The notes under the pieces were generated by a model, which made no database searches, was not told where the DNA came from, and saw only the letters and a list, made by a program, of their open reading frames with translations. Made by a program: the position numbers and the translations under genes. A DNA stretch of 64,000 nt, taken from positions 372,001-436,000 of the forward strand of contig NIVC01000012.1 in assembly GCA_002269645.1 (NCBI GenBank). Reading direction: 5' to 3'. Below, piece by piece: positions 1 to 64,000 of the stretch; within the stretch, counting starts at the first letter, position 1; each line of letters begins with the position of its first letter. Source of the stretch: Macrostomum lignano (lineage: Eukaryota).

Positions 1-444
1 CTCTCAATTATATCCTCACAATCCCCAAAAACCCAAGCCCTTCCCCCGGTTCTCTTCTCTCTTGGATTTCCACCCCCTATCTGTTTACTGCATGCGGGAA
101 CAGCTGGGATGTTACAGCATGATATGTACACACACGCGCACACACAGAGAGAGGAGCAGTCCTCTATGACGCAATCAATCCTTATTTATCCCAAGCCTGC
201 TCTTTCACGCCCGGCTCGACGATCTCTCAACATATCTGATCAAGCCGGGACTAGGGGAAGCCGCGGTGACAAAGAGAAATCGAGATAATAATCATTTTTT
301 AATGGGAATTCAGTGACAGGGAAAAATTAATGAAGTAATGGGGGGAGCGATTTGCAGGCGATTTTTAAGGCAGTTTTTGAGGATGAAAAAAATGAACCCT
401 CTAAAAGGGTGAGTGAATGAATAAAGAATTTTGGACAAGATGGC

Positions 445-1380
445 ATTTCACAATCCCCAAGCTTCTCAACCCCAAGCTTCACAATCCCCAAGTTTCTCAA
501 GCTTGACAATCCCAAAACTTGACAATCCCCAAGCTTCACAATCCCAAAACTTCACAATCCCCAAGCTTCACAATCTCCAAGCTTCACAATCCCCAAGCTT
601 CACAATCCCAAAGCTTCACAATCTCAAAGCTTCACAATCCCCAAGCTTCACAATCCCCAAGCTTCACAGTCCCAAAGCTTCACAATCCCTAAGATTCACA
701 ATCCCTTAGCTTCATAATCCCCAAGCTTCACAATCCCAAAGCTTCACAATCCCCAAGCTTCACAATCCCCAAGCTTCACAACCCCCAAGCTTCACATTCC
801 CCAAGCTTCACAACCCCCAAGCTTCACAACCCCCAAGCTTCACAATCCCGAAGCTTCACAATCCCAAAGCTTCACAATCCCCAAGCTTCACAACCCCCAA
901 GCTTCACAGTCCCCAATCTTCACATTCCCCAAGCTTCACAATCCCAATCTTCACATTCCCCAAGCTTCACAATCCCAATCTTCACAATCCCCAAGCTTCA
1001 CAATCCCCAAGCTTCACAATCCCCAAGCTTCACAATCCCCAAGCTTCACATTCCCCAAGCTTCACAATCCCAATCTTCACATTCCCCAAGCTTCACAATC
1101 CCAATCTTCACAATCCCCAAGCTTCACAATCCCCAAGCTTCACAATCCCCAAGCTTCACATTCCCCAAGCTTCACAACCCCCAAGCTTCACAACCCCCAA
1201 GCTTCACAATCCCGAAGCTTCACAATCCCGAAGCTTCACAATCCCAAAGCTTCACAATCCCAAAGCTTCACAACCCCCAAGCTTCACAACCCCCAAGCTT
1301 CACAGTCCCCAATCTTCACATTCCCCAAGCTTCACAATCCCAATCTTCACATTCCCAAAGCTTCACAACCCCCAAGCTTC
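445..1380 (+). repeat. Minisatellite, 16-bp unit CACAATCCCCAAGCTT (about 58 copies)
   Basis: Tandem unit visible directly, with 15-bp and substitution variants. Confidence 0.95.
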
Positions 1381-1844
1381 AGACTCTCCATACTAAAAAA
1401 AACTCAAAGCTGTGAAGAGTATTTCGATACATATCGGAGGGAAAGATTCTCAGTTTAATAAAAATGTGATTGTTTTCTTAGCATGCAATCCTGCAGCTGG
1501 TTATGAAATGTTCACACTCAGTTTTAATTAAAAAAATTTGATGAAATTTAAGCACCAAGCTGCATTCCTGCGCAGAAAACGGGCAATTTAAGGTCACAGG
1601 GGTGCTCGTAGGTGAAGGGGTGAGGGCTGAAATCCTATAAATATTCTAACAGAAACAATTGGATTTCAAATCAATTTGGCTCTAGGCAGCCAACCTGTAC
1701 TCAAGGCAATTCATACGTTTATTGCGCTTTTGATTAGTGGCGACAGGCAGCTTAGCTGAGGTTTTCTCAATTCGGCTTGAGAGACGAGAGATGGATAAGA
1801 TAGAGAGGTAGATAGGTAGGCGGAGGTATTGTAGGTTGAGAAGG

Positions 1845-2378
1845 GAGAGAGGGAGATAGAGAGGGGAAAGAAGGGTGCAGAGAAAGGAGAGAGGGAAGAG
1901 ACGTAGAGGTGATAGAGAAGTAGAGAGGGAGGGAAGAGGGAGAGAGGGGAGAGCGAGAAAAAGGAGAGGGAGAGAGGGAAAAGAGAGTGGGGAAGGGAGA
2001 GTGGGGAGAGGGAGAAAGGGGAGTGGGAGAAGGGGGAGTGGGAGAGAGGGGAGAGGAGAGAGAGGAAAGGGAGAGAGGGAGAGGGGAGAGAGGGAGAGAG
2101 GGAGAGAGGGAGAGAGGGAGGAGGGAAAGAGGGAGAGAGGGAGAGAGGGAGAGAGGGAGGAGGGAAAGAGGGAGAGAGGGAGAGAGGGAAAGAGGGAGAG
2201 AGGGAGAGAGGGAGAGAGGGAGAGAGAGAGAGGGAGAGAAGGAGAGAGAGAGAGAGGGAGAGAGGGAGAGAGGGAAAGAGGGAGAGAGGGAGAGAGGGAG
2301 AGAGGGAGAGAGGGAGAGAGGGAGAGAGGGAGAGAGGGAGAGAGGGAGAGAGGGAGAGAGGGAGAGAGGGAGAGAGAC
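1845..2378 (+). repeat. Purine-rich simple repeat, mainly (GGGAGAGA)n
   Basis: Direct; accounts for the RE/GE-rich and LS-rich pseudo-ORFs at 1711-2478. Confidence 0.95.
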
Positions 2379-3045
2379 TAAGATACCGAGAACGAATCCA
2401 AAGCCCCAACAGCAACAGATTCAGATTATTTGCAGTGCTACACTTTTAGAGAATGACAACCGGAATGAAAGCAGATAGCAACAGGCCGGCTTCAGTCCCT
2501 ATGCGTACACGGAATCTATCGGTGCCAAGGTTCATAGGCCTGCAGTAGTACCATAGCGGCTTCTGTATAGTAAGTAGCAAGACAGAATGAAATATTGAAT
2601 CAGATCCTGAGCTCCACAGCAAACTGGGCCAAAAAAGAGAGGAGAAATGTCCTACAGATTCGCCCGCCACCTCAGTCGGGAAGTCCACCCCCACCCCCAC
2701 CCCCAACACTCCAACTCTCCAGAAAAGGCCGCGTTATTAGATTGACGCGCTTGGGGGGGGGGAACGCCCGGCCACTTCAACAAGCGGCAGCTATGCTGCT
2801 ACTAGTAGCAAAAGCTAGCACCAAGAAGATTCTATTAAACACTGGTTTGGTCATTTCGATATGCGCAGACTGCTATTCGCTCCTAGTTTGCTAGATCGTA
2901 TTTTGGTTAAAAAGTTGAAGAACTATAGATAATTTTGGTTAATCAACTTTGCTGCGAACCTTCTTATTGCTTTTATTTAATAAAATTGCCCCAGCTTATA
3001 AATGCATTTGGCGTTTTCTAAGGCCATTTTAAGGTCGAGCTTTGA

Positions 3046-4655
3046 ATGTGGAAAGGGTGGAGTTTAGGGGTGTGGGAAACGATGGAGTTTAGGGGTGGGA
3101 AAGGGTGGAGTTTAGGGGTGGGGAAAAGGTGGAGTTTAGGGGTGGGGAAAAGGTGGAGTTTAGGGGTGTGGAAAGGGTGGAGTTAAGGGGTGGGGAAAGG
3201 GTGGAGTTTAGGGGTGGGGAAAAGGTGGAGTTTAGGGGTGGGGAAAGGGTGGAGTTTAGGGGTGGGGAAAAGGTGGAGTTTAGGGGTGGGGAAAATGTGG
3301 AGTTTAGGGGTGTGGAAAAGGTGGAGTTTAGGGATGTGGAAAGGTTAGAGTTTAGGGGTGGGGAAAAGGTGGAGTTTAGGGGTGGGGAATGGGTGGAGTT
3401 TAGGGGTGGGGAAAAGGTGGAGTTTAGGGGTGGGGAAAGGGTGGAGTTTAGGGGTGGGGAAAAGGTGGAGTTTAGGGGTGGGGAAAGGGTGGAGTTTAGG
3501 GGTGGGGAAAAGGTGGAGTTTAGGGGTGGGGAATGGGTGGAGTTTAGGGGTGGGGAAAAGGTGGAGTTTAGGGGTGGGGAAAGGGTGGAGTTTAGGGGTG
3601 GGGAAAGGGTGGAGTTTAGGGGTGGGGAAAGGGTGGAGTTTAGGGGTGGGGAAAAGGTGGAGTTTAGGGGTGGGGAAAAGGTGGAGTTTAGGGGTGGGGA
3701 AAAGGTGGAGTTTAGGGATGTGGAAAGGTTAGAGTTTAGGGGTGGGGAAAAGGTGGAGTTTAGGGGTGGGGAAAATGTGGAGTTTAGGGGTGGGGAAAGG
3801 GTGGAGTTTAGGGGTGGGGAATGGGTGGAGTTTAGGGGTGGGGAAAATGTGGGGTTTAGGGGTGGGGAAAGGGTGGAGTTTAGGGGTGGGGAAAGGGTGG
3901 AGTTTAGGGGTGGGGAAAGGGTGGAGTTTAGGGGTGGGGAATGGGTGGAGTTTAGGGATGTGGAAAGGTTAGAGTTTAGGGGTGGGGAAAAGGTGGAGTT
4001 TAGGGGTGGGGAATGGGTGGAGTTTAGGGGTGGGGAAAAGGTGGAGTTTAGGGGTGGGGAAAGGGTGGAGTTTAGGGGTGGGGAAAAGGTGGAGTTTAGG
4101 GGTGGGGAAAGGGTGGAGTTTAGGGGTGGGGAAAAGGTGGAGTTTAGGGGTGGGGAATGGGTGGAGTTTAGGGGTGGGGAAAAGGTGGAGTTTAGGGGTG
4201 GGGAAAGGGTGGAGTTTAGGGGTGGGGAAAAGGTGGAGTTTAGGGGTGGGGAAAGGGTGGAGTTTAGGGGTGGGGAAAAGGTGGAGTTTAGGGGTGGGGA
4301 AAAGGTGGAGTTTAGGGATGTGGAAAGGTTAGAGTTTAGGGGTGGGGAAAAGGTGGAGTTTAGGGGTGGGGAAAATGTGGAGTTTAGGGGTGGGGAAAGG
4401 GTGGAGTTTAGGGGTGGGGAATGGGTGGAGTTTAGGGGTGGGGAAAATGTGGGGTTTAGGGGTGGGGAAAGGGTGGAGTTTAGGGGTGGGGAAAGGGTGG
4501 AGTTTAGGGGTGGGGAAAGGGTGGAGTTTAGGGGTGGGGAATGGGTGGAGTTTAGGGATGTGGAAAGGTTAGAGTTTAGGGGTGGGGAAAAGGTGGAGTT
4601 TAGGGGTGGGGAAAGGGTGGAGTTTAGGGGTGGGGAATGGGTGGAGTTTAGGGGT
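3046..4655 (+). repeat. G-rich minisatellite, 24-bp unit GGGGTGGGGAAAAGGTGGAGTTTA (about 67 copies) with 600-bp higher-order duplication
   Basis: The variant GGGATGTGGAAAGGTTAGAG recurs at about 3331, 3715, 3955, 4315 and 4555. Confidence 0.95.
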
Positions 4656-5211
4656 GTTTTATAAACTTCTAAGTCTGGAAAGTTAAAGGTTTTGATTTGG
4701 CATTTTTTTCAGTTCCGTACTTTTCTCAGCATAAAAGCAGAAATAAGCGCAACAAGTGACCGTTATTAGACGTCAATTTTGTCATTAAGTTCCTCCCAAT
4801 CCAGCCCACACGCCTTTGCAGTCTTGAAGTCAATTATTTTTTTCTTTCGACTTTCATTCTACAATTATGTAGTACAAAAACTCCCATTAATCCTTAATTA
4901 GGCGAATTAGGTAAAAAATGAGGTGCATCCTTCTTTCTTAGAATTACAAGACTCAAGACGCACTTTTCGTATTCTAGCAAGGCGAGGCAAAGAGACTTGC
5001 GAGACTGCACTCACACAAGAGATAAATTATAAAAGCAGTCTACGCTAAATGCAGATGAGGCTACTAGCTTATCCAGCTTTGAATCTTCGCCGTCGCCACG
5101 TTTTACAACCTGATCAAACGTATCAAACGGGAAAAATTGCAGTGCTGATTTATGGCACTGATGAAGTGACAGGATTTATTTCGAATTTTGCATGCATGCA
5201 TTTATATGTGC

Positions 5212-5550
<339 letters not shown>

Positions 5551-5558
5551 ATGCTCAC

Positions 5559-6064
5559 CTGGTGCTATTGCTAACCAGTTCCGCATTCCGGTACCACTCA
5601 ATCCTGGGCGTCGGGTTGCCTTCAGCCCGGCAGCCCAGCAGCCGGTCGCTGCCGTGGTCCAGCCACAGGTCGTCCGGTTCTGTCCGAGTTAGTTTCGGCG
5701 GTGTCAGAACGGTCAGCCAGGCCTCCAGTCGCACCACAGGCGAATTAACAATATCATTGCCAACCAGCTGGGCCTCGCAGGCGTACTTGGCCGCATCGGA
5801 CGGTTGCACCTTGTACACGGTGAGTCGGCGAGAGTAGCGAGGTTCGATTAAATATTTCACGCCGTCGCTGGCCAGCTCGGTCTGGGCGGTGGAGTTGAGC
5901 TCTTTTCGGTACCAGCGCAGCTTCAGTCGGTCCAGGGGCTTAGCGGCGAACACGCATTCGAATACAGCGTTGCTGAAGCCGCCCGTGACATGCGTCACGT
6001 TGCCTGAGTAGAGCACCGGAGTCGGCCTCCGCTGGGCTGGGGCCGGTTGGGGCGGCGACGACAC
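5559..6064 (-). CDS. sdk: Sidekick-like Ig adhesion molecule, coding exon 2 (Ig3 and start of Ig4)
   Basis: Acceptor TTTTTCTCGCAG|GTG at 6064 (phase 0) and donor AG|GTGAG at 5559. Translation FECVFAAKPL..LRWYRK..RRLTV....SDAAKYACEAQL...EAWLTVLTPP..GCRAEGNPTPRIEWYRN matches my recollection of Sidekick Ig3-Ig4. Joins in phase to the exon at 11642-12304. Confidence 0.85.
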
Positions 6065-6135
6065 CTGCGAGAAAAAGAGGGGTGGTCAGCAACCTGAGGG
6101 TTTGTCCCGAATGTCTATCAATCAGTGACTTAAGA

Positions 6136-6443
6136 ACCTGAAGGTATCAACCTGAAGGTATCAACCTGAAGGTATCAACCTGAAGGTATCAACCTGAAGG
6201 TATCAACCTGAAGGTATCAACCTGAAGGTATCAACCTGAAGGTATCAACCTGAAGGTATCAACCTGAAGGTATCAACCTGAAGGTATCAACCTGAAGGTA
6301 TCAACCTGAAGGTATCAACCTGAAGGTATCAACCTGAAGGTATCAACCTGAAGGTATCAACCTGAAGGTATCAACCTGAAGGTATCAACCTGAAGGTATC
6401 AACCTGAAGGTATCAACCTGAAGGTATCAACCTGAAGGTATCA
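6136..6443 (+). repeat. Minisatellite, 14-bp unit AACCTGAAGGTATC (about 22 near-perfect copies)
   Basis: Direct. Confidence 0.97.
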
Positions 6444-6780
6444 ATCGAAACGCAATAGATGAGGCTAGTGAGGCAGAGACAGTATCATGCATAGAACGGC
6501 AGGATGGCACACAGTCTTAAACTAGCATGCGAGTACGTGTCAGGAGCCCGATAAAATTCTATGAATAATTTATACAAAATCCTATTGAGCTCTCAGCCCA
6601 GGTGTGTCTGTTTTTGCGCGAGAATTAATCAAAAAAGCGCGCTTGAGTCTCCTTAGCAGCCAAGGCTGAGTTTGTTTTTTTTTGCCCGGTGCCGTAACTA
6701 AGACAAACACTTAGTGATGTTTCTTGTGCAGACTGGACTCCCAGAGCGGATAGTGAAAAGATGAACTTCTGAGTCTGTCC

Positions 6781-7425
6781 ATGAATGGGTTCATGAGTGA
6801 GTTCATGGGTGAGTTCATGAGTGAGTTCATGAGTAAATTCATGAATGAGTTCATGAGTGAGTTCATGATTGAGTTCATGGGTGAGTTCATGAGTGAGTTC
6901 ATGAGTAAATTCATGAATGAGTTCATGAGTGAGTTCATGATTGAGTTCATGAATGAGTTCATGAGTGAATTCATGAGTGAGTTCATGGGTGAGTTCATGA
7001 GTGAGTTCATGAGTAAATTCATGAATGAGTTCATGAGTGAGTTCATGATTGAGTTCATGAATGAGTTCATGAGTGAGTTCATGATTGAGTTCATGAGTGA
7101 GTTCATGAGTGAGTTCATGAGTGAGTTCATGAGTGAGTTCATGAGTGAGTTCATGAGTGAGTTCATGAGTGAGTTCATGAGTGAGTTCATGAGTGAGTTC
7201 ATGAGTAAATTCATGATTGAGTTCATGAGTGAGTTCATGTGAGTTCATGAGCGAGTTCATGTATGAGTTCATTAATGAGTTCATGAGTGAGTTCATGATT
7301 GAGTTCATGATTGAGTTCATGTGTGAGTTCATGAGTGAGTTCATGAATGAGTTCATGTGTGATTTCATGAGTGAGTTTATGTGTGAGTTCATGAGTGAGT
7401 TCATTAACGACTTCATGAGTGAGCT
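6781..7425 (+). repeat. 12-bp tandem array (GAGTTCATGAGT)n, left array
   Basis: Direct; the same unit occurs reverse-complemented at 8315-8670. Confidence 0.95.
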
Positions 7426-8314
7426 TATGGTTCAATTAGGTCTTTTGTGAGTACATCTAAACATATAGGCGAGTAAAAATGATGGTGTGATACCAAACTG
7501 TGACTCACGCATTAGTCTAAGATCGTGAAGAAAATTGAGTAGAAGAGTTGAGCAACTCAAAGGCGGTCTGCGCTCCATTTTCGAAGCCAACTTTGGGTTT
7601 TTTGCTCAAGCTGTTAAAACCCTGTTCACCGCCCCCATGTTGAATTCGCCAGGCGCGGTTGTAACAAAAAATCCCCTTAACATGCTTTATAGAACCCTCG
7701 ATTCCCTCTCGAGAACTCACATGTAACATTTTAGCCTAGGGAACACTGGAGCATTGAGAAGACACCTCCCAAAAATGCGGACCAAACCAGACGAGTTCGT
7801 TTCTAAGAAAATCTCTTTCGCAAGATGGGCTGAGAACAGAATTCTCACTCATTTCCCGATTTTAACAATAATAAATTCAAATTAAATTAAAATAAAGCAA
7901 CTTTCTTTTTAACTAATTTTCAAGATAAATTTATATTTTCCCAATGAAACTCTATGAAAGTTTTGGGGACTATCATGTCTCCTAACTGTGTTCCCCTTGG
8001 GTATAGAGTTGGTGAACAGCTGGTCTATAGCAACTCCCATGTGGCGACATACGGAGGGTCCGCGGGCATTCACTGGCTTTGAAAACAAAGACCGACAGAC
8101 ACTATATATAGCATAATAAAGTAAAGTGAGCAATCCTTTAAAACCTTTTTTATTACTATATTTGACTTATTCACATTATTCACAATATACTGTTATGGGG
8201 CGGGTAATGGTGGTAGGTGGCCTCTCTAAAGTCTTAAGTCTTTAAAAACTATAGTGAATTTTTAGTCACAGTTTTGCATTGGGTCTCCTGCTTTATAACT
8301 GTTGTGGTGTTTTA

Positions 8315-8670
8315 AGCTCACTCATAAATTCACTCATGAACTCACTCATGAACTCACTCATGAACTCACTCATGAACTCACTCATGAACTCACTCATGAA
8401 CTCACTCATGAACTCACTCATGAACTCATTCATGAACTCACCCAAGAACTCACTCATGAACTCACTCATGAACTCACCCAAGAACTCACTCATGAACTCA
8501 CTCATGAACTCACTCATGAACTCACTTATGAACTCACCCATGAACTCACTCATGAACTCACTCATAAACTCACTCATGAACTCACTCATGAACTCACTCA
8601 TGAACTCACTTATGAACTCACTCATGAACTCACTCATGAACTCGCAAATGAACTCATCCTTGAACTCATG
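8315..8670 (-). repeat. 12-bp tandem array (ACTCATGAACTC)n, inverted relative to 6781-7425
   Basis: Direct. Confidence 0.95.
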
Positions 8671-9527
8671 AAACCACTATTAGCGAATGTGCACAAGCAA
8701 GTCAGATTGTTTACAAAAAGTGCTTTTATTTCTAGTTGATACTGCTAATAAAGTTTTTAAAAGTTTTTAATGGTTTTATTTGCGTGTTCTGTAATACAAT
8801 CTCAGCTATAGAGCCATGTCAAAAGAGCCATCCTTAAAACGTCAATCATCCGCAGTCTTTACCTAATTCTAAAATTTATTAAAACTTGATTCTGTTGTGA
8901 AACTTTTGTGCAATTTAATTTGCGTGGCCCAATAGAAATCTGTGCATGCAAGAAAAAAAGAAGAAATCATTCAATTCTAAAGACACTGAGTATATACTGG
9001 GGGGTTTACGTAGTAAATGAAGTACAAGCTAGACCAACTGGATGACCAATCTTTTCTAACCTTTAATCAATATTGAATAGATTAGCAATCCACCCTAATC
9101 CTTGATCCATATTGAATAGATTAGCAATCCACTTGATTATCAACAGCAGTTCCAAAAATTTGAATTTCAACTTTTTTAGAGAGACAAACTCAGAACTAAA
9201 AAATATGATTATTGGTAAATCTTAAATACACTTTTGCTTTAACAGTCGGCTTTAGTCCTACTTTATTAGGATTAATAAATAGTTTTAGTTCTGGCGTGAA
9301 GCTATAGGATTTAGTCCAGGTGTGCCCAAATCTCTCTGCAACTCCCAAAACTGTCATTCATGCAAAGTAGCATTAAAATAGCTTAATAAGTGTGTCCCAT
9401 TAATCCCAAACTCAAGCAGCAGATTGTTCTGCGAGCTACAGAGAGTAAAAAACAGATCTCCCACATTTTAAATCTGAGTAAAAGTTATTAAAACACAAAT
9501 TGAATGCATCTTTCAGGTTTACTTGGA

Positions 9528-10047
9528 CTACCCTGAAGTGTCATTCAGCTACCCTGAAGTGTCATTCAGCTACCCTGAAGTGTCATTCAGCTACCCTGAA
9601 GTGTCATTCAGCTACCCTGAAGTGTCATTCAGCTACCCTGAAGTATCATTCAGCTACCCTGAAGTGTCATTCAGCTACACCCTGAAGTGTCATTCAGCTG
9701 CACCCTGAAGTGTCATTCAGCTACCCTGAAGTGTCATTCAGCTACACCCTGAAGTGTGTCATTCAGCTACACCCTGAAGTGTCATTCAACTACACCCTGA
9801 AGTGTCATTCAGCTACACCCTGAAGTGTCATTCAGCTACACCCTGAAGTGTCATTCAGCTACACCCTGAAGTGTCATTCAGCTACACCCTGAAGTGTCAT
9901 TCAGCTACCCTGAAGTGTCATTCAGCTACCCTGAAGTGTCATTCAGCTACACCCTGAAGTGTCATTCAGCCACCCTTAAGTGTCATTCAGCTAACCTGAA
10001 GTGTCATTCAGCTAACCTGAAGTGTCATTCAGCTACCCTGAAGTGTC
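9528..10047 (+). repeat. Minisatellite, 21/23-bp unit CTGAAGTGTCATTCAGCTAC(AC)C
   Basis: Direct; each unit contains the inverted pair CTGAA...TTCAG. Confidence 0.95.
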
Positions 10048-10529
10048 ATCTGAGTCGATGAACCATATGGAGCCACTAACATGCACGAATACTCTTCAAT
10101 ACTCTATATTGAGAGAATATTGAGTACAAAGCTAGGCTAAAGGAACTCAGACTCATTGCACTGACGTTAATTGCCCAAGCACAAGGTGTGAATAATCGTA
10201 CACAATACATGGACAAGGTTTAGTTCAGTTAATAGAGCCATAATGTGGGTGATTCATCCTGAATCTGATCCATTTGCCCCACACAGAAAGGTGTGTTCTC
10301 ACACTAATGCTTGCGCCAGGTACAACCATTCACTCTTTACAAAGGCTTCCCTTCTCAACTCTTTGTTCTCACTCAGTGCCATTCTAAATTCTGCTTGCAT
10401 GCGATAAATTGCACAAACTTTAGTACACCCTAAGTTTGCATGCGACGGGGATTAATGGCTTTCTAACTATTCCAGCCATTCTAAGCTCCCTAGCTGCTAG
10501 ATGGGGTTTTCTAGAACTCAGAGTTTTAT

Positions 10530-11572
10530 GACAGAGAATTCCCAAAAATGAAAATCTATGGGAGAGAATTCCCATGGTCTTACTTAGGAGCTATGGGGAG
10601 AATTCCCGAGAAAAGATGATCTATGGTAGAGAATTCCCCAGGGGAACTGAGAGTCTATGGTAGAGAATTCTCTAGAACTGAGAATCGATGGTAGAGAATT
10701 CTCTAGAACTGAGAATCGATGGTAGAGAATTCTAGGGAACTGAGAATCTATGGTAGAGAATTCTAGGGAACTGAGAATTTATGGTAGAGAATTCTCTAGA
10801 ACTGAGAATCTATGATAGAGAATTCCCCAGGGGAACTGAGAATCTATGGTAGAGAATTCTCTAGAACTGAGAATCTATGATAGAGAATTCCCCAGGGGAA
10901 CTGAGAATCTATGGTAGAGAATTCTCTAGAACTGAGAATCTATGGTAGAGAATTCTAGGGAACTGAGAATCTATGGTAGAGAATTCTAGGGAACTGAGAA
11001 TCTATGGTAGAGAATTCTAGGGAACTGAGAATCTATGGTAGAGAATTCTCTAGAACTGAGAATCTATGGTAGAGAATTCTAGGGAACTGAGAATCTATGG
11101 TAGAGAATTCTAGGGAACTGAGAATCTATGGTAGAGAATTCTAGGGAACTGAGAATCTATGGTAGAGAATTCTAGGGAACTGAGAATCTATGGTAGAGAA
11201 TTCTAGGGAACTGAGAATCTATGGTAGAGAATTCTCTAGAACTGATAATCTATGGTAGAGAATTCTAGGGAACTGAGAATCTATGGTAGAAAATTCTCTA
11301 GAACTGAGAATCTATGGTAGAAAATTCTCTAGAACTGAGAATCTATGATAGAGAATTCCCCAGGGGAACTGAGAATCTATGGTAGAGAATTCTCTAGAAC
11401 TGATAATCTATGGTAGAGAATTCTAGGGAACTGAGAATCTATGGTAGAGAATTCTAGGGAACTGAGAATCTATGGTAGAGAATTCTAGGGAACTGAGAAT
11501 CTATGGTAGAGAATTCTCTAGAACTGAGAATCTATGGTAGAGAATTTTAGGGAACTGAGAATCTATGGTATA
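10530..11572 (+). repeat. Minisatellite, 31-bp unit AGAGAATTCTAGGGAACTGAGAATCTATGGT (about 33 copies)
   Basis: Direct; TCTCTAGAA and CCCCAGGGG variants occur. Confidence 0.95.
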
Positions 11573-11641
11573 AATTAACCGAAAGCCTAAAATCAATAAT
11601 CAACGCTTGGAACACAGTAACCCGAAAACAACACGTCTTAC

Positions 11642-12304
11642 CTTAAGCGTGTACAGTGGCGTCGTGACTTTGGTAGCAGCATCTAGATAATTACTGCTGA
11701 TCGTGGCGTCGAACACGCGACCATGATCGCTCTTGCCAACGTCCAATATAATCAATTCGTGCTTGGTTGTCACGTACACTCGGTCGCTAGTACTTAGCGT
11801 GAAACCGTTTCTCCTCCATCGGGCACTAGGCGCGGGGTAGGCATCAATCTCCGGCGGCACCGGTAGCCGGAGGGTCTCACCGCTAACCAGCTTGATGTTG
11901 CGATTTGTTCGTCCATTTGACAGTCGCGACGCATTCAGGTAGCCGATTAACAAAGTGACGCTGGAGTCTCGAAGTCCGCCCTGGGAGTTGAACGCGTAGC
12001 ATCGGTACCGACCAGCGTCGCTGCGCGTCACTCTGTCGATTCGATAAGTCGACGTGTGATTACCGCGAACCCAAGCGGTGGTTTGAGTGTCCGGATCCAC
12101 CTTCTGCCAGGCGTATGTCGGATCCGGCCGGCCATTGGCCTCGCACACAAAGCCGTGCCGGTCGCCCTCTTTGCGAATGATTGGCACTTTATTTTGCGAG
12201 TGCTGGAATGTTCTCGGCGGGTAAGCGTCGCTTGAGAGCTGCACAGACCAGGTTGGCAAGGTGAGCAGGCTCAGCTGCAGCAACTGCAGCAATAGCGCTA
12301 GCAT
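11642..12304 (-). CDS. sdk: Sidekick-like Ig adhesion molecule, coding exon 1 (signal peptide, Ig1, Cys-less Ig2)
   Basis: ATG at 12304 followed by a hydrophobic leader. Ig1: FVCEANGRPDPTYAWQK..DAGRYRCYAFN. Ig2: EIDAYPAPSARWRRNG..SDRVYVTTKHELIIL, which lacks the canonical Cys as in Sidekick Ig2. Donor AAG|GTAAG at 11642; 663 nt = 221 codons. Confidence 0.85.
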
Positions 12305-12761
12305 AGCCGAAGAGAAACTGCGGCCTGAAGTCCAACTTCCTTGGGTGTTGTATGCCCCTGTGTGTGTAAGACTTAAATTTTGCTATACAACAAGTAAAAC
12401 TGTTAAAAATGGCAACGCACAATGAAGTCAGTCAGTCTGTCAGTTTAGTGTCACTTAAATAAGAGAAGGAAGGTAAGTGCTGGGGTTTATAAAGGGTTGG
12501 GATTACGCGTGCATGCATTGGTGGGGGCGGGGTTGGGGGAAAAGACAGGGAGACAAGAGAACCCGCGCCCTATTGGCTGTGGGAGAGGCAATGTGCGCGC
12601 TAATGTTGAGAATGCCCAAGCCATAATAGGCGGGCCAGGGGTGCCTCTCCCAACCATTACTCCTGTGGGGGTCTCAACCAAGGAGTCTTTACACCAGAAT
12701 CTGGAGTAAGCCTATAAACTGCGTCTTACAAAAGTAAAAAAGCTAGCTATCTAGTTTGTGG

Positions 12762-14296
12762 CCCTATCAAATTGAGATGGCGCCCCCCTATCAAATTGAG
12801 ATGGCGCCCCCCTATCAAATTGAGATGGCGCCCCCCTATCAAATTGAGATGGCGCCCCCCTATCAAATTGAGATGGCGCCCCCCTATCAAATTGAGATGG
12901 CGCCCCCTATCAAATTGAGATGGCTCCCCCTATCAAATTGAGATGGCGCCCCCTATCAAATTGAGATGGCTCCCCCTATCAAATTGAGATGGCGCCCCCC
13001 TATCAAATTGAGATGGCGCCCCCCATCAAATTGAGATGGCGCCCCCTATCAAATTGAGATGGCGCCCCCTATCAAATTGAGATGGCGCCCCCTATCAAAT
13101 TGAGATGGCGCCCCCCTATCAAATTGAGATGGCGCCCCCTATCAAATTGAGATGGCGCCCCCTATCAAATTGAGATGGCGCCCCCATCAAATTGAGATGG
13201 CGCCCCCATCAAATTGAGATGGCGCCCCCCTATCAAATTGAGATGGCGCCCCCCATCAAATTGAGATGGCGCCCCCTATCAAATTGAGATGGCGCCCCTA
13301 TCAAATTGAGATGGCGCCCCCTATCAAATTGAGATGGCGCCCCTATCAAATTGAGATGGCGCCCCCCTATCAAATTGAGATGGCTCCCCCTATCAAATTG
13401 AAATGGCGCCCCCTATCTAATTGAGATGGCGCCCCTATCATATTGAGATGGCGCGCCTATCATATTGAGATGGCGCCCCCCTATCAAATTGAGATGGCGC
13501 CCCCTATCTAATTGAGATGGCGCCCCTATCAAATTGAGATGGCGCCCCCCTATCAAATTGAGATGGCGCCCCCCTATCAAATTGAGATGGCGCCCCCTAT
13601 CAAATTGAGATGGCGCCCCCTATCAAATTGAGATGGCGCCCCCTATCAAATTGAGATGGCGCCCCCTATCAAATTGAGATGGCGCCCCTATCAAATTGAG
13701 ATGGCGCCCCCATCATATTGAGATGGCGCCCCCCATCAAATTGAGATGGCGCCCCCTATCAAATTGAGATGGCGCCCCCATCAAATTGAGATGGCGCCCC
13801 CTATCAAATTGAGATGGCGCCCCCTATCAAATTGAGATGGCGCCCCTATCAAATTGAGATGGCGCCCCCCTATCAAATTGAGATGGCTCCCCCTATCAAA
13901 TTGAAATGGCGCCCCCTATCTAATTGAGATGGCGCCCCTATCATATTGAGATGGCGCGCCTATCATATTGAGATGGCGCCCCCCTATCAAATTGAGATGG
14001 CGCCCCCTATCAAATTGAGATGGCGCCCCTATCAAATTGAGATGGCGCCCCCCTATCAAATTGAGATGGCTCCCCCTATCAAATTGAAATGGCGCCCCCT
14101 ATCTAATTGAGATGGCGCCCCTATCATATTGAGATGGCGCGCCTATCATATTGAGATGGCGCCCCCCTATCAAATTGAGATGGCGCCCCCTATCAAATTG
14201 AGATGGCGCCCCCATCATATTGAGATGGCGCCCCTATCATATTGAGATGGCGCCCCTATCATATTGAGATGGCGCCCCTATCATATTGAGATGGCC
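12762..14296 (+). repeat. Minisatellite, about 23-bp unit CCTATCAAATTGAGATGGCGCCC with variable C-run (about 66 copies)
   Basis: Direct. Confidence 0.96.
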
Positions 14297-16174
14297 AGTT
14301 CAAGTTGCGACTAGAAGTCCACAGACTTCTTGGCTTGTGGTGCCCATGGCTTGGACACCGCTTTTACCTGAATCATAACGCGATTACCCTATGAACTTTG
14401 TGCAAAAATGCTAAATAAATATTCAATCACAATACGCATATCGATCGCAGGAAAACTCCCCAAAAAATGAAAAGAAAATATTGAACAATGATTAGGAATT
14501 CAAAAAAATCCTCCACATTGTTTGATGTGCCAAGATTCCGACTCGTGTTGTGTAAATGTGGAATTCCTTTCCCTTATGCTTAAAGCATTCATTCCATCAT
14601 AATTCCCTGTGCATGGCACTGCAGAGACTATAGGATTAGCGGAGAATAGGAAGGGTGAGGGAGAGCTGGAAGTCCCTGCTCAAGCCACAACGGGGAAGTG
14701 AAGGGCTGAGTCACCCAGCCCACGCTGCTCAACCCCAATTTCGAAGCGCGACTTTCACTTCCTCTGGTTTTACCTTTCCCGTGACCCGTGAACTTTATTA
14801 CTGGGGCTAAGAGCAAGGAAGCCAATAATAATATACCAAATCTAGCTATCATATTAACTTCTACTTCGATCAACTCTAATCTTTGTTTAAATTTGATTTG
14901 ATTTTTAAAGTTTTAATCAACTCTTACACTAGAATTTAAATATTTTTATAGTTTCGTAAAATAAAAATTCCCCTTTTATAACTCGACTACTATTAGGAGT
15001 TTAAGCAGTTTTGAACCTATAAATTTAGTTAAGAAAATAACAAAAATGTATTAATCAAGTAATAAGCAAACAGAAAAACATTTCCGTTGATAAAAAGTTT
15101 GTCTAAACGGCCAACAATTTTAAATATGGAGACTTTATTTTAGTTAAATCAGTCTTTTTTAAATCTGTTCAGCTAAAAAAATACAGTTATAACAAATTTG
15201 AAAAAAACACGGTCTAATATAACTAATTTTAACTGATGTAAAAATGACTTTAAAATTATTTAATATCTCGTTTTGTGAACATTGAAAAATACTTCAGTCC
15301 GTCTTGTCGTATCTATACAAAACATACAAGTTTTAGGTATAAGAGCTGTTTCGACTCCAGGTTTCTAGTTCCAGGTGTCCTTGGCTAGATTCACTATTAC
15401 TAGTCTCGATAACAGAAGCTTAAGACATTTATGCTTTGTCTCCTTAATCGCCCCATTAATCCAGAATTTCTCTGGTCACTTCAGAGCTTTCACTCCAACG
15501 CCGGCTTATAAAAATGCAATGCATTATTTTTACAAACTGTATTAATAAATCTATACGGTATGACATGAAGTCTGTGGCAACGGGTATTTTGGCTAACATT
15601 CTTCACGAAAATGGATTTTTAGAAACTGGAGAAACGAATCTTTATTAAAGTGGCTTAGATCGGGTGTGTGAACATTCACGCTTAAAAATTACCAAACGTC
15701 TCAGCAAATCAAGTTCGACATCATGAAATAACATTCATTTTTGACACGATCGCGCAAAAAAGCAAATTTCGCACACTCCAATCAGCTACTAGCAGTAGGC
15801 GATAATTATATTATCAGAATTTGTTTTATCTTGCTGAATTTTTAAGGGAAGTTAAGAATAACTTACTAAGAAAACTTTGCTCTGCTGAGCAAAGGCCTCT
15901 ATACAGCTATACAGCCTCCCTCTGCAGTCACTGCCATCTCATTCAGCTTTACCCATTCGGCATAGTTTTTAAACCTCTCTCTAACAAATGTAACGACATA
16001 AACCCACAATTGAATAATTATTGCCACGGTCTCCAGCATTTATTAAGGTCACACTGCCTCAGCTCCAGCTAAGCACAACCCCATCGCAGTGCGTTTCAGT
16101 TCACAGAGCTGAAGGTCAGACAGGCGGAGTTCGCAGCGTCCAACGAAAGCCAACGCGGCAGTGGGCGACTCGCG

Positions 16175-18556
16175 TCAGGTGCAGCTGAAGCTCAGCTGCG
16201 TTCTCTTCAGGCAAACAACAACAACAACAACAGAGTACGCTGCCAGTTCACAAAAGCAGCGTCAGATGGCGCGCTTCAAAGCTTGGGCGCGAACAAAAGC
16301 CGCACCGCCGGCAGAGTCCGGGGCGCCGGCGTCAGCCAGCAGACAGTCGACGTAGCGCCGAGTATTCGCCTGTCCCCGCCGGTAGGGTGCCTGCAACGTA
16401 AGTAGCAGCACCTCCTGCACCGGCTCCGGACAGTAGGCCTCGGCGCGGATGACGTGGCCTGCCAGCTGGAGTCGCCGACGGCGCAGCAGATCGCTAGGAC
16501 GGGCCAGGCCGGCGCGATGATAGAGCGCCGTGTTGGTGACTCGCTCGTTGCCGATCTTGAAGGCGGCGCGCAGCAGGCCAGCGTGCGCCGCGTCGACTTG
16601 AGCCTCGAGCGAGTCTGTCAGCGTCCAGGTCTCGGCGTTGTATAACAGGACGGTCTCGATCACCGCCTGGAACAGCGCCGCCCTCTGGCGGTCCGGTAGG
16701 GCCTCGGACTGCAGGACTGACCTTATAGAACGAAAGGCAGCCCAAGCAAGTCCTCGGCGACGCCGCAGATCCTCGCGGACGTCGGGAACCAGACCGCCGA
16801 GGTAGACGAACTGCTGACATCTTGGAAGCTCACTCGCCTGTCCGTCAGCGCCTCGGCAGAAGATTGCAGCCTCGGTGTCGTCCGGCACGCATAGCACGAC
16901 GGTCTTCTGCGTGTTGACCACCAGGCCGACGCTCGCCGCAACGGCAACCAGCCTATCCAGCTGTCGTTGGGCGCCCTCGACGGTCGAGGACAGCAGGGCG
17001 AGGTCATCGGCGTAGCCAAGCACGCTGAGCCGTCTCTCCGGTTGGCGTCGACCCACGCGTCGCCGCAGCAGGAAGCCGTCGTCGTTGGAAGGCAGAGCAG
17101 TCCGTAGCAATCCGTAGGCAAACATCAGTGTGAGATTTATCTTCTGCTGAGCAGTCTAGAGTAGTCTTGGCAAAGGTGACTTGTGCTACTGTCATTACCA
17201 TAGTCAGTGCTGGCGATCACACCGTTTGGGTTGAATAGGTGGCACATTCGGAACCACCAACCAATATGCTCTGCTAATGATTTCGAGCACGGCCGAAGGA
17301 AAACGTCATTGTCCCTATCGTGAGTGCTGAACGGCTGTAAGTTGTGATGCCATCGTATTGCACTATTGAGGTCGCCACCCGGTTCCTGACCACTGAGCAC
17401 CAGCCTGTAGTTCTCGTCCGCTACGCGCACCTGAAAGCCAGTGAAAGTCTGACGCATCAATGAGCCGTCAAATCGAGCTCCCTCAAAGGTGAACTTGCAG
17501 TTCCGGTCCTTGGTCATGTTTGACAGCCGCTCCAGACCTGCGAGATCGGTGAATTAGGACTTGCCCATCACTGTGGCGGCCGCTCAGCTCCTGTGGCCAG
17601 GACCGGTTTAAAGCGATGGTTGGCGGAGCAATGGTTGACATGTCGGAAACGAGCGTTCGGGTGGAATTATTCCGATCATGCTCGCGGCTTCCAACTGCTT
17701 GGGCTTGACAAGTAGTGCGAGTCGCTCTTGAACATCCAATTCTATTCCCTTTCGCTACTCTCCCACCCTCTTCCCGCTCTCCCTTCTTCATTCTCCTTCT
17801 GGGGTCTGTGAGCAGCACTGATTCGCTGTCACTGGATGTCCTGAGCTGACTGACTGAGTCTGCCTCCCTAATCGGTCTGTCTCTGCCTCCTGTCCTCACC
17901 AGTACCTGCTCCGTATATTACACAGGGCTCTTGAATTGCGTTGGATAATCACTCAGATGGGCTCTAAGTCACCCAGCCTCAGGCCGCTCACCCATCCAGT
18001 AGTTGCCGCTGGGATCTCCGAATCCCCTCACGTAGGTGTCCCAGTTCTGTGCGAACGAGAGGCTGTTATCCAGGTGTCGCTGGAAGACCACCTCAGAGCC
18101 GACCTCAGGACTGGGAACAGGGCTGGTTAGCGATCGGACACTGCTGAACTCTTTCTGAGAGCCGTCTTGCAAGCCATAGGGCGCGAATCGCACAGCCTTC
18201 CGGATGTAGGATGGGTCCGCAGAGATTCCTCTCCTGATATTCAAGCACCTGCGCCAGGTGTTGCACAGAAACACCAGCTGACCGGCAGTTCCATCGCTGG
18301 ACACTCGGCCCATGAGGAAGGCACCGAAGTTTTTTCTCAATATTCCACTTTCAGGAACCACTTTCAGTCCCGTGACACGTCGTTCGGCCACTCCAGTGAT
18401 ATTGAGGTCCAGTGAGAGCTCGAACTTATCATAGAATGGGTTGTATCTCAGGGTCGCAGGCTGCCTCACGAAGTCCACCGAAACCTCAGAGGCCGAGGTC
18501 CTCTGTGCGACGGACAGCCAGAGAACAAGGAGAAGCAGCGCAGAGCGGAGTTGCAT
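16175..18556 (-). pseudogene. Fibrinogen-related (FReD) gene, left copy; disrupted
   Basis: Exon 1 is 18556-17992 (ATG G|GTGAG); exon 2 starts at 17537 (GCAG|GT CTG GAG). The 88 nt between ..NGVIA and VCL give a +1 frameshift (premature stop at 17137). An RTE insertion at 16218-17115 splits the ancestral tail VCL|KRTQLSFSCT* (TGA at 16177-16175). Confidence 0.8.
16218..17115 (-). mobile_element. 5'-truncated RTE-type non-LTR retrotransposon (C-terminal RT/thumb)
   Basis: The ORF contains LGYADDLALL, LVVNTQKTVV and FVYLGG. 3' tail is (TTG)n. The 9-bp TSD AGGCAAACA lies at 16209-16217 and 17116-17124. Confidence 0.88.
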
Positions 18557-18635
18557 GGCTGGCTACTAAAGATTTTCTGCTTGGAAGCGCTTTGGACCTT
18601 GGAGACTGGATTCAGAGTGGCGAAGAGCGCTGCTG

Positions 18636-18645
18636 CTTATAAATA
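18636..18645 (-). promoter_or_regulatory. Candidate TATA box (TATTTATAAG) of the left FReD copy
   Basis: About 80 nt upstream of the ATG and conserved in both arms. Confidence 0.5.
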
Positions 18646-18948
18646 CTCGACAGCTCTGTGCTGCTAGTGGGCCACTGCATTTAAACAAATAGCTTTGATT
18701 TCGATATTCCGACAGCTTTTTACCACGTCATTTGATCAATAAATTTATGCATATCTCACAATTCGCAATAGTTTTTATTTATGTTTTGAATAGAAAATTT
18801 GTCTAAGAAAGTACCAGATTTTTCTGCTAATTGCTCGAGTTTTGTTACAAGTAGCTGTTATGTAGCGAAAATGTTGTGAGAAAGGCAAATTTGTGCTTCT
18901 TAGCAGACAAATTTTCGTTTCGATAAATAGCTCGTAATAATAATGATT

Positions 18949-20118
18949 AGTGGTGAGTAGCGTGGCTACTCTGGGTTAGCTAATGCGTCGGGGAGGGGCC
19001 CAAGCGTCGGAGGATCTCGAACCCCACCGGGCGGCATCTGAGAATCCGGAAGACCTTGGTGAGTTACTCAACGCTTTTAACAATAAGGCCACTCAGGACC
19101 AAAGCTCGAAGCCCCAAATAGACAGAGTTAGGCAACAGAGGCAGGTGATGCTGGTAGCGGACTTCCTAGGGGACGCATCCCGTTCGGCCGATGTCGTCCT
19201 GATCCAGGACGCGGAGGGCTAACTGGTGCTCCGTGGAGCCAAAAGCAGCAACATGAAACCAGAGGCGCTGTCCGTCGGGCAGTGGATCATGGCAAACGCC
19301 CAGATCCTTGAGTGTCTCCTCAAATCAGGACAACTCATAGAGCAAACAGTCTCGGAATACATGCAATATACAACGTGCAAGTCGGCGAGCTCCTCGACTG
19401 CGGCTATGATACATCTCGGGTGATGCGGGTGATGCAGTGGCACGTCGACGTAGCCCGGCTCCGCATCGGGATGTCCAAAACCAATCAGCTGGGGCAACAG
19501 GACCAGAATATCCAGCTGCCAAGACTGGCCAGAGGACATCCGCTTTCGCTTTTTAGGCAATTTTCATATTGGTCCCGTTTAGGCACACTCTAAACATCTG
19601 TCGATCAACGGCATCTGCCCGATCAAGACACCCGGCTGGCCACTGTTCAGCTTCCGTTGTAGTCCAAGTTTAACTTTCTGCTTATCTGACTGCTTTCTTC
19701 TCGCCTCCTCTCTCTTTGTCTGGTGTTTGGCCTGTTCCGCCCCTGGTTCGTCCCCTCGCCCGTGTCGCGCTTTCGCTTTCCTTCCTCGGCGTCGTTCGCT
19801 AAGTGGTGAGTAGCGTAGCTACTCTGGGTTGGCGAACGCGTCGCGGGGGGTGGTGGGTGCTTGAGCCTCCCGACCCCGACTCTTGGGAGGCTTTAGGCCG
19901 CGCGGGGCTGCTCTGGCCCGGCTACCCTGCCTCGCCTTTGCAAGCTCAAAATTTTCTTTTTTCATTTATTTTTCCCTTTTAAAGCCACAGTTGTTTTAAA
20001 ATCGCTTTCGTACTGAGCTCATTAAAATACATTCGACCTATCACAGGGGCCTGTTCCGCCCTGGTTCGTCCCCGCCCGTGTCGTGCCTACGTCTTCCTTC
20101 CTCGGCGTCGTTCGCTAA
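18949..20118 (+). mobile_element. Internally deleted Ngaro/PAT-type tyrosine-recombinase (DIRS order) retroelement with split direct repeats
   Basis: Repeat order A1 (18949-18998, AGTGGTGAGTAGCGT..CTACTCTGGGTT), degenerate ORF, B1 (19729-19802), A2 (19802-19850), B2 (20048-20118). The internal reading LSVGQWIMANAQILECLL..EYMQYT/VQVGELL resembles the gag-like ORF1 of DIRS-order elements (from recall); it has one in-frame stop and one frameshift. Confidence 0.65.
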
Positions 20119-20126
20119 TTGATTTC

Positions 20127-20255
20127 ACCTGCACTAATGGGCAGATGTGAAACCGACAGCTCAGCCGCAGCTATTGAGCGACGAATCTGAATTCTGAAGG
20201 CTGTTCAATCCCTGGACTGGGGGGGGGGTCGCCACACACCGTCAATTACACCAGA
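20127..20255 (-). mobile_element. SINE fragment (3' part), same family as 24553, 38710 and 43937
   Basis: Reverse complement contains GTAATTGACGGTGTGTGGCGACCCCC..CAGTCC..AATAGCTGCGGCTGAGCTGTCGG. Confidence 0.85.
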
Positions 20256-20589
20256 TTCTAAATTTAGCAGGGCTAGAGAGCACCCCATAGCAACGCCATC
20301 AAGTAGGCGATAAGTATTGGTTTTCGCAAAAAGGTCGCAAAACTAACATTTTAAAGCATTTTCAGGGATAGTCAGAGGATTGTGTTGGTAGACAAGGTCA
20401 GTGGCGGATCAAACGGGTTGTTATTGAACACAGAGAAGCCAAATAGTAGTAGCTAAACAACAATTATTTGTCACTTAATTAGATTAAGTATCAAGTTAGC
20501 ATAATCAAATTAGCATTAGCATAATCAGATTAGCTTGATTTGATTTTAAGGAAAACTTTGAACAGATCTTTTAGATTTAAGAACCGGTT

Positions 20590-20760
20590 GCGACATATCT
20601 TGACGTCAGGAAAATAGCCAAGACATTGAAATTTGGTCTTGTCATAAAGAATGGCATTCAATTTGTTAACGTAGGCATCAGTGTCTAAGATAGCCACACC
20701 ATATCCTTTATCATAACCCATTATCCTGATCTTCTCATTCTTCCTCAGCTTCTGTTTCAA
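20590..20760 (-). mobile_element. Penelope-like element remnant (pre-RT region)
   Basis: LRKNEKIRIMGYDKGYGVAILDTDAYVNKLNAILYDKTKF resembles the I(x)xADKGxxVV+DxxxY motif upstream of PLE RT. Confidence 0.55.
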
Positions 20761-21590
20761 TGTTGGTGGCTGGTGGCTGGCGTGCTCCTATGCTGCGACT
20801 ACATGTATGAAGAGAAAGAAAGTTGCAGCTGCAGGATAAAATATTTCGCCTCTTCCAAAGATTACAAGCTTCGATCCACTTTGATGTCGATGATCTAGAA
20901 GACTATTGAGACTGAAGTCGTAGTCACTGACTGCAGAAGTAGAAGTCGTAACAATGGCAACGAATACAAAAGTTGCCGAGTTCGACGTGGCCAAAGTGCG
21001 TATCAATGAAAAGCCTATGAAGAGAGAATGGAGCAATATCTTGTTAATACACTCGTCATAAATTTGGCACAAAAGCAAGCGAACCAGACCACAGTGATTG
21101 GAAATGACATTTATCAGTTGCTACGCAGAGGAAACTGTGCCCCGAAGCCGAAAATTGTTAAGCGAGTAGCAAAAACGAAATACGAGTATAAACTAAAAGC
21201 CATGAAAAAATGTAAAATCCGTGCGATCGCACTGAAATTGGCTTCATTTTAAGCCGGTTTGAGCGAGCCTTTTGGCCTCTGAAATTGCAATATCTTCGTC
21301 ACTCGGTAACAAACTGAAATTCGAAAAGAGAAATTCTGCTTAGGAGATAAATTTGATAATTTTCAATACGTTTTTGACTACATAGCAGCTACTTGTAACA
21401 AAACTCAAGCAATTAGCAGAAATATTTTCTTGAGTCAATTTTTTCAAGTCAAAAAAGTATAGTGAATTGTGAAAATATGCAGAATTTTATTGATCAAATG
21501 GTGTGTCAGAAAGCTGTCGGAATATTGAAATCACAGGCGAAATCACGCTGTTTGAATGCAGCGGCCCACTAGCAGCACAGAGATGGCGAG

Positions 21591-21600
21591 TATTTATAAG
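21591..21600 (+). promoter_or_regulatory. Candidate TATA box (TATTTATAAG) of the right FReD copy
   Basis: About 80 nt upstream of the ATG at 21680. Confidence 0.5.
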
Positions 21601-21679
21601 CAGCAGCGCTCTTCGCCACTCCGAATCCGATCTCCAAGGACCGAAGCGCTTCCAAGCAGAAAATCTTCAGTAGCCAGCC

Positions 21680-23086
21680 ATGCAACTCCGCTCTGCGCTG
21701 CTTCTCCTTGTTCTCTGGCTGTCCGTCGCACAGAGGACCTCGGCCTCTGAGGTTTCGGTGGACTTCGTGAGGCAGCCTGCGACGCTGATATACAACCCAT
21801 TCTATGATAAGTTCGAGCTCTCACTGGACCTCAATATCACTGGAGTGGCCGAACGACGTGTCACGGGACTGAAAGTGGTTCCTGAAAGTGGAATATTGAG
21901 AAAAAACTTCGGTGCCTTCCTCATGGGCCGAGTGTCCAGCGATGGAACTGCCGGTCAGCTGGTGTTTCTGTGCAACACCTGGCGCAGGTGCTTGAATATC
22001 AGGAGAGGAATCTCTGCGGACCCATCCTACATCCGGAAGGCTGTGCGATTCGCGCCCTATGGCTTGCAAGACGGCTCTCAGAAAGAGTTCAGCAGTGTCC
22101 GATCGCTAACCAGCCCTGTTCCCAGTCCTGAGGTCGGCTCTGAGGTGGTCTTCCAGCGACACCTGGATAACAGCCTCTCGTTCGCACAGAACTGGGACAC
22201 CTACGTGAGGGGATTCGGAGATCCCAGCGGCAACTACTGGATGGGTGAGCGGCCTGAGGCTGGGTGACTTAGAGCCCATCTGAGTGATTATCCAACGCAA
22301 TTCAAGAGCCCTGTGTAATATACGGAGCAGGTACTGGTGAGGACAGGAGGCAGAGACAGACCGATTAGGGAGGCAGACTCAGTCAGTCAGCTCAGGACAT
22401 CCAGTGACAGCCAATCAGTGCTGCTCACAGACCCCAGAAGGGGAGTGGGGAAGGAGAGCGGGCAGAAGGGCGAAGGAGAAAAGAATTTGATGTTTACAGT
22501 ACAGATCACGCCAAGGAATAATTCCACCTGACCGTTCGGTTTTGACCTTACGTGTGGCGGGGAACAAAGCAAGCAGCTGTCCAAAACCATCGCTTTAAAG
22601 CAGTGCCGGCCGCCACAGTTGATAGGCAATTCTTAACTCACCGATCTCGCAGGTCTGGAGCAGCTGTCAGCCATGACGAAGGACCGGAACTGCAAGTTCA
22701 CCTTTGAGGGAGCTCGATTTGACGGCTCACTGATGCGTCAGACTTTCACTGGCTTTCAGGTGCGCGGAGAAGACACGAACTACACACTGATGCTCGGGGG
22801 TGAGGATCCGGGTGGCGACCTCTATAATGACACACGACGGTTTCACAACCTTCAGCAGTTCAGCACTTACGATAGGGACAATGACGGCCTTCATGGGTCC
22901 TGCTCAGTAACACAAACAAAGAAAACCGGTTGGTGGTTCCGGTACTGTCACTTCTTTAACCCAAATGGTGTGATTGCTGAAATCCAAGTGGATGAAATAT
23001 TTTGCCTTGGATACTGCGTAGCAACAGACGTATTCGGCGCTTATATTTGCCTGACGAGAACGCAGCTGACCTTCAGCTGCACCTGA
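21680..23086 (+). CDS. Secreted fibrinogen-related domain protein (FREP/ficolin-like), join(21680..22244,22653..23086), 332 aa
   Basis: Signal peptide MQLRSALLLLVLWLSVAQ. FReD motifs: VFQRHLDNSLSF..WDTYVRGFG..GNYWMG|LEQLSAMT, FSTYDRDND, GWWFRYC..FNPNG. Phase-1 GT-AG intron; 565+434=999 nt with a stop. Confidence 0.9.
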
Positions 23087-24552
23087 CACGGGTCGCCCAA
23101 CTGCCGCGTTGGCTTTCGTTGGACGCTGCGAACTCCGCCTGTCTGACCTTCAGCTGATTGACTCTGTGAACTGAAATGCACTGCGATGGGGTTTTGCTGA
23201 GCTGGAGCTGAGGCATCGTGACTTCAATAAATAAATTCTGGAGACAGTTGCAATCATTATTCAACTGTGGGTTTATGTCACTGTAGTTATTAGAACTGCC
23301 GGGAAATATGCCGAATGGGTGAAACTGAATGAGATGTCAGTGGAAGTAGAGGTAGGCTGTAGGTGGCCAGCCTTTTAGAGTTGCTAAAAGTTCTCTTGCG
23401 TGTAACGCAAGCTGCGCACGTGTAGACTAATGAGAGCCTTAGGGCCAAAGCTGAATATTAAAAGTACATTAATTCGCTGCACAGGCTGCCTGATGTGGCG
23501 CAGAAATTTCACTTCTGACTAATTGAATTGACAGATTGATGTCAGTTTCACCTGTTAGTCCACTGCTGCCGTTGCTTGCTAATTCAGCTCGTCATAAGAT
23601 CTTTCAAAGCGAGACAGAAATAAGCAATTAAAAAAGAAACATCATATTTGACTTTATCACTGATTCTCTTCAGTGCTGTCGGAGCTTTTAACGGGGCTTT
23701 TAAGATTATGGAAAGTTTTTCGCTTTTTAATGAGGAAAAATGTTTTCACGAATCCTATTTTTAAGATTTTATGAGACTATATTCCTATATAGTAAAAATT
23801 CAAATTTGACGAAGTTATTTTATATCAACACAAGTTTACTCGACGCGAAACGAATCAGGGCAAACTTTTTTAATCAATCTACTGTTATTTAAGCGTGCAC
23901 GGGTTATTTCTATTTTAAAGTTCTCTCTGGAACTTTTATACCTGGGGTGCTTCCTGCTTCCTGCTACAGGAAACATGTGGTCGCCAAAGTTCTACTGAAT
24001 TTCGGTCATCATGCTGCCCACCCTGACTGATTTAGACAGTCTCAGTCGAGTCGCAATCTTCGTCCACTGCTACGGCCCAGAGACTAAGTAGCAGAGCCGT
24101 CAAGAGGAGAACCATCAGTGACGAGTGACGAGGATGTGCCGGTGAAAGTTGGCCGCGAGCAAAGCAGTTGTGACAGTTGTGACCACATTACTGTTAAGAA
24201 TGTAGCTATTTCAAAAAAATAATAGAAAACTGACTTGCAAAAAAATTGTAAAGTGAGTTTGCTTAATAATGTCTGCTTAATATATTTTCCAGTTGTTTTT
24301 TGGTGGGCGTAGTCGCGAAGTGATGCATGATTGGTCAGGACTTGTTAAACAATAATTAAGCTTAGGCAAGAGAGAGTGAGTCATGTACAACAATGTGGAG
24401 CAGAGAGAGTAGTAAGCTATTGATCGGGAGAAGCTTTTTACAATCGTTAAATTATGAGACGGCTTGTGCATTTGGAATGCACTCAGCAACAGCTCTCAGG
24501 CATGCTTGATGGGGTTCATATATGGGAGAGACGACCTGTTTAAATAAGCCTA

Positions 24553-24792
24553 GAGGTTGTAGCCCATAGCGGTTAGAGCATTGGACTCACTACTGGAAGG
24601 TCGGGGGTTCGATTCTCGACCCAACTAGAAACAATTTGTGTCCTTGAGCAAAACACCTTTAATCCAGCTGTAAAATGGGTGCCGGAATCAGCTGAGGTAA
24701 TTGAGGGTGTGTGTGTGGCGACCCCCCAGTCCTGCGGCTGAGCTGTCGGTTGCACATCTGGCCCATTAGGGCAGGTGTAAGCTATGATTATG
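24553..24792 (+). mobile_element. tRNA-derived SINE
   Basis: A box TAGCCCATAGCGG and B box GGTTCGATTC, followed by the shared body GTGTCCTTGAGCAA..CTGTAAAATGGGTGCC. Four copies occur in the window. Confidence 0.85.
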
Positions 24793-25179
24793 CATGGCAC
24801 GCAAAACTTTTCGGCTGTGTGATAGCGTGAGTGAGGGGACCGGGCTGTCGCTGTTGCTGAGTATTTCTTAGAAACGGAAATTTAAATAGTGACGCGTAAC
24901 ACGCATCAAACACAGCAAAACAAATTTTAAATTACATTAGGCAAACAATCTGCGTCTGGAAAAAGACAACCAGGCAAACAGCAAAGACCATTAGAGCCTG
25001 GTGAGAATAAAAAATGAAGAAATATCATGAAAACATGAAGAAATATGAAGATAGATAGAAATATCTCAGCAATATCTATCTGAAGAAATATATTTCTAAA
25101 CTAAACAGTTTAGAAAATAATGCATCGGATATATAAGAGAAGTTGTGATGTTGCTTTTAAAATGTAAATATTTGGTTTG

Positions 25180-25880
25180 CTAATATGGCGCTTTTTTGGT
25201 TGCTGATGGCGCTTTTTGGTTGCTAATGACGCTTTTTTGGTTGCTAATGAAGCTTTTTGGTTGCTAATGGCGCTAATTTGGTTGCTATTGACGATAATTT
25301 GGTTGCTAATGGCACTAGTGTGGTTTCTAATGGCGCTTTTTTGGTTGCTAATGGCGCTAGTGTGGTTTCTAATGGCGCTTATTTGGTTGCTAATGGCGCT
25401 AATTTGGTTGCTAATGGCGCCAATTTGTTTTGAATGGCGCGAATTCGGTTGCTAATGATCCTATTTTGGTTGCTAAGGCCGCTAATTTGGTTGCTAATGG
25501 CGATAGTGTGGTTTCTAATAGCGCTTATTTGGTTGCTGATGACGCTAATTTAGTTGCTAATGGCGCTAGTGTGGTTTCTAATGGCGCTTATTTGGTTGCT
25601 AATGGCGCCACTTTGTTTCGAATGGCGCGAATTCGGTTGCTGATGATCCTATTTTGGTTGCTAAGGCCGCTAATTTGGTTGCTAATGGTGCTTATTTGGT
25701 TGCTAATGGCGCTAATGTCGTTGCTAATGATGCTAATGTGGTTGCTAAGGGAACGAATTTGGTTGTTATGCGCGTCAGTCTTGTTCATAAACGGTTGCTA
25801 GGTGCTATTACGTCGGTATCGAGGAAGTCTTATCACTGCGTAATAAAATATTTTTTGTTGCTAGACCATGGCGCGTCAGT
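25180..25880 (+). repeat. Degenerate 21-bp minisatellite TTGGTTGCTAATGGCGCTAAT
   Basis: Direct. Confidence 0.92.
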
Positions 25881-26278
25881 CATGTGGTTGCTGAGAAGAT
25901 AAGAAAATTCGATAAAAATGGATAATATTGGCTACAATATACAGTTTTTGCATGGCAAAATGCGCGAAAACCACGCAAGCTAAAAGCAAAAACAAAAATA
26001 TCAAATTAAAAGAGTTATTGTTTACTTTATTGAAAAAAATTAGAATGTAAATAAGAGATAACATATTTAAGTCTGCTAGAATTAAATACAAGTGTTCTGC
26101 ACATTTCTCTCTCTCTCTACCTCTCTCCCTCTCTATCTACCTCTCTACCTACCTCTCTCCCTCTCTACCTCCCTCTACCTACCTCTCTACATCTCTACCT
26201 ACCTCTACCTCTGCCTCTACCTGTGTCCCTCTCTATCTACCTCTCTCCCTGTTACCCATCCAAATTAGCCAGAGCTGG

Positions 26279-26541
26279 TCAATAGTCACTACAATCGCTA
26301 TCTTCATCTCCACCGGCAGGGCTATCGTCAGAGCTGGCCCCACGATCGGAGTCGCTCTTCAACTCCGTGTTGGCCCTCGCTGCTTTTGCCTCCGCAGAAT
26401 CCGGATGAAACCAGGGAGCCTGCTTCGATTCACCAACGAAGGGAAACGATGCCTCTTTCGATTTCAAAATGCATCCGCGACTATCCAGACGTTTCAGCAG
26501 ACGGTTCCACATTTCGTTCACTCGCAGTAGGTGACTGTTTC
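26279..26541 (-). CDS. HELZ2: HELZ2-like helicase, terminal exon
   Basis: Acceptor AACGCAG|GA (phase 1). Completes LFIIG|NSHLLRVNEMWNRLL, the SF1 C-terminus; stop at 26279. Confidence 0.8.
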
Positions 26542-26689
26542 CTGCGTTAATTAATTGAAAAAAATTCTCATATAGGCTACTTGTAGTAGACGTTGAGGAT
26601 ATGAAAGAAACTTTTAAATTTCTTTTCCGATTTTTAGCGACGCAGAGAGAGAAGCAAAAATCCGCGCCACTTTTTTCAGCCTTTGAGGC

Positions 26690-27245
26690 GCCACTCTTGC
26701 AGCCTATGGGGCGCCACTCGTTCAGCCTATGAGGCGCCACTTTCCAAGCTTATGGGGCGCCACTCTTTCAGCCTATGGGGTCCACTTTCCAAGCTTATGG
26801 GGCGCCACTCTTTCAGCCTATGGGGCGCCACTTTTCAAGCTTATGGGGCGCCACTCTTTCAGCCTATGGGGCGCCACTTTCCAAGCTTATGGGGCGCCAC
26901 TCTTTCAGCCTATGGGGCGCCACTTTCCAAGCTTATGGGGCGCCACTCTTTCAGCCTATGGGGCGCCACTTTTCAAGCTTATGGGGCGCCAGTCTTGCAG
27001 CCTATGGGGCGCCACTTTCCAAGCTTATGGGGCGCCACTCTTTCAGCCTATGGGGCGCCACTTTCCAAGCTTATGGGGCGCCACTCTTTCAGCCTATGGG
27101 GCGCCACTTTCCAAGCTTATGGGGCGCCACTCTTTCAGCCTATGGGGCGCCACTTTTCAAGCTTATGGGGCGCCACTCTTTCAGCCTATGGGGCGCCACT
27201 TTCCAAGCTTATGGGGCGCCACTTTTCAAGCTTATGGGCGCCACA
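26690..27245 (+). repeat. 46-bp dimeric minisatellite GGGGCGCCACTCTTTCAGCCTAT + GGGGCGCCACTTTCCAAGCTTAT
   Basis: Direct; two alternating 23-bp subunits. Confidence 0.95.
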
Positions 27246-27310
27246 TACGGGTAGCTGGCTCCGACCTAGGACTATACCGGTAAATGCATAAGACAAAACT
27301 CAATATTATT

Positions 27311-27348
27311 TGCGACGCGTTTCGGCTAAAACTAGCCATCTTCAGGCA
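27311..27348 (-). ncRNA. Minimal type I hammerhead ribozyme motif
   Basis: UGC-CUGAAGA-U-GGCUA/GUUU/UAGCC-GAAA-CGCG-UC^GCA: core, stem II, palindromic stem III and 3-bp stem I. Confidence 0.75.
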
Positions 27349-27492
27349 CTATCGAACAGAATTTATTTCAACCTATTAAATACTGTGTAGACGACAAAAT
27401 CAGGTATTGAAAAGATATATATATATATATATTATATTGGAAAAAATTATCTACACAGTATTTAATAGGTTGAAATAAATTCTGTTCGATAG

Positions 27493-27530
27493 TGCCTGAA
27501 GATGGCTAGTTTTAGCCGAAACGCGTCGCA
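27493..27530 (+). ncRNA. Minimal type I hammerhead ribozyme motif (inverted partner)
   Basis: TGCCTGAAGATGGCTAGTTTTAGCCGAAACGCGTCGCA. Confidence 0.75.
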
Positions 27531-27999
27531 AATAATATTGAGTTTTGTCTTACTATTATCTGTTAAGAGTGCTTCTCTACCGCAAATGCATAAGACCTGC
27601 AGGCGTCCAGGGTAGCTAAAACTGTAAGTGGAATTTAAAACCTCACGAGAAACGGAGAGAAATCGTTACGTTCGCAAATTGAAACTTCACCTTCTGTAGT
27701 TATTGAAGCATAAAAAAATTGCTAGACGCTTTTTTTTGTCTTCGAGCTATGAATTTCAATTTAAGCTACTCAATAAGTTCCAATTCCAATGGTGTGTTGA
27801 AAGGCAGTGCTGCTCAAGTATTCTACTTGTTTTACGTCAATAAGCTACTTATTGTTGAGCGATTGGGGAGAAAATTCCCTACGACTGCTAACCTTTGAAT
27901 GACATTTTCCAGTGTACTTAGATAAAGCTAAGTCTCCGTAACTCAAACTCACACGCATATATTCAGCAATCTTAGTTACCTATTAACACCTTTTTGATT

Positions 28000-28810
28000 T
28001 GAGTGTGTGGCGCTATTTCATTCGAGGTTGTGGCGCCATTTCATTTGAGGTTGTGGTGCCAATTCAGTTGAGGTTTTGGCACCATTTCATTTGAGGTTGT
28101 GGCGCCAATTCAGTTGAGGTTGTGGCGCTATTTTATTTAAAGTTGTGGCGCTAATTCAGTTGAGGTTGTGGCGCTATTTTATTTGAAGTTGTGGCGCTAA
28201 TTCAGTTGAGGTTGTGGCGTCATTTCAATGGAGGGTGTGGCGCCATTAAAGTTGAGTTATTGGCGCCATTTCAGTTGAGGTTGGGGCGCCATTTCAACTA
28301 GAGGTGTGGCGCCATTTAAGTGAGTTAGCACCATGAGGTTGGCGCCATTTAATAGAGTGTGTGGCGCCATTTAATGAGTGTGTGGCAATTTAATTTGAGT
28401 GTGTGGCGCCATTTAATTTGAGTGTGTGGCGCCATTTAATTTGAGTGTGTGGCGCCATTTAATTTGAGTGTGTGGCGCCATTTAATTTGAGTGTGTAGCG
28501 CCATTTAATTTGAGTGTGTGGCGCCATTTAATTTGAGTGTGTGGCGCCATTTAATTGAGTGTGTGGCGCCTTTTCATTTAAGTGTGTGGCGCCTCTTTAT
28601 TTGACGTTGTGGCGCCAATTCATTCAAGGTTGTGGCGCCATTTCAATGGAGTGTGTGGCGCCATTTCATTTGAGGTTGTGCCGCCAATTCATTCAAGTTT
28701 GTGGTGCCATTTCAGTAGAGGTTGTGGCGCCATTTCAATTCGGCTTGTGGCGCCATTTTAATTGAGTTTGTGGCGCCATTTCATTTGAGATTGTGACGCC
28801 ATTTTCTGAG
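28000..28810 (+). repeat. Degenerate 21-bp minisatellite GTGTGGCGCCATTTAATTTGA
   Basis: Direct; the centre is homogeneous and the flanks are degenerate. Confidence 0.92.
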
Positions 28811-29475
28811 CTTGTGTATGAGTGCGTGCCGCGCTTAATTATGTGCCAAGGAGTTATCGGAATGGGCAGATTTGCCACAACGCTGGTTGTAGGACAATGG
28901 CCATTATGCAGCCATAAAAATAAAGATTGTAGCAGACTGGAGAAGCTGCTCGATGGCCAGCGACCGGGGGACATGGGGCGAGGCGATTAATTATTTATGG
29001 CGGTGTTTTTTTCTGGATACAAGCTGGAGTATATTCAATATAGTCGTATTCAATATTTTTCGTATTGGCTGGACTGGCTTCAGTGGCTGAGCGTAGGGTT
29101 GCATTAAGAGACTTGACCAGTCAGTCCATTTGCAACCCCTTCTGTTTAAGCTATATATAAAATTACGCCACCTATCGGGACTGCAAGCTATTAGAAAAAT
29201 TTAGCCAAGCGCTGTGAGAACTATTTGACAATGGCTCAGCATTAAAAGCTTTATGAGACTGCCATGCGATGCGATCACACTGGGGGGGGTTAAGGTTAGC
29301 TGCTACCTGTGACAGATCTGACACTTTTTTGTCAACCCTTTCTGGGAAATTTTTGTCCAGTGTCTAGCTAAACAACTAGAATATATGAATAATAAATTGC
29401 ACGAAAAATACTGCTATACAGTTTCTGACTAAACTCTGGTGAAATCCAGGGGTGTAGCTCGTAATAAGGATTTTT

Positions 29476-30146
29476 CATGGGGGCTTTAGGACTAGGGGCT
29501 TTAGCACCAGAGGATTTAGCACCAGGGGCTTTAGCACCAGGGGCTTTAGCACCAGGGGCTTTAGCACCAGGGGCTTTAGCACCAGGGGCTTTAGCACCAG
29601 GGGCTTTAGCACCAGGGGCTTTAGCACCAGGGGCTTTAGCACCAGGGGCTTTAGCACCAGGGGCTTTAGCACCAGGGGCTTTAGCACCAGGGGCTTTAGC
29701 ACCAGGGGCTTTAGCACCAGGGGCTTTAGCACAAGGGGCTTTAGCACCAGGGGCTTTAGCACCAGGGGCTTTAGCACCAGGGGCTTTAGCACCAGGGGCT
29801 TTAGCACCAGGGGCTTTAGCACCAGGGGCTTTAGCACCAGGGGCTTTAGCACCAGGGGCTTTAGCACCAGGGGCTTTAGCACCAGGGGCTTTAGCACCAG
29901 GGGCTTTAGCACCAGGGGCTTTAGCACCAGGGGCTTTAGCACCAGGGGCTTTAGCACCAGGGGCTTTAGCACCAGGGGCTTTAGCACCAGGGGCTTTAGC
30001 ACCAGGGGCTTTAGCACCAGGGGCTTTAGCACCAGGGGCTTTAGCACCAGGGGCTTTAGCACCAGGGGCTTTAGCACCAGGGGCTTTAGCACCAGGGGCT
30101 TTAGCACCAGGGGCTTTAGCACCAGGGGCTTTAGCACCAGGGGCGC
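29476..30146 (+). repeat. 15-bp minisatellite ACCAGGGGCTTTAGC (about 44 almost identical copies)
   Basis: Direct; source of the APGAL/PGAKA/LVLKP pseudo-ORFs. Confidence 0.98.
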
Positions 30147-30225
30147 CAATACTAGGGGCACCAAACTCTTGGCTACACTGCAGGTAAAGCCTGCAAAGCC
30201 AGTAAATATTCTGATGAGAACCCAC

Positions 30226-30565
30226 CGATAATGAAGAGGCCACGCCTCGCTCTTGTAAGAGCCACGTTGATCTGGTTTTCGTCCGTAATGAAGCCGAGAA
30301 ACTTGAGCTCCCAGCTCAGCACACTGGTTCTCGGTATCAGGAATCTGGGACACGACCGAACCAGCGAGAGGATAACGTAGTCAAACTCGCTGCCCTGACA
30401 GGCGATCACCGTTTTCACTGTTGGCATCGGCAATTTGAGCTGACGAATCCGAGTTGAGATCGCAGACACCTGGTACCGATACTGCGAGATGATGGCTACA
30501 GATGAGGCTGGATTGGCTCTGCGAACTCCGGTTAAGCGCAAGTAGATCTCTTTGTAAACTTGCAC
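30226..30565 (-). CDS. HELZ2: HELZ2-like helicase exon (SF1 motifs V-VI, AAA_12-type)
   Basis: AG|GTG at 30565; VAIISQYRYQV..TVIACQGSEFDYVILSLVRS..NQINVALTRARRGLFIIG; donor G|GTGGG at 30226. Confidence 0.9.
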
Positions 30566-30812
30566 CTGTTTATCAAGAAAAGACTTGTTTGTTAATAACA
30601 ACTGCTCACACTCCGATTTGATGGCGGTGTTCTAAATGCTGCCGAATGTATCTTTGTTTGCATTTTTGGCTGGTTACTAGGTCGTACAACAAGGTCAATG
30701 AAATACACTCTGCAATCAGGGGCACAGTTCATAACTTCATAGCTTGCGAGCTGGAAAAGTTCGCAAGCTCTACAAACATTCTAACTGAATGACCCATTCA
30801 CGCAAGACTTAC

Positions 30813-31264
30813 CGCAGTTTCAACCTCCAGCCGATTGCAGCGCGAAAATTCGCCACCTTCGTCGCTGGCCGCACTGCTGAGCTCCTCTTCGCCTTCGCGA
30901 TGCAGAAACACCAGCCGATCCTCCTCTCCTTCCGGTCCTACACTGGCCGGCTTGGCCACTTTGTTTGGCAGCGTTCTATACACGTGACCCTGCCTGCGAC
31001 AGCTCTCCTGGGTGCGAAGGCCCGGCCATTGTCCGTGGAATATATTGACGCACTCGCTGGTCAGGACCCCCGGTTTCGACGGCTCTCTCGGATTGTCGAA
31101 CATGCGGCCCTGTAGCAGGCGAACGTTCAAGCCGTTCCACTTGCTGCGCTCGGTCGGATTGGCCAGATCAACGTCCGGATCCACGCCTGTCCACGACGGC
31201 GACGGCGAGTGATGAGCTTGCTGTTGTAGAACTCGATGGCCGGGAAGTCAGCGAGACTGGGATG
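30813..31264 (-). CDS. HELZ2: HELZ2-like helicase exon, with a 1-nt frameshift near 31205
   Basis: CAG|CAT gives HPSLADFPAIEFYNSKL, then the frame switches to ..RLVFLH..SRCNRLEVETA; donor GCG|GTAAG at 30813. Confidence 0.8.
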
Positions 31265-31399
31265 CTGCAAAGAGTTTAAATAGGTGAAAATTCTATAGAA
31301 AAAATAGGCAAATTGCTTGACTTCTGGTGTACTCCAACAACTTCAAATGCTGCCAGTCTACATATATATCCCTATTCACGACCCGAAAAGTTCACGTAC

Positions 31400-32539
31400 C
31401 ATACGATACTGCTCCTCGAGCATGACAGAGTCCTTTTGATGCGCCTCCATAAACGAAATGTTGAAGCCCATCCGACTGGCAGTTCGGCACTGCACGATTG
31501 GACGCAACTGTTTGTGGTCGCCCAGTAGGACCAGCCGTTCAGCGTAGCTCGATGCCGGCCTCAACTCGGACCCTCCCTTGTTTGATAGCAGTATCAGAGG
31601 CGATCCCGGCGGCAGTATTGCTTCCGCTTTGCCAACCAGCGGCACCAGCACCTGCGGTTGGGTGCACATGCCAGCTTCGTCGATTATAATCTGGGTGAAT
31701 TTGCACGCTTTTTGCATCAGACCATTCGCACTGCTGCTAGTTGTGCAAAGAACGATATCAGCTTCTTGGAGGGCTTTAATTTTTTCAACTCGCACTAATT
31801 CATCGTAAAAGGTTGACCAGACCCTTTAGGCTGTCGAAAAAGTTGGCGTTTTCATCTCTTTTTTCAGCCAGCAGTGATATGGCTGGCATTTCGTCACTGT
31901 TTTTGGTTAGAAACTGGCAAAATTCGGGACTGCGATCAGCCTGCTCCGTTAGACAAGTGACCATTGATGGCGCGTCACGCATTTGGCGAGAATTAAAAGA
32001 CTCAAAGACCGCGTCGAAGTCTCGAATCAACCTTGCACTTTGACTACCGGATTTGCGAATAAGCTCGTGAAGCGACACGTCGCGTACTCTGTCGCTGCAG
32101 GTCACTTCAGTTGGTCGTCTCGTCGTGTCCGGCTTGTAGAACGGTGTGGGATACTGAGCGTCTTCAAAATGTTTACTGAAGACCCGAATAACTTTCGGGC
32201 ACTTGTTACCCAGCTTATCCAGCAGGTACTCGACAACAACATCCACAGAGCGGTTCGACGGTCCGCAGTACAAGACTTGTCGACGGGTTTTGACTTGCAG
32301 ATATTCTTTTCCCACCTTGGTGGTGGAGGACGCATCTTTAGGACGGGTGTAGCCGTAACCGCGATAGTCACTTCTTAGTTTGTTCATATCTGGAAAGTCG
32401 ATTTTAACGAATTCCGAATCCGAGTCGTCGATCATAGTATCGTCGTCGTCTGAATGAATCGGAGACCCGTTATCCATCCAGCGATTGATCCTTGAGAACC
32501 AGTAAGCTATTAGAACTCCCGTGAGCGTCTTGCCGGTGC
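31400..32539 (-). CDS. HELZ2: HELZ2-like helicase exon (Walker A end, motifs Ia, II, III), with a +1 frameshift in the homopolymer at 31807-31810
   Basis: CAG|GC ACC GGC AAG gives GTGKTLTGVLIAYWF; also LYCGPSNRSVD, ADIVLCTT, IIIDEAGM, VLLGDHKQL and LEEQYRM|GTAC. Confidence 0.88.
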
Positions 32540-32939
32540 CTGTGATAAATCAGATAATGAAAAAATCAATTAATACGAGACTAAATGGGTTACTTTCTGT
32601 GCATGTGCATGGAAAATAAAACGTTAAAAGTGGACCAAGTAAGTGAAAAAATGACGAATAATGACGCGTAACTTAGTCGCCACCAAGAAATTTATCATAA
32701 TTCGGAGAACGACCCGTTTACAAAAACCTTTAAAAAAACTTTGGCAATAGTTTGTCAAGAAAAGTTAGCCTAACGAATTCGAAAACTCATGGAAAAGGAC
32801 AAAAAATAACGGCTTTAGGATTGAACCTATAAAGACATTAGCATCTCAATATAGCATCTCGTTCGACTCTTTCATCCTCATATTTGCCCTGTGCTGCAAC
32901 AATGGCCAGCCATCACAGTTGGTAGTATTTCCACTTGTC

Positions 32940-33400
32940 ACGTCATTTTTTTAACGCTGGGAATTCCTCAGTAGCATTATCAGTTGCCAAAGCTATTATT
33001 TTAAGCGCCGACGGTCGCAGAGAAATAATGGTCCGCGTCCTTCTCGACACCGCAAGCAATCGGAGTTATATTCGACAGGATGTTTGTGCGGCCATGGTTT
33101 TTTTGTGTGGAAACGACTGAACAGTTATGAGTGTCTCTACCTTCTACGAGCGTATTGTCGCAACACAAGCATCCAATCTGGCTGTGCAAAGTTTTCCTTG
33201 CACAATCTCGATTCCTTTGAGACAGTTGTACTCCAGGCGAACATAGTTGAGACTATTTGTCAACCACAGCAATCTGTGAGGGCCAATGAATATGAGCACA
33301 CCTGTATATATCCGGCTTGGATCTCGCCGATCCGTATGACTCACGCGACGGACATACTCCGATTTTGATACTGATTGAATCAGATTTCTTCTATCATATC
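32940..33400 (+). mobile_element. BEL/Pao-type LTR retrotransposon protease remnant
   Basis: LSVAKAIILSADGRREIMVRVLLDTASNRSYIRQDVC resembles the retroviral-type aspartic protease region of BEL/Pao elements; degenerate. Confidence 0.5.
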
Positions 33401-33559
33401 GTACACGACAAGTTATTCGTGATCTAGCGGTCCCGTTACCTTAGCACTAATGCAATTCGGAAATCACCAGAGCTACAAAGTTTTCCGGAGGACTACTGCA
33501 CGAATACATCAACGGTTTGCTGCGATTTCTCAAATGCCTATCTCGAAGTCTTTATATTA

Positions 33560-34470
33560 CAGCACAATATCCGATATTTTTGGTCTCAATCGGGATTTCG
33601 TCACTGTTTTTGAGAACTGACAAAATTCGGGACTGAAGTAGCTGCTCTGTTAGACAAGTGACCATTATGGCGCGAAGCATTTGCGAGATTAAAGACTCAA
33701 AGACCCGTGAAGTCTCGATCATTGGGACTTTGACTACCGGATTGCAATAATCGTGAAGCGACACGTCCACTCTGTCCTTCACTTCAGTTGGCGTCTCGTC
33801 TTCCGGCTTGAGAACGTGTGGATACTGAGCGTCTTCAAAATGTCACTGAAGACCCGAATAATTGGCACTTGTTACCAGCTTATCCAGCAGGTATCGAAAC
33901 AAATCCAAGAGCGGTTCGACGGTAAAGCATACAAGACTTGTCACGGATTTTCACTTGCAGATATTCTTGCCCACCTACGGTGGTGGAGACGCATCTTTAG
34001 GACGGGTGTAGCCGTAACCGCGATAGTCACTTCTTAGTTTTTCATATCGAAAGTCGATTTTAACGAATAACGAAAGGGCCAGTCGTCGATCATAGTATCG
34101 TCAAACACTCGTCTGAATGAATTTTTTGGAGACGTTATCATCCAGCTCATTGATCCTTGAGAACCAGTAAGATATTAGAACTCCCGTGAGCGTCTTGCCG
34201 GTGCTGTGATAAATCAGATAATGAAAAAGTCAATCGAATACGAGACTAAATGGGTTATTTATGTGCTGTGCATGGAAAATAAAACCAAATTAAAAGTGCA
34301 CCAAGTAACTGAAAAAAATGACGAATAATGACGCGTAACTTAGTCTCACAAGAATTTATCATAGGTTCGGAGAACAGAAAAACAAAAAAAGGCAAAGGCG
34401 AAAATATAAAATTGAAAACTCTAAAAGGAGGAAAAAATAATTTAATAACTATACATTAGCATCAATATGC
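33560..34470 (-). repeat. Indel-riddled second copy of 31870-32850 (helicase exon plus adjacent intron)
   Basis: Colinear with 31870-32850, differing mostly by single-base deletions and insertions. Confidence 0.85.
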
Positions 34471-35710
34471 AACGAGATTTTCAAAAACAAGTTGCGAACA
34501 CTCCGATGACAGGGTCGTAAGCCACTCGTACGACGTGGGAAGAGACCTCAGTACAATAGTTGCGAGATATCGCCGAGTGAGATAGGGCGCTGCACTGAAC
34601 TGGACTTATATTAGACTGTTTTGCATTTTTGCACGGGAAACGATAACGATAGTGACTGTACTTAAGATAAGTAACAAAGCCAGGGGGTCCGCACAAACTC
34701 GTCTTTAGATTTAATTTAGCTCAAACACTGGGTTAGAAATGAAGTTTTTTGGAGAGTGATCGATAATTTGATACTTTGAATCATTTTTCGACACGTAAAT
34801 AGATTGAACGCTTACCAGGCGGCCCCCAAATTAGGAGATGGAATCTCAAGGTTGCTGATCGCCCTACTGGTCGTTTGCAAGCAATATCGAATTTTTGGTC
34901 CGCTTCCGCTCCGTATTGGTGTCATTAACGACAACTTTTACAGAAATGACTCACCGAATAGTCTTGAGGTATCGAAATAGTCAAGAGTTCCGACGCTAAA
35001 AATTAGTATTGATTGACTTGATTTAACGGATTCATTTACTCGAGTTATTAATTCCAAATTTTAAAAAAATAGCATACCTTTCTTGATGCTAAGATAGCTC
35101 GTCTTCACTGAGAACCATGACAACTTGAATTGGGAGGCGCTTCTTCTAAAGCCAAGAACTCCCGTCACTGAAGACGGCCAGTCCAAAAATTGAAGCATCC
35201 AGGTTTATGACACAGAAAACACGACAAAAGAGGCAAAGGCGAAAATATAAAACTTGGTGAAAATTCTCTAAATTTTAGTATTTGAGGAAATAAAGTAATA
35301 ATTAATAAACTATACATATAAGCTATCAATGAATGTCAACGAGATTTTCAAAAAACAAGTTGCGAACTACTCCGATGACAGGCCGTCGCTGCAAGCCAGC
35401 ATCGTACGACGTAGGGACAGAGACCAGTGCAGTACAAAATAGTTGACGAGATATCGCAACGAGTGAGATTCAGGGCAGCTGCACTGAACTGGACTTCGCA
35501 ATAGCTTAGACTTGCTTATTGCATTTTTGCACGGGCGCCATATACGATAAAACGATAGTCGACTGTGACTTAAGATAAGATAACGAAAGGGCCAGGGGGT
35601 CCGCAGACAGAACTTCAGTCTTTAGATTTAATTTAGCTCAAACACTGACTTAGAAAAGAATTTTGAGTATCGATAATTTGAAGTCATCTTGTCTTTTTCG
35701 AGATTGATAG
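34380..35710. repeat. Pair of noisy direct copies (about 34380-34790 and 35220-35710) flanking a degenerate helicase exon ending LIWGPPG|GTAAG at 34816
   Basis: Shared blocks such as GGCAAAGGCGAAATATAAAA, CAACGAGATTTTCAAAAACAAGTTGCGAAC and GTCTTTAGATTTAATTTAGCTCAAACACTG. Confidence 0.75.
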
Positions 35711-35899
35711 CTTAACTTCTTACAGGCTCAAATTTTTGTATGTCTCGGCTGCGTCGCCGACTGCTCTGTCGCAACTTTTAACTCTTCTGTAATCACAAGT
35801 GTAGCGACAAGACTTTACGGCAAGTCCTCACTGAATGCTTGGGGTCGTCCTAAAATGCGATACTCGGCTCTGTTTAAATCCGATGACGCAGATATGGGA

Positions 35900-37999
35900 A
35901 CATGAGAGAACTTTCCAAAAAGAAAAAGAACTTTCTCTTGTCAAAATATCAAATGACATGATGATATTCTCATCAAGATCACGGCAGGCTCATTCGGTCT
36001 CATCGTAAATTAGCAATGGTTCGAGAGCTCCGATCTGAGCAGAGGCACAGTGGCGCCGTTTTTTAGCCACTCGGCAACGGGCTCTGGGAGGGTCCTCCTT
36101 CTTGGGAATCGCACTCGAATCGGTAGTTTCCGGCTTTTTCAGAAATTCTCGCCACGGCAAAATTAGCTTTGAGAATGAATTCCTCTACCAAACAGCTAGC
36201 TTCGAAGTTTTGATCGACGGGAGGCTCACCGGTTCTTGGCGACTGGCAGAAGGCTGCCTCACCGAGTCGATCCAGTCGCCATCGAATGGAAATCTTGCAG
36301 AGGAATTTCAGCATGCTAGCAACTTCTTTGTCATCTCTACGTTCGGGTGACTCATTCTGAGTAAGCACTTTGGTAACTTGTGACTTTTTCAAATTGCAAC
36401 GAACTTTAATCACGGTAGGAAGAATTCTTTTAGATTCTATGCTGAATGAACTGCTGGCCTTATCAAATCGGACAGTGAAAAACACTGATAAACACTTTCT
36501 TGACTGATTGGCAACTAAGCTGAGCCAGTTCAGAGACAGACTTTGCGGAAATAAGTGTGCAGAGTAACAGCATCGTTGCCTTCAATTTCAATGAGCTCTT
36601 GTGCTGTTCTGTCCAAGGCAGAGATTATTCTCAATGTAGTAGGACGCATCGGTCACGTGGACTCCAATTTCGTAGACATTCTCGGAAATGGCTGCAAGTG
36701 ATAAAGCATCGTCGAACATTCGCGTCGATCGTCATCGATAGTGATTGCCAGAAGATAAAGCTGCGAACAGATCTTCTCGATGCCGGGCTCGCTGAGTCAT
36801 TTGCTGACCTCACTGGCAACTTTGGATACTTCTGTCTTCAACTTGGCCTCCATTTCTTCGTCGGCTTTTATGAACGGCAATGAAAATTGAACTGACAACA
36901 ATAGATCGCGCATTGGTTCGAAATCTTTCTTGTTTATTATGGCGACAACGTGTCCTTTCGGATACGGATACCCGACCTGCCAGAGTGAGTAGCACACCAG
37001 AAAGAGCTTGTCGCAGTTATCCTTGTTAACTTTCACTGCCGCTCTAGGCAGAAAAATTGGCACATTACTCGTATTCGGATCTACTCGTAGCTTGACGGAA
37101 AACAGAGTCACATAGTTAGAATTGGCGAATCGCAATCGTTCTTCGTATTCCATGTCGGCGCGTTGACTTTCCTTGCCGATGTGTTCCTTGAACTTTTTAG
37201 TCACTTCGGCATCGAAGCGTTGAGCATGCAAGTTGTCGTACGTGATTCTCGGCACAGTGCCACAAAGAGGCTCCATATGAGCATAGCTACCGGGCACTAT
37301 GCGGCATAGCAACAGTTTATGCTTCAACTTGTGCGCCTGCTGTTCTATGGCGACCACTCGACCGAAAAGTTGTTTATCTGAGCCGCGATCTTCCGGGTTT
37401 AACAGATTCACGTAGCAAGCGTCGCCGTCTGCCGCACATGCACAGGCGGCCCTGCTTGGCAGAATAATTCTGGTAATGGTCTCGTCTGAGACCGGCTGGG
37501 CCCAAGAATTGAAAGAGTCGGCCAGGTGAACAATGCACAGCACAGTTGTTCGTTTGCCAATGAATTTTTCAGGTCGGTACAATCTGTAAGCTGGGATTAC
37601 TTCGTAACGAGTCTTGATGATGCCTTCAACTGGTCGGCCAACTCTTTGTTCGATAACACGCACCACAACCAGATCGTTGTATTCATACTTCCGGTTGTTG
37701 TTTAGTAGGACAATTTTTTTACAGTCCTTAAATTTACCCTCAGGAATGCCGACTGTCTGCCCGTTCTGTTCAAATTTAATCCTGCAGAGACAGTGGTTTT
37801 CTGAGTTATCAGACAGAAGCTTATCCGCTCTCTCAGTTTTTGTTTGGGCTTTAATAACTACTTCATCAGTAGTAGCGAAGTCGCGCAGTAAGTTATAAAT
37901 CTCTTCTAGCGACTGTTGCGGCCTTAGACGCCGCCAGCCACGGTGGTCGTAGTAGGGGTATGCGTCTTCATCGTCGCACATGCCGCCAACTTGGCGATA
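35900..37999 (-). CDS. HELZ2: HELZ2-like gene, large exon with OB/CSD region and RNB (RNase II) domain; several frameshifts after 36800
   Basis: Acceptor TTCCAG|TAT at 37999. LFLVCYSLWQVGYPYPKGHVVAII; then across shifting frames HREDL, AITIDD, FDDALS, YEIGVHVTDA and EASCLVEEFILKANFAVA, all RNB hallmarks. The 3' boundary is approximate. Confidence 0.8.
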
Positions 38000-38333
38000 C
38001 TGGAATATGAAATAATGGCTAGATCAAGCTCAGTAACATCTATGCATGAGACATGTATGCGTATTGAACATAATAATTTATTAATTGATTAACGCATTGT
38101 CAAAAATCAGCCTTTAGTAGGATAAAATAAAATGTCTATGGTCAAACCTAATCTACACCCAATACATTTCTTCACTTGAAACCTCTGGATAATGCTGTTG
38201 ACCTAAGGATAGTGGTGGGTTATTTTTAGAGCAGAAACAACAAACGCAAACAAGAAAAATAAATGCAAACATTAATTATGAGAATTATTCAGTAGTATCC
38301 ATAAGTATGGTACAATTTTCACAGTGCAAGTAC

Positions 38334-38465
38334 CATGCCGTGGGTCTGTGCGGTGTCTCCCATATTCAGGGCACGCGAAACTGCATTGCTATATTTTTGC
38401 AAGGACTTGTGCCATTTAATCGCCAGGTAGCGCCGGACGGTCGTCTCGTGAGTCGGGTGACTATC
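38334..38465 (-). CDS. Candidate upstream exon of the HELZ2-like gene
   Basis: TTTAG|GAT acceptor, 132-nt open frame, ATG|GTAC donor; phase 0-0, compatible with the 37999 acceptor. No recognisable motif. Confidence 0.45.
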
Positions 38466-38709
38466 CTAAAGTCCCACTTACGAATAACCTTATATTGTCC
38501 TTCCATTTAAACTATCACTAGAGAATCATTACAGTCATGCTTAAGTATTATAGCGGTATTCATATATGTTTAATTCCGCTCGTAGGAGCAGGATGTACAT
38601 GCAGCCTTGATAAACTGCAGCTTTTACTGTCTTCAAACATTCAAAAACTTGTGTATTTACCACAAGGTAATCAGTACTCCTTACTCTTTTGCACTTTGCT
38701 CAACCCAAT

Positions 38710-39060
38710 GGTTGGGGGTTCGATTCTTGACCCACTTGGAACAATTTGTGTCCTTGAGCAAGACACTTAGCTCTGCATTGCTTCAGTTCACCCAACTGTA
38801 AAATCGGTGCCAGTATTAGCTAGGGTAATTGAGGGTGTGTGGCGACCCCCCAGTCCTTGGACTGAAGAATATTACTGCATCTATATATTACTTTCTAAAT
38901 AATATTATAAGTAATATTCATAATATTACAGAAGAATATTATGGCTATTACTGTATATAGCTGGACGTAGCCTTCAGATGTGCTGTGCAATAGCTGCGGC
39001 TAAGCTGTCGGTTGCACATCTGCCCTATTAGGGCAGGTATAATCAGTTATTATCATTATT
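38710..39060 (+). mobile_element. tRNA-derived SINE, 5'-truncated, with an internal AT-rich insertion
   Basis: B box GGTTCGATTC and family body; tail GCCCTATTAGGGCAGG. Confidence 0.85.
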
Positions 39061-40175
39061 TATATTAAGCCAATGAATCCACTACAGTACATGATAAGCA
39101 CTTTGCTTTCCAGGAAGCAGTACTATTATGTACTTGACCAAAATTTACCATATGAACTATATTAATGTTCAAACAAGTTTTTTTTGAGAATTTAGTCAGT
39201 ACTAAAATGCATCAGAGATTACAGCGAAATTGATTGCAGCAGATGAGATTGCCATGACATTGTCATGGAAAATTCATATCTTGGCTTCCTAGGGAACCAA
39301 GTGTGAGGCCATATATGTGGAGCAGGGCTGGGAAAGTACTCCCCAAGCAGCAAAATTAGAAAGTTAGATGTTTCCAATACATAACTTTTTTGGTTGCAGA
39401 AATGTCCCTGATATGTATTCAATTTTTATGATCTAAAAGAAGCTTGTTTCTACAAAAATGGTGGAATAAATAATAATACAGGCATTCTGTTCACAATTTT
39501 TGAGGATCATATAAATTGGATATGTATCAGGGACATAACAGAGATAACTAACAATGAAGTTAGCAAAATTTATATAACTCAATATAATTGTAGGCTGATT
39601 TTTAACAAATAATCATCAACATGATTGGCCATTTCTGGACCCAGAGCTATCACTCAAGCATTGCATAAGGTATGATTTTAGTGCACTAATACTAGCACAT
39701 GTCAAACTACTTTTGTATCCTATATGTTTATGAAAACTGAAAATCTAATTCAAGATGCAGTCCATAAAGTGTCTTACTTCTCTAAGCTATTGCTTAGGAA
39801 TTGATAACTTAAAAAATAGGATGCACCATAAATCCTTGATTTTAATCATTTAATTTTCGACTATGACAATTAGTTCCTTAAGAAATTCATAGGAATTATA
39901 GAATCTACCTACTTGAAGCTCAAAAATGTACTTAAATTAAAACTACTTACAACTGTTAATATAATTTCATATGATATAATTTAATTTATAGCTATTACAT
40001 TTTCCAAAACCCATAGATATAAATAATAGACCTAATTAAATATGACTAATTAAAATTTAAACAAAGCAAGACATAGACAAGCAGTCAAACCAAGGGTCCA
40101 ATGCATTGAACCCTAAGATAACAATAAAGAATAGACAAGGTTTTTCATATTTTTATTTAAATTCATGACTTTATG

Positions 40176-40526
40176 TAGGGGTCCCAAATCCTGGACATTT
40201 TACAATCCTGGACCTTGGATCCTGGACAAAAAATTGACCCAATCCCAAGATCCCAGGCCAAACAAATTTACACAAAGTTTTCCATTGTCCACAAAACAAA
40301 TTTCTCAACTAATTTGAGCATCATTTGGGTTTCTACTTTCTATTTCTAGCTTATACTGCATTGATAAAATAGTTGAAGTCTTGGCTTTCTAGTCCTTGTC
40401 CAATGATCAGTGTTCAGTGTTCACTATCCATGTACAATTGTACATACATACTAAACTACACCCTCCCCTTGGATTAGGACTATACTGTATCGCTGTGCTG
40501 GTGCCTTTCTCTGCCCCCAACACAGA

Positions 40527-40583
<57 letters not shown>

Positions 40584-40957
40584 GCTCAGACTCAGAACCC
40601 AGTCACCACCCCATCACTTTTTTCTGCCCCCTTTCCTTTCTGTAGCAGCGCCTGCAGCGTGCAGTGGGGCCCGGGCTAGTGGGCCCAGTGTCCAGGTCCA
40701 GGCCATTGCCACTTAGACAGTTAGACTAAAGTCTAGACTAGACTCTTAGTAGTGACTAGTAGTGCTTGATACAGTTGATAGATAATCCTACTGTCCTTCA
40801 TTCTCAGGATGCAAAAATTCTCTCAAAACAGTTAAGTGCTAACTGCAAGACGAAAAATATTCACTTCTGCAAAGTGTGAATTCCAATCCCGTGTTTACCG
40901 GGATACCGGGCCCCTGAACACTAACAAAAAGGCGGGATCTCGGGATTGGGACCCCTA
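40176..40957. mobile_element. hAT-type MITE (782 bp)
   Basis: TIRs TAGGGGTCCCAA..TCC / GGATTGGGACCCCTA. Perfect 8-bp TSD ACTTTATG at 40168-40175 and 40958-40965. Contains (CA)n at about 40531-40579. Confidence 0.85.
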
Positions 40958-41893
40958 ACTTTATGTATGATAAATGGATAGAAATTTGAAATAGCCATAT
41001 TAAATCAGAAATAGCTATGGTAGCCAGCTAGTACATTTGTAAAAAAACATTTTTATCTCAGAAACTCTTACTGGTATTTAGCTAGTTATTGATAGTTCGC
41101 CAATAACTTCGATCTCTACAGACGTTGACTCACAAGATTTATCATATTCGAATAATATGATTAGTCGGTTAAAAAGTATGCGAATTGTGAGAAGTTAAAT
41201 TTCAACTTGAGTTCTGTGCTTCTTTTTAGGTTTTCGACTTTATTCTTCTTTTACATGATACGCATTATTTTTAAAGTATAGTGGTTCGATAATTTTACGA
41301 AGCAAAAACGCAGTGTCCCTACTTATTTTTGAATGCTACTTTGTTTTATTTTACTTTCTAAGCCGAACAAAATAGTTTTTCGCTGGATCGCCGGTTTGGA
41401 TAAGAAAGCATTAGATATAGCAATGTATCCACGCCAGAAAGGCATCAAGGCATTCCCTTTGTCATCAGACTTGTCCATCAGTCCTTGATGATACTTGGGC
41501 AGTCGTCATTTGCTTTTGGTAGTTTTTGTCAGAAGTATCTTCATGAAAAAAGTTACACATCTAATACTTCGAAAGTCAGTCAATTACGAGCTATGTTCAC
41601 TAATTTTTTACCTCTCGGTTTGTATTTCTTCCAATAGAATTTTTGCCCATATTTTGGATATTCATAGATGGCTGCTGCTGAAAGTTAGAATCTTTACTCT
41701 TTACTGTAGTAACAGTATAGTAAATAACTTTAAGAACTGAGCTGAGGCCACAAAACAGTGCCAGTTAAATACTAAGTAACAAACTATTTTCTTTAAAATC
41801 AAAACAGCACTTCTTTTAACGGTTTATTTCGTAAAAAAACAGTAAAAAAGACAAAAGCTAGTAAAAACAGGCTTAAAAAATTAAATATCCACC

Positions 41894-44800
41894 TCAAACT
41901 TGCATGCTTCGATAAACCAGCATTTGCTCAGCAGTCACGGAGGGCGCCAATTCTTTGGCGCAGCTAAGCAGCATGGCCTGAGTCAGGCAACAATTCACAC
42001 TCAGCTCGTCCTCCGATCCGCTGTCTATGGCGGAAACCGCCTCTCGCAAGGCCAGATCGGCGGCATTGGACACCACCGACATGACATCAGCACCAGTGAC
42101 AAGCGACGGCAGAGCGGCAGCCAGCGTCTCAACGTCAACATCCGGTGCGCACGTGCGTCGCCGTAATTGAGCCCTGAAAAGGGCCGTTTTATCCTCCAGA
42201 CTTTCGGCCGGCGCAATTAGCAAGGCCTGATCGAATCGGCCAGGCCGAAGGAGAGCGCGATCTAGCAGGTCGGCTCGGTTGGTGGCCCCAATGACGAAAA
42301 CAGCAGCGTCGGCCGTTCTGATGCCATCAAGTTCGGCGAGCAGCTGGGAAACGATTCTGTCAACCGCACCGCTTCCGCCGCCGCCGCCACGAGCCGGCGC
42401 AATCGAGTCCAATTCGTCGAAGAATACAACGCAAGGCGCAAGACGAATTGCGTCAGCGAACAGTGCCCGGACGTTCGCTTCGGATTGACCAACGTACATG
42501 TTGACGAGCTCGGGACCTTTCACGCTCAGGAAGGACAGCCCCAACTGGCTGGCCGCCGCCCTGGCCAGCAGGGTCTTGCCAACGCCAGGCGGACCGTAGA
42601 GCAGCAGGCCGCAGCGTCGGTGCCGTCGCAGCTCCGGCCGTTTCAATGGCGCCTCCACTGTCGCTAAAATTTCAGCCACGGCCGCTTCCTGACCACCGAC
42701 GTCTTCCCAGGCTACAGCGGCGGTTGTAGGCAGACTCGACGCGCCGAGAGAAGCAGCTCGAGCTTTCAGCGTCGCATCCAGGGCGGCAGACAGGGCAGAG
42801 GGACGAATCTGACCTTCGATATTTGTTGTAAGCTTGCTTCTAGTAGCGGTAAGATCAATAGTCTCTTCAGCAGAATCTTGGTAGCCAAATTCCGACAAAC
42901 GAGCGCGCCGTCTCAGCGCCCAGAGCTCGGCGGCGTTGAAACCGACGCTGCGCTGAGTTAAGCGGTCCAGCAATGCGGCGTCGCTTTCCAGACCAGCGCC
43001 GGCATTTAGCAGAGCTTGCCGACGTTCCGACTCGGTTGGCGGTGGCACGGCCAGGTCTAGCTGGAACAGGGCCAGCAAGCCCGCGTCCAACTGGCTGAGT
43101 GATTGACAGGTGCCAATTATGACTGACGGCTGCCGGCCTTGACCGTCTGCGGGACAATGACAATTTTTTTGGCTTCAAATACGATTTTTTAAAAGCATTT
43201 AAACTAGGCCGCTGTAAATCACGTGTGAGCGAGTGTAACACCTGTGTGCTCCAACCAACCCTGCTGCTGTCGGCCAGTCTGATTCAGCAACCGAGCCAAC
43301 GCAGTCACAGCCGCCGGATCGGCACCCGACAAACCGTCCCGTTTTCTAGCTAACAAGCCGACATCAGTGAGTAGCAGCAGTCTCGGCAGGGCTGCGTCAC
43401 CGGACAGGATGGTGGAAAAATCTTCCTCGCCATAGTCAGACGCAGAGCCAAGAGCAGACCCGTCGCTACTACTGACCGAACCAGGCAGTTGGACGGTTAA
43501 ATTTTCACATCGAGCAATTCGGACGTGTAAACTGAGACGGTCAGCTACGGCTAGAGCGGCGGCAGCTTTGCCGCAACCGCTGGGCCCGTGCAGGAGCACA
43601 GTGACTGGTGGAAGACTATTCTCAATCGAAGCGTCAACGCATCGACGCAGCAAAGTGGTCAGTCGGTTAACAAAACCTGCGGCTAACGGTAGCGATGGCG
43701 AAGGATAAAGACGCGGTGCGTAGGATACTACAGCCGATTTGTAATTGTTGTTGGCTGCTTGCACTCGGAGGCTGGTGAACTCCAAGCCGGCCAGTATTGG
43801 CCCGGCAAGGTGCTCAGAGCCGGAGCTGACTTCGTCACCTGTTCAATTAGGAAAGAATTATTAATTACGTGAATATTTTTATTCATTGCGACTTGTCAAC
43901 CTTGGATTGATGCTTCAAAACTGTAAAAATAAAACTGGGGTTGTAGCTTAGTGGTCAGAGCGTCGGACTCACGACTTGAAGGTCGCGGGTTCGATTCTTG
44001 ACTCACTCGAAACAATTTGTATGTCCTTGAGCGAGACACTTAACTCTGCATTGCAATTCAGTTTACCCAGCTGTAAAATGGGTGCCAGCATTAGCTGGGG
44101 TAATTGAGGGTGTGAGTGGCGACCCCCCAGTCCTTGGACTGAACAGCCATACGCAGCCTTCAGATGCGCCGCGCAATAGCTGCGGCTGAGCTGTCGGTGC
44201 ACATTTGCCCTATTAGAAAACAAAATCATAGCATATCACAGAAATATAATTACTCGCAAGAGGTCCAAGCACCCTGGCACAATGCCTTCGGTGACACCAT
44301 CCCAAAACCAAGCTCCGTGTCATATGGAACTTTTGTGAAGCTCCGTGTTATCCGTGTTCATGGTAAATATACTGACAAAAAATCAATCGGACTACTTACT
44401 TAGTAAAAGCAAGTAGTATTAATAAAAAATCTACCATTACTTTCGGCTTTTTCTAAACTTGACCGATTAAAATAGGCTTTTTTGAGTATTATAAATTTCT
44501 TGGCTTAAATCTTACCGTATAGTACAGCACAGTGCCAGTCGCAAGCTCGTGAGTCGCAGCATCTGTTTGGCATGCAGGCACAGTTACAAGATCGCCCAGA
44601 TACAAGCACTGCTGGGTTGAGAACAGCTCAAACAAACTGGACTTGTATTCATATCCGATAGGGTAGTGTGGCGAAGGAGACACTGCTAACTGAATGCTTT
44701 GTGCTCGCTTAGCTGATGCAGTATCGTTGGTTGAGCACTGCTCAATTCTAAGCCTCACTGAAGGGCAGTAAATATGACATTTAACGACGTCAGCTTGTCT

Positions 44801-45142
44801 CGAAGTTTTAGCTCGTAACAGGTTGTGAATCAGACTTGGATGGCCGGCAAGAAGCTGGCCGTCACCTTCCTGACCTTTAGAATCGCTACAAACTCTGACA
44901 AATGCAAGACGAACAGGTGACTTCCATGTATTGTCATCGGAGCATGGACACTCTGCTCTCACTTTTACCAAACTGTTCTGAGCCAAACTAAGTTCTGAGT
45001 TTGGACTAACAAATATGCAGTTTACAACTGTGTGCTGAGGCAATGATAGCCTACTTAAATTGATTAGATTGATCTGCTTGTCAATATCCACTTCAATTAG
45101 ACTGTTAGCAGCACTGGCTACTGTTGACATGTTAGATTGAGC
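41894..45142 (-). CDS. PEX6: Peroxisomal AAA ATPase PEX6; exons about 45142/45130-44516, 43838-43242 and 43146-41894
   Basis: D2 domain GLLLYGPPGVGKTLL..FLSVKGPELVNMYVGQSEANVR..CVVFFDELDSIAPARG..DRIVSQLLAELDG..LLRPGRFD. Degenerate D1 LLHGPSGCGK. GT-AG boundaries seen; one internal exon appears unaccounted for. Confidence 0.92.
43937..44217 (+). mobile_element. tRNA-derived SINE, full length, in a PEX6 intron
   Basis: A box TAGCTTAGTGG (43944-43954) and B box GGTTCGATTC (43988-43997), followed by the family body. Confidence 0.88.
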
Positions 45143-46306
45143 CTGAAAAATGTATGTATTGAAAGTTTTATTAAAATTGTTTTATTTCATTAAAGTCATA
45201 AGCAATATTTTTTTAATCAAGATTTTAATAAATTGTAACATATAACTAAAGAATAACTAAATTAGGAGATATTTTATTAGAAAAATAGTAGTGTTTATAC
45301 AAAAACTTTTTATTACGAATATGTGGCCCTATATACTTAAGTTTTAAAAAGTAAACTAAAAATAATAACTTTCTATTAAGATACTTAAAAGTAACACAAC
45401 CTATAAATAAATAAAAAAATATTATTTTCAGTGCCTATTTATCACTTACAAATGTAGAAAAATGGAAATCAAACTATTTTTATTTGATATAAACGATAAA
45501 AGATAGGCCTAGACCAATGTATGATTCCATTAATATTTATTTTAAAAAAACTAAAAAGGAACCAAAAAATGACATAGGCTTACTCATTTATAAGCTAAAG
45601 CCATTTTTTTACCATTTTTAACTTTGATTATTTACTTATACCTCTTTAAGAAATTCTTAGTATAAGTTGCTTATTCCTAATAATACAAAAAATCTGTCTA
45701 ATTTTTTTCTTGTCTATCTTCCATAGTCTAGATTGTGCTGGGTGCATACCCAGACAAAAATTGAATTAATGCAAATGCATGCCAAAAATTGCACTTTATA
45801 ATTAAAAATGAACTTTTTATCTTTTTTCTACTTAATACCAACTCTTTTTTTTCTTTTTTTCTCTTACCAATAACCAAATTTTTGGGCGTATACTATATGA
45901 TCCAGAGTGTGGGGTACCTTACCTTTTGTATAGATAGAGTAGTGGGTGACAAAAATTTAGATTAATGCTATAATATTTTCTTTAAGTATTATTGGTTAAT
46001 AGTGCTTTGTAACCAAAGCAAGGAAGTTACAGAAAATATACTAGCTATGGATATGGATAGGATACAAACAGGTAAATATTTGAGATTAGATATAGTATAG
46101 ATAACTAAAAGAAAATTTTGGTTAGGCCTATGCTAGAATTCTACTTTTTAGAAATAGGCCCCCCTTGGCCTTTATTAATATTAGGCCTACCAGATTGATG
46201 CAAAGGGTATTTATTTATTTGAAATTGCTCAAATTCTATGAGTATCATTGTATCAACTTATTTTTGAATTAAAAAGTTAGATAAATTCATAAATTGGTAA
46301 TATGTT

Positions 46307-46500
46307 CAAGGGCATAGGGAGGGAGGATAGGGAGGGGGATGTATCCTCCCAAAGAGCTTGACCAAAACTTTTTTGTTGCCTTCTGTTGCTATACATGATA
46401 CCACATGTCTCTGTCATAGCAATTTTACCTTGGCATATCCCCCCATAGAAAATTCACCTTTGGTGTATCCCCCCATAGGAAATTCCTGGCTATGCCCTTG
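46307..46500. mobile_element. hAT-type MITE (194 bp)
   Basis: 11-bp TIR CAAGGGCATAG / CTATGCCCTTG; 8-bp TSD AATATGTT at 46299-46306 and 46501-46508. Confidence 0.85.
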
Positions 46501-46830
46501 AATATGTTAATGTTTTTAATTGCTAAATTTAGATAAATAGTCTTATGTAAAAAATACAATTAGAATAGACAGACATGATAAATTTAAGAAGCTAAATATC
46601 CAATGATAAAACTAGGAAGTTAAAAAAACAGTATTTTTAAGTGAAATCTATAAAACCTGAATGCTGAAGATAAATAAAATAGTATGTAAGTTGAACTTTT
46701 GAAGTTTATTTGATATTATCATCGACCTGAAGTCTTACAGATACTTTAACACTTTGAAAAATTTAATATTTTGAAATTCACTGTCACCATTGCTTGCTCT
46801 GGGTTTACTTTTTATTATCTGACTTAAATG

Positions 46831-47527
46831 CAAGGACGACTTAAGTAGAAGGACGGGAAACCTCGTTTCTTAGAAAAGTTTTGAAGGCACTTTTTCCCGA
46901 AAAAATACACTACGGAGATAGGAAGTTTTCATTTTTTCAGCACAAAAATTGTTATTGCGTTTGATAGGAGGCAGAACCAGTGTTCATCTTTTGATATGTT
47001 GTGCCTTTTTTATTGCTCTATCGATATTTATAAAAGTTTTCGTTCAGAAAATTAGGATTCTATGTTAATTTTTTATTCTACGTATATTTCCTGTATCTAA
47101 AAATCACAAAAATGCATGACACAGCTCCAATATTTGGTTTTATGAACCTATTTTATCATCTCTGTTACAAATATTTGCTAACAGTCGGGTAAGAATGATA
47201 AAAAAGACTCATGAAGCTAAAGAGCCGAGCCGTGGCATTCTAATGTATTTCAAGCACAAGACGCGCGAAAATATACGTAGAATAAAAAATTAACATAGAA
47301 TCCTAATTTTCTGAACGAAAAGCTTTATAAATATCGATAGAGCAATAAAAAAGGCACAACATATCAAAAGATGAACACTGGATCTGCCTCCTATCAAACG
47401 CAATAACAATTTTTGTGCTGAAAAAATGAAAACTTCCTATCTCCGTAGTGTATTTTTTCGGGAAAAAGTGCCTTCAAAACTTTTCTAAGAAACGAGGTTT
47501 CCCGTCCTTCTACTTAAGTCGTCCTTG
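46831..47527. mobile_element. Long-TIR (foldback-like) non-autonomous element with hAT-like ends
   Basis: Near-perfect ~259-bp arms (46831-47089 and 47268-47527); termini CAAGG/CCTTG; 8-bp TSD CTTAAATG. Confidence 0.88.
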
Positions 47528-47887
47528 CTTAAATGTAGAAGTAAGAATAGAAAACTTAAAGTTCTGCTTTATTCTCAACTCACCTAACGTGACCGATTCC
47601 TTGAAAACGCCGCTTTTGAATCGGTACGAAAACACAAAGACTTTTAACGTGCAAAATGTTTCGCTGTTTCGCAAATGTTTCGCAAAAGGATCGCTTTCCT
47701 TAAACTATTTGACTACTAAAATGCCATGGTAGCTATAGGTGATCATTAATTAAGATCGGCCCAGGGCAGGTTGACCTGTTAAACAACTTGACAAGACATA
47801 AACACCCAAGACGAGGTGGCCCATATGTTCTAAAACAGGGGTTGGCGAAATTTTACCTCAAGGGCCAGATACAGAGAACCTAGCGCA

Positions 47888-48610
47888 TGACAAGACGAGA
47901 CGAGAGGAAACGAGAGGAGACGAGAGGAGAGGAGACGAGAGGAAATGAGAGGAGACGAGAGGAGAGGAGACGAGACGAGAGGAAACGAGACGAGAGGAAA
48001 CGAGACGAGACGAGACGAGACGAGAGGAGACGAGAGGAGACGAGACGAGACGAGAGGAGACGAGAGGAAATGAGAGGAGACGAGAGGAGAGGAGACGAGA
48101 CGAGAGGAAACGAGACGAGAGGAAACGAGACGAGACGAGACGAGACGAGAGGAGACGAGAGGAGACGAGACGAGACGAGAGGAGACGAGACGAGACGAGA
48201 CGAGAGGAGACGAGACGAGACGAGACGAGACGAGACGAGAGGAGACGAGACGAGAGGAAACGAGAGGAGACGAGAAGAAATGAGAGGAGACGAGAGGAGA
48301 GGAGACGAGACGAGAGGAAACGAGAGGAGACGAGAAGAAATGAGAGGAGACGAGACGAGAGGAGACGAGACGAGAGGAAATGAGAGGAGACGAGACGAGA
48401 GAGGAGACGAGACGAGAGGAAACGAGAGAGACGAGACGAGAAGACGAGAGGTGAGGAGACGAGACGAGACGAGAGGAGACGAGACGAGACGAGACGAGAC
48501 GAGACGAGACGAGACGAGACGAGACGAGACGAGACGAGACGAGACGAGACGAGACGAGACGAGACGAGAGGAAACGAGACGAGACGAGACGAGACGGGAG
48601 GAGACGAGAA
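47888..48610 (+). repeat. (GAGAC)n / GAGAG mixed pentamer microsatellite
   Basis: Direct. Confidence 0.97.
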
Positions 48611-49590
48611 AAGACGGCCTCCCCGGCTTTGGGGTCTGCTTTCTCACCAATGGCCGCGTGCTCGCCACGCATGCCCAGCACACTGGAAGACTCTCTATAC
48701 TGTCTTCCAGAACGAAGTCCAGTTGCTATTAGCTCCTGCACACTGCAGAGGTATGCAGCAAAAAACTTCCGGAAAAACTATAGTTTTTCACCCCGACAGT
48801 CAGGCTGCTCTGCTATATAGCCGTCTGTCACACCACTACGGCCTCCCAGACGGTCTCCGACTGCGTCCGGATGCTCAATACGCTGGGACGCAAAAATGCT
48901 GTCCAGCTCAAATGGATCCCAGGTCACGCGGGCTTCCCTGGAAACGAGCTAGCCGACTCGCTTGCAAAACAAGGAAGTGGCGGCTCCCTCCAGGGACCCC
49001 TGCCCTTGGCTCCAATCCCTGCGGCCACCATCAATCGCAGCATTGTTGCCTGGGCCTCCGCCCTGCACAGGGACAGATGGATGAACCTCACCACCTGCCG
49101 CCAATCACGTGCGGCGGTCCCTCGTCCATCTCGAAAGCTTCGAACTGTCCTCCTGAACCAAAGCAGGAAGGACATCCGGGCTCTTGCTATGACCTTCACG
49201 GGTCATGGCTGCTTCGCTAGGCACTGCTTCCTCCGGGGCGACATCCGGAATGAACTGTGCCCCTCTTGCGAGTACTGTACGACAACGAAGATGCTCAACA
49301 TTTCGTCTGTCAATGCCCGTTCTTCACCAGGGAGCGGCTAAACCACCTCGGTCCAAACCCATCCATCGATGACGTTTGTAGACCCGAGAACATCTCACGG
49401 CTCGTCCGGTTCCTTCGGGCAACTAGACGAGCCTCTTTCTCCCTAATGAAGAAAACGCTGCAGGACGTACTGGCGGACCGCCCTGACTGCATGGCCCTGC
49501 ACCATTGCCGAAGCGGGTCACCAGGGTTTAGCGGAATGGGCGATTCTCGCCTCCCCGCTGCGTCTTCGGACTGCCCTGCAGTTAAGTCAA
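48611..49590 (+). mobile_element. 3' fragment of an RNase H-containing non-LTR retrotransposon (I/R1/LOA group)
   Basis: VQLKWIPGHAGFPGNELADSLAKQG is the RNase H C-terminal motif. TFTGHG..C..C..EDAQHFVCQCP is the C-terminal CCHC motif. Frameshifted. Confidence 0.85.
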
Positions 49591-49594
49591 GTAA

Positions 49595-49982
49595 GAGGAG
49601 ACGAGAGGAGAGGAGAGGAGAGGAGAGGAGAGGAGAGGAGAGGAAAGGAGAGGAGAGGAGACGAGAGGAGAGGAGAGGAGAGGAGAGGAGAGGAGAGGAA
49701 AGGAGAGGAGAGGAGACGAGAGGAGAGGAGAGGAGAGGAGACGAGAGGAGAGGAGAGGAGAGGAGACGAGAGGAGAGGAGACGAGAGGAGAGGAGAGGAG
49801 AGGAGAGGAGAGGAGAGGAGAGGAGACGAGAGGAGAGGAGACGAGAGGAGAGGAGAGGAGAGGAGAGGAGACGAGAGGAGAGGAGAGGAGACGAGAGGAG
49901 AGGAGAGGAGAGGAGAGGAGAGGAAAGGAAAGGAGAGGAGAGGAGACGAGAGGAGAGGAGAGGAGAGGAGACGAGAGGAGAG
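49595..49982 (+). repeat. (GAGAG)n microsatellite
   Basis: Direct. Confidence 0.97.
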
Positions 49983-51053
49983 TGTAGAGTGTTCTACCTT
50001 TCGTAAAAAAGACATAAAAGTGTTAACGTACTACTCACACATTTTATTTAGTAGTAAGTTGAAGAGCATGAATAAAGGTATGCTTTGAATTATAAGTATA
50101 TGCTGACTAACCAATAGAAAAAGAGAGACCTTGAGCATGCTAAATTTAGAAATCACCCAATCACGTGTAACCTGTACGTGTCGAACGCAAACCCCAGGAG
50201 AGATGCATCATTCAACCGTACGCACGTGAACCAATCAAATGTAACTAAAAATAACTCGAATGCGATGACCAATCACGCGCTTTTACACTGAACCAATGGA
50301 GTAACTTTCTACCCTGCCAAGTTTGACAGCAGCCAAACCGTGACCTTTTTGACAGCTGAAGAGTTGGACCCACGTGACCTCATGGGGGTCCATTTGCCTA
50401 TAAATACAAGTGGTCCGGAACGGACCCGGAGCCACAATCTCCGAGAGAGAAAGCTCCGAAGAGGAAGATCTGCAGCAGACTTCCTGAAGCAACTCGAAGA
50501 CGTGGTCGAGTTCTTGCGGTAAGCCTTACTCATTTGCGCCTGTTGGTTGAGACGTCTCGCTCAAGTCCAAGAGTGACTTGAGTTTATAGTGAGTCTGTTG
50601 AGACTCCTGAGTCTGTTTAGACTCTACTGGTTGCAGTCTCCAGAAGGACTGCCCCTGATAGATCTTAGAAGACTATCAGTGGTTTCCGGAGCCATACCTA
50701 GAGTGCATAGAGGCACTACTAGAAGGAGTAGGCTTATATTAAACCGCAGTTTGGCGCAGGGATCCCCATTGTTAATTTGGAAGCTTCCTATTGGTCCGAA
50801 CGACAGATTCCGGCCGGAAATACTTCTAAAGGAAAGAAGAAGGAAACTCGGACCCGATCGACACCTGAAGACGTCTAGAAGTCTACAAGATCTACTGAGA
50901 GATCTACAGTTGAGAACGACTCAAGAACGAAATCTAAGAATCCGGATTAAAGGTAATTGAATACCTTCATTTGATTACTGGGTTGCCTAGCTACAGAGCT
51001 AGAAGTGATTGTTCCTTGATTACAGTTGAGGACTGGTAATAAGGAACACATCA
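49983..51053 (+). mobile_element. Probable solo LTR (about 1.07 kb)
   Basis: TG...CA ends with a possible 4-bp TSD AGAG. Internal CCAAT boxes, TATAAATA near 50399 and a splice donor GCG|GTAAG near 50518. No coding domain. The TSD is weak evidence because the flanks are GA repeats. Confidence 0.45.
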
Positions 51054-51755
51054 AGAGGAGAGGAGAGGAGAGGAGAGGAGAGGAGACGAGAGGAGAGGAG
51101 ACGAGAGGAGAGGAGACGAGAGGAGAGGAGAGAGAGGAGACGAGAGGAGAGGAGAGGAGAGGAGAGGAGAGGAGAGGAGGGAGAGGAGAGGAGACGAGAG
51201 AGAGGAGACGAGAGGAGAGGAGACGAGAGGAGAGGAGACGAGAGGAGAGGAGACGAGAGGAGAGGAGAGGAGAGGAGACGAGACGAGAGGAGACGAGAGG
51301 AGAGGAGACGAGAGGAAAGGAGACAAGACGAGAGGAGACGAGACGAGAGAGGGAGAGGAGAGAAGGGAGAGGAGAGAAAGAGGAGAGAAGGAGAGGAGAG
51401 AAGGGAGAGGAGAGAAGGGAGAGGAGAGAAGGGAGAGGAGAGAAGGGAGAGAGAGAGAGGAGAGAAGGGAGAGGAGAACGAGAGAAAGAGGGAGAAGAGA
51501 GGAGAGAAGGGAGAGGAGAGAAGGGAGAGGAGAGAAGGGAGAGGAGAGAGGGAGAGGAAGGAGAGGAGAGAACAAGAGAGGAGAAGAGAGGAGAGGAGAC
51601 GAGGAGAGAAGGGAGAGGAGAGAAGGGAGAAGGAAGAGAGGAGAGAGAGGAGAGAAGGGAGAGGAGAGAAGGGAGAGGAGAGAAGGGAGAGGAGAGAAGG
51701 GAGAGGAGAGGAGAGGAGAGAAGGGAGAGGAGAGAACAAGAGAGGAGAGGAGACA
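51054..51755 (+). repeat. GA-rich simple repeats (GAGAG, GGAGAGAAGGGAGA)
   Basis: Direct. Confidence 0.96.
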
Positions 51756-52404
51756 CAAACCTTGAGCGGGCCGGATTTCTATTGTGAAGTTTCAAAGGAA
51801 CCGAGGGCCGGATAGAGAGGCTTTGCGGGCCGCAAGTGACCCTCGGGCCGGAGTTTGCCGACCCTTGTCATAAAGTTTAAAAATTGATCTCAGAATAAAT
51901 AAAGAATAAAAACGCAGAACTAGCCTATAAGAGTAAAAGAAGAGGTGATGAAAACTCAGGTGCGATTTTAAGATATAAAAGTTTGCGCCCTAGCCTATTC
52001 AGAGTCCTACAAATTATTTTGTAAGCATGGCAGAATAATGATAAAATGTATTTTAAAATTATTATACATAAAATTTAGAAACCCATAAATCAGAAATATA
52101 CTAGCAAAGAAAGCATAAATAATACTTGAGGGCAAGTAAAACTGAATCCTTAAAACACGAACAATTGCGCTAATCTAATTGAATATTGGTTGAAACCTAC
52201 ATATATAAAGGATTTAATTTAATGCAATTCAATGGCTTCTAAAAAATAATGGTTCGCTAGATTAAATCAAGTAGAAAAATTCTTCTATTTCTGAACATTA
52301 TCAGGCTCTTCATTACTATTCGTGCTAATTCTGACACGGACTAAATAAAAAACGCATCTCATTGATCAGTCAATTTTTCATGAAGATCCAACAACTGCCA
52401 TCTT

Positions 52405-52677
52405 CTACAAAGTATTGATTGGCTGGAATTTAACTGGGGCGCCCGTCTCCAGGCTCTTCTCGCAAGCGTCCGCCAGAGTGCTCACGTTGAGCGACTCAAT
52501 TGGTGTTACTATCATCGCGTTCTCGTCGGAGCCTGTTGATTTGAGATTGATTGATTGATGTCATTGATTTGATTGATTGATCTCATTGACTTGATTGATT
52601 GATTATTTAATTGCTTGATTGGTTGGTTGATTAATTGATTCATTAATTGATTGGTTGATTTACTGATTGATTGATTA

Positions 52678-52766
<89 letters not shown>

Positions 52767-52807
52767 TTGATTGATTGGTTGATTGATTAATTGATTGGTT
52801 GATTGAC

Positions 52808-52842
<35 letters not shown>

Positions 52843-52843
52843 C

Positions 52844-52876
<33 letters not shown>

Positions 52877-52937
52877 TGTTGATTGATTAATTGACTGATT
52901 AACTAACTGATTGGTTGATTTATTGATTAATTGATTA

Positions 52938-52972
<35 letters not shown>

Positions 52973-53049
52973 TGTTGATTGATTGATTGGTTGGTTGATT
53001 GATTAATTGACTGATTAATTGATTGGTTGATTTACTGATTGATTGATTA

Positions 53050-53112
<63 letters not shown>

Positions 53113-56100
53113 TGTTGATTGATTGATTGATTGATTGATTGATTAGTTGATTGATTAATTGACTGATTAACTAACTGATTGGTTGATTTATTGATTTATT
53201 AATTGATTGATTGATTGATTGATTTATTGATTTATTGATAGATTTTATGATTGATTAATTGATGGAGTACCTAACTGATTGATTAATTGATAGGTTGATT
53301 AATTGATTTATTTACGTATTTATTTATTATCTGAATTACTGGTTGATTTATTGCCCGATTTTATGATTGATAAATTGATAATAACTAATACCCTGATGTC
53401 TAAGCCAAACCCACCGGAAATCCGGCTCAGAAAGCTGCGCATCGAATTAACGTAGCCCTCAGCGTAGCGCTGCGGGAACGAGTACTGAATGTTGGCGCTG
53501 TTCACCCCAGCAGCTGTCGAAGATGTCACCGCCCGGTCGCAGACGTTATTCGACGCGATCATGCCCTGAGCACCGTGCACCTGGCGAATGGATTGGAATT
53601 GACAAAAATAACCTCTGATTTAATCAGTTAGATTCACGATTCACTGTGACACTGTGTCACTGGGACAACTTCACAAGCTGGAAATGCAAAGTTAGACAAA
53701 ACATTAACGTCCGTGTGCACCCTGGCGCACTTTAACCTTTTCAAGCCTGAATTCCTAAATAGAAAGCTCCGTTCCTGCCGGCATGGTCAGCAGAGCTGAC
53801 CATAGACTATTTCAAGTTTTCAGTGAACTGAATTGCACTGCCACTCCTGCCGATAAGCCAGCCATCGCTGGTCTAATCTAGGGTTGAAGGAGAATGTACA
53901 TTTGGAATGGGTTGCACACACGCTTATCAAAACTGTACAAGACTGGCCATAGACAGTCCAGTTTTAGTATATTAAGGGCTGTGCCAAATTCTGTACAATT
54001 CTATTCATGTAATTCAAATCAATCCAAATATGGATATTCTGTTGACTTCCGACTCCGAAAGTGACTCTGGAATAGCGGAGAACTCCGAGTCGTCTGAGTC
54101 GGTCACTATCAGCGAAGTAGAAGACGATTGGCAGTTTGTGGAGCCAGGCGAAGACATTGTTGAAGACGGCCCCAGTTTCACTGGAATTTCGGGTGTAAAC
54201 CCCAGCATTGTCCTTCCCGAAGACCGTGAAGGCATCCAATATTTTCTACGACTGTTTCTAACCGATGAGCTGCTGGATAAGATCGTGGAGTGGACAAACG
54301 CAAAAGCTTGGGCTGAGTATGAGCAGGCGACACATGATGGAGAAGATGTTTCGAGCTTGCTGAAGTCATGGAAGGACACAAACCGCAGTGAGATATCCAA
54401 GCTGTTGGGTATGTACCTGTTCATGGGCATCTCACGGAAGCCGGAACTGCATGATTACTGGAGCACCAGTGTCATTCACAGTACTCCGTTTTTTCAATCG
54501 CCCAATGGCTTGACCCGTGACCGATTCAAGCAGCTGCTGGCCTTCCTTCGTTTCTACGATGCACGAGCACCCGCCTCGAACGACCCACTGCACAAGATTC
54601 GGCCGCTGCTCCGTCTGGCTCAGCAGCTCTGCGCGAACGTGTACCAGCCGGAGCAGCAGGTCAGCGTCGACGAGTCTCTGATTCTGTACAAGGGGCGCCT
54701 TCAGTTTAGGCAGTACATCCCATCGAAGAGAGCCAGAGTTGGAATTAAAATGTACTGCGCCTGTGAGTCTGCATCTGGCTACCTGTATAACTTTCTAGTA
54801 CATTCGACTGCTGAAGAGAACTCTCATTTTGGCGACGACCTCGGTTGTGACCAGCTGTCTCTAAGCGAGAAAATCGTAGTGCACCTTTGCAAGGACCTGC
54901 TCGGTTTTCGGCTATCACCTTTTCGTCGACAAGTGGTTTGCCTCAGTACGGCTTGCGACTTTTCTGTACGAACGCAGCACACTGCTGACAGCAACTGTTC
55001 GAGCCGACCGTGGAGTGCCGTTGGCATTGCGCAGTCAGCAGGTGCCGTTGAATGACGTAGTTTTCATGAGGAAGCTGCCAGTGCTGGCCATGAAAATCCT
55101 GGAGCGCAAGGAAAGCGGCTTGAAAACATTCTTCATGATCGACACCCACGGCTCAGCTCAGAAAGTAGCGACGAACCGAATTCGCAAGAATGGTGAAGCT
55201 GTGCAAGTGCAGAAAAGCGCCTCGAACCTGCTGTACAACCGCTGCATGGGAGGCGTTGACCGACTCGATGCCATGCTGAAACCGTACGACAGCTGCCGCA
55301 AAACCTACAAGTGGTTTCATAAGTTGGGGTTTCATCTCTGCCTGCTGCTTGTACACAATGCATGGGTTGTATACTCAAAGCACGATGGCCGGCTGCAGTT
55401 CTTCAAATTCCTGGAGAGCTGTATCACCCTACTGGTTGACTCCACGGGACCAGGAAGACAGCGAACGGCAGCTAGGCAACCAGCGGCGGCCGCAGCTCAG
55501 CAGCACTTTCCATCAAAGCTGCCTCCGAGGGAATCGTGCCGAGGCCGGTGAAGCGATGCCGCGTGTGCTACCGCAACGGCACTGCGAAGCGCACCGTGTT
55601 CTGCTGCAGTGCGTGTCCGAATGCACCTGGACTGTGCCCAAGTCCCTGCTTTGAACGGTGGCATGTGAATCACTGAATTAAAGAACTCCTTTCACCAGCC
55701 GTACTATATAATTCGCGTTTGTATTCGGCATTGACTATTAATTTTTTACCTTTATGTTAAGACAAAAATAATTAAATGTCCAACTGCGGCACTCTACCAC
55801 AATATTGTTCCCTGTATTATTATATGCTACTATACGAGCGTACATGTAGTTGCGTCTCAAAATCATAATTTTTTTGTTGCTTTTGGACAAATATCTTCTT
55901 TTGCTTGAACTTTAACTTTAACTTTCCCTTTAACTTTATAGTTCGAAATTAATTCAACAATAAACTGCATCTTTTTTCTGTGCCATTGTTAGTACATGAA
56001 AGTTGCTCTAGTGGTCGCTACAGAGTGCTACAGACTGAGTGAGTGCGCTATTTATTCCATGGTCAGCTCAGCTGACCATGTTCGGCAGGAAAGGAGCTGC

Positions 56101-58359
56101 AATTCTGCGCCTCACTGGCCATAGACTACCAATTTTTTTCCTCGTCACCTTCTATTCTATGGCTATGGTCAGCTCTGCTAGCCACCCGGCATCTAAGGGT
56201 TAAGCGACATTGTCACACAACCGGCGAGAGGCATTACTGCCCATTCCGCCGACTCCCCTGAGCAGGCACACAGGCGCGCAGATGCGTACGCAGTCATACG
56301 CACAGGCACACTCTCACACAGGAGTGCACAGCGGCCCCCTAACTTTATTTATCGGGTTAGCCCTCAAGGACGTTAATGTGACTGCACAACAAATGAATCG
56401 AGCTTGGGCCGCTGGCCACTGGGCTACGGGCCCCCGGATGTAGGACTTCAAACTTGCCTCAATTCTCTGGTCATATCCATAAGTTGACCGCCTGTCCAAC
56501 TCAATAATGCCAATCGCGCCGCTAGGAAATTTGACCACAATCACGGCCGTGTCGTGATCGTTGAAGTCCTTCAGCTGGGGGTTGTGTCGAGCGGCGGTGG
56601 CAAAAACCGTAGAGGGCCACTCGCCAGCCAGCCAGCAGGCCATGTCAAGGTCGTGCACTCCGCAGTCGTGGAAAATTCCGCCTTGTGAAAAAAATGGTGA
56701 GAAGTGTCAATCAATGATCCTCAACCATTTTCTTTCCAACTTTCTTTTCTCTGCCTCTTTTACCAATATTGACAGTCATTTTGACACTTTCCTTCCGTTA
56801 ATTTATCACTGTCACTCTGTCAACCTGTAACTCTGTCAACCTGTCACTCCGTCAACCTGTAACTCTGTCAACCTGTCACTCTGTCAACCTGCCACTCTGT
56901 CGACCTGTCACTCTGTCAACCTGTCACTCTGTCAACCTGTCACTCTGTCAACCTGTCACTCTGTCTGTCAACCTGTCACTCTGTCAACCTGTCACTCTGT
57001 CAACCTGCCACTCTGTCAACCTGTCACTCTGTCTGTCAACCTGTCACTCTGTCAACCTGTCACTCTAGTCAACCTGTCACTCTGTCAACCTGTCACTCTG
57101 TCTGTCAACCTGTCACTCTGTCAACCTGTCACTCTGTCAACCTGTCACTCTTTCTGTCAACCTGTCACTCTGTCAACCTGTTACTCTGTCTGTCAACCTG
57201 TCACTCTTTCTGTCAACCTGTCACTCTGTCAACCTGTTACTCTGTCTGTCAACCTGTCACTCTGTCTGTCAACCTGTCACTCTGTCACTCTGGCAATTCT
57301 TCACTCCGTTATTATTCCTTAATCTTTACAAATACTTTTCTATTAGCTATTTTCTAGGATTGCGTGTGAATATTTCGTGAGACAGCAAGTATAAGATCCG
57401 AGCGGGTTTTAATCTAACCTCTTCTGCCAATAATGATTCTCAATCACACTAAAAGACAACAAGCTACAAATACTTTAGCGATAAGATAAAACACGGGACA
57501 TTGTTAAAAGGCAAAACGTACCGCTAGTTCTCAGATACTCAATACTCGGATAGGGGTTGTCGCGACTGCATGTACGAATAGTGTGCACCTCGCCGCAGGT
57601 GGTCGGGATTCGATCCCTCAGCAGACTAAAGCTCGGGTCATAGCGTCTGAAGATTTTTAAAATTCATTTTTTCAAAAATTATAGTGAAGTACTACAGTAA
57701 CTGTGCATGCTAACATTGCTAGACTAATGGTGTCACCTGTTAGACACATGAGTCACCTGTTAGACACATTAATCACCTGTTAGACACATGAATCACACTT
57801 TAGACACATGAATCACTCGTTAGACACATAAATCACTCGTTAGACACATGAATCACCTGTTAGACACATAAATAACCTGTCAGACACATGCAAAAAAGCA
57901 AATTCTGCACCAAAAATCGCAAGAGCATCATGTCAATCCATCAGCGAACCTGTTGAAGCTGCAGTGCAGAAGCAGTCCCTTGTTCTCAGCCAGCTTATAC
58001 ACCTCCTTCATGCTCTCTAGACTGGTTGCTATGGGCTTTTCGCAAAACATCTGCTTGCCGCTGTTAATGCACTTTCTCAGCGCCGTTTCGTGCGTCATGG
58101 TTGGCGAGCAGATGACACAGAAGGTCACCTCAGGATCCGCCATGGCTTGGTCTTCTTCTTCTGGCAGCAGAAATTTAGGCAACTCATCGGTCTGGCCGCC
58201 AAGAATTGCCGCGGCAGCCACCGACGCTGCCTTAGGATCGGCATCGATGACGTATTTGACTCGGGCGAGGCGAAGCGAGGCGATGTTGCCGAAGTGGATC
58301 CGACCGGCCCGGCCCAGGCCGAACACGGCTCCGACTGGTAGTGAAGTTTGAGCAGACAT
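52405..58359 (-). CDS. iolG: Myo-inositol 2-dehydrogenase-like (Gfo/Idh/MocA) oxidoreductase; exons 58359-57950, 57646-57522, 56681-56458, 53580-53415, 52532-52405; 350 aa
   Basis: GLGRAGRIH (Rossmann), MFCEKPIA, SFNR|RYDP, SRDNP, SG|GIFHDCGVHDLD, YGYDQRIE|VHG, SFPQRYAEGY, LADACEKSLETGAPV. All exon phases join (1053 nt). Confidence 0.92.
52537..53320 (+). repeat. (ATTG)n degenerate microsatellite filling intron 4
   Basis: Direct. Confidence 0.97.
53736..56199 (+). mobile_element. Full-length piggyBac DNA transposon in intron 3 of the dehydrogenase gene (antisense)
   Basis: TTAA at 53732-53735 and 56200-56203; ends CCTTTTCAAGCC / GGCATCTAAGGG; subterminal ATGGTCAGC..GCTGACCAT repeats at both ends. 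Confidence 0.92.
54030..55676 (+). CDS. piggyBac transposase (DDD) with C-terminal Cys-rich domain; two 1-nt frameshifts in homopolymers (TTTT 54905-54908; GGG near 55525)
   Basis: VSVDESLILYKGR, (corrected frame) YHLFVDKWF, YNRCMGGVDRLD and KRCRVC..FCCSAC..GLC..PCFERWH. Confidence 0.9.
56810..57295 (+). repeat. 16/20-bp minisatellite TGTCAACCTGTCACTC
   Basis: Direct. Confidence 0.95.
57733..57890 (+). repeat. 20-bp minisatellite TTAGACACATGAATCACCTG (about 8 copies)
   Basis: Direct. Confidence 0.9.
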
Positions 58360-58487
58360 TTCTGTCTCTATAGCTGTTATTATCGACTCAAAGCTCTGGC
58401 TGAGGTTTTTTCTGTGATCTTCTTTTTTTAAAGTCACACCGGGCCCTAGGGTGGTCTTTTTTAGATAAAGACACTTTCTGTCTGTCA

Positions 58488-58545
<58 letters not shown>

Positions 58546-58884
58546 TATACTGTGTGCCATGCCTGTTTTAGATGACTGCGACTATGAGTTACTATGGTAT
58601 TTTCTGTTTGCCCTGAGCCGACTAACACGGTTGAACAGTCGGTCTATGCATGTCTCGAGGTCACCCACTCTCTGCTTTTTTAACCTCTCCGCTTCTCTCA
58701 CCATTCACCAACCAATTGGCTCAAGCTTTAAATGACTGACTTTAAAGACTTTTAATACAACTTGAAACAAAAGAGGAACTTTGATTTAATGATTGATTTT
58801 AATAACCTTATTGAAAAATTTCTTGTCTGTTAGAAATCAACTCATCGTTTGATGAGCATCATACGTGCATGTACTTTTACTAAT

Positions 58885-59695
58885 AATCTTCAGCTGTAAC
58901 AGTTTCCTCACCTGTAATAATCATCTTTAACTGTAATAATCATCTTCACCTGCAAGAATCATCTTGACCTGTAATAATCATCCTTTACTGTAATAATCAT
59001 CTTCACCTGCAAGAATCATCTTGACCTGTAATAATCATCTTTAACTGTAATAATCATCTTTTACTGTAATAATCATCTTTTACTGTAATAATCATCTTTA
59101 ACTGCAAGAATAATATTTACCTGTAATATTCATCTTGACCTGTAATAATCATCTTTTACTGTAATAATCATCTTCACCTGTAATAATCATCTTCACCGGT
59201 AATATTCATCTTTAACTGTAATAATCATATTTTACTGTAATAATCATCTTCACCTGTAATATTCATCTTTAACTGTAATAATCATATTTTACTGTAATAA
59301 TCATCTTCACCTGTAATATTCATCTTTAACTGTAATAATCATCTTTAACTGTAATAATCATCTTCACCTGTAATATTCATCTTTAACTGTAATAATCATA
59401 TTTTACTGTAATAATCATCTTCACCTGTAATATTCATCTTTAACTGTAATAATCATCTTTAACTGTAATAATCATCTTCACCTGTAATAATCATCTTTTA
59501 CTGTAATAATCATCTTTAACTGTAATAATCACCTTCACCTGTAATAATCATCTTTAACTGTAATAATCATCTTGACCTGTTATAATCATCTTGATCTGTA
59601 ATAATCATCTTTATCTGTAATAATCCTATCTACCTGAAATAATCATCTTGACCTGTAATAATCATCTTGACCTATAATAATCATCTTAAATAATA
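58885..59695 (+). repeat. 19-bp minisatellite CTGTAATAATCATCTT(CAC/TAA/TTA)
   Basis: Direct. Confidence 0.94.
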
Positions 59696-60199
59696 ATAAT
59701 CATCAACAAGTAAAAGCACATTCTTCTAAATGTTTATCTCTGCAAAGTAGAGCAGGAAAGTTCCACTTTTCCTTGACCTATTTTCTGAACTTTTATTTCA
59801 AGACTTTGCTTTTACGAATAATCACGAGAAAATGTCCATGACGTTAGGGCGTCACTCTCAATCTAACTGACACTTTGATCTTCACAATGAGAAGATATTA
59901 GCGCATTGCAAGCACCAGCTTCTAGCGCTGTTTTGCCTTTGTAAGACCGGCAACTGAAAAAAACACTACGAAGACACCACCAATTTCTCAATGTACTCGG
60001 AAGGCTGTAAAACTAATTAGCACGCGCACTCAGGATGCGCTTGTCATTAGTCAAGCAGGATAGTTCACTTCAAACAGCTGGGGCCGCTTTGGGTGTATGA
60101 ATCAACAGTGTATACTGAAGGCCCTCATGAATGGCCTGAGGCACCAGAGATTAGGATGGCAACTTAGCTCATATCTACACTTCTGTTCGTAACTTCCCA

Positions 60200-60950
60200 T
60201 TTTTCCCTTCTAGTCCCCACTTCCTCTCTTCCCCTCTCCCCACCCTCTTTGCTCACCTCTCTCTCTCTCTCTAATCTTCCTCTCTACCTCTCTCCTTCCC
60301 TCTCTCCTCCCCTCACTCCTCCTCTCTCTCCTCCCCTCTCTACCTCTCTCCTCTCTTCTCTCCTCTCCCCTCTCCCCATTGTTACGTCTTCTGCTCCGAC
60401 CTAGAGCTGCTACATTTAAGTAAGGAAGACAATAGTTGTAACTTAGCGGTTCGAGCCATCTTTTCGCTTGATGAACTTCTCTTGGGATGCATGTCGTAAC
60501 TACTTAATTATAAAATAATGTATTGTGCCCTAGACAACAAAACAATCGGCTCGGGGCATACTGTGTCTTTGCGCCAAGTGTGTTTTCTGTCAATATACAA
60601 CACCCATCTTCTCTACCTCTCTCCTCCCCTCTCTCCTCCCCTCTCTCCTCACCCTCTCTACCTCTCTCCTCCCCTCTCTCCTCACCCTCTCTACCTCTCT
60701 CCTCCCCTCTCTCCTCACCCTCTCTACCTCTCTCCTCCCCTCTCTCCTCCCCTCTCTCCTCACCCTCTCTATCTCTCTCCTCCCCTCTCTCCTCCCCTCT
60801 CTCCTCCCCTCTCTCCTCACCCTCTCTACCTCTCTCCTCCCCTCTCTCCTCACCCTCTCTACCTCTCTCCTCCCCTCTCTCCTCCCCTCTCTCCTCCCCT
60901 CTCTCCTCACCCTCTCTACCTCTCTCCCCTCTCTCCTCCCCTCTCTACCT
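60200..60950 (+). repeat. Pyrimidine-rich repeats (CTCTCTCCTCCC / CTCTCTCCTCACCCTCTCTAC)
   Basis: Direct; two tracts at about 60200-60380 and 60605-60950. Confidence 0.92.
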
Positions 60951-61041
60951 TGCAAAGTTTTTTTTATGAAAATTAAATATGTGCTTTAATTAGAGATGGA
61001 CCATTTTCAGGCTAATTTGCCTATCAAATTGATTTTAAGAA

Positions 61042-62620
61042 TCATCTTCGGCGTCTGGCACGGAATGAGAGACGAGCTGGTCCGCTTCCACGAGCTCCTG
61101 GATGGCCTCGACCCGAACATCAGGTTGCAGCTGAGCTACAGCAGCACCGAGGTCAACTTCCTGGACACCACCGTCTTCTGGGACCGCGAGGGGGACTCCA
61201 AGCGTCTGGCGACTAGAGTCTTCTTCAAGCCCACGGACAGCCGAGCTCTTATCCACCGCGACTCATTTCATCCGAGGTGGACGTTCAAGGGTGTGGTCAA
61301 GTCCCAGCTCATCAGATACGCTCGCAGGTGCTCCCGGATGGTCGACTTCGACGCGGCCTGCACCGAGCTGCTGTCGAATCTGGTGCAGCACCAGGGCTAC
61401 AACAGGCGTTTTCTACGCAATATCAAATACGAGGTGCTGGCGGAGCTGGGTTTCTACCCGACAAGGCGGTGGGAGTTCGGCTTCCTGCCGTGCAACCCGG
61501 CCCGGCTGTGCAAGTGCTGCCAGGCGCACGCCAGATTCACCTCCGTCTGCCCGGGATCCGCGTCCACGACCGTCAAGATCACCATCAGCCAGAGGATCGA
61601 CTGCAACTCGGTCAACGCCGTCTACACGGTGTTCTGCCGCCGCTGCAGCTGCACGGTCTACGTCGGCGAGACGGTCAACAGCATCCGGGCCCGCATACTA
61701 GCGCACGTCGGCGACATCAGGCACGCACGCGACACTCCGGTGGCCCGCCACTTCAGCAACGATGGCCATAGCCTCGAGGACTTTGCCTTCACCGGAGTGT
61801 GGACGCGAGACGGCTTTGGACCCAAGGCCAATGAACGACGTCAACGCCAGGAGGCCAAACTCATCGCGGTCCTGAAAACTCTGGTCCCACATGGCGCCAA
61901 CGAGCTGGCCGGGGTGCTGCACAATCCGGCGATCCCACTGATTGTGCCGCACTGCGCTGGGTCAGACACCCTGGTTGCCAAGGTGAGGGACGGCGTGGCA
62001 CAGCACTGCGATGCCCCTGTACTGCCGGCCTTCACTAAAGGGAGGAGCCTTCGGGATCTACTCTGCCACAGCCAGCTCGAACCAGCTTCTGCCAATTGAG
62101 ATCAGCTGTACAAAGGCTCTTTTACTGCTATTTTTTCCCCTCTGTGATTTTTTCATTGACTTTATTTTGATTTATTCAGATTATTTATTTCTGCTTTTTA
62201 TTCATTTTTCTGACACTGTGTACGGTGCACCTGCATTTTTTGCTGTGAGTATTTAATAATAATTTTTATTTACCTTACCTATTTATTTCGCCATTTATTT
62301 TTACAATTTTTATTCTACACTTAAAGGTCGTCTAGGCCCACTTGTACAGTTTTAGCCACCCCCCGCTTTTCTCATAGTCTCGGACTCGTTTTAATGTACT
62401 GACCATGCGTACTGTTTTAAGTACTTGAGCACATCAATTTATCGATCGTCTCTCCCTGACGATATCGCCTTTATATATTGACGGCAATTCGCGCCAAATA
62501 AACTTCGCTCGCTTACAGCCCTGACGAAGAAATTTAATTTCGAAATATCGGCAACTTTAATCAACTTGACTTGTTTGTCCTTTTTACATGTACCGCGTCC
62601 GTGCCTGAGATTGGAGGCGC
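61042..62620 (+). mobile_element. 5'-truncated Penelope-like element (Neptune-type): RT C-terminus, Cys-rich linker, GIY-YIG endonuclease (frame open to 62099), 3' region with hammerhead
   Basis: EVNFLDTTV, FFKPTD..HP..FKGVVKSQLIRYARRCS, PCNPARLCKCC, NAVYTVFCRRC..VYVGETVNSIRARILAH..VARHF. Flanked by a ~215-bp direct repeat (about 60825-61041 and 62650-62865). Confidence 0.9.
62518..62552 (+). ncRNA. Minimal hammerhead ribozyme motif in the PLE 3' region
   Basis: GCC-CUGACGA-A-GAAAU/UUA/AUUUC-GAAA-UA-UC^GGC: core, 5-bp stem II, palindromic AUAU stem III and 3-bp stem I. Confidence 0.65.
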
Positions 62621-62624
62621 CCTC

Positions 62625-62655
<31 letters not shown>

Positions 62656-63850
62656 TCTCTCCTCCCCTCTCTCCTCACCCTCTCTACCTCTCTCCTCCCC
62701 TCTCTCCTCCCCTCTCTCCTCCCCTCTCTCCTCACCCTCTCTACCTCTCTCCCCTCTCTCCTCCCCTCTCTACCTTGCAAAGTTTTTTTATGAAAATTAA
62801 ATATGTGCTTTAAATAGAGATGGACCATTTTCAGGCTAATTTGCCTATCAAATTGATTTTAAGAAATTTAGTATAACTATATATTTATATAAAACTCTTA
62901 GAATTCAGCTTTACTGAAATGAGAGACTTTCTCTCCTGATGAGCTCGGAAATTCGATACTATAAGAAACCCGAATAAGGGTTAGAAAATGACCTTTCCAA
63001 CTTCCATATTGGTAGCTGGAATAAACTGGAGCAAGAATTGAAAAGCTCTCATCATCATAATCAACAATGGGCTTTCATATGAAACATCAGGTCGAAGGTC
63101 TGATGAGCAATTCGGTAAATTGAATATTTTTTAGCAGAACACCGAGGGAACTCTTTTTTCCAAATGGACAGTTCGTGACCTGTTTTAGATTAAAATTTGA
63201 TTGCTACAATATAGAAAACCTATGCTTACATGTGGAAACTATCTATCCTTTTCTCTCTCTCTCTCATATATAGCTTACATAACTAAATTTCTGTAACTTT
63301 AAAGGCTGATTAATTATTTATATGGAATAATTTGTCCGCACTTACGATGAACCCCAGATGAGGCCAAACAGTATTTAAACTGGAATTGTGGTAGATTGTA
63401 CCAATCGCTCCCCTTGATGGCCATCGACACATAAAAAATAGGCCAGCTGCAATTACCATAGGCAATTATAGAAGTCTATGGTCACAAGTAGAGTCTACAA
63501 CCTACTACTAACAATGCTTTGTGAACGTTGATAATTAAAAGTAAAATAGGTTTTATACATGGAGCATAGTTCGTCTCATTTATCTATGGTCAAGACTGCT
63601 GCTTCTTATCTTTGAGCTTTGATTCTTATATGCATAAAACATGGTTCAAGTAATCCACGCCGAGACAAAACGCCTATCAAGGCCGCCTCGTCGCCAAGCC
63701 GAAAATTGTACGAACCTTTCACACCGAAAAGCATGCTAAAGTGCGCTGTCTGCAAGTGAACGACGTTACGCCTAATTATAGTACTCGCTACACGAAAGAG
63801 CAGTTCATGCGTCAACAGAAGTCCCTCGGTGACATCCTAGTCGGATCTGA

Positions 63851-63856
63851 AGATAG

Positions 63857-63925
<69 letters not shown>

Positions 63926-63930
63926 CAGAC

Positions 63931-63997
<67 letters not shown>

Positions 63998-64000
63998 CAG
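63851..64000 (+). repeat. (GATA)n microsatellite running off the window end
   Basis: Direct. Confidence 0.98.

What the first reader, a model, noticed from the sequence alone, without database searches (positions are those of the whole stretch)
15885..23370. Head-to-head palindromic pair of fibrinogen-related genes with mosaic identity: constant 5' exon, divergent C-terminal FReD region
Seen: two inverted arms, each carrying a two-exon secreted FReD gene, with identity in sharp blocks. Exon 1 (565 bp) differs at only about 2 positions (one R/I change), and the first ~195 bp of the intron are nearly identical. The 3' half of the intron diverges. An ~87-nt block at the start of exon 2 is again almost identical (1 change). 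The rest of the FReD diverges strongly (VADENYRLVLSGQEPGGDLNSAIRWHH vs GEDTNYTLMLGGEDPGGDLYNDTRRFH; VFLRPCSKSLAEHIGWW vs GLHGSCSVTQTKKTGWW). Promoter-distal and 3' flanks are moderately diverged. Established: the C-terminal P-subdomain of FReDs is the ligand-binding surface in ficolins and tachylectins, and invertebrate FREPs are diversified immune recognition proteins. Inference: arm-to-arm gene conversion homogenises the N-terminal part while the binding surface escapes it or is under diversifying selection. This would be a compact constant/variable receptor-diversification module.
Basis: partly seen in the sequence, partly recalled or inferred. Interest (0 to 1): 0.8.

Follow-up and report, generated by a model that had tools for sequence, protein, structure and literature searches.

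The report
Inverted fibrinogen-domain gene pair, partly homogenised
Two old, head-to-head copies of a flatworm (Macrostomum lignano) secreted fibrinogen-domain gene recently had their first exon and nearby intron made identical by gene conversion; the rest stays diverged, and the left copy is broken at its 3' end by a frameshift and a retrotransposon, so this is an ordinary case of duplicate-gene evolution, not a receptor-diversifying device.

Summary
Arms 15910-18925 (-) and 21320-23361 (+) each carry a two-exon FReD gene, and identity falls into blocks. Block A (5'UTR end, exon 1, first 197 nt of intron) has 3 differences in 773 nt, including a perfect 622-nt run. The start of exon 2 is 96% identical, mid exon 2 is 74%, distal exon 2 and the distal intron are barely alignable, and the last codons plus 3'UTR are 96%. 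Silent and intronic sites are homogenised too, so block A is a recent arm-to-arm gene-conversion tract, not purifying selection.

A ~7-nt insertion shifts the frame and gives a premature TAA. A 900-bp 5'-truncated non-LTR retroelement with target-site duplication sits 12 codons before the ancestral stop.

The variable part does map to the FReD ligand-binding subdomain. However, omega there is about 0.6 overall and about 0.96 at non-scaffold positions, which is indistinguishable from neutral. An unlinked paralogue pair shows the same pattern. Five paralogous loci hold single genes with no inverted partner.

Verdict: partial gene conversion between old inverted paralogues, one recently crippled. 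This is a new example of a known kind, of modest interest.

The parts
21320..23361 (+). Right arm of the inverted duplication; carries the intact gene
   Evidence: homology to the left arm over this span
15910..18925 (-). Left arm of the inverted duplication; includes a 900-bp retroelement insertion
18926..21319 (.). Non-palindromic spacer (~2.4 kb) between the divergent promoters. It is made of repeat fragments and has no Pfam-recognisable ORF.
21680..22244 (+). Right gene exon 1 (565 nt): signal-peptide-like start, a family-specific N-terminal region and the first part of the FReD
22245..22652 (+). Right gene intron (GT..AG, phase 1). The position is conserved in four M. lignano paralogues.
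22653..23086 (+). Right gene exon 2, ending at TGA 23084-23086. The full product is 332 aa and ends with the family's C-terminal motif CLTRTQLTFSCT.
17992..18556 (-). Left gene exon 1 (565 nt, 2 differences from the right copy)
17538..17991 (-). Left gene intron
17137..17537 (-). Left gene exon 2 as it now reads, ending at a premature TAA (17137-17139)
17154..17160 (-). ~7-nt insertion (TCTAGAC on the gene strand) between the TAC and TGC codons. It shifts the frame; the exact placement depends on the alignment.
   Evidence: the upstream frame hits a stop, and the other frame reads the ancestral ..DCSAEDKSHTDVCLKRTQLSFSCT*
16216..17115 (-). 5'-truncated non-LTR retroelement on the same strand as the gene. 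It has an open RT C-terminal ORF, a (TTG)6 tail, and a target-site duplication AGGCAAA at 16209-16215 and 17116-17122.
16175..16208 (-). Stranded last codons (KRTQLSFSCT) and ancestral stop TGA (16175-16177) of the left gene, now beyond the retroelement
21669..22441 (+). Block A, right copy: recent gene-conversion tract with 3 differences in 773 nt and a perfect run at 21790-22411
17795..18567 (-). Block A, left copy (perfect run 17825-18446)
22640..22766 (+). Block B, right copy: the last 13 intron nt plus the first 38 codons of exon 2, 96% identical to left 17424-17550
22767..23045 (+). Diverged region, right copy: mid exon 2 is 74% identical and distal exon 2 is barely alignable. It matches left 17123-17423. 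It encodes the B/P-subdomain loops, including the Ca-site-to-GWW loop.
23046..23153 (+). Block C, right copy: the last 13 codons, the stop and proximal 3'UTR, 96% identical to left ~16110-16215. It is also 91-92% identical to paralogue L001.
21591..21599 (+). TATA-like TATTTATAA ~80 nt upstream of the right ATG (mirror copy at 18638-18646 on the minus strand)
   Evidence: read directly from the sequence; function inferred
23226..23231 (+). AATAAA poly(A) signal of the right gene (left counterpart at 16039-16044, minus strand)
   Evidence: read directly from the sequence; function inferred

Best explanation
This is an old inverted (head-to-head) duplication of a Macrostomum-specific secreted FReD gene. 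The two arms have diverged by roughly 15-30% at silent and non-coding sites. Very recently, one non-allelic arm-to-arm gene-conversion event copied at least 743-773 bp from one arm to the other (end of the 5'UTR, all of exon 1, first ~170-200 nt of the intron). Older or shorter exchanges, together with sequence constraint, keep the start of exon 2 and the 3' end similar.

The tract stops where homology has decayed: at a purine-rich low-complexity stretch in the intron. The middle and distal parts of exon 2 encode weakly constrained surface loops of the FReD, including the ligand-pocket loop. They evolve at about the neutral rate in the whole family and are now too different to be converted. 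I infer that heteroduplex rejection sets up a self-reinforcing barrier there.

The right copy is intact and presumably makes a secreted lectin-like protein. The left copy was functional for most of its history but has recently lost its conserved Cys-rich C-terminus through a frameshifting insertion and a young retrotransposon. It is therefore a fresh pseudogene, or at best a truncated product.

Shown: the mosaic, the homogenised silent sites, the lesions, and omega values. Inferred: the mechanism of tract termination, loss of function of the left copy, and lectin function.
For: - Conversion: exon 1 has 1 of 137 synonymous sites changed, against 16 of 44 in mid exon 2 (Fisher p = 2e-10). The proximal intron has 1 of 197 sites changed, against 38 of 262 in the 3'UTR and flank (p = 6e-9). 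The perfect run is 622 nt, against a maximum of 98 in shuffles. At 4-fold sites the counts are 1/100 against 3/17.
- The arms are old: upstream 24%, distal intron 29% plus many gaps, 3' flank 15-18% mismatches; a retroelement in one arm only; a 2.4-kb unique spacer.
- Tract end: differences resume at 22412-22452, in a GA-rich stretch.
- Left-copy lesions.
- The left copy was long functional: its ORF is open up to the frameshift, FReD scaffold residues are kept, and derived changes are symmetric (R 9 aa / 23 nt, L 11 aa / 30 nt).
- Neutral-like variable sites: omega 0.96 at variable columns and 0.33 at scaffold columns. The unlinked pair P0001/P0002 gives 0.92 and 0.21.
- The right copy is full length against its paralogues, with all C-terminal cysteines present.
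- Species: a neighbouring AAA ORF is 100% identical to an M. lignano UniProt entry.
Against: - There is only one assembly and no reads, so the identical block cannot be verified independently.
- Pairwise omega averages over time and has little power with ~70 codons, so episodic positive selection on a few pocket residues is not excluded.
- Block B (dS 0.08) and block C could reflect older conversion, constraint or both. Block C is also 91-92% identical to the unlinked paralogue L001, which argues for constraint there.
- The direction of conversion and the order of the two lesions are unknown.
- Expression of either copy is untested.
Confidence: 0.75

Rival explanations
1. The palindrome is a selected constant/variable receptor module: conversion keeps a common N-terminal part, while diversifying selection keeps two different ligand-binding surfaces.
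For: - The diverged region includes the loop between the Ca-site and GWW that lines the ligand pocket in ficolins.
- Both copies keep the FReD scaffold residues, and both have accumulated derived changes.
- Each copy has gained private N-glycosylation sequons: right NYT and NDT, left NMT (read from the alignment).
- Omega at variable columns is ~1, well above the scaffold value.
Against: - Omega is not above 1.
- The same exon 1 / exon 2 rate contrast exists in a non-palindromic pair.
- The left copy has a frameshift and carries a retroelement in its coding end.
- Five paralogous loci are single genes without an inverted partner.
Confidence: 0.12
2. The near-identical block is an assembly or polishing artefact: consensus from mis-assigned reads of one paralogue overwrote the other in a repeat-rich neopolyploid genome.
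For: - The 622 nt of perfect identity lie inside otherwise diverged arms.
- The window is unusually rich in tandem arrays.
- M. lignano is a neopolyploid that is hard to assemble (PMC10733133 abstract).
- The public paralogue L001 shows frame breaks that could be assembly indels.
Against: - If exon 1 truly differed by ~10-15%, as in other paralogue pairs, reads would map uniquely and would not be collapsed.
- The block is flanked by graded identity (92% in the 5'UTR) and contains two clustered real differences.
- The block's edge falls in low-complexity intron sequence, as expected of a recombination tract.
- The palindrome itself cannot be a chimeric-read artefact, because the arms differ by 15-30%, by a TE and by a spacer.
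Confidence: 0.07
3. The duplication is recent, and extreme local mutation or hypermutation of exon 2 and the flanks followed it.
For: Block A is 99.6% identical, as a young duplicate would be.
Against: Non-coding flanks, promoter-distal sequence and the distal intron are as diverged as exon 2 or more so, with many indels and a private TE. This would need hypermutation everywhere except one 773-bp block.
Confidence: 0.03
4. Strong purifying selection alone keeps exon 1 identical.
For: Exon 1 is the more constrained part in the family (omega 0.22-0.39).
Against: Synonymous sites (1/137) and 197 nt of intron (1 difference) are also identical. Other paralogue pairs show dS of 0.27-0.79 in exon 1.
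Confidence: 0.01

Closest known systems
Partial gene conversion between duplicated genes with a tract ending in intronic simple sequence (classic case: human G-gamma/A-gamma globin genes; cited from my own knowledge, not looked up here)
   Same: The 5' part of the gene and part of an intron are homogenised to near identity, the 3' part stays diverged, and the tract boundary falls in low-complexity intron sequence.
   Different: The copies here are inverted and head-to-head rather than tandem. One partner is disabled. The organism is a flatworm.
Sex-chromosome palindromes maintained by arm-to-arm gene conversion (e.g. PMC8600007, PMC8327919, PMC8981503; titles and abstracts)
   Same: Inverted arms separated by a unique spacer, with intrachromosomal arm-to-arm conversion.
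   Different: Those arms are over 10 kb and over 99% identical along their whole length. Here the arms are ~2-3 kb, and only 773 bp is above 99%; the rest is 45-85% identical.
Biomphalaria glabrata FREPs (IgSF + FReD), reported to diversify by gene conversion and point mutation (PMC7588048, text found)
   Same: A secreted invertebrate FReD protein family, with gene conversion among copies.
   Different: In the snail the diversified part is the N-terminal IgSF region and the process is reported as somatic. Here no IgSF domain is found, the N-terminal part is the homogenised one, and nothing indicates somatic change.
Ficolins, tachylectin-5 and angiopoietin-like FReD lectins
   Same: Sequence match to the FReD B/P subdomains (ficolin-2 E 3.5e-22; Pfam PF00147). 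The Ca-site DRDND, the Cys pair and GWW are conserved.
   Different: It lacks the first ~42 profile positions (A subdomain) and has no collagen or coiled-coil stalk. Instead it carries a ~130-aa N-terminal region with no Pfam or PDB match, and a Cys-rich C-terminal tail that diverges beyond the NPNG motif. Full-length matches are seen in only a handful of database representatives.

Membership tests
Fibrinogen-related domain (Pfam PF00147 Fibrinogen_C) | Significant match to the family profile above the curated cut-off | tested here: met
   106.6 and 103.3 bits against a cut-off of 22; ficolin-2 at E 3.5e-22; all Foldseek hits are FReDs, although the model is poor (pLDDT 59).
Fibrinogen-related domain (Pfam PF00147 Fibrinogen_C) | Complete domain including the N-terminal A subdomain | tested here: not met
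   the match covers profile positions 43-186/191 of 221 only. The upstream 150 aa have no Pfam or PDB hit.
Fibrinogen-related domain (Pfam PF00147 Fibrinogen_C) | Ca-binding DxDxD motif and the disulfide-bounded loop before GWW | tested here: met
   the alignment to ficolin-2 pairs DRDNDGLHGSC..GWWFRYC with DQDNDLNTGNC..AWWYKNC. Both window copies keep these residues.
Non-allelic (ectopic) gene-conversion tract | A run of identity far longer than expected from the pair's overall divergence | tested here: met
   622 nt against a shuffle maximum of 98; bound 6e-34.
Non-allelic (ectopic) gene-conversion tract | Homogenisation extends to silent and intronic sites, so it is not explained by selection on the protein | tested here: met
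   1/137 synonymous sites, 1/197 intronic sites, 1/100 four-fold sites.
Non-allelic (ectopic) gene-conversion tract | Tree topology differs between the tract and its flanks when an outgroup paralogue is added | tested here: inconclusive
   the right and left copies are each other's closest relative in every segment against L001. Only the depth changes, not the topology.
Large palindromes kept by arm-to-arm conversion (sex-chromosome type) | Arms over ~8-10 kb with over 99% identity along their whole length | tested here: not met
   the arms are ~2-3 kb, and identity above 99% is confined to 773 bp.
Molluscan-type FREP (IgSF + FReD) | One or two IgSF domains upstream of the FReD | tested here: not met
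   Fibrinogen_C is the only Pfam match; no PDB relative for the N-terminal region.
Molluscan-type FREP (IgSF + FReD) | Somatic diversification of the gene within individuals | not testable with these tools
   This needs multiple clones or reads from single animals.
Receptor under diversifying selection | dN/dS significantly above 1 in the recognition region | tested here: not met
   omega is 0.64 for mid exon 2 and 0.96 at variable columns; the LRT against omega = 1 gives p = 0.9. Power is low because the test is pairwise on 64-70 codons.
Unprocessed pseudogene (left copy) | A reading-frame lesion relative to intact relatives | tested here: met
   a frameshift leads to a premature TAA at 17137-17139. 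A retroelement sits at 16216-17115, inside the last 12 codons.
Unprocessed pseudogene (left copy) | No functional product (no transcript or protein, or an unstable one) | not testable with these tools
   No expression data could be reached. The exact proteins are absent from the 15-billion-sequence collection.

The most novel reading that the evidence does not exclude
The broken left copy is kept as a donor or acceptor cassette. Repeated short conversions between the arms, germline or even somatic, would shuffle pocket-loop sequence into the expressed right gene. That would give a flatworm a miniature pseudogene-templated diversification system for an FReD lectin, analogous to chicken Ig V pseudogenes or to what is claimed for snail FREP3.
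Probability: 0.05. Interest if true: 0.75.

Novelty: new member of a known kind. Interest (0 to 1): 0.28.

Why it matters
This is a clean, small example of how partial gene conversion and local loss of homology carve a duplicated gene into 'constant' and 'variable' blocks without any dedicated mechanism. It is a useful caution against reading such mosaics as receptor-diversification modules.

It also flags an unannotated, lineage-specific FReD subfamily in the regeneration model M. lignano. The subfamily has a novel N-terminal region, an A-subdomain-less FReD and a Cys-rich tail, and its pocket loops evolve almost neutrally.

If population data showed recurrent exchange of the pocket loops, or positive selection on them, the locus would become relevant to invertebrate immune or reproductive protein diversification. 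On present evidence it is not.

Tried and rejected
- A third exon downstream of NPNGVI was considered. I rejected it because the right copy reads straight through to the family's C-terminal motif ..C..TxLxFSC(S/T)*.
- Import of exon 2 from another paralogue was tested against L001. The right and left copies are closest to each other in every segment, so there is no support, though only a few paralogues were available.
- The raised NG86 dS in mid exon 2 of all pairs looked like family-wide 5' homogenisation. Clean four-fold sites are uniform in the unlinked pair P0001/P0002 (15/82 against 3/22), so most of that signal is a multiple-hit artefact at codons with high dN.
- The AlphaFold2 model was too poor (pLDDT 59) to map variable residues in 3D. 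I used the sequence alignment to ficolin-2 instead.
- Exact look-ups of both proteins and their exon ORFs found nothing, so there is no independent contig or transcript.
- The Rfam scan of 15000-24500 found nothing.
- Pfam on the spacer ORFs found nothing.
- GC3 is slightly higher in exon 1 and block B than in mid/distal exon 2 in most family members. This is too weak to claim GC-biased conversion.
- A literature search for Macrostomum plus fibrinogen gave no relevant paper.

Full report
**What is there**

The window is from Macrostomum lignano. A neighbouring AAA-ATPase ORF (41894-43090) is 100% identical over its full length to UniProt A0A1I8GQ47 of that species. The only close relatives of the two genes are M. 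lignano proteins. Between 15910 and 23361 lie two inverted arms around a ~2.4-kb unique spacer.

Each arm carries a two-exon gene transcribed away from the spacer:
- Right gene (+): exon 1 21680-22244, a phase-1 GT..AG intron 22245-22652, and exon 2 22653-23086. The product is 332 aa.
- Left gene (-): exon 1 18556-17992, with exon 2 starting at 17537.

Both products match Pfam Fibrinogen_C (E 2e-30 and 2e-29), but only over profile positions 43-186/191 of 221. The first ~150 residues are a signal-peptide-like start followed by a region with no Pfam or PDB relative. The same two-exon structure, with the intron at the same codon, is found in four annotated M. lignano paralogues. The right protein aligns end to end with the full-length paralogues, including the conserved C-terminal cysteines and the terminal motif C..TxLxFSC(S/T). 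No other FReD gene lies in the window.

**Check of the observation**

A global alignment of the arms, with the left-arm insertion excised, gives a clear mosaic:

| Segment (right-arm coordinates) | Right vs left arm |
|---|---|
| Promoter-distal sequence | ~76% identical, with indels |
| 5'UTR/promoter 21549-21668 | 92% identical |
| Block A 21669-22441 | 3 differences in 773 nt; perfect run 21790-22411 (622 nt) |
| Distal intron | 52 mismatches in 180 ungapped columns, plus many gaps |
| Block B 22640-22766 | 5 differences in 127 nt; 22679-22766 has 1 in 88 |
| Mid exon 2 22767-22975 | 54 differences in 209 nt (74% identical) |
| Distal exon 2 22976-23045 | essentially unalignable |
| Block C 23046-23153 | 4 differences in 107 nt |
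| 3' flank | 82% identical |

Exon 1 differs at 21784 (synonymous) and 21789 (Ile/Arg). The longest identical run (622 nt) compares with a mean of 44.5 and a maximum of 98 in 2000 shuffles of the same mismatches.

**Why block A is gene conversion**

The identity is not confined to amino-acid-determining positions:
- Synonymous sites: 1 of 137 differ in exon 1, against 16 of 44 in mid exon 2 (p = 2e-10).
- Non-coding sites: 1 of 197 proximal intron positions differ, against 38 of 262 in the 3'UTR and flank (p = 6e-9).
- Four-fold sites: 1/100 against 3/17.

Other paralogue pairs show exon 1 dS of 0.27-0.79, so constraint alone cannot explain it. The rest of each arm is old. Non-coding divergence is 15-30% with many indels, one arm has a private retroelement, and a repeat-filled spacer separates them. 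The arms are therefore long-diverged copies in which one 743-773-bp tract was recently overwritten.

Differences resume at 22412-22452 in a purine-rich low-complexity stretch of the intron. On the 5' side they resume in the 5'UTR. Block B is significantly more similar than its neighbour (p = 5e-8 for all sites, p = 0.01 for synonymous sites). It is probably an older or separate exchange, helped by constraint. Block C is also 91-92% identical to the unlinked paralogue L001, so constraint on the C-terminal codons and proximal 3'UTR explains much of its identity.

Positions 16216-17115 are a 900-bp insertion on the gene's strand. It carries an open reverse-transcriptase C-terminal ORF (Pfam RVT_1, below the curated cut-off) and ends in (TTG)6. 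It is flanked by a 7-bp direct duplication, AGGCAAA, at 16209-16215 and 17116-17122. This is a 5'-truncated non-LTR retroelement with a target-site duplication, and its uninterrupted ORF suggests that it is young. It sits 12 codons before the ancestral stop.

After excising it in silico, one frame reads ..DCSAEDKSHTDVCLKRTQLSFSCT*, the family's normal C-terminus. The frame coming from NPNGVIA is a different one and runs into TAA at 17137-17139. Against the right copy, the shift is explained by a ~7-nt insertion (TCTAGAC) between the TAC and TGC codons at about 17154-17160. Either lesion alone removes the conserved terminal motif. Together they delete the last 23 residues, including three conserved cysteines.

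Upstream of the lesions the left ORF is open and keeps every FReD scaffold residue. Polarising the right/left differences with four paralogues gives symmetric counts: right-derived 9 aa / 23 nt, left-derived 11 aa / 30 nt. The left copy therefore evolved as a functional gene for most of the divergence time and was disabled recently.

**Is the variable part under diversifying selection?**

Alignment to ficolin-2 places the most variable patch (GLHGSCSVTQTKKTG in the right copy, VFLRPCSKSLAEHIG in the left) between the Ca-site DxDxD and the GWW motif, inside the conserved disulfide loop.

The rate data give no evidence of positive selection:
- Pairwise ML (GY94) gives omega 0.64 for mid exon 2, not different from 1.
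- A two-class model, with classes defined from the other paralogues, gives omega 0.33 at scaffold columns and 0.96 at variable columns (LRT against 1, p = 0.9).
- The pair P0001/P0002, on different contigs, shows the same picture: exon 1 omega 0.22, mid exon 2 omega 0.59, scaffold 0.21, variable 0.92. Its four-fold-site divergence is uniform.

The fast exon 2 is thus a property of the family, consistent with weak constraint on loop residues, and owes nothing to the palindrome. None of five paralogous loci (L001-L005) has a second FReD copy or an inverted self-match within the ±10 kb fetched.

**Most likely mechanism**

1. An ancestral inverted duplication produced two divergently transcribed genes.
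2. Loop-encoding parts of exon 2 and non-coding sequence drifted apart.
3. Once divergence there exceeded what homologous recombination tolerates, exchange became restricted to the still-similar 5' part, which was converted again very recently. Block A's divergence of ~0.4% compares with roughly 15-30% at silent and non-coding sites outside the blocks.
4. One copy then suffered a frameshift and a retrotransposon hit.

Steps 1, 2 and 4 are read from the sequence. The homology-barrier argument in step 3 is an inference from general knowledge of recombination.

**Rivals**

- The selected constant/variable module is weakened by the broken partner, by omega not exceeding 1, and by the same pattern occurring off-palindrome.
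- A polishing artefact cannot be excluded without reads. It is unlikely given the graded flanks and the two internal differences, and because copies as diverged as other pairs would not cross-map.
- A recent duplication followed by hypermutation, and pure purifying selection, are both contradicted by the flank and silent-site data.

**Comparison with known systems**

This works like classical partial gene conversion between duplicated genes, and like arm-to-arm conversion in palindromes. It does not meet the definition of the large, uniformly >99% identical sex-chromosome palindromes. It is not a molluscan-type FREP, because it has no IgSF domain. In the snail it is the N-terminal IgSF part that is reported to diversify, somatically. 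It is a genuine but atypical FReD protein, of a small Macrostomum-restricted architecture.

**Verdict**

It is a new example of a known evolutionary process. Interest is modest.

Noticed in passing
window 447-14295, 25170-30144, 47889-53312, 56809-63997: The window is packed with long minisatellite and microsatellite arrays: 44 TRF rows, with units of 4-57 nt and arrays up to 1.6 kb. Several units share a GGCGCC core (12762-14295, 25170-25765, 26664-27244, 27993-28804). These arrays also create many spurious long ORFs.
   Followed up: partly
window 16216-17115: A 5'-truncated non-LTR retroelement with an uninterrupted RT C-terminal ORF, a very short 3'UTR and a (TTG)n tail rather than poly(A). 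There is no second copy in the window and only a 72% match in L003. Its clade was not determined.
   Followed up: partly
window 54030-55551 (+): A piggyBac-type transposase (Pfam DDE_Tnp_1_7, E 3e-47) split over two overlapping ORFs, so it is frameshifted.
   Followed up: no
window 41894-43785 (-): Exons of an AAA-ATPase (CDC48-like) gene. The 398-aa ORF is 100% identical to M. lignano UniProt A0A1I8GQ47, which identifies the species.
   Followed up: yes
window 31800-32477 and 36797-37981 (-): ORFs with AAA_11 helicase and HELZ2 OB-fold matches, probably exons of one HELZ2-like helicase gene.
   Followed up: no
window 11600-12304 (-) and 57928-58560 (-): An immunoglobulin I-set domain ORF and a GFO_IDH_MocA oxidoreductase N-terminal ORF. 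They are probably exons of neighbouring genes.
   Followed up: no
L001 9810-9977 and ~10985-10995 (GCA_002269645.1 NIVC01001022.1): The closest public paralogue (P0003, Mlig009561g2) has a frame break in exon 1 and a 1-nt deletion that turns ..CHYLNPN.. into ..CIT*. Downstream, the normal C-terminus CLKRTQLSFSCT* is still readable out of frame. It is either another pseudogene or carries long-read indel errors. The annotated proteins P0003 and P0007 are truncated or mis-modelled as a result.
   Followed up: partly
window 23066-23079 and 23142-23155; left arm ~16110-16200: The motif CTGACCTTCAGCTG, which encodes the terminal LTFSC, recurs 76 nt downstream in the 3'UTR of the right gene. The proximal 3'UTR is 88-96% conserved among the right copy, the left copy and L001, but not in more distant paralogues. 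It may be a subfamily-specific 3'UTR element or a small internal duplication.
   Followed up: partly
window 20116-20254 (spacer); also 44095-44216, 38988-39049, 24732-24777; L001 12576-12718: A short dispersed repeat in the spacer recurs elsewhere in the window and next to the paralogue in L001. The spacer also holds internal direct repeats (18949-18998 / 19802-19850 and 19729-19802 / 20048-20118), suggesting nested TE remnants.
   Followed up: partly
right protein residues 231-233 and 247-249; left protein residues 195-197: Each copy has private N-glycosylation sequons in the FReD: right NYT and NDT, left NMT. They were created by lineage-specific substitutions.
   Followed up: no

What the first reader, a model, noticed from the sequence alone, without database searches (positions are those of the whole stretch)
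27282..27596. Perfect 103-bp inverted repeat carrying two back-to-back hammerhead ribozyme motifs inside the last intron of the HELZ2-like gene
Seen: zero-mismatch arms, each with CUGAAGA, a GGCUA/UAGCC stem II, GAAA and a palindromic ACGCGU stem III with a GUC cleavage site; a ~31-nt tail; and a 13-bp direct repeat at the flanks. Established: Penelope-like elements carry minimal hammerheads in their pLTRs, often insert with an inverted 5' pLTR, and minimal forms are thought to cleave as dimers. Inference: a recent, extremely truncated PLE insertion. One ribozyme lies on the pre-mRNA strand. Its antisense arm is transcribed first, so the 103-bp duplex could switch cleavage off while creating an intronic dsRNA hairpin (an ADAR/Dicer substrate) in a putative antiviral gene.
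Basis: partly seen in the sequence, partly recalled or inferred. Interest (0 to 1): 0.7.

Follow-up and report, generated by a model that had tools for sequence, protein, structure and literature searches.

The report
Truncated Penelope-like retroelement hairpin in intron
A 289-bp scrap of a Penelope-like retrotransposon, inserted as two identical head-to-head copies that each carry a minimal hammerhead ribozyme motif, sits in the last coding intron of a HELZ2-like gene of the flatworm Macrostomum lignano; this kind of footprint is already described, so it is ordinary rather than new.

Summary
There are two 103-nt arms with 100% complementarity, a 58-nt spacer, a 31-nt one-sided tail and a 13-bp flanking duplication. 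Each arm carries CUGAAGA / 5-bp helix II / GAAA / palindromic ACGCGU / C17.

A full minimal-hammerhead descriptor hits the window three times and hits 300 shuffles zero times. The third hit lies in the 3' region of a real Penelope-like element (PLE) fragment elsewhere in the window. Rfam's hammerhead models miss both the arms and this positive control.

More than 120 metagenome contigs carry the same core. Their helix I covaries. Close opposite-strand pairs have the same head-to-head layout in 11 of 12 cases. Two of those pairs show an 11-12-bp duplication plus a 35-36-nt tail at one end only.

This matches published PLE hallmarks: an inverted 5'-truncated copy, a 30-40-bp tail and two reverse-transcription start sites. 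The host is Macrostomum lignano. The element lies in a GT-AG intron (26542-30225, minus strand) whose splice junction restores a Upf1-like helicase motif.

On the pre-mRNA the antisense arm is made first, and the predicted 103-bp duplex (-196 kcal/mol) should bury the ribozyme.

Not shown: any other genomic copy, the parent PLE, cleavage, or small RNAs.

Verdict: a new member of a known kind, of low-to-moderate interest.

The parts
27282..27294 (.). Left copy of the 13-bp target-site duplication AAATGCATAAGAC. Its last 6 nt (TAAGAC) are also the first 6 nt of the left arm, giving a junction microhomology.
   Evidence: (D3)
27289..27391 (-). Left arm: an inverted, 5'-truncated, tail-less copy of the element's 3' region. 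Its sense strand is the window's minus strand, which is the pre-mRNA strand.
   Evidence: (I1, 103 nt, 100%)
27314..27345 (-). Minimal type-I hammerhead motif on the minus (pre-mRNA) strand, with C17 at 27314.
   Evidence: 37.3 bits, E = 1.9e-8
27392..27449 (.). 58-nt AT-rich spacer (83% A+T) with an 18-nt TA run from 27415. It is not palindromic outside the TA run and its origin is unexplained.
27450..27552 (+). Right arm: the sense copy of the same 103 nt.
   Evidence: I1
27496..27527 (+). Minimal type-I hammerhead motif on the plus strand: CUGAAGA, extra U, 5-bp helix II GGCUA/UAGCC with loop GUUU, GAAA, palindromic ACGCGU, and C17 at 27527.
27553..27583 (+). 31-nt 'tail' present only on the plus-strand copy. 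It is read as the stretch between two reverse-transcription start sites.
   Evidence: PMC11167929; the same one-sided 35-36-nt tails occur in L025 and L118
27584..27596 (.). Right copy of the 13-bp target-site duplication.
   Evidence: D3
26542..30225 (-). Host intron (GT at 30225-30224, AG at 26543-26542) that contains the element. It is the last coding intron of the HELZ2-like gene.
   Evidence: The spliced peptide ...GLFIIG|NSHLLRVNEMWNRLL aligns without a break to Upf1/NAM7.
30226..30631 (-). Upstream exon encoding the AAA_12 helicase C-terminal domain.
   Evidence: PF13087, E = 5.8e-23
26282..26541 (-). Last coding exon, running to the stop codon.

Best explanation
This is a young, extremely 5'-truncated insertion derived from a Penelope-like retroelement (PLE). 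It carries only the hammerhead-bearing pLTR/5'-leader region, present twice in head-to-head orientation.

Proposed mechanism (inferred). The PLE endonuclease cut both strands of the target with a 13-bp stagger. Each 3'-OH then primed reverse transcription of the same kind of template RNA.
- On the top strand, synthesis began at the proximal start site, helped by 6 nt of pairing (TAAGAC with GUCUUA). This gave the tail-less inverted arm.
- On the bottom strand, synthesis began 31 nt further downstream. This gave the arm with the tail.
- Both cDNAs ended at the same 5' position and were joined through a 58-nt AT-rich filler containing a self-complementary (TA)n run.

The hammerheads are relics of the element's own RNA biology. 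They are of the minimal, dimer-dependent kind.

In the host pre-mRNA (minus strand) the antisense arm is transcribed before the sense ribozyme. The 103-bp perfect duplex therefore forms, and the ribozyme is almost certainly silent. The locus is most likely a neutral intronic passenger that can form long dsRNA.
For: Shown:
- The geometry of arms, tail and duplication.
- The full min-HHR descriptor gives 3 hits in the window against 0 in 300 shuffles.
- The only other hit (62521-62549) lies 3' of an ORF with CCHH and GIY-YIG-like motifs. That ORF's homologues carry RVT_1 plus GIY-YIG. So PLEs with this ribozyme type live in this genome.
- More than 120 metagenome contigs share the core. Their helix I was not part of the search pattern, and it covaries at 6 of 6 pairs (covariation 0.304 against 0.121; 0 of 500 shuffles reach it).
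- A covariance model built from 39 of those contigs scores both arms at 37.3 bits, E = 1.9e-8. The next best hit in the window scores 11.6 bits.
- 11 of 12 close opposite-strand pairs in those contigs have the same minus-left/plus-right layout.
- L025 has an 11-bp duplication with a 36-nt tail on one side. L118 has a 12-bp duplication with a 35-nt tail on one side.
- The pre-mRNA-strand hairpin folds at -196 kcal/mol, z = -24.8. A single arm shows no special stability.

From the literature:
- min-HHR traits, and 'dual min-HHRs 100-700 bp apart on opposite strands' in Schistosoma (PMC4209133).
- Inverted 5'-truncated copies and a 30-40-bp tail at one end (PMC8557442).
- A PLE protein cleaves and extends both DNA strands, and the tail equals the sequence between two RT start sites (PMC11167929).
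Against: - No Rfam hammerhead family matches, even at E <= 10.
- Contiguous helix I is only 3 bp.
- No second copy of the arm, tail or spacer exists in the 64-kb window. No other M. lignano DNA could be fetched. Homology to an autonomous PLE is therefore not shown.
- The 27-codon ORF opening at the AUG formed by A9-U-G10.1 has no protein relative.
- The covariance model is partly circular, because 19 nt of the search pattern came from this element.
- The distance from the ribozyme cut site to the insertion ends (25 and 56 nt) is shorter than in the relatives (60-90 nt).
- The shared inner end of both arms and the 58-nt spacer are not explained by the model.
- Self-cleavage is untested, and published min-HHRs cleave poorly in vitro.
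Confidence: 0.75

Rival explanations
1. The whole hairpin (arm-spacer-arm-tail) existed before this insertion, or arose from one cDNA rather than two. Either a non-autonomous master copy was reverse-transcribed once from the tail end, or a single cDNA snapped back on itself for second-strand synthesis. In both cases there was no independent priming on the two DNA strands.
For: Several metagenomic pairs are near-perfect palindromes right to a small centre: L065 has a 0-nt spacer, L118 10 nt, and L097 a palindromic centre. That is what snap-back synthesis would give. Both arms of the window element stop at the same inner base.
Against: The spacer is not palindromic outside the TA run. No priming microhomology is visible at the inner junction (read directly). 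The outer ends differ by a discrete 31-36-nt tail in three independent insertions. That fits two defined RT start sites (PMC11167929) better than an arbitrary stop of snap-back synthesis.
Confidence: 0.15
2. It is a MITE or foldback DNA transposon whose terminal inverted repeats happen to contain hammerhead-like words.
For: There are long perfect inverted repeats flanked by a direct duplication. The window carries DNA-transposon remains, namely a piggyBac-like ORF.
Against: The inverted repeats do not reach the right end, because a 31-nt asymmetric tail intervenes. A 13-bp duplication is longer than usual for cut-and-paste families. The full hammerhead descriptor is absent from 300 shuffles. 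The same asymmetric layout recurs in hammerhead-bearing pairs elsewhere.
Confidence: 0.03
3. It is an assembly artefact or a local replication-fork template-switch palindrome, not a mobile-element insertion.
For: Perfect palindromes are a known failure mode of long-read assemblies (general knowledge). The arms are 100% identical.
Against: An exact 13-bp duplication brackets the unit with an asymmetric tail. The palindrome is only 264 bp and has a unique spacer. Neither feature is expected from chimeric reads or fork switching.
Confidence: 0.03
4. The hairpin has been co-opted. It may serve as an intronic hpRNA or endo-siRNA/miRNA-like precursor. Alternatively it may act as a ribozyme switch that cleaves the HELZ2-like pre-mRNA when the duplex is unwound or edited.
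For: The predicted duplex on the pre-mRNA strand is very stable. Generic plant miRNA-precursor models align to it at 89 bits against a gathering score of 195. A homodimer of the sense arm is predicted to be 7.7 kcal/mol more stable than two monomers.
Against: All Rfam miRNA hits are far below their thresholds and merely reflect a long hairpin. There is no conservation evidence. The zero divergence between arms and the perfect duplication suggest the element is too young to have been selected. One transcript carries only one sense ribozyme, so the dimer needs a second pre-mRNA.
Confidence: 0.05

Closest known systems
Minimal hammerhead ribozymes of metazoan Penelope-like elements (Cervera & de la Pena 2014, PMC4209133)
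   Same: The type-I core CUGANGA...GAAA...UH is present. There is one unpaired nucleotide between A9 and G10.1, a G10.1-C11.1 closing pair and a palindromic helix III (ACGCGU). Helix I is short. In another flatworm (Schistosoma mansoni) these motifs occur as opposite-strand pairs 100-700 bp apart, mostly as solo or truncated copies.
   Different: Helix II is 5 bp (7-8 bp in the main S. mansoni families) and contiguous helix I is 3 bp. The two copies are 100% identical, which suggests a very recent event. No link to an RT/EN ORF of the same family was found.
Canonical PLE insertion architecture and the PAc (Poseidon, Anolis carolinensis) in vitro system (PMC8557442; PMC11167929)
   Same: An inverted 5'-truncated copy abuts the sense copy, and a 30-40-bp tail sits at one end only. 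The tail is interpretable as the interval between two RT start sites, with both target strands cut and extended. The AUG sits at the start of helix II, with the cut site 26 nt downstream, as reported for PAc.
   Different: Only about 134 nt of the element is present, with no ORF and no full pLTR. The RT start sites lie 25 and 56 nt after the cut site, against about 85-92 nt in PAc. The tail is not AC-rich. The AUG-led ORF has no detectable relative.
LINE-1 twin priming (5' inversion)
   Same: The second target strand anneals to the RNA by a few bases (here TAAGAC with GUCUUA) and primes a second cDNA, giving an inverted segment inside one target-site duplication.
   Different: There is no poly(A). 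The two segments are the same region rather than adjacent regions. The enzyme implied is a GIY-YIG/telomerase-like RT, not an APE-type LINE.
Animal non-LTR retrozymes (tandem hammerhead repeats giving circRNAs)
   Same: It is a small, non-coding, hammerhead-bearing sequence thought to be mobilised by PLEs.
   Different: The copies are inverted, not tandem. Therefore no unit-length RNA flanked by two sense ribozymes can be excised or circularised.

Membership tests
Hammerhead ribozyme, PLE-type minimal (min-HHR) | Catalytic core C3U4G5A6N7G8A9 ... G12A13A14 ... U16.1H17 | tested here: met
   CUGAAGA ... GAAA ... UC on both arms
Hammerhead ribozyme, PLE-type minimal (min-HHR) | [quoted passage not shown] | tested here: met
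   Extra U, then GGCUA/UAGCC (5 bp, loop GUUU); criteria taken from PMC4209133
Hammerhead ribozyme, PLE-type minimal (min-HHR) | Palindromic 15.2-16.2/loop 3, allowing an intermolecular helix III | tested here: met
   ACGCGU. The self-duplex is predicted at -8.9 kcal/mol, and the homodimer at -24.1 against 2 x -8.2 for two monomers.
Hammerhead ribozyme, PLE-type minimal (min-HHR) | Helix I pairing across the cleavage site (published 4-5 bp; 2 bp in D. virilis) | tested here: inconclusive
   Only 3 contiguous pairs (UGC/GCA). A possible distal 7-bp stem UUCGAUA/UAUUGAG appears in the predicted fold. The covariance model marks 3 of 6 helix I pairs as unpaired.
Hammerhead ribozyme, PLE-type minimal (min-HHR) | Site-specific self-cleavage after H17 | not testable with these tools
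   Needs transcription and cleavage assays with C3/G8 mutants.
Rfam hammerhead families (Hammerhead_1, _3, _II, HH9, HH10) | Covariance-model score at or near the gathering threshold | tested here: not met
   No hammerhead hit at E <= 10 in 381-nt or 156-nt searches. The PLE-associated control at 62521-62549 is missed as well.
Penelope-like element insertion | Inverted 5'-truncated copy adjacent to the sense copy | tested here: met
   103-nt arms head-to-head; the same orientation in 11 of 12 related pairs
Penelope-like element insertion | 30-40-bp tail at one end only, inside the target-site duplication | tested here: met
   31-nt tail 27553-27583 and a 13-bp duplication; the same in L025 (36 nt, 11 bp) and L118 (35 nt, 12 bp)
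Penelope-like element insertion | RT (telomerase-like) plus GIY-YIG endonuclease ORF | tested here: not met
   The element is 289 bp and non-coding. The short AUG-led ORF has no relatives. This is expected for an extreme 5' truncation.
Penelope-like element insertion | Sequence homology to the pLTR or 5' leader of an autonomous PLE in the same genome | not testable with these tools
   Only this 64-kb window of M. lignano was readable. There is no second copy in it. The PLE fragment at 61042-62621 belongs to a different family.
Animal non-LTR retrozyme | Tandem direct repeats, each with a sense hammerhead | tested here: not met
   The copies are inverted, and no direct repeat of the arm exists.
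MITE / foldback DNA transposon | Terminal inverted repeats reaching both ends, with a short fixed duplication | tested here: not met
   A 31-nt asymmetric tail separates the right arm from the duplication, and the duplication is 13 bp.
miRNA precursor families (Rfam MIR8007, MIR4208, MIR5070 ...) | Score at the gathering threshold | tested here: not met
   89.5 bits against 195, 73 against 140, and 56 against 100. These are generic long-hairpin matches to plant families.

The most novel reading that the evidence does not exclude
The perfect 103-bp intronic duplex is processed into small RNAs (or edited) and acts in trans against the parent PLE family. A retroelement fragment trapped in a HELZ2-like gene would then have become a source of anti-retroelement dsRNA. 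A milder version is more likely: this insertion, together with L025 and L118, is an in vivo record of both RT start sites being used on opposite DNA strands in one integration event. That would support a symmetric, dimer-driven double target-primed reverse transcription for PLEs.
Probability: 0.07. Interest if true: 0.6.

Novelty: new member of a known kind. Interest (0 to 1): 0.25.

Why it matters
Taken alone it matters little. Thousands of such minimal hammerheads, including opposite-strand pairs, are already documented in flatworms and other animals.

Its modest value is as a clean, undecayed example:
- The arms are 100% identical and the 13-bp duplication is perfect.
- One end has the tail and the other has 6-nt priming microhomology.
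- The natural product therefore looks just as the 2024 in vitro PLE work predicts, with both strands primed and two start sites about 30 nt apart.

It also shows that Rfam models do not detect this ribozyme class, so genome annotation will miss it. Finally, it places a long perfect dsRNA-forming hairpin inside a gene of a family that in vertebrates restricts retroelements. That can be tested with existing M. lignano RNA data.

Tried and rejected
1. Rfam at gathering and at E <= 10 on the whole element and on one arm found no hammerhead family. The only hits were sub-threshold plant miRNA hairpin models. The control PLE hammerhead was also missed, so this test is uninformative.

2. I tested the idea that the AUG formed by A9-U-G10.1 starts the PLE ORF, as in PAc. 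It also has no hit among 1.84 billion representatives. In the metagenomic relatives the same AUG runs into a stop after about 3-10 codons. I rejected it as evidence.

3. I tried to sample more M. lignano DNA through repeated transposon ORFs (piggyBac-like and LINE RT). Neither is on record.

4. The LINE RT at 16265-17155 (YADD motif) is not a PLE.

5. tblastn of 20 PLE proteins against the 120 metagenome loci gave nothing at 1e-5 and only a weak GIY-YIG remnant in L098. Those hammerheads are mostly solo or truncated.

6. Contigs of the PLE homologues P0002 and P0005 (L122-L132) contain no min-HHR under my descriptor, so they were uninformative.

7. The spacer and tail have no relatives in the window or in the loci, apart from TA microsatellite matches.

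8. The literature search for Macrostomum plus Penelope found nothing specific.

Full report
**Observation.** The repeat finder reports arms 27289-27391 and 27450-27552, 103 nt each and 100% complementary, 58 nt apart. It also reports the exact 13-mer AAATGCATAAGAC at 27282-27294 and 27584-27596. Between the right arm and the right 13-mer lie 31 nt (27553-27583) that have no partner on the left. The RNA hairpin is predicted at -190 kcal/mol against -56 for shuffles, z = -31. No other copy of the arm, tail or spacer exists in the window.

**Is the hammerhead real?** The loose pattern CUGANGA...GAAA...GUH is at chance level: 4 matches against 4.4 expected. Rfam finds no hammerhead family even at E <= 10, either on the whole element or on one arm. 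Its only hits are generic long-hairpin matches to plant miRNA models, far below threshold.

I therefore wrote the published min-HHR criteria of Cervera & de la Pena 2014 (PMC4209133) as a strict descriptor:
- helix I of at least 3 bp across the cut site;
- CUGANGA;
- zero or one extra nucleotide;
- helix II of at least 4 bp closed by G10.1-C11.1;
- GAAA;
- a palindrome starting at A15.1;
- H17.

It hits the window three times and hits 300 dinucleotide shuffles zero times. Two hits are the arms. The third, at 62521-62549 (+), lies 3' of an ORF (61042-62096) with a CCHH finger and a GIY-YIG-like motif. That ORF's database homologues carry RVT_1 plus GIY-YIG domains. It is therefore a genuine Penelope-like element (PLE) fragment with the same ribozyme architecture: an extra nucleotide, a 5-bp helix II, a palindromic AUAU and a 3-bp helix I. 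Rfam misses that control too, so its silence says nothing here.

**Relatives elsewhere.** The fetched loci total 535 kb and hold only six ORFs of 200 aa or more, so they look like eukaryotic non-coding DNA.

In 39 distinct sequences of the same length class, helix I was not part of the search pattern. It shows compensatory changes at all six pairs. The covariation score is 0.304 against 0.121 in shuffles (0 of 500 reach it), and the slid controls are far lower. A covariance model built from those 39 sequences scores both window arms at 37.3 bits, E = 1.9e-8. The next best window hit scores 11.6 bits. This score is partly circular, because 19 nt of the pattern came from the element itself.

**Architecture.** In those contigs, 11 of 12 close opposite-strand ribozyme pairs are arranged minus-left/plus-right, as here. 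Gapped alignment gives arms of 103-321 nt at 72-94% identity.

Two pairs show the full signature:
- L025 has an 11-bp duplication GCACATGTCTT abutting the left arm and lying 36 nt beyond the right arm.
- L118 has a 12-bp duplication GACCAAGACCAA abutting the right arm and lying 35 nt beyond the left arm.

This is the published PLE insertion pattern: an inverted 5'-truncated copy next to the element and a 30-40-bp tail at one end only (PMC8557442). Frangieh et al. 2024 (PMC11167929) showed that a purified PLE protein cuts and extends both DNA strands. They also showed that the tail equals the sequence between two adjacent internal RT start sites.

The window element fits that model directly. 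The top-strand 3' end ...TAAGAC can pair with GUCUUA in the RNA and prime the tail-less inverted arm. The bottom strand primed 31 nt further downstream. That two-strand priming is my inference, not something shown here. A snap-back or master-hairpin origin remains possible. The identical inner ends of the arms and the 58-nt AT-rich spacer are not explained. TA runs occur in the spacers of 5 of 11 pairs, which I record but did not test.

**Host and gene.** The window is contig NIVC01000012.1 of GCA_002269645.1. A cluster mate of its OB_HELZ2 exon is UniRef100_A0A1I8GQ32 from Macrostomum lignano.

On the minus strand lie these domains:
- OB_HELZ2: 36800-37999;
- part of RNB: 36066-36581, profile positions 71-218 of 326;
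- AAA_11: 32549-31379;
- AAA_12: 30631-30226.

A GT at 30225-30224 and a polypyrimidine-AG at 26543-26542 join ...GLFIIG to NSHLLRVNEMWNRLL. This aligns without interruption to yeast and human Upf1, and the exon then runs to a stop codon near 26282. The element therefore lies in the last coding intron (26542-30225).

There is one caution. The C-terminal third of RNB was not found. Residues 656-1139 of the 90%-identical paralogue protein have no match in the window. A decayed duplicate of a helicase exon sits at 33555-33842. The gene may therefore not be intact.

**Consequences.** The pre-mRNA is the minus strand, so the complement of the right arm (antisense) is made first and the sense ribozyme (cut site at 27314) last. 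The pre-mRNA-strand fold is dominated by the 103-bp duplex at -196 kcal/mol, z = -24.8. A single arm is no more stable than its shuffles.

The two ribozymes lie on opposite strands and cannot dimerise with each other. A sense-sense homodimer through ACGCGU is predicted to be favourable, at -24.1 against 2 x -8.2 kcal/mol, but it needs a second transcript. Cleavage of the host pre-mRNA is therefore unlikely, while long intronic dsRNA is likely. Any processing or editing of that dsRNA is untested.

**Verdict.** This is a young, extremely truncated, head-to-head PLE-derived insertion carrying minimal hammerheads. It is a new member of a well-described kind. Three things remain open: its functional speculation, the untestable 'match elsewhere in the genome', and the uninformative Rfam test. 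No step needed referral.

Noticed in passing
window 61042-62621 (+), flanks 60801-61041 and 62622-62865: A 5'-truncated Penelope-like element fragment. It has an ORF with a CCHH finger and a GIY-YIG-like motif, and its homologues carry RVT_1 plus GIY-YIG. Its own minimal hammerhead is at 62521-62549, 72 nt before the 3' junction. It is inserted in a 12-bp-unit minisatellite and is flanked by an unusually long direct duplication of about 241-244 bp at 96% identity.
   Followed up: partly
metagenome loci L005, L024, L109, L118 and window 27415-27432: (TA)n runs lie in the spacer between the head-to-head arms in 5 of 11 pairs. A self-complementary microsatellite could bridge two cDNA ends, or it may only reflect AT-rich background. 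I ran no statistical test.
   Followed up: partly
metagenome loci L025 (1176-1211) and L118 (704-738, minus strand): The one-sided tails of these two independent insertions resemble each other (AACACAAC...GATGACGCAC). This recalls the AC-rich RT-initiation stem-loop described for the Anolis PLE. The window's tail is not AC-rich.
   Followed up: no
window 17782-18687 and 21549-22454: A 906-nt inverted duplication at 98% identity, 2.9 kb apart. Each arm encodes the same 197-aa ORF with the start of a fibrinogen C-terminal domain. Weaker outer arms lie at 17213-17570 and 22620-22977.
   Followed up: no
window 26730-27250 and 27993-28084; 29478-30200: The host intron is packed with minisatellites. 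A 23-bp array ends 37 nt before the insertion site. A related array in the opposite orientation shares the GGCGCCAC core. A 15-bp array (reading KPLVL) starts just after the splice donor. PLEs are reported to favour microsatellite targets.
   Followed up: no
window 33555-33842 (-) and 35831-36581 (-): A decayed duplicate of part of the AAA_11 helicase exon is present. The RNB domain is cut short at profile position 218 of 326. The paralogue protein A0A1I8GQ32 is 90% identical over 475 aa, but its residues 656-1139 have no counterpart in the window. The HELZ2-like copy may be rearranged or decaying.
   Followed up: partly
window 46803-47089 and 47269-47555: Another inverted repeat, 287-nt arms at 94% identity and 179 nt apart, of unknown nature. 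It has no minimal hammerhead under my descriptor.
   Followed up: no
window 16265-17155 (-); 53976-55548 (+): A LINE-type RT fragment (YADD motif) and a frameshifted piggyBac-like transposase (DDE_Tnp_1_7). Neither is on record as a called gene in the protein collection.
   Followed up: partly
window 43937-44009 (+): The only Rfam match at gathering score is a marginal tRNA (30.1 bits against a threshold of 29) with several mispaired acceptor-stem positions. It is possibly a tRNA-derived repeat.
   Followed up: no
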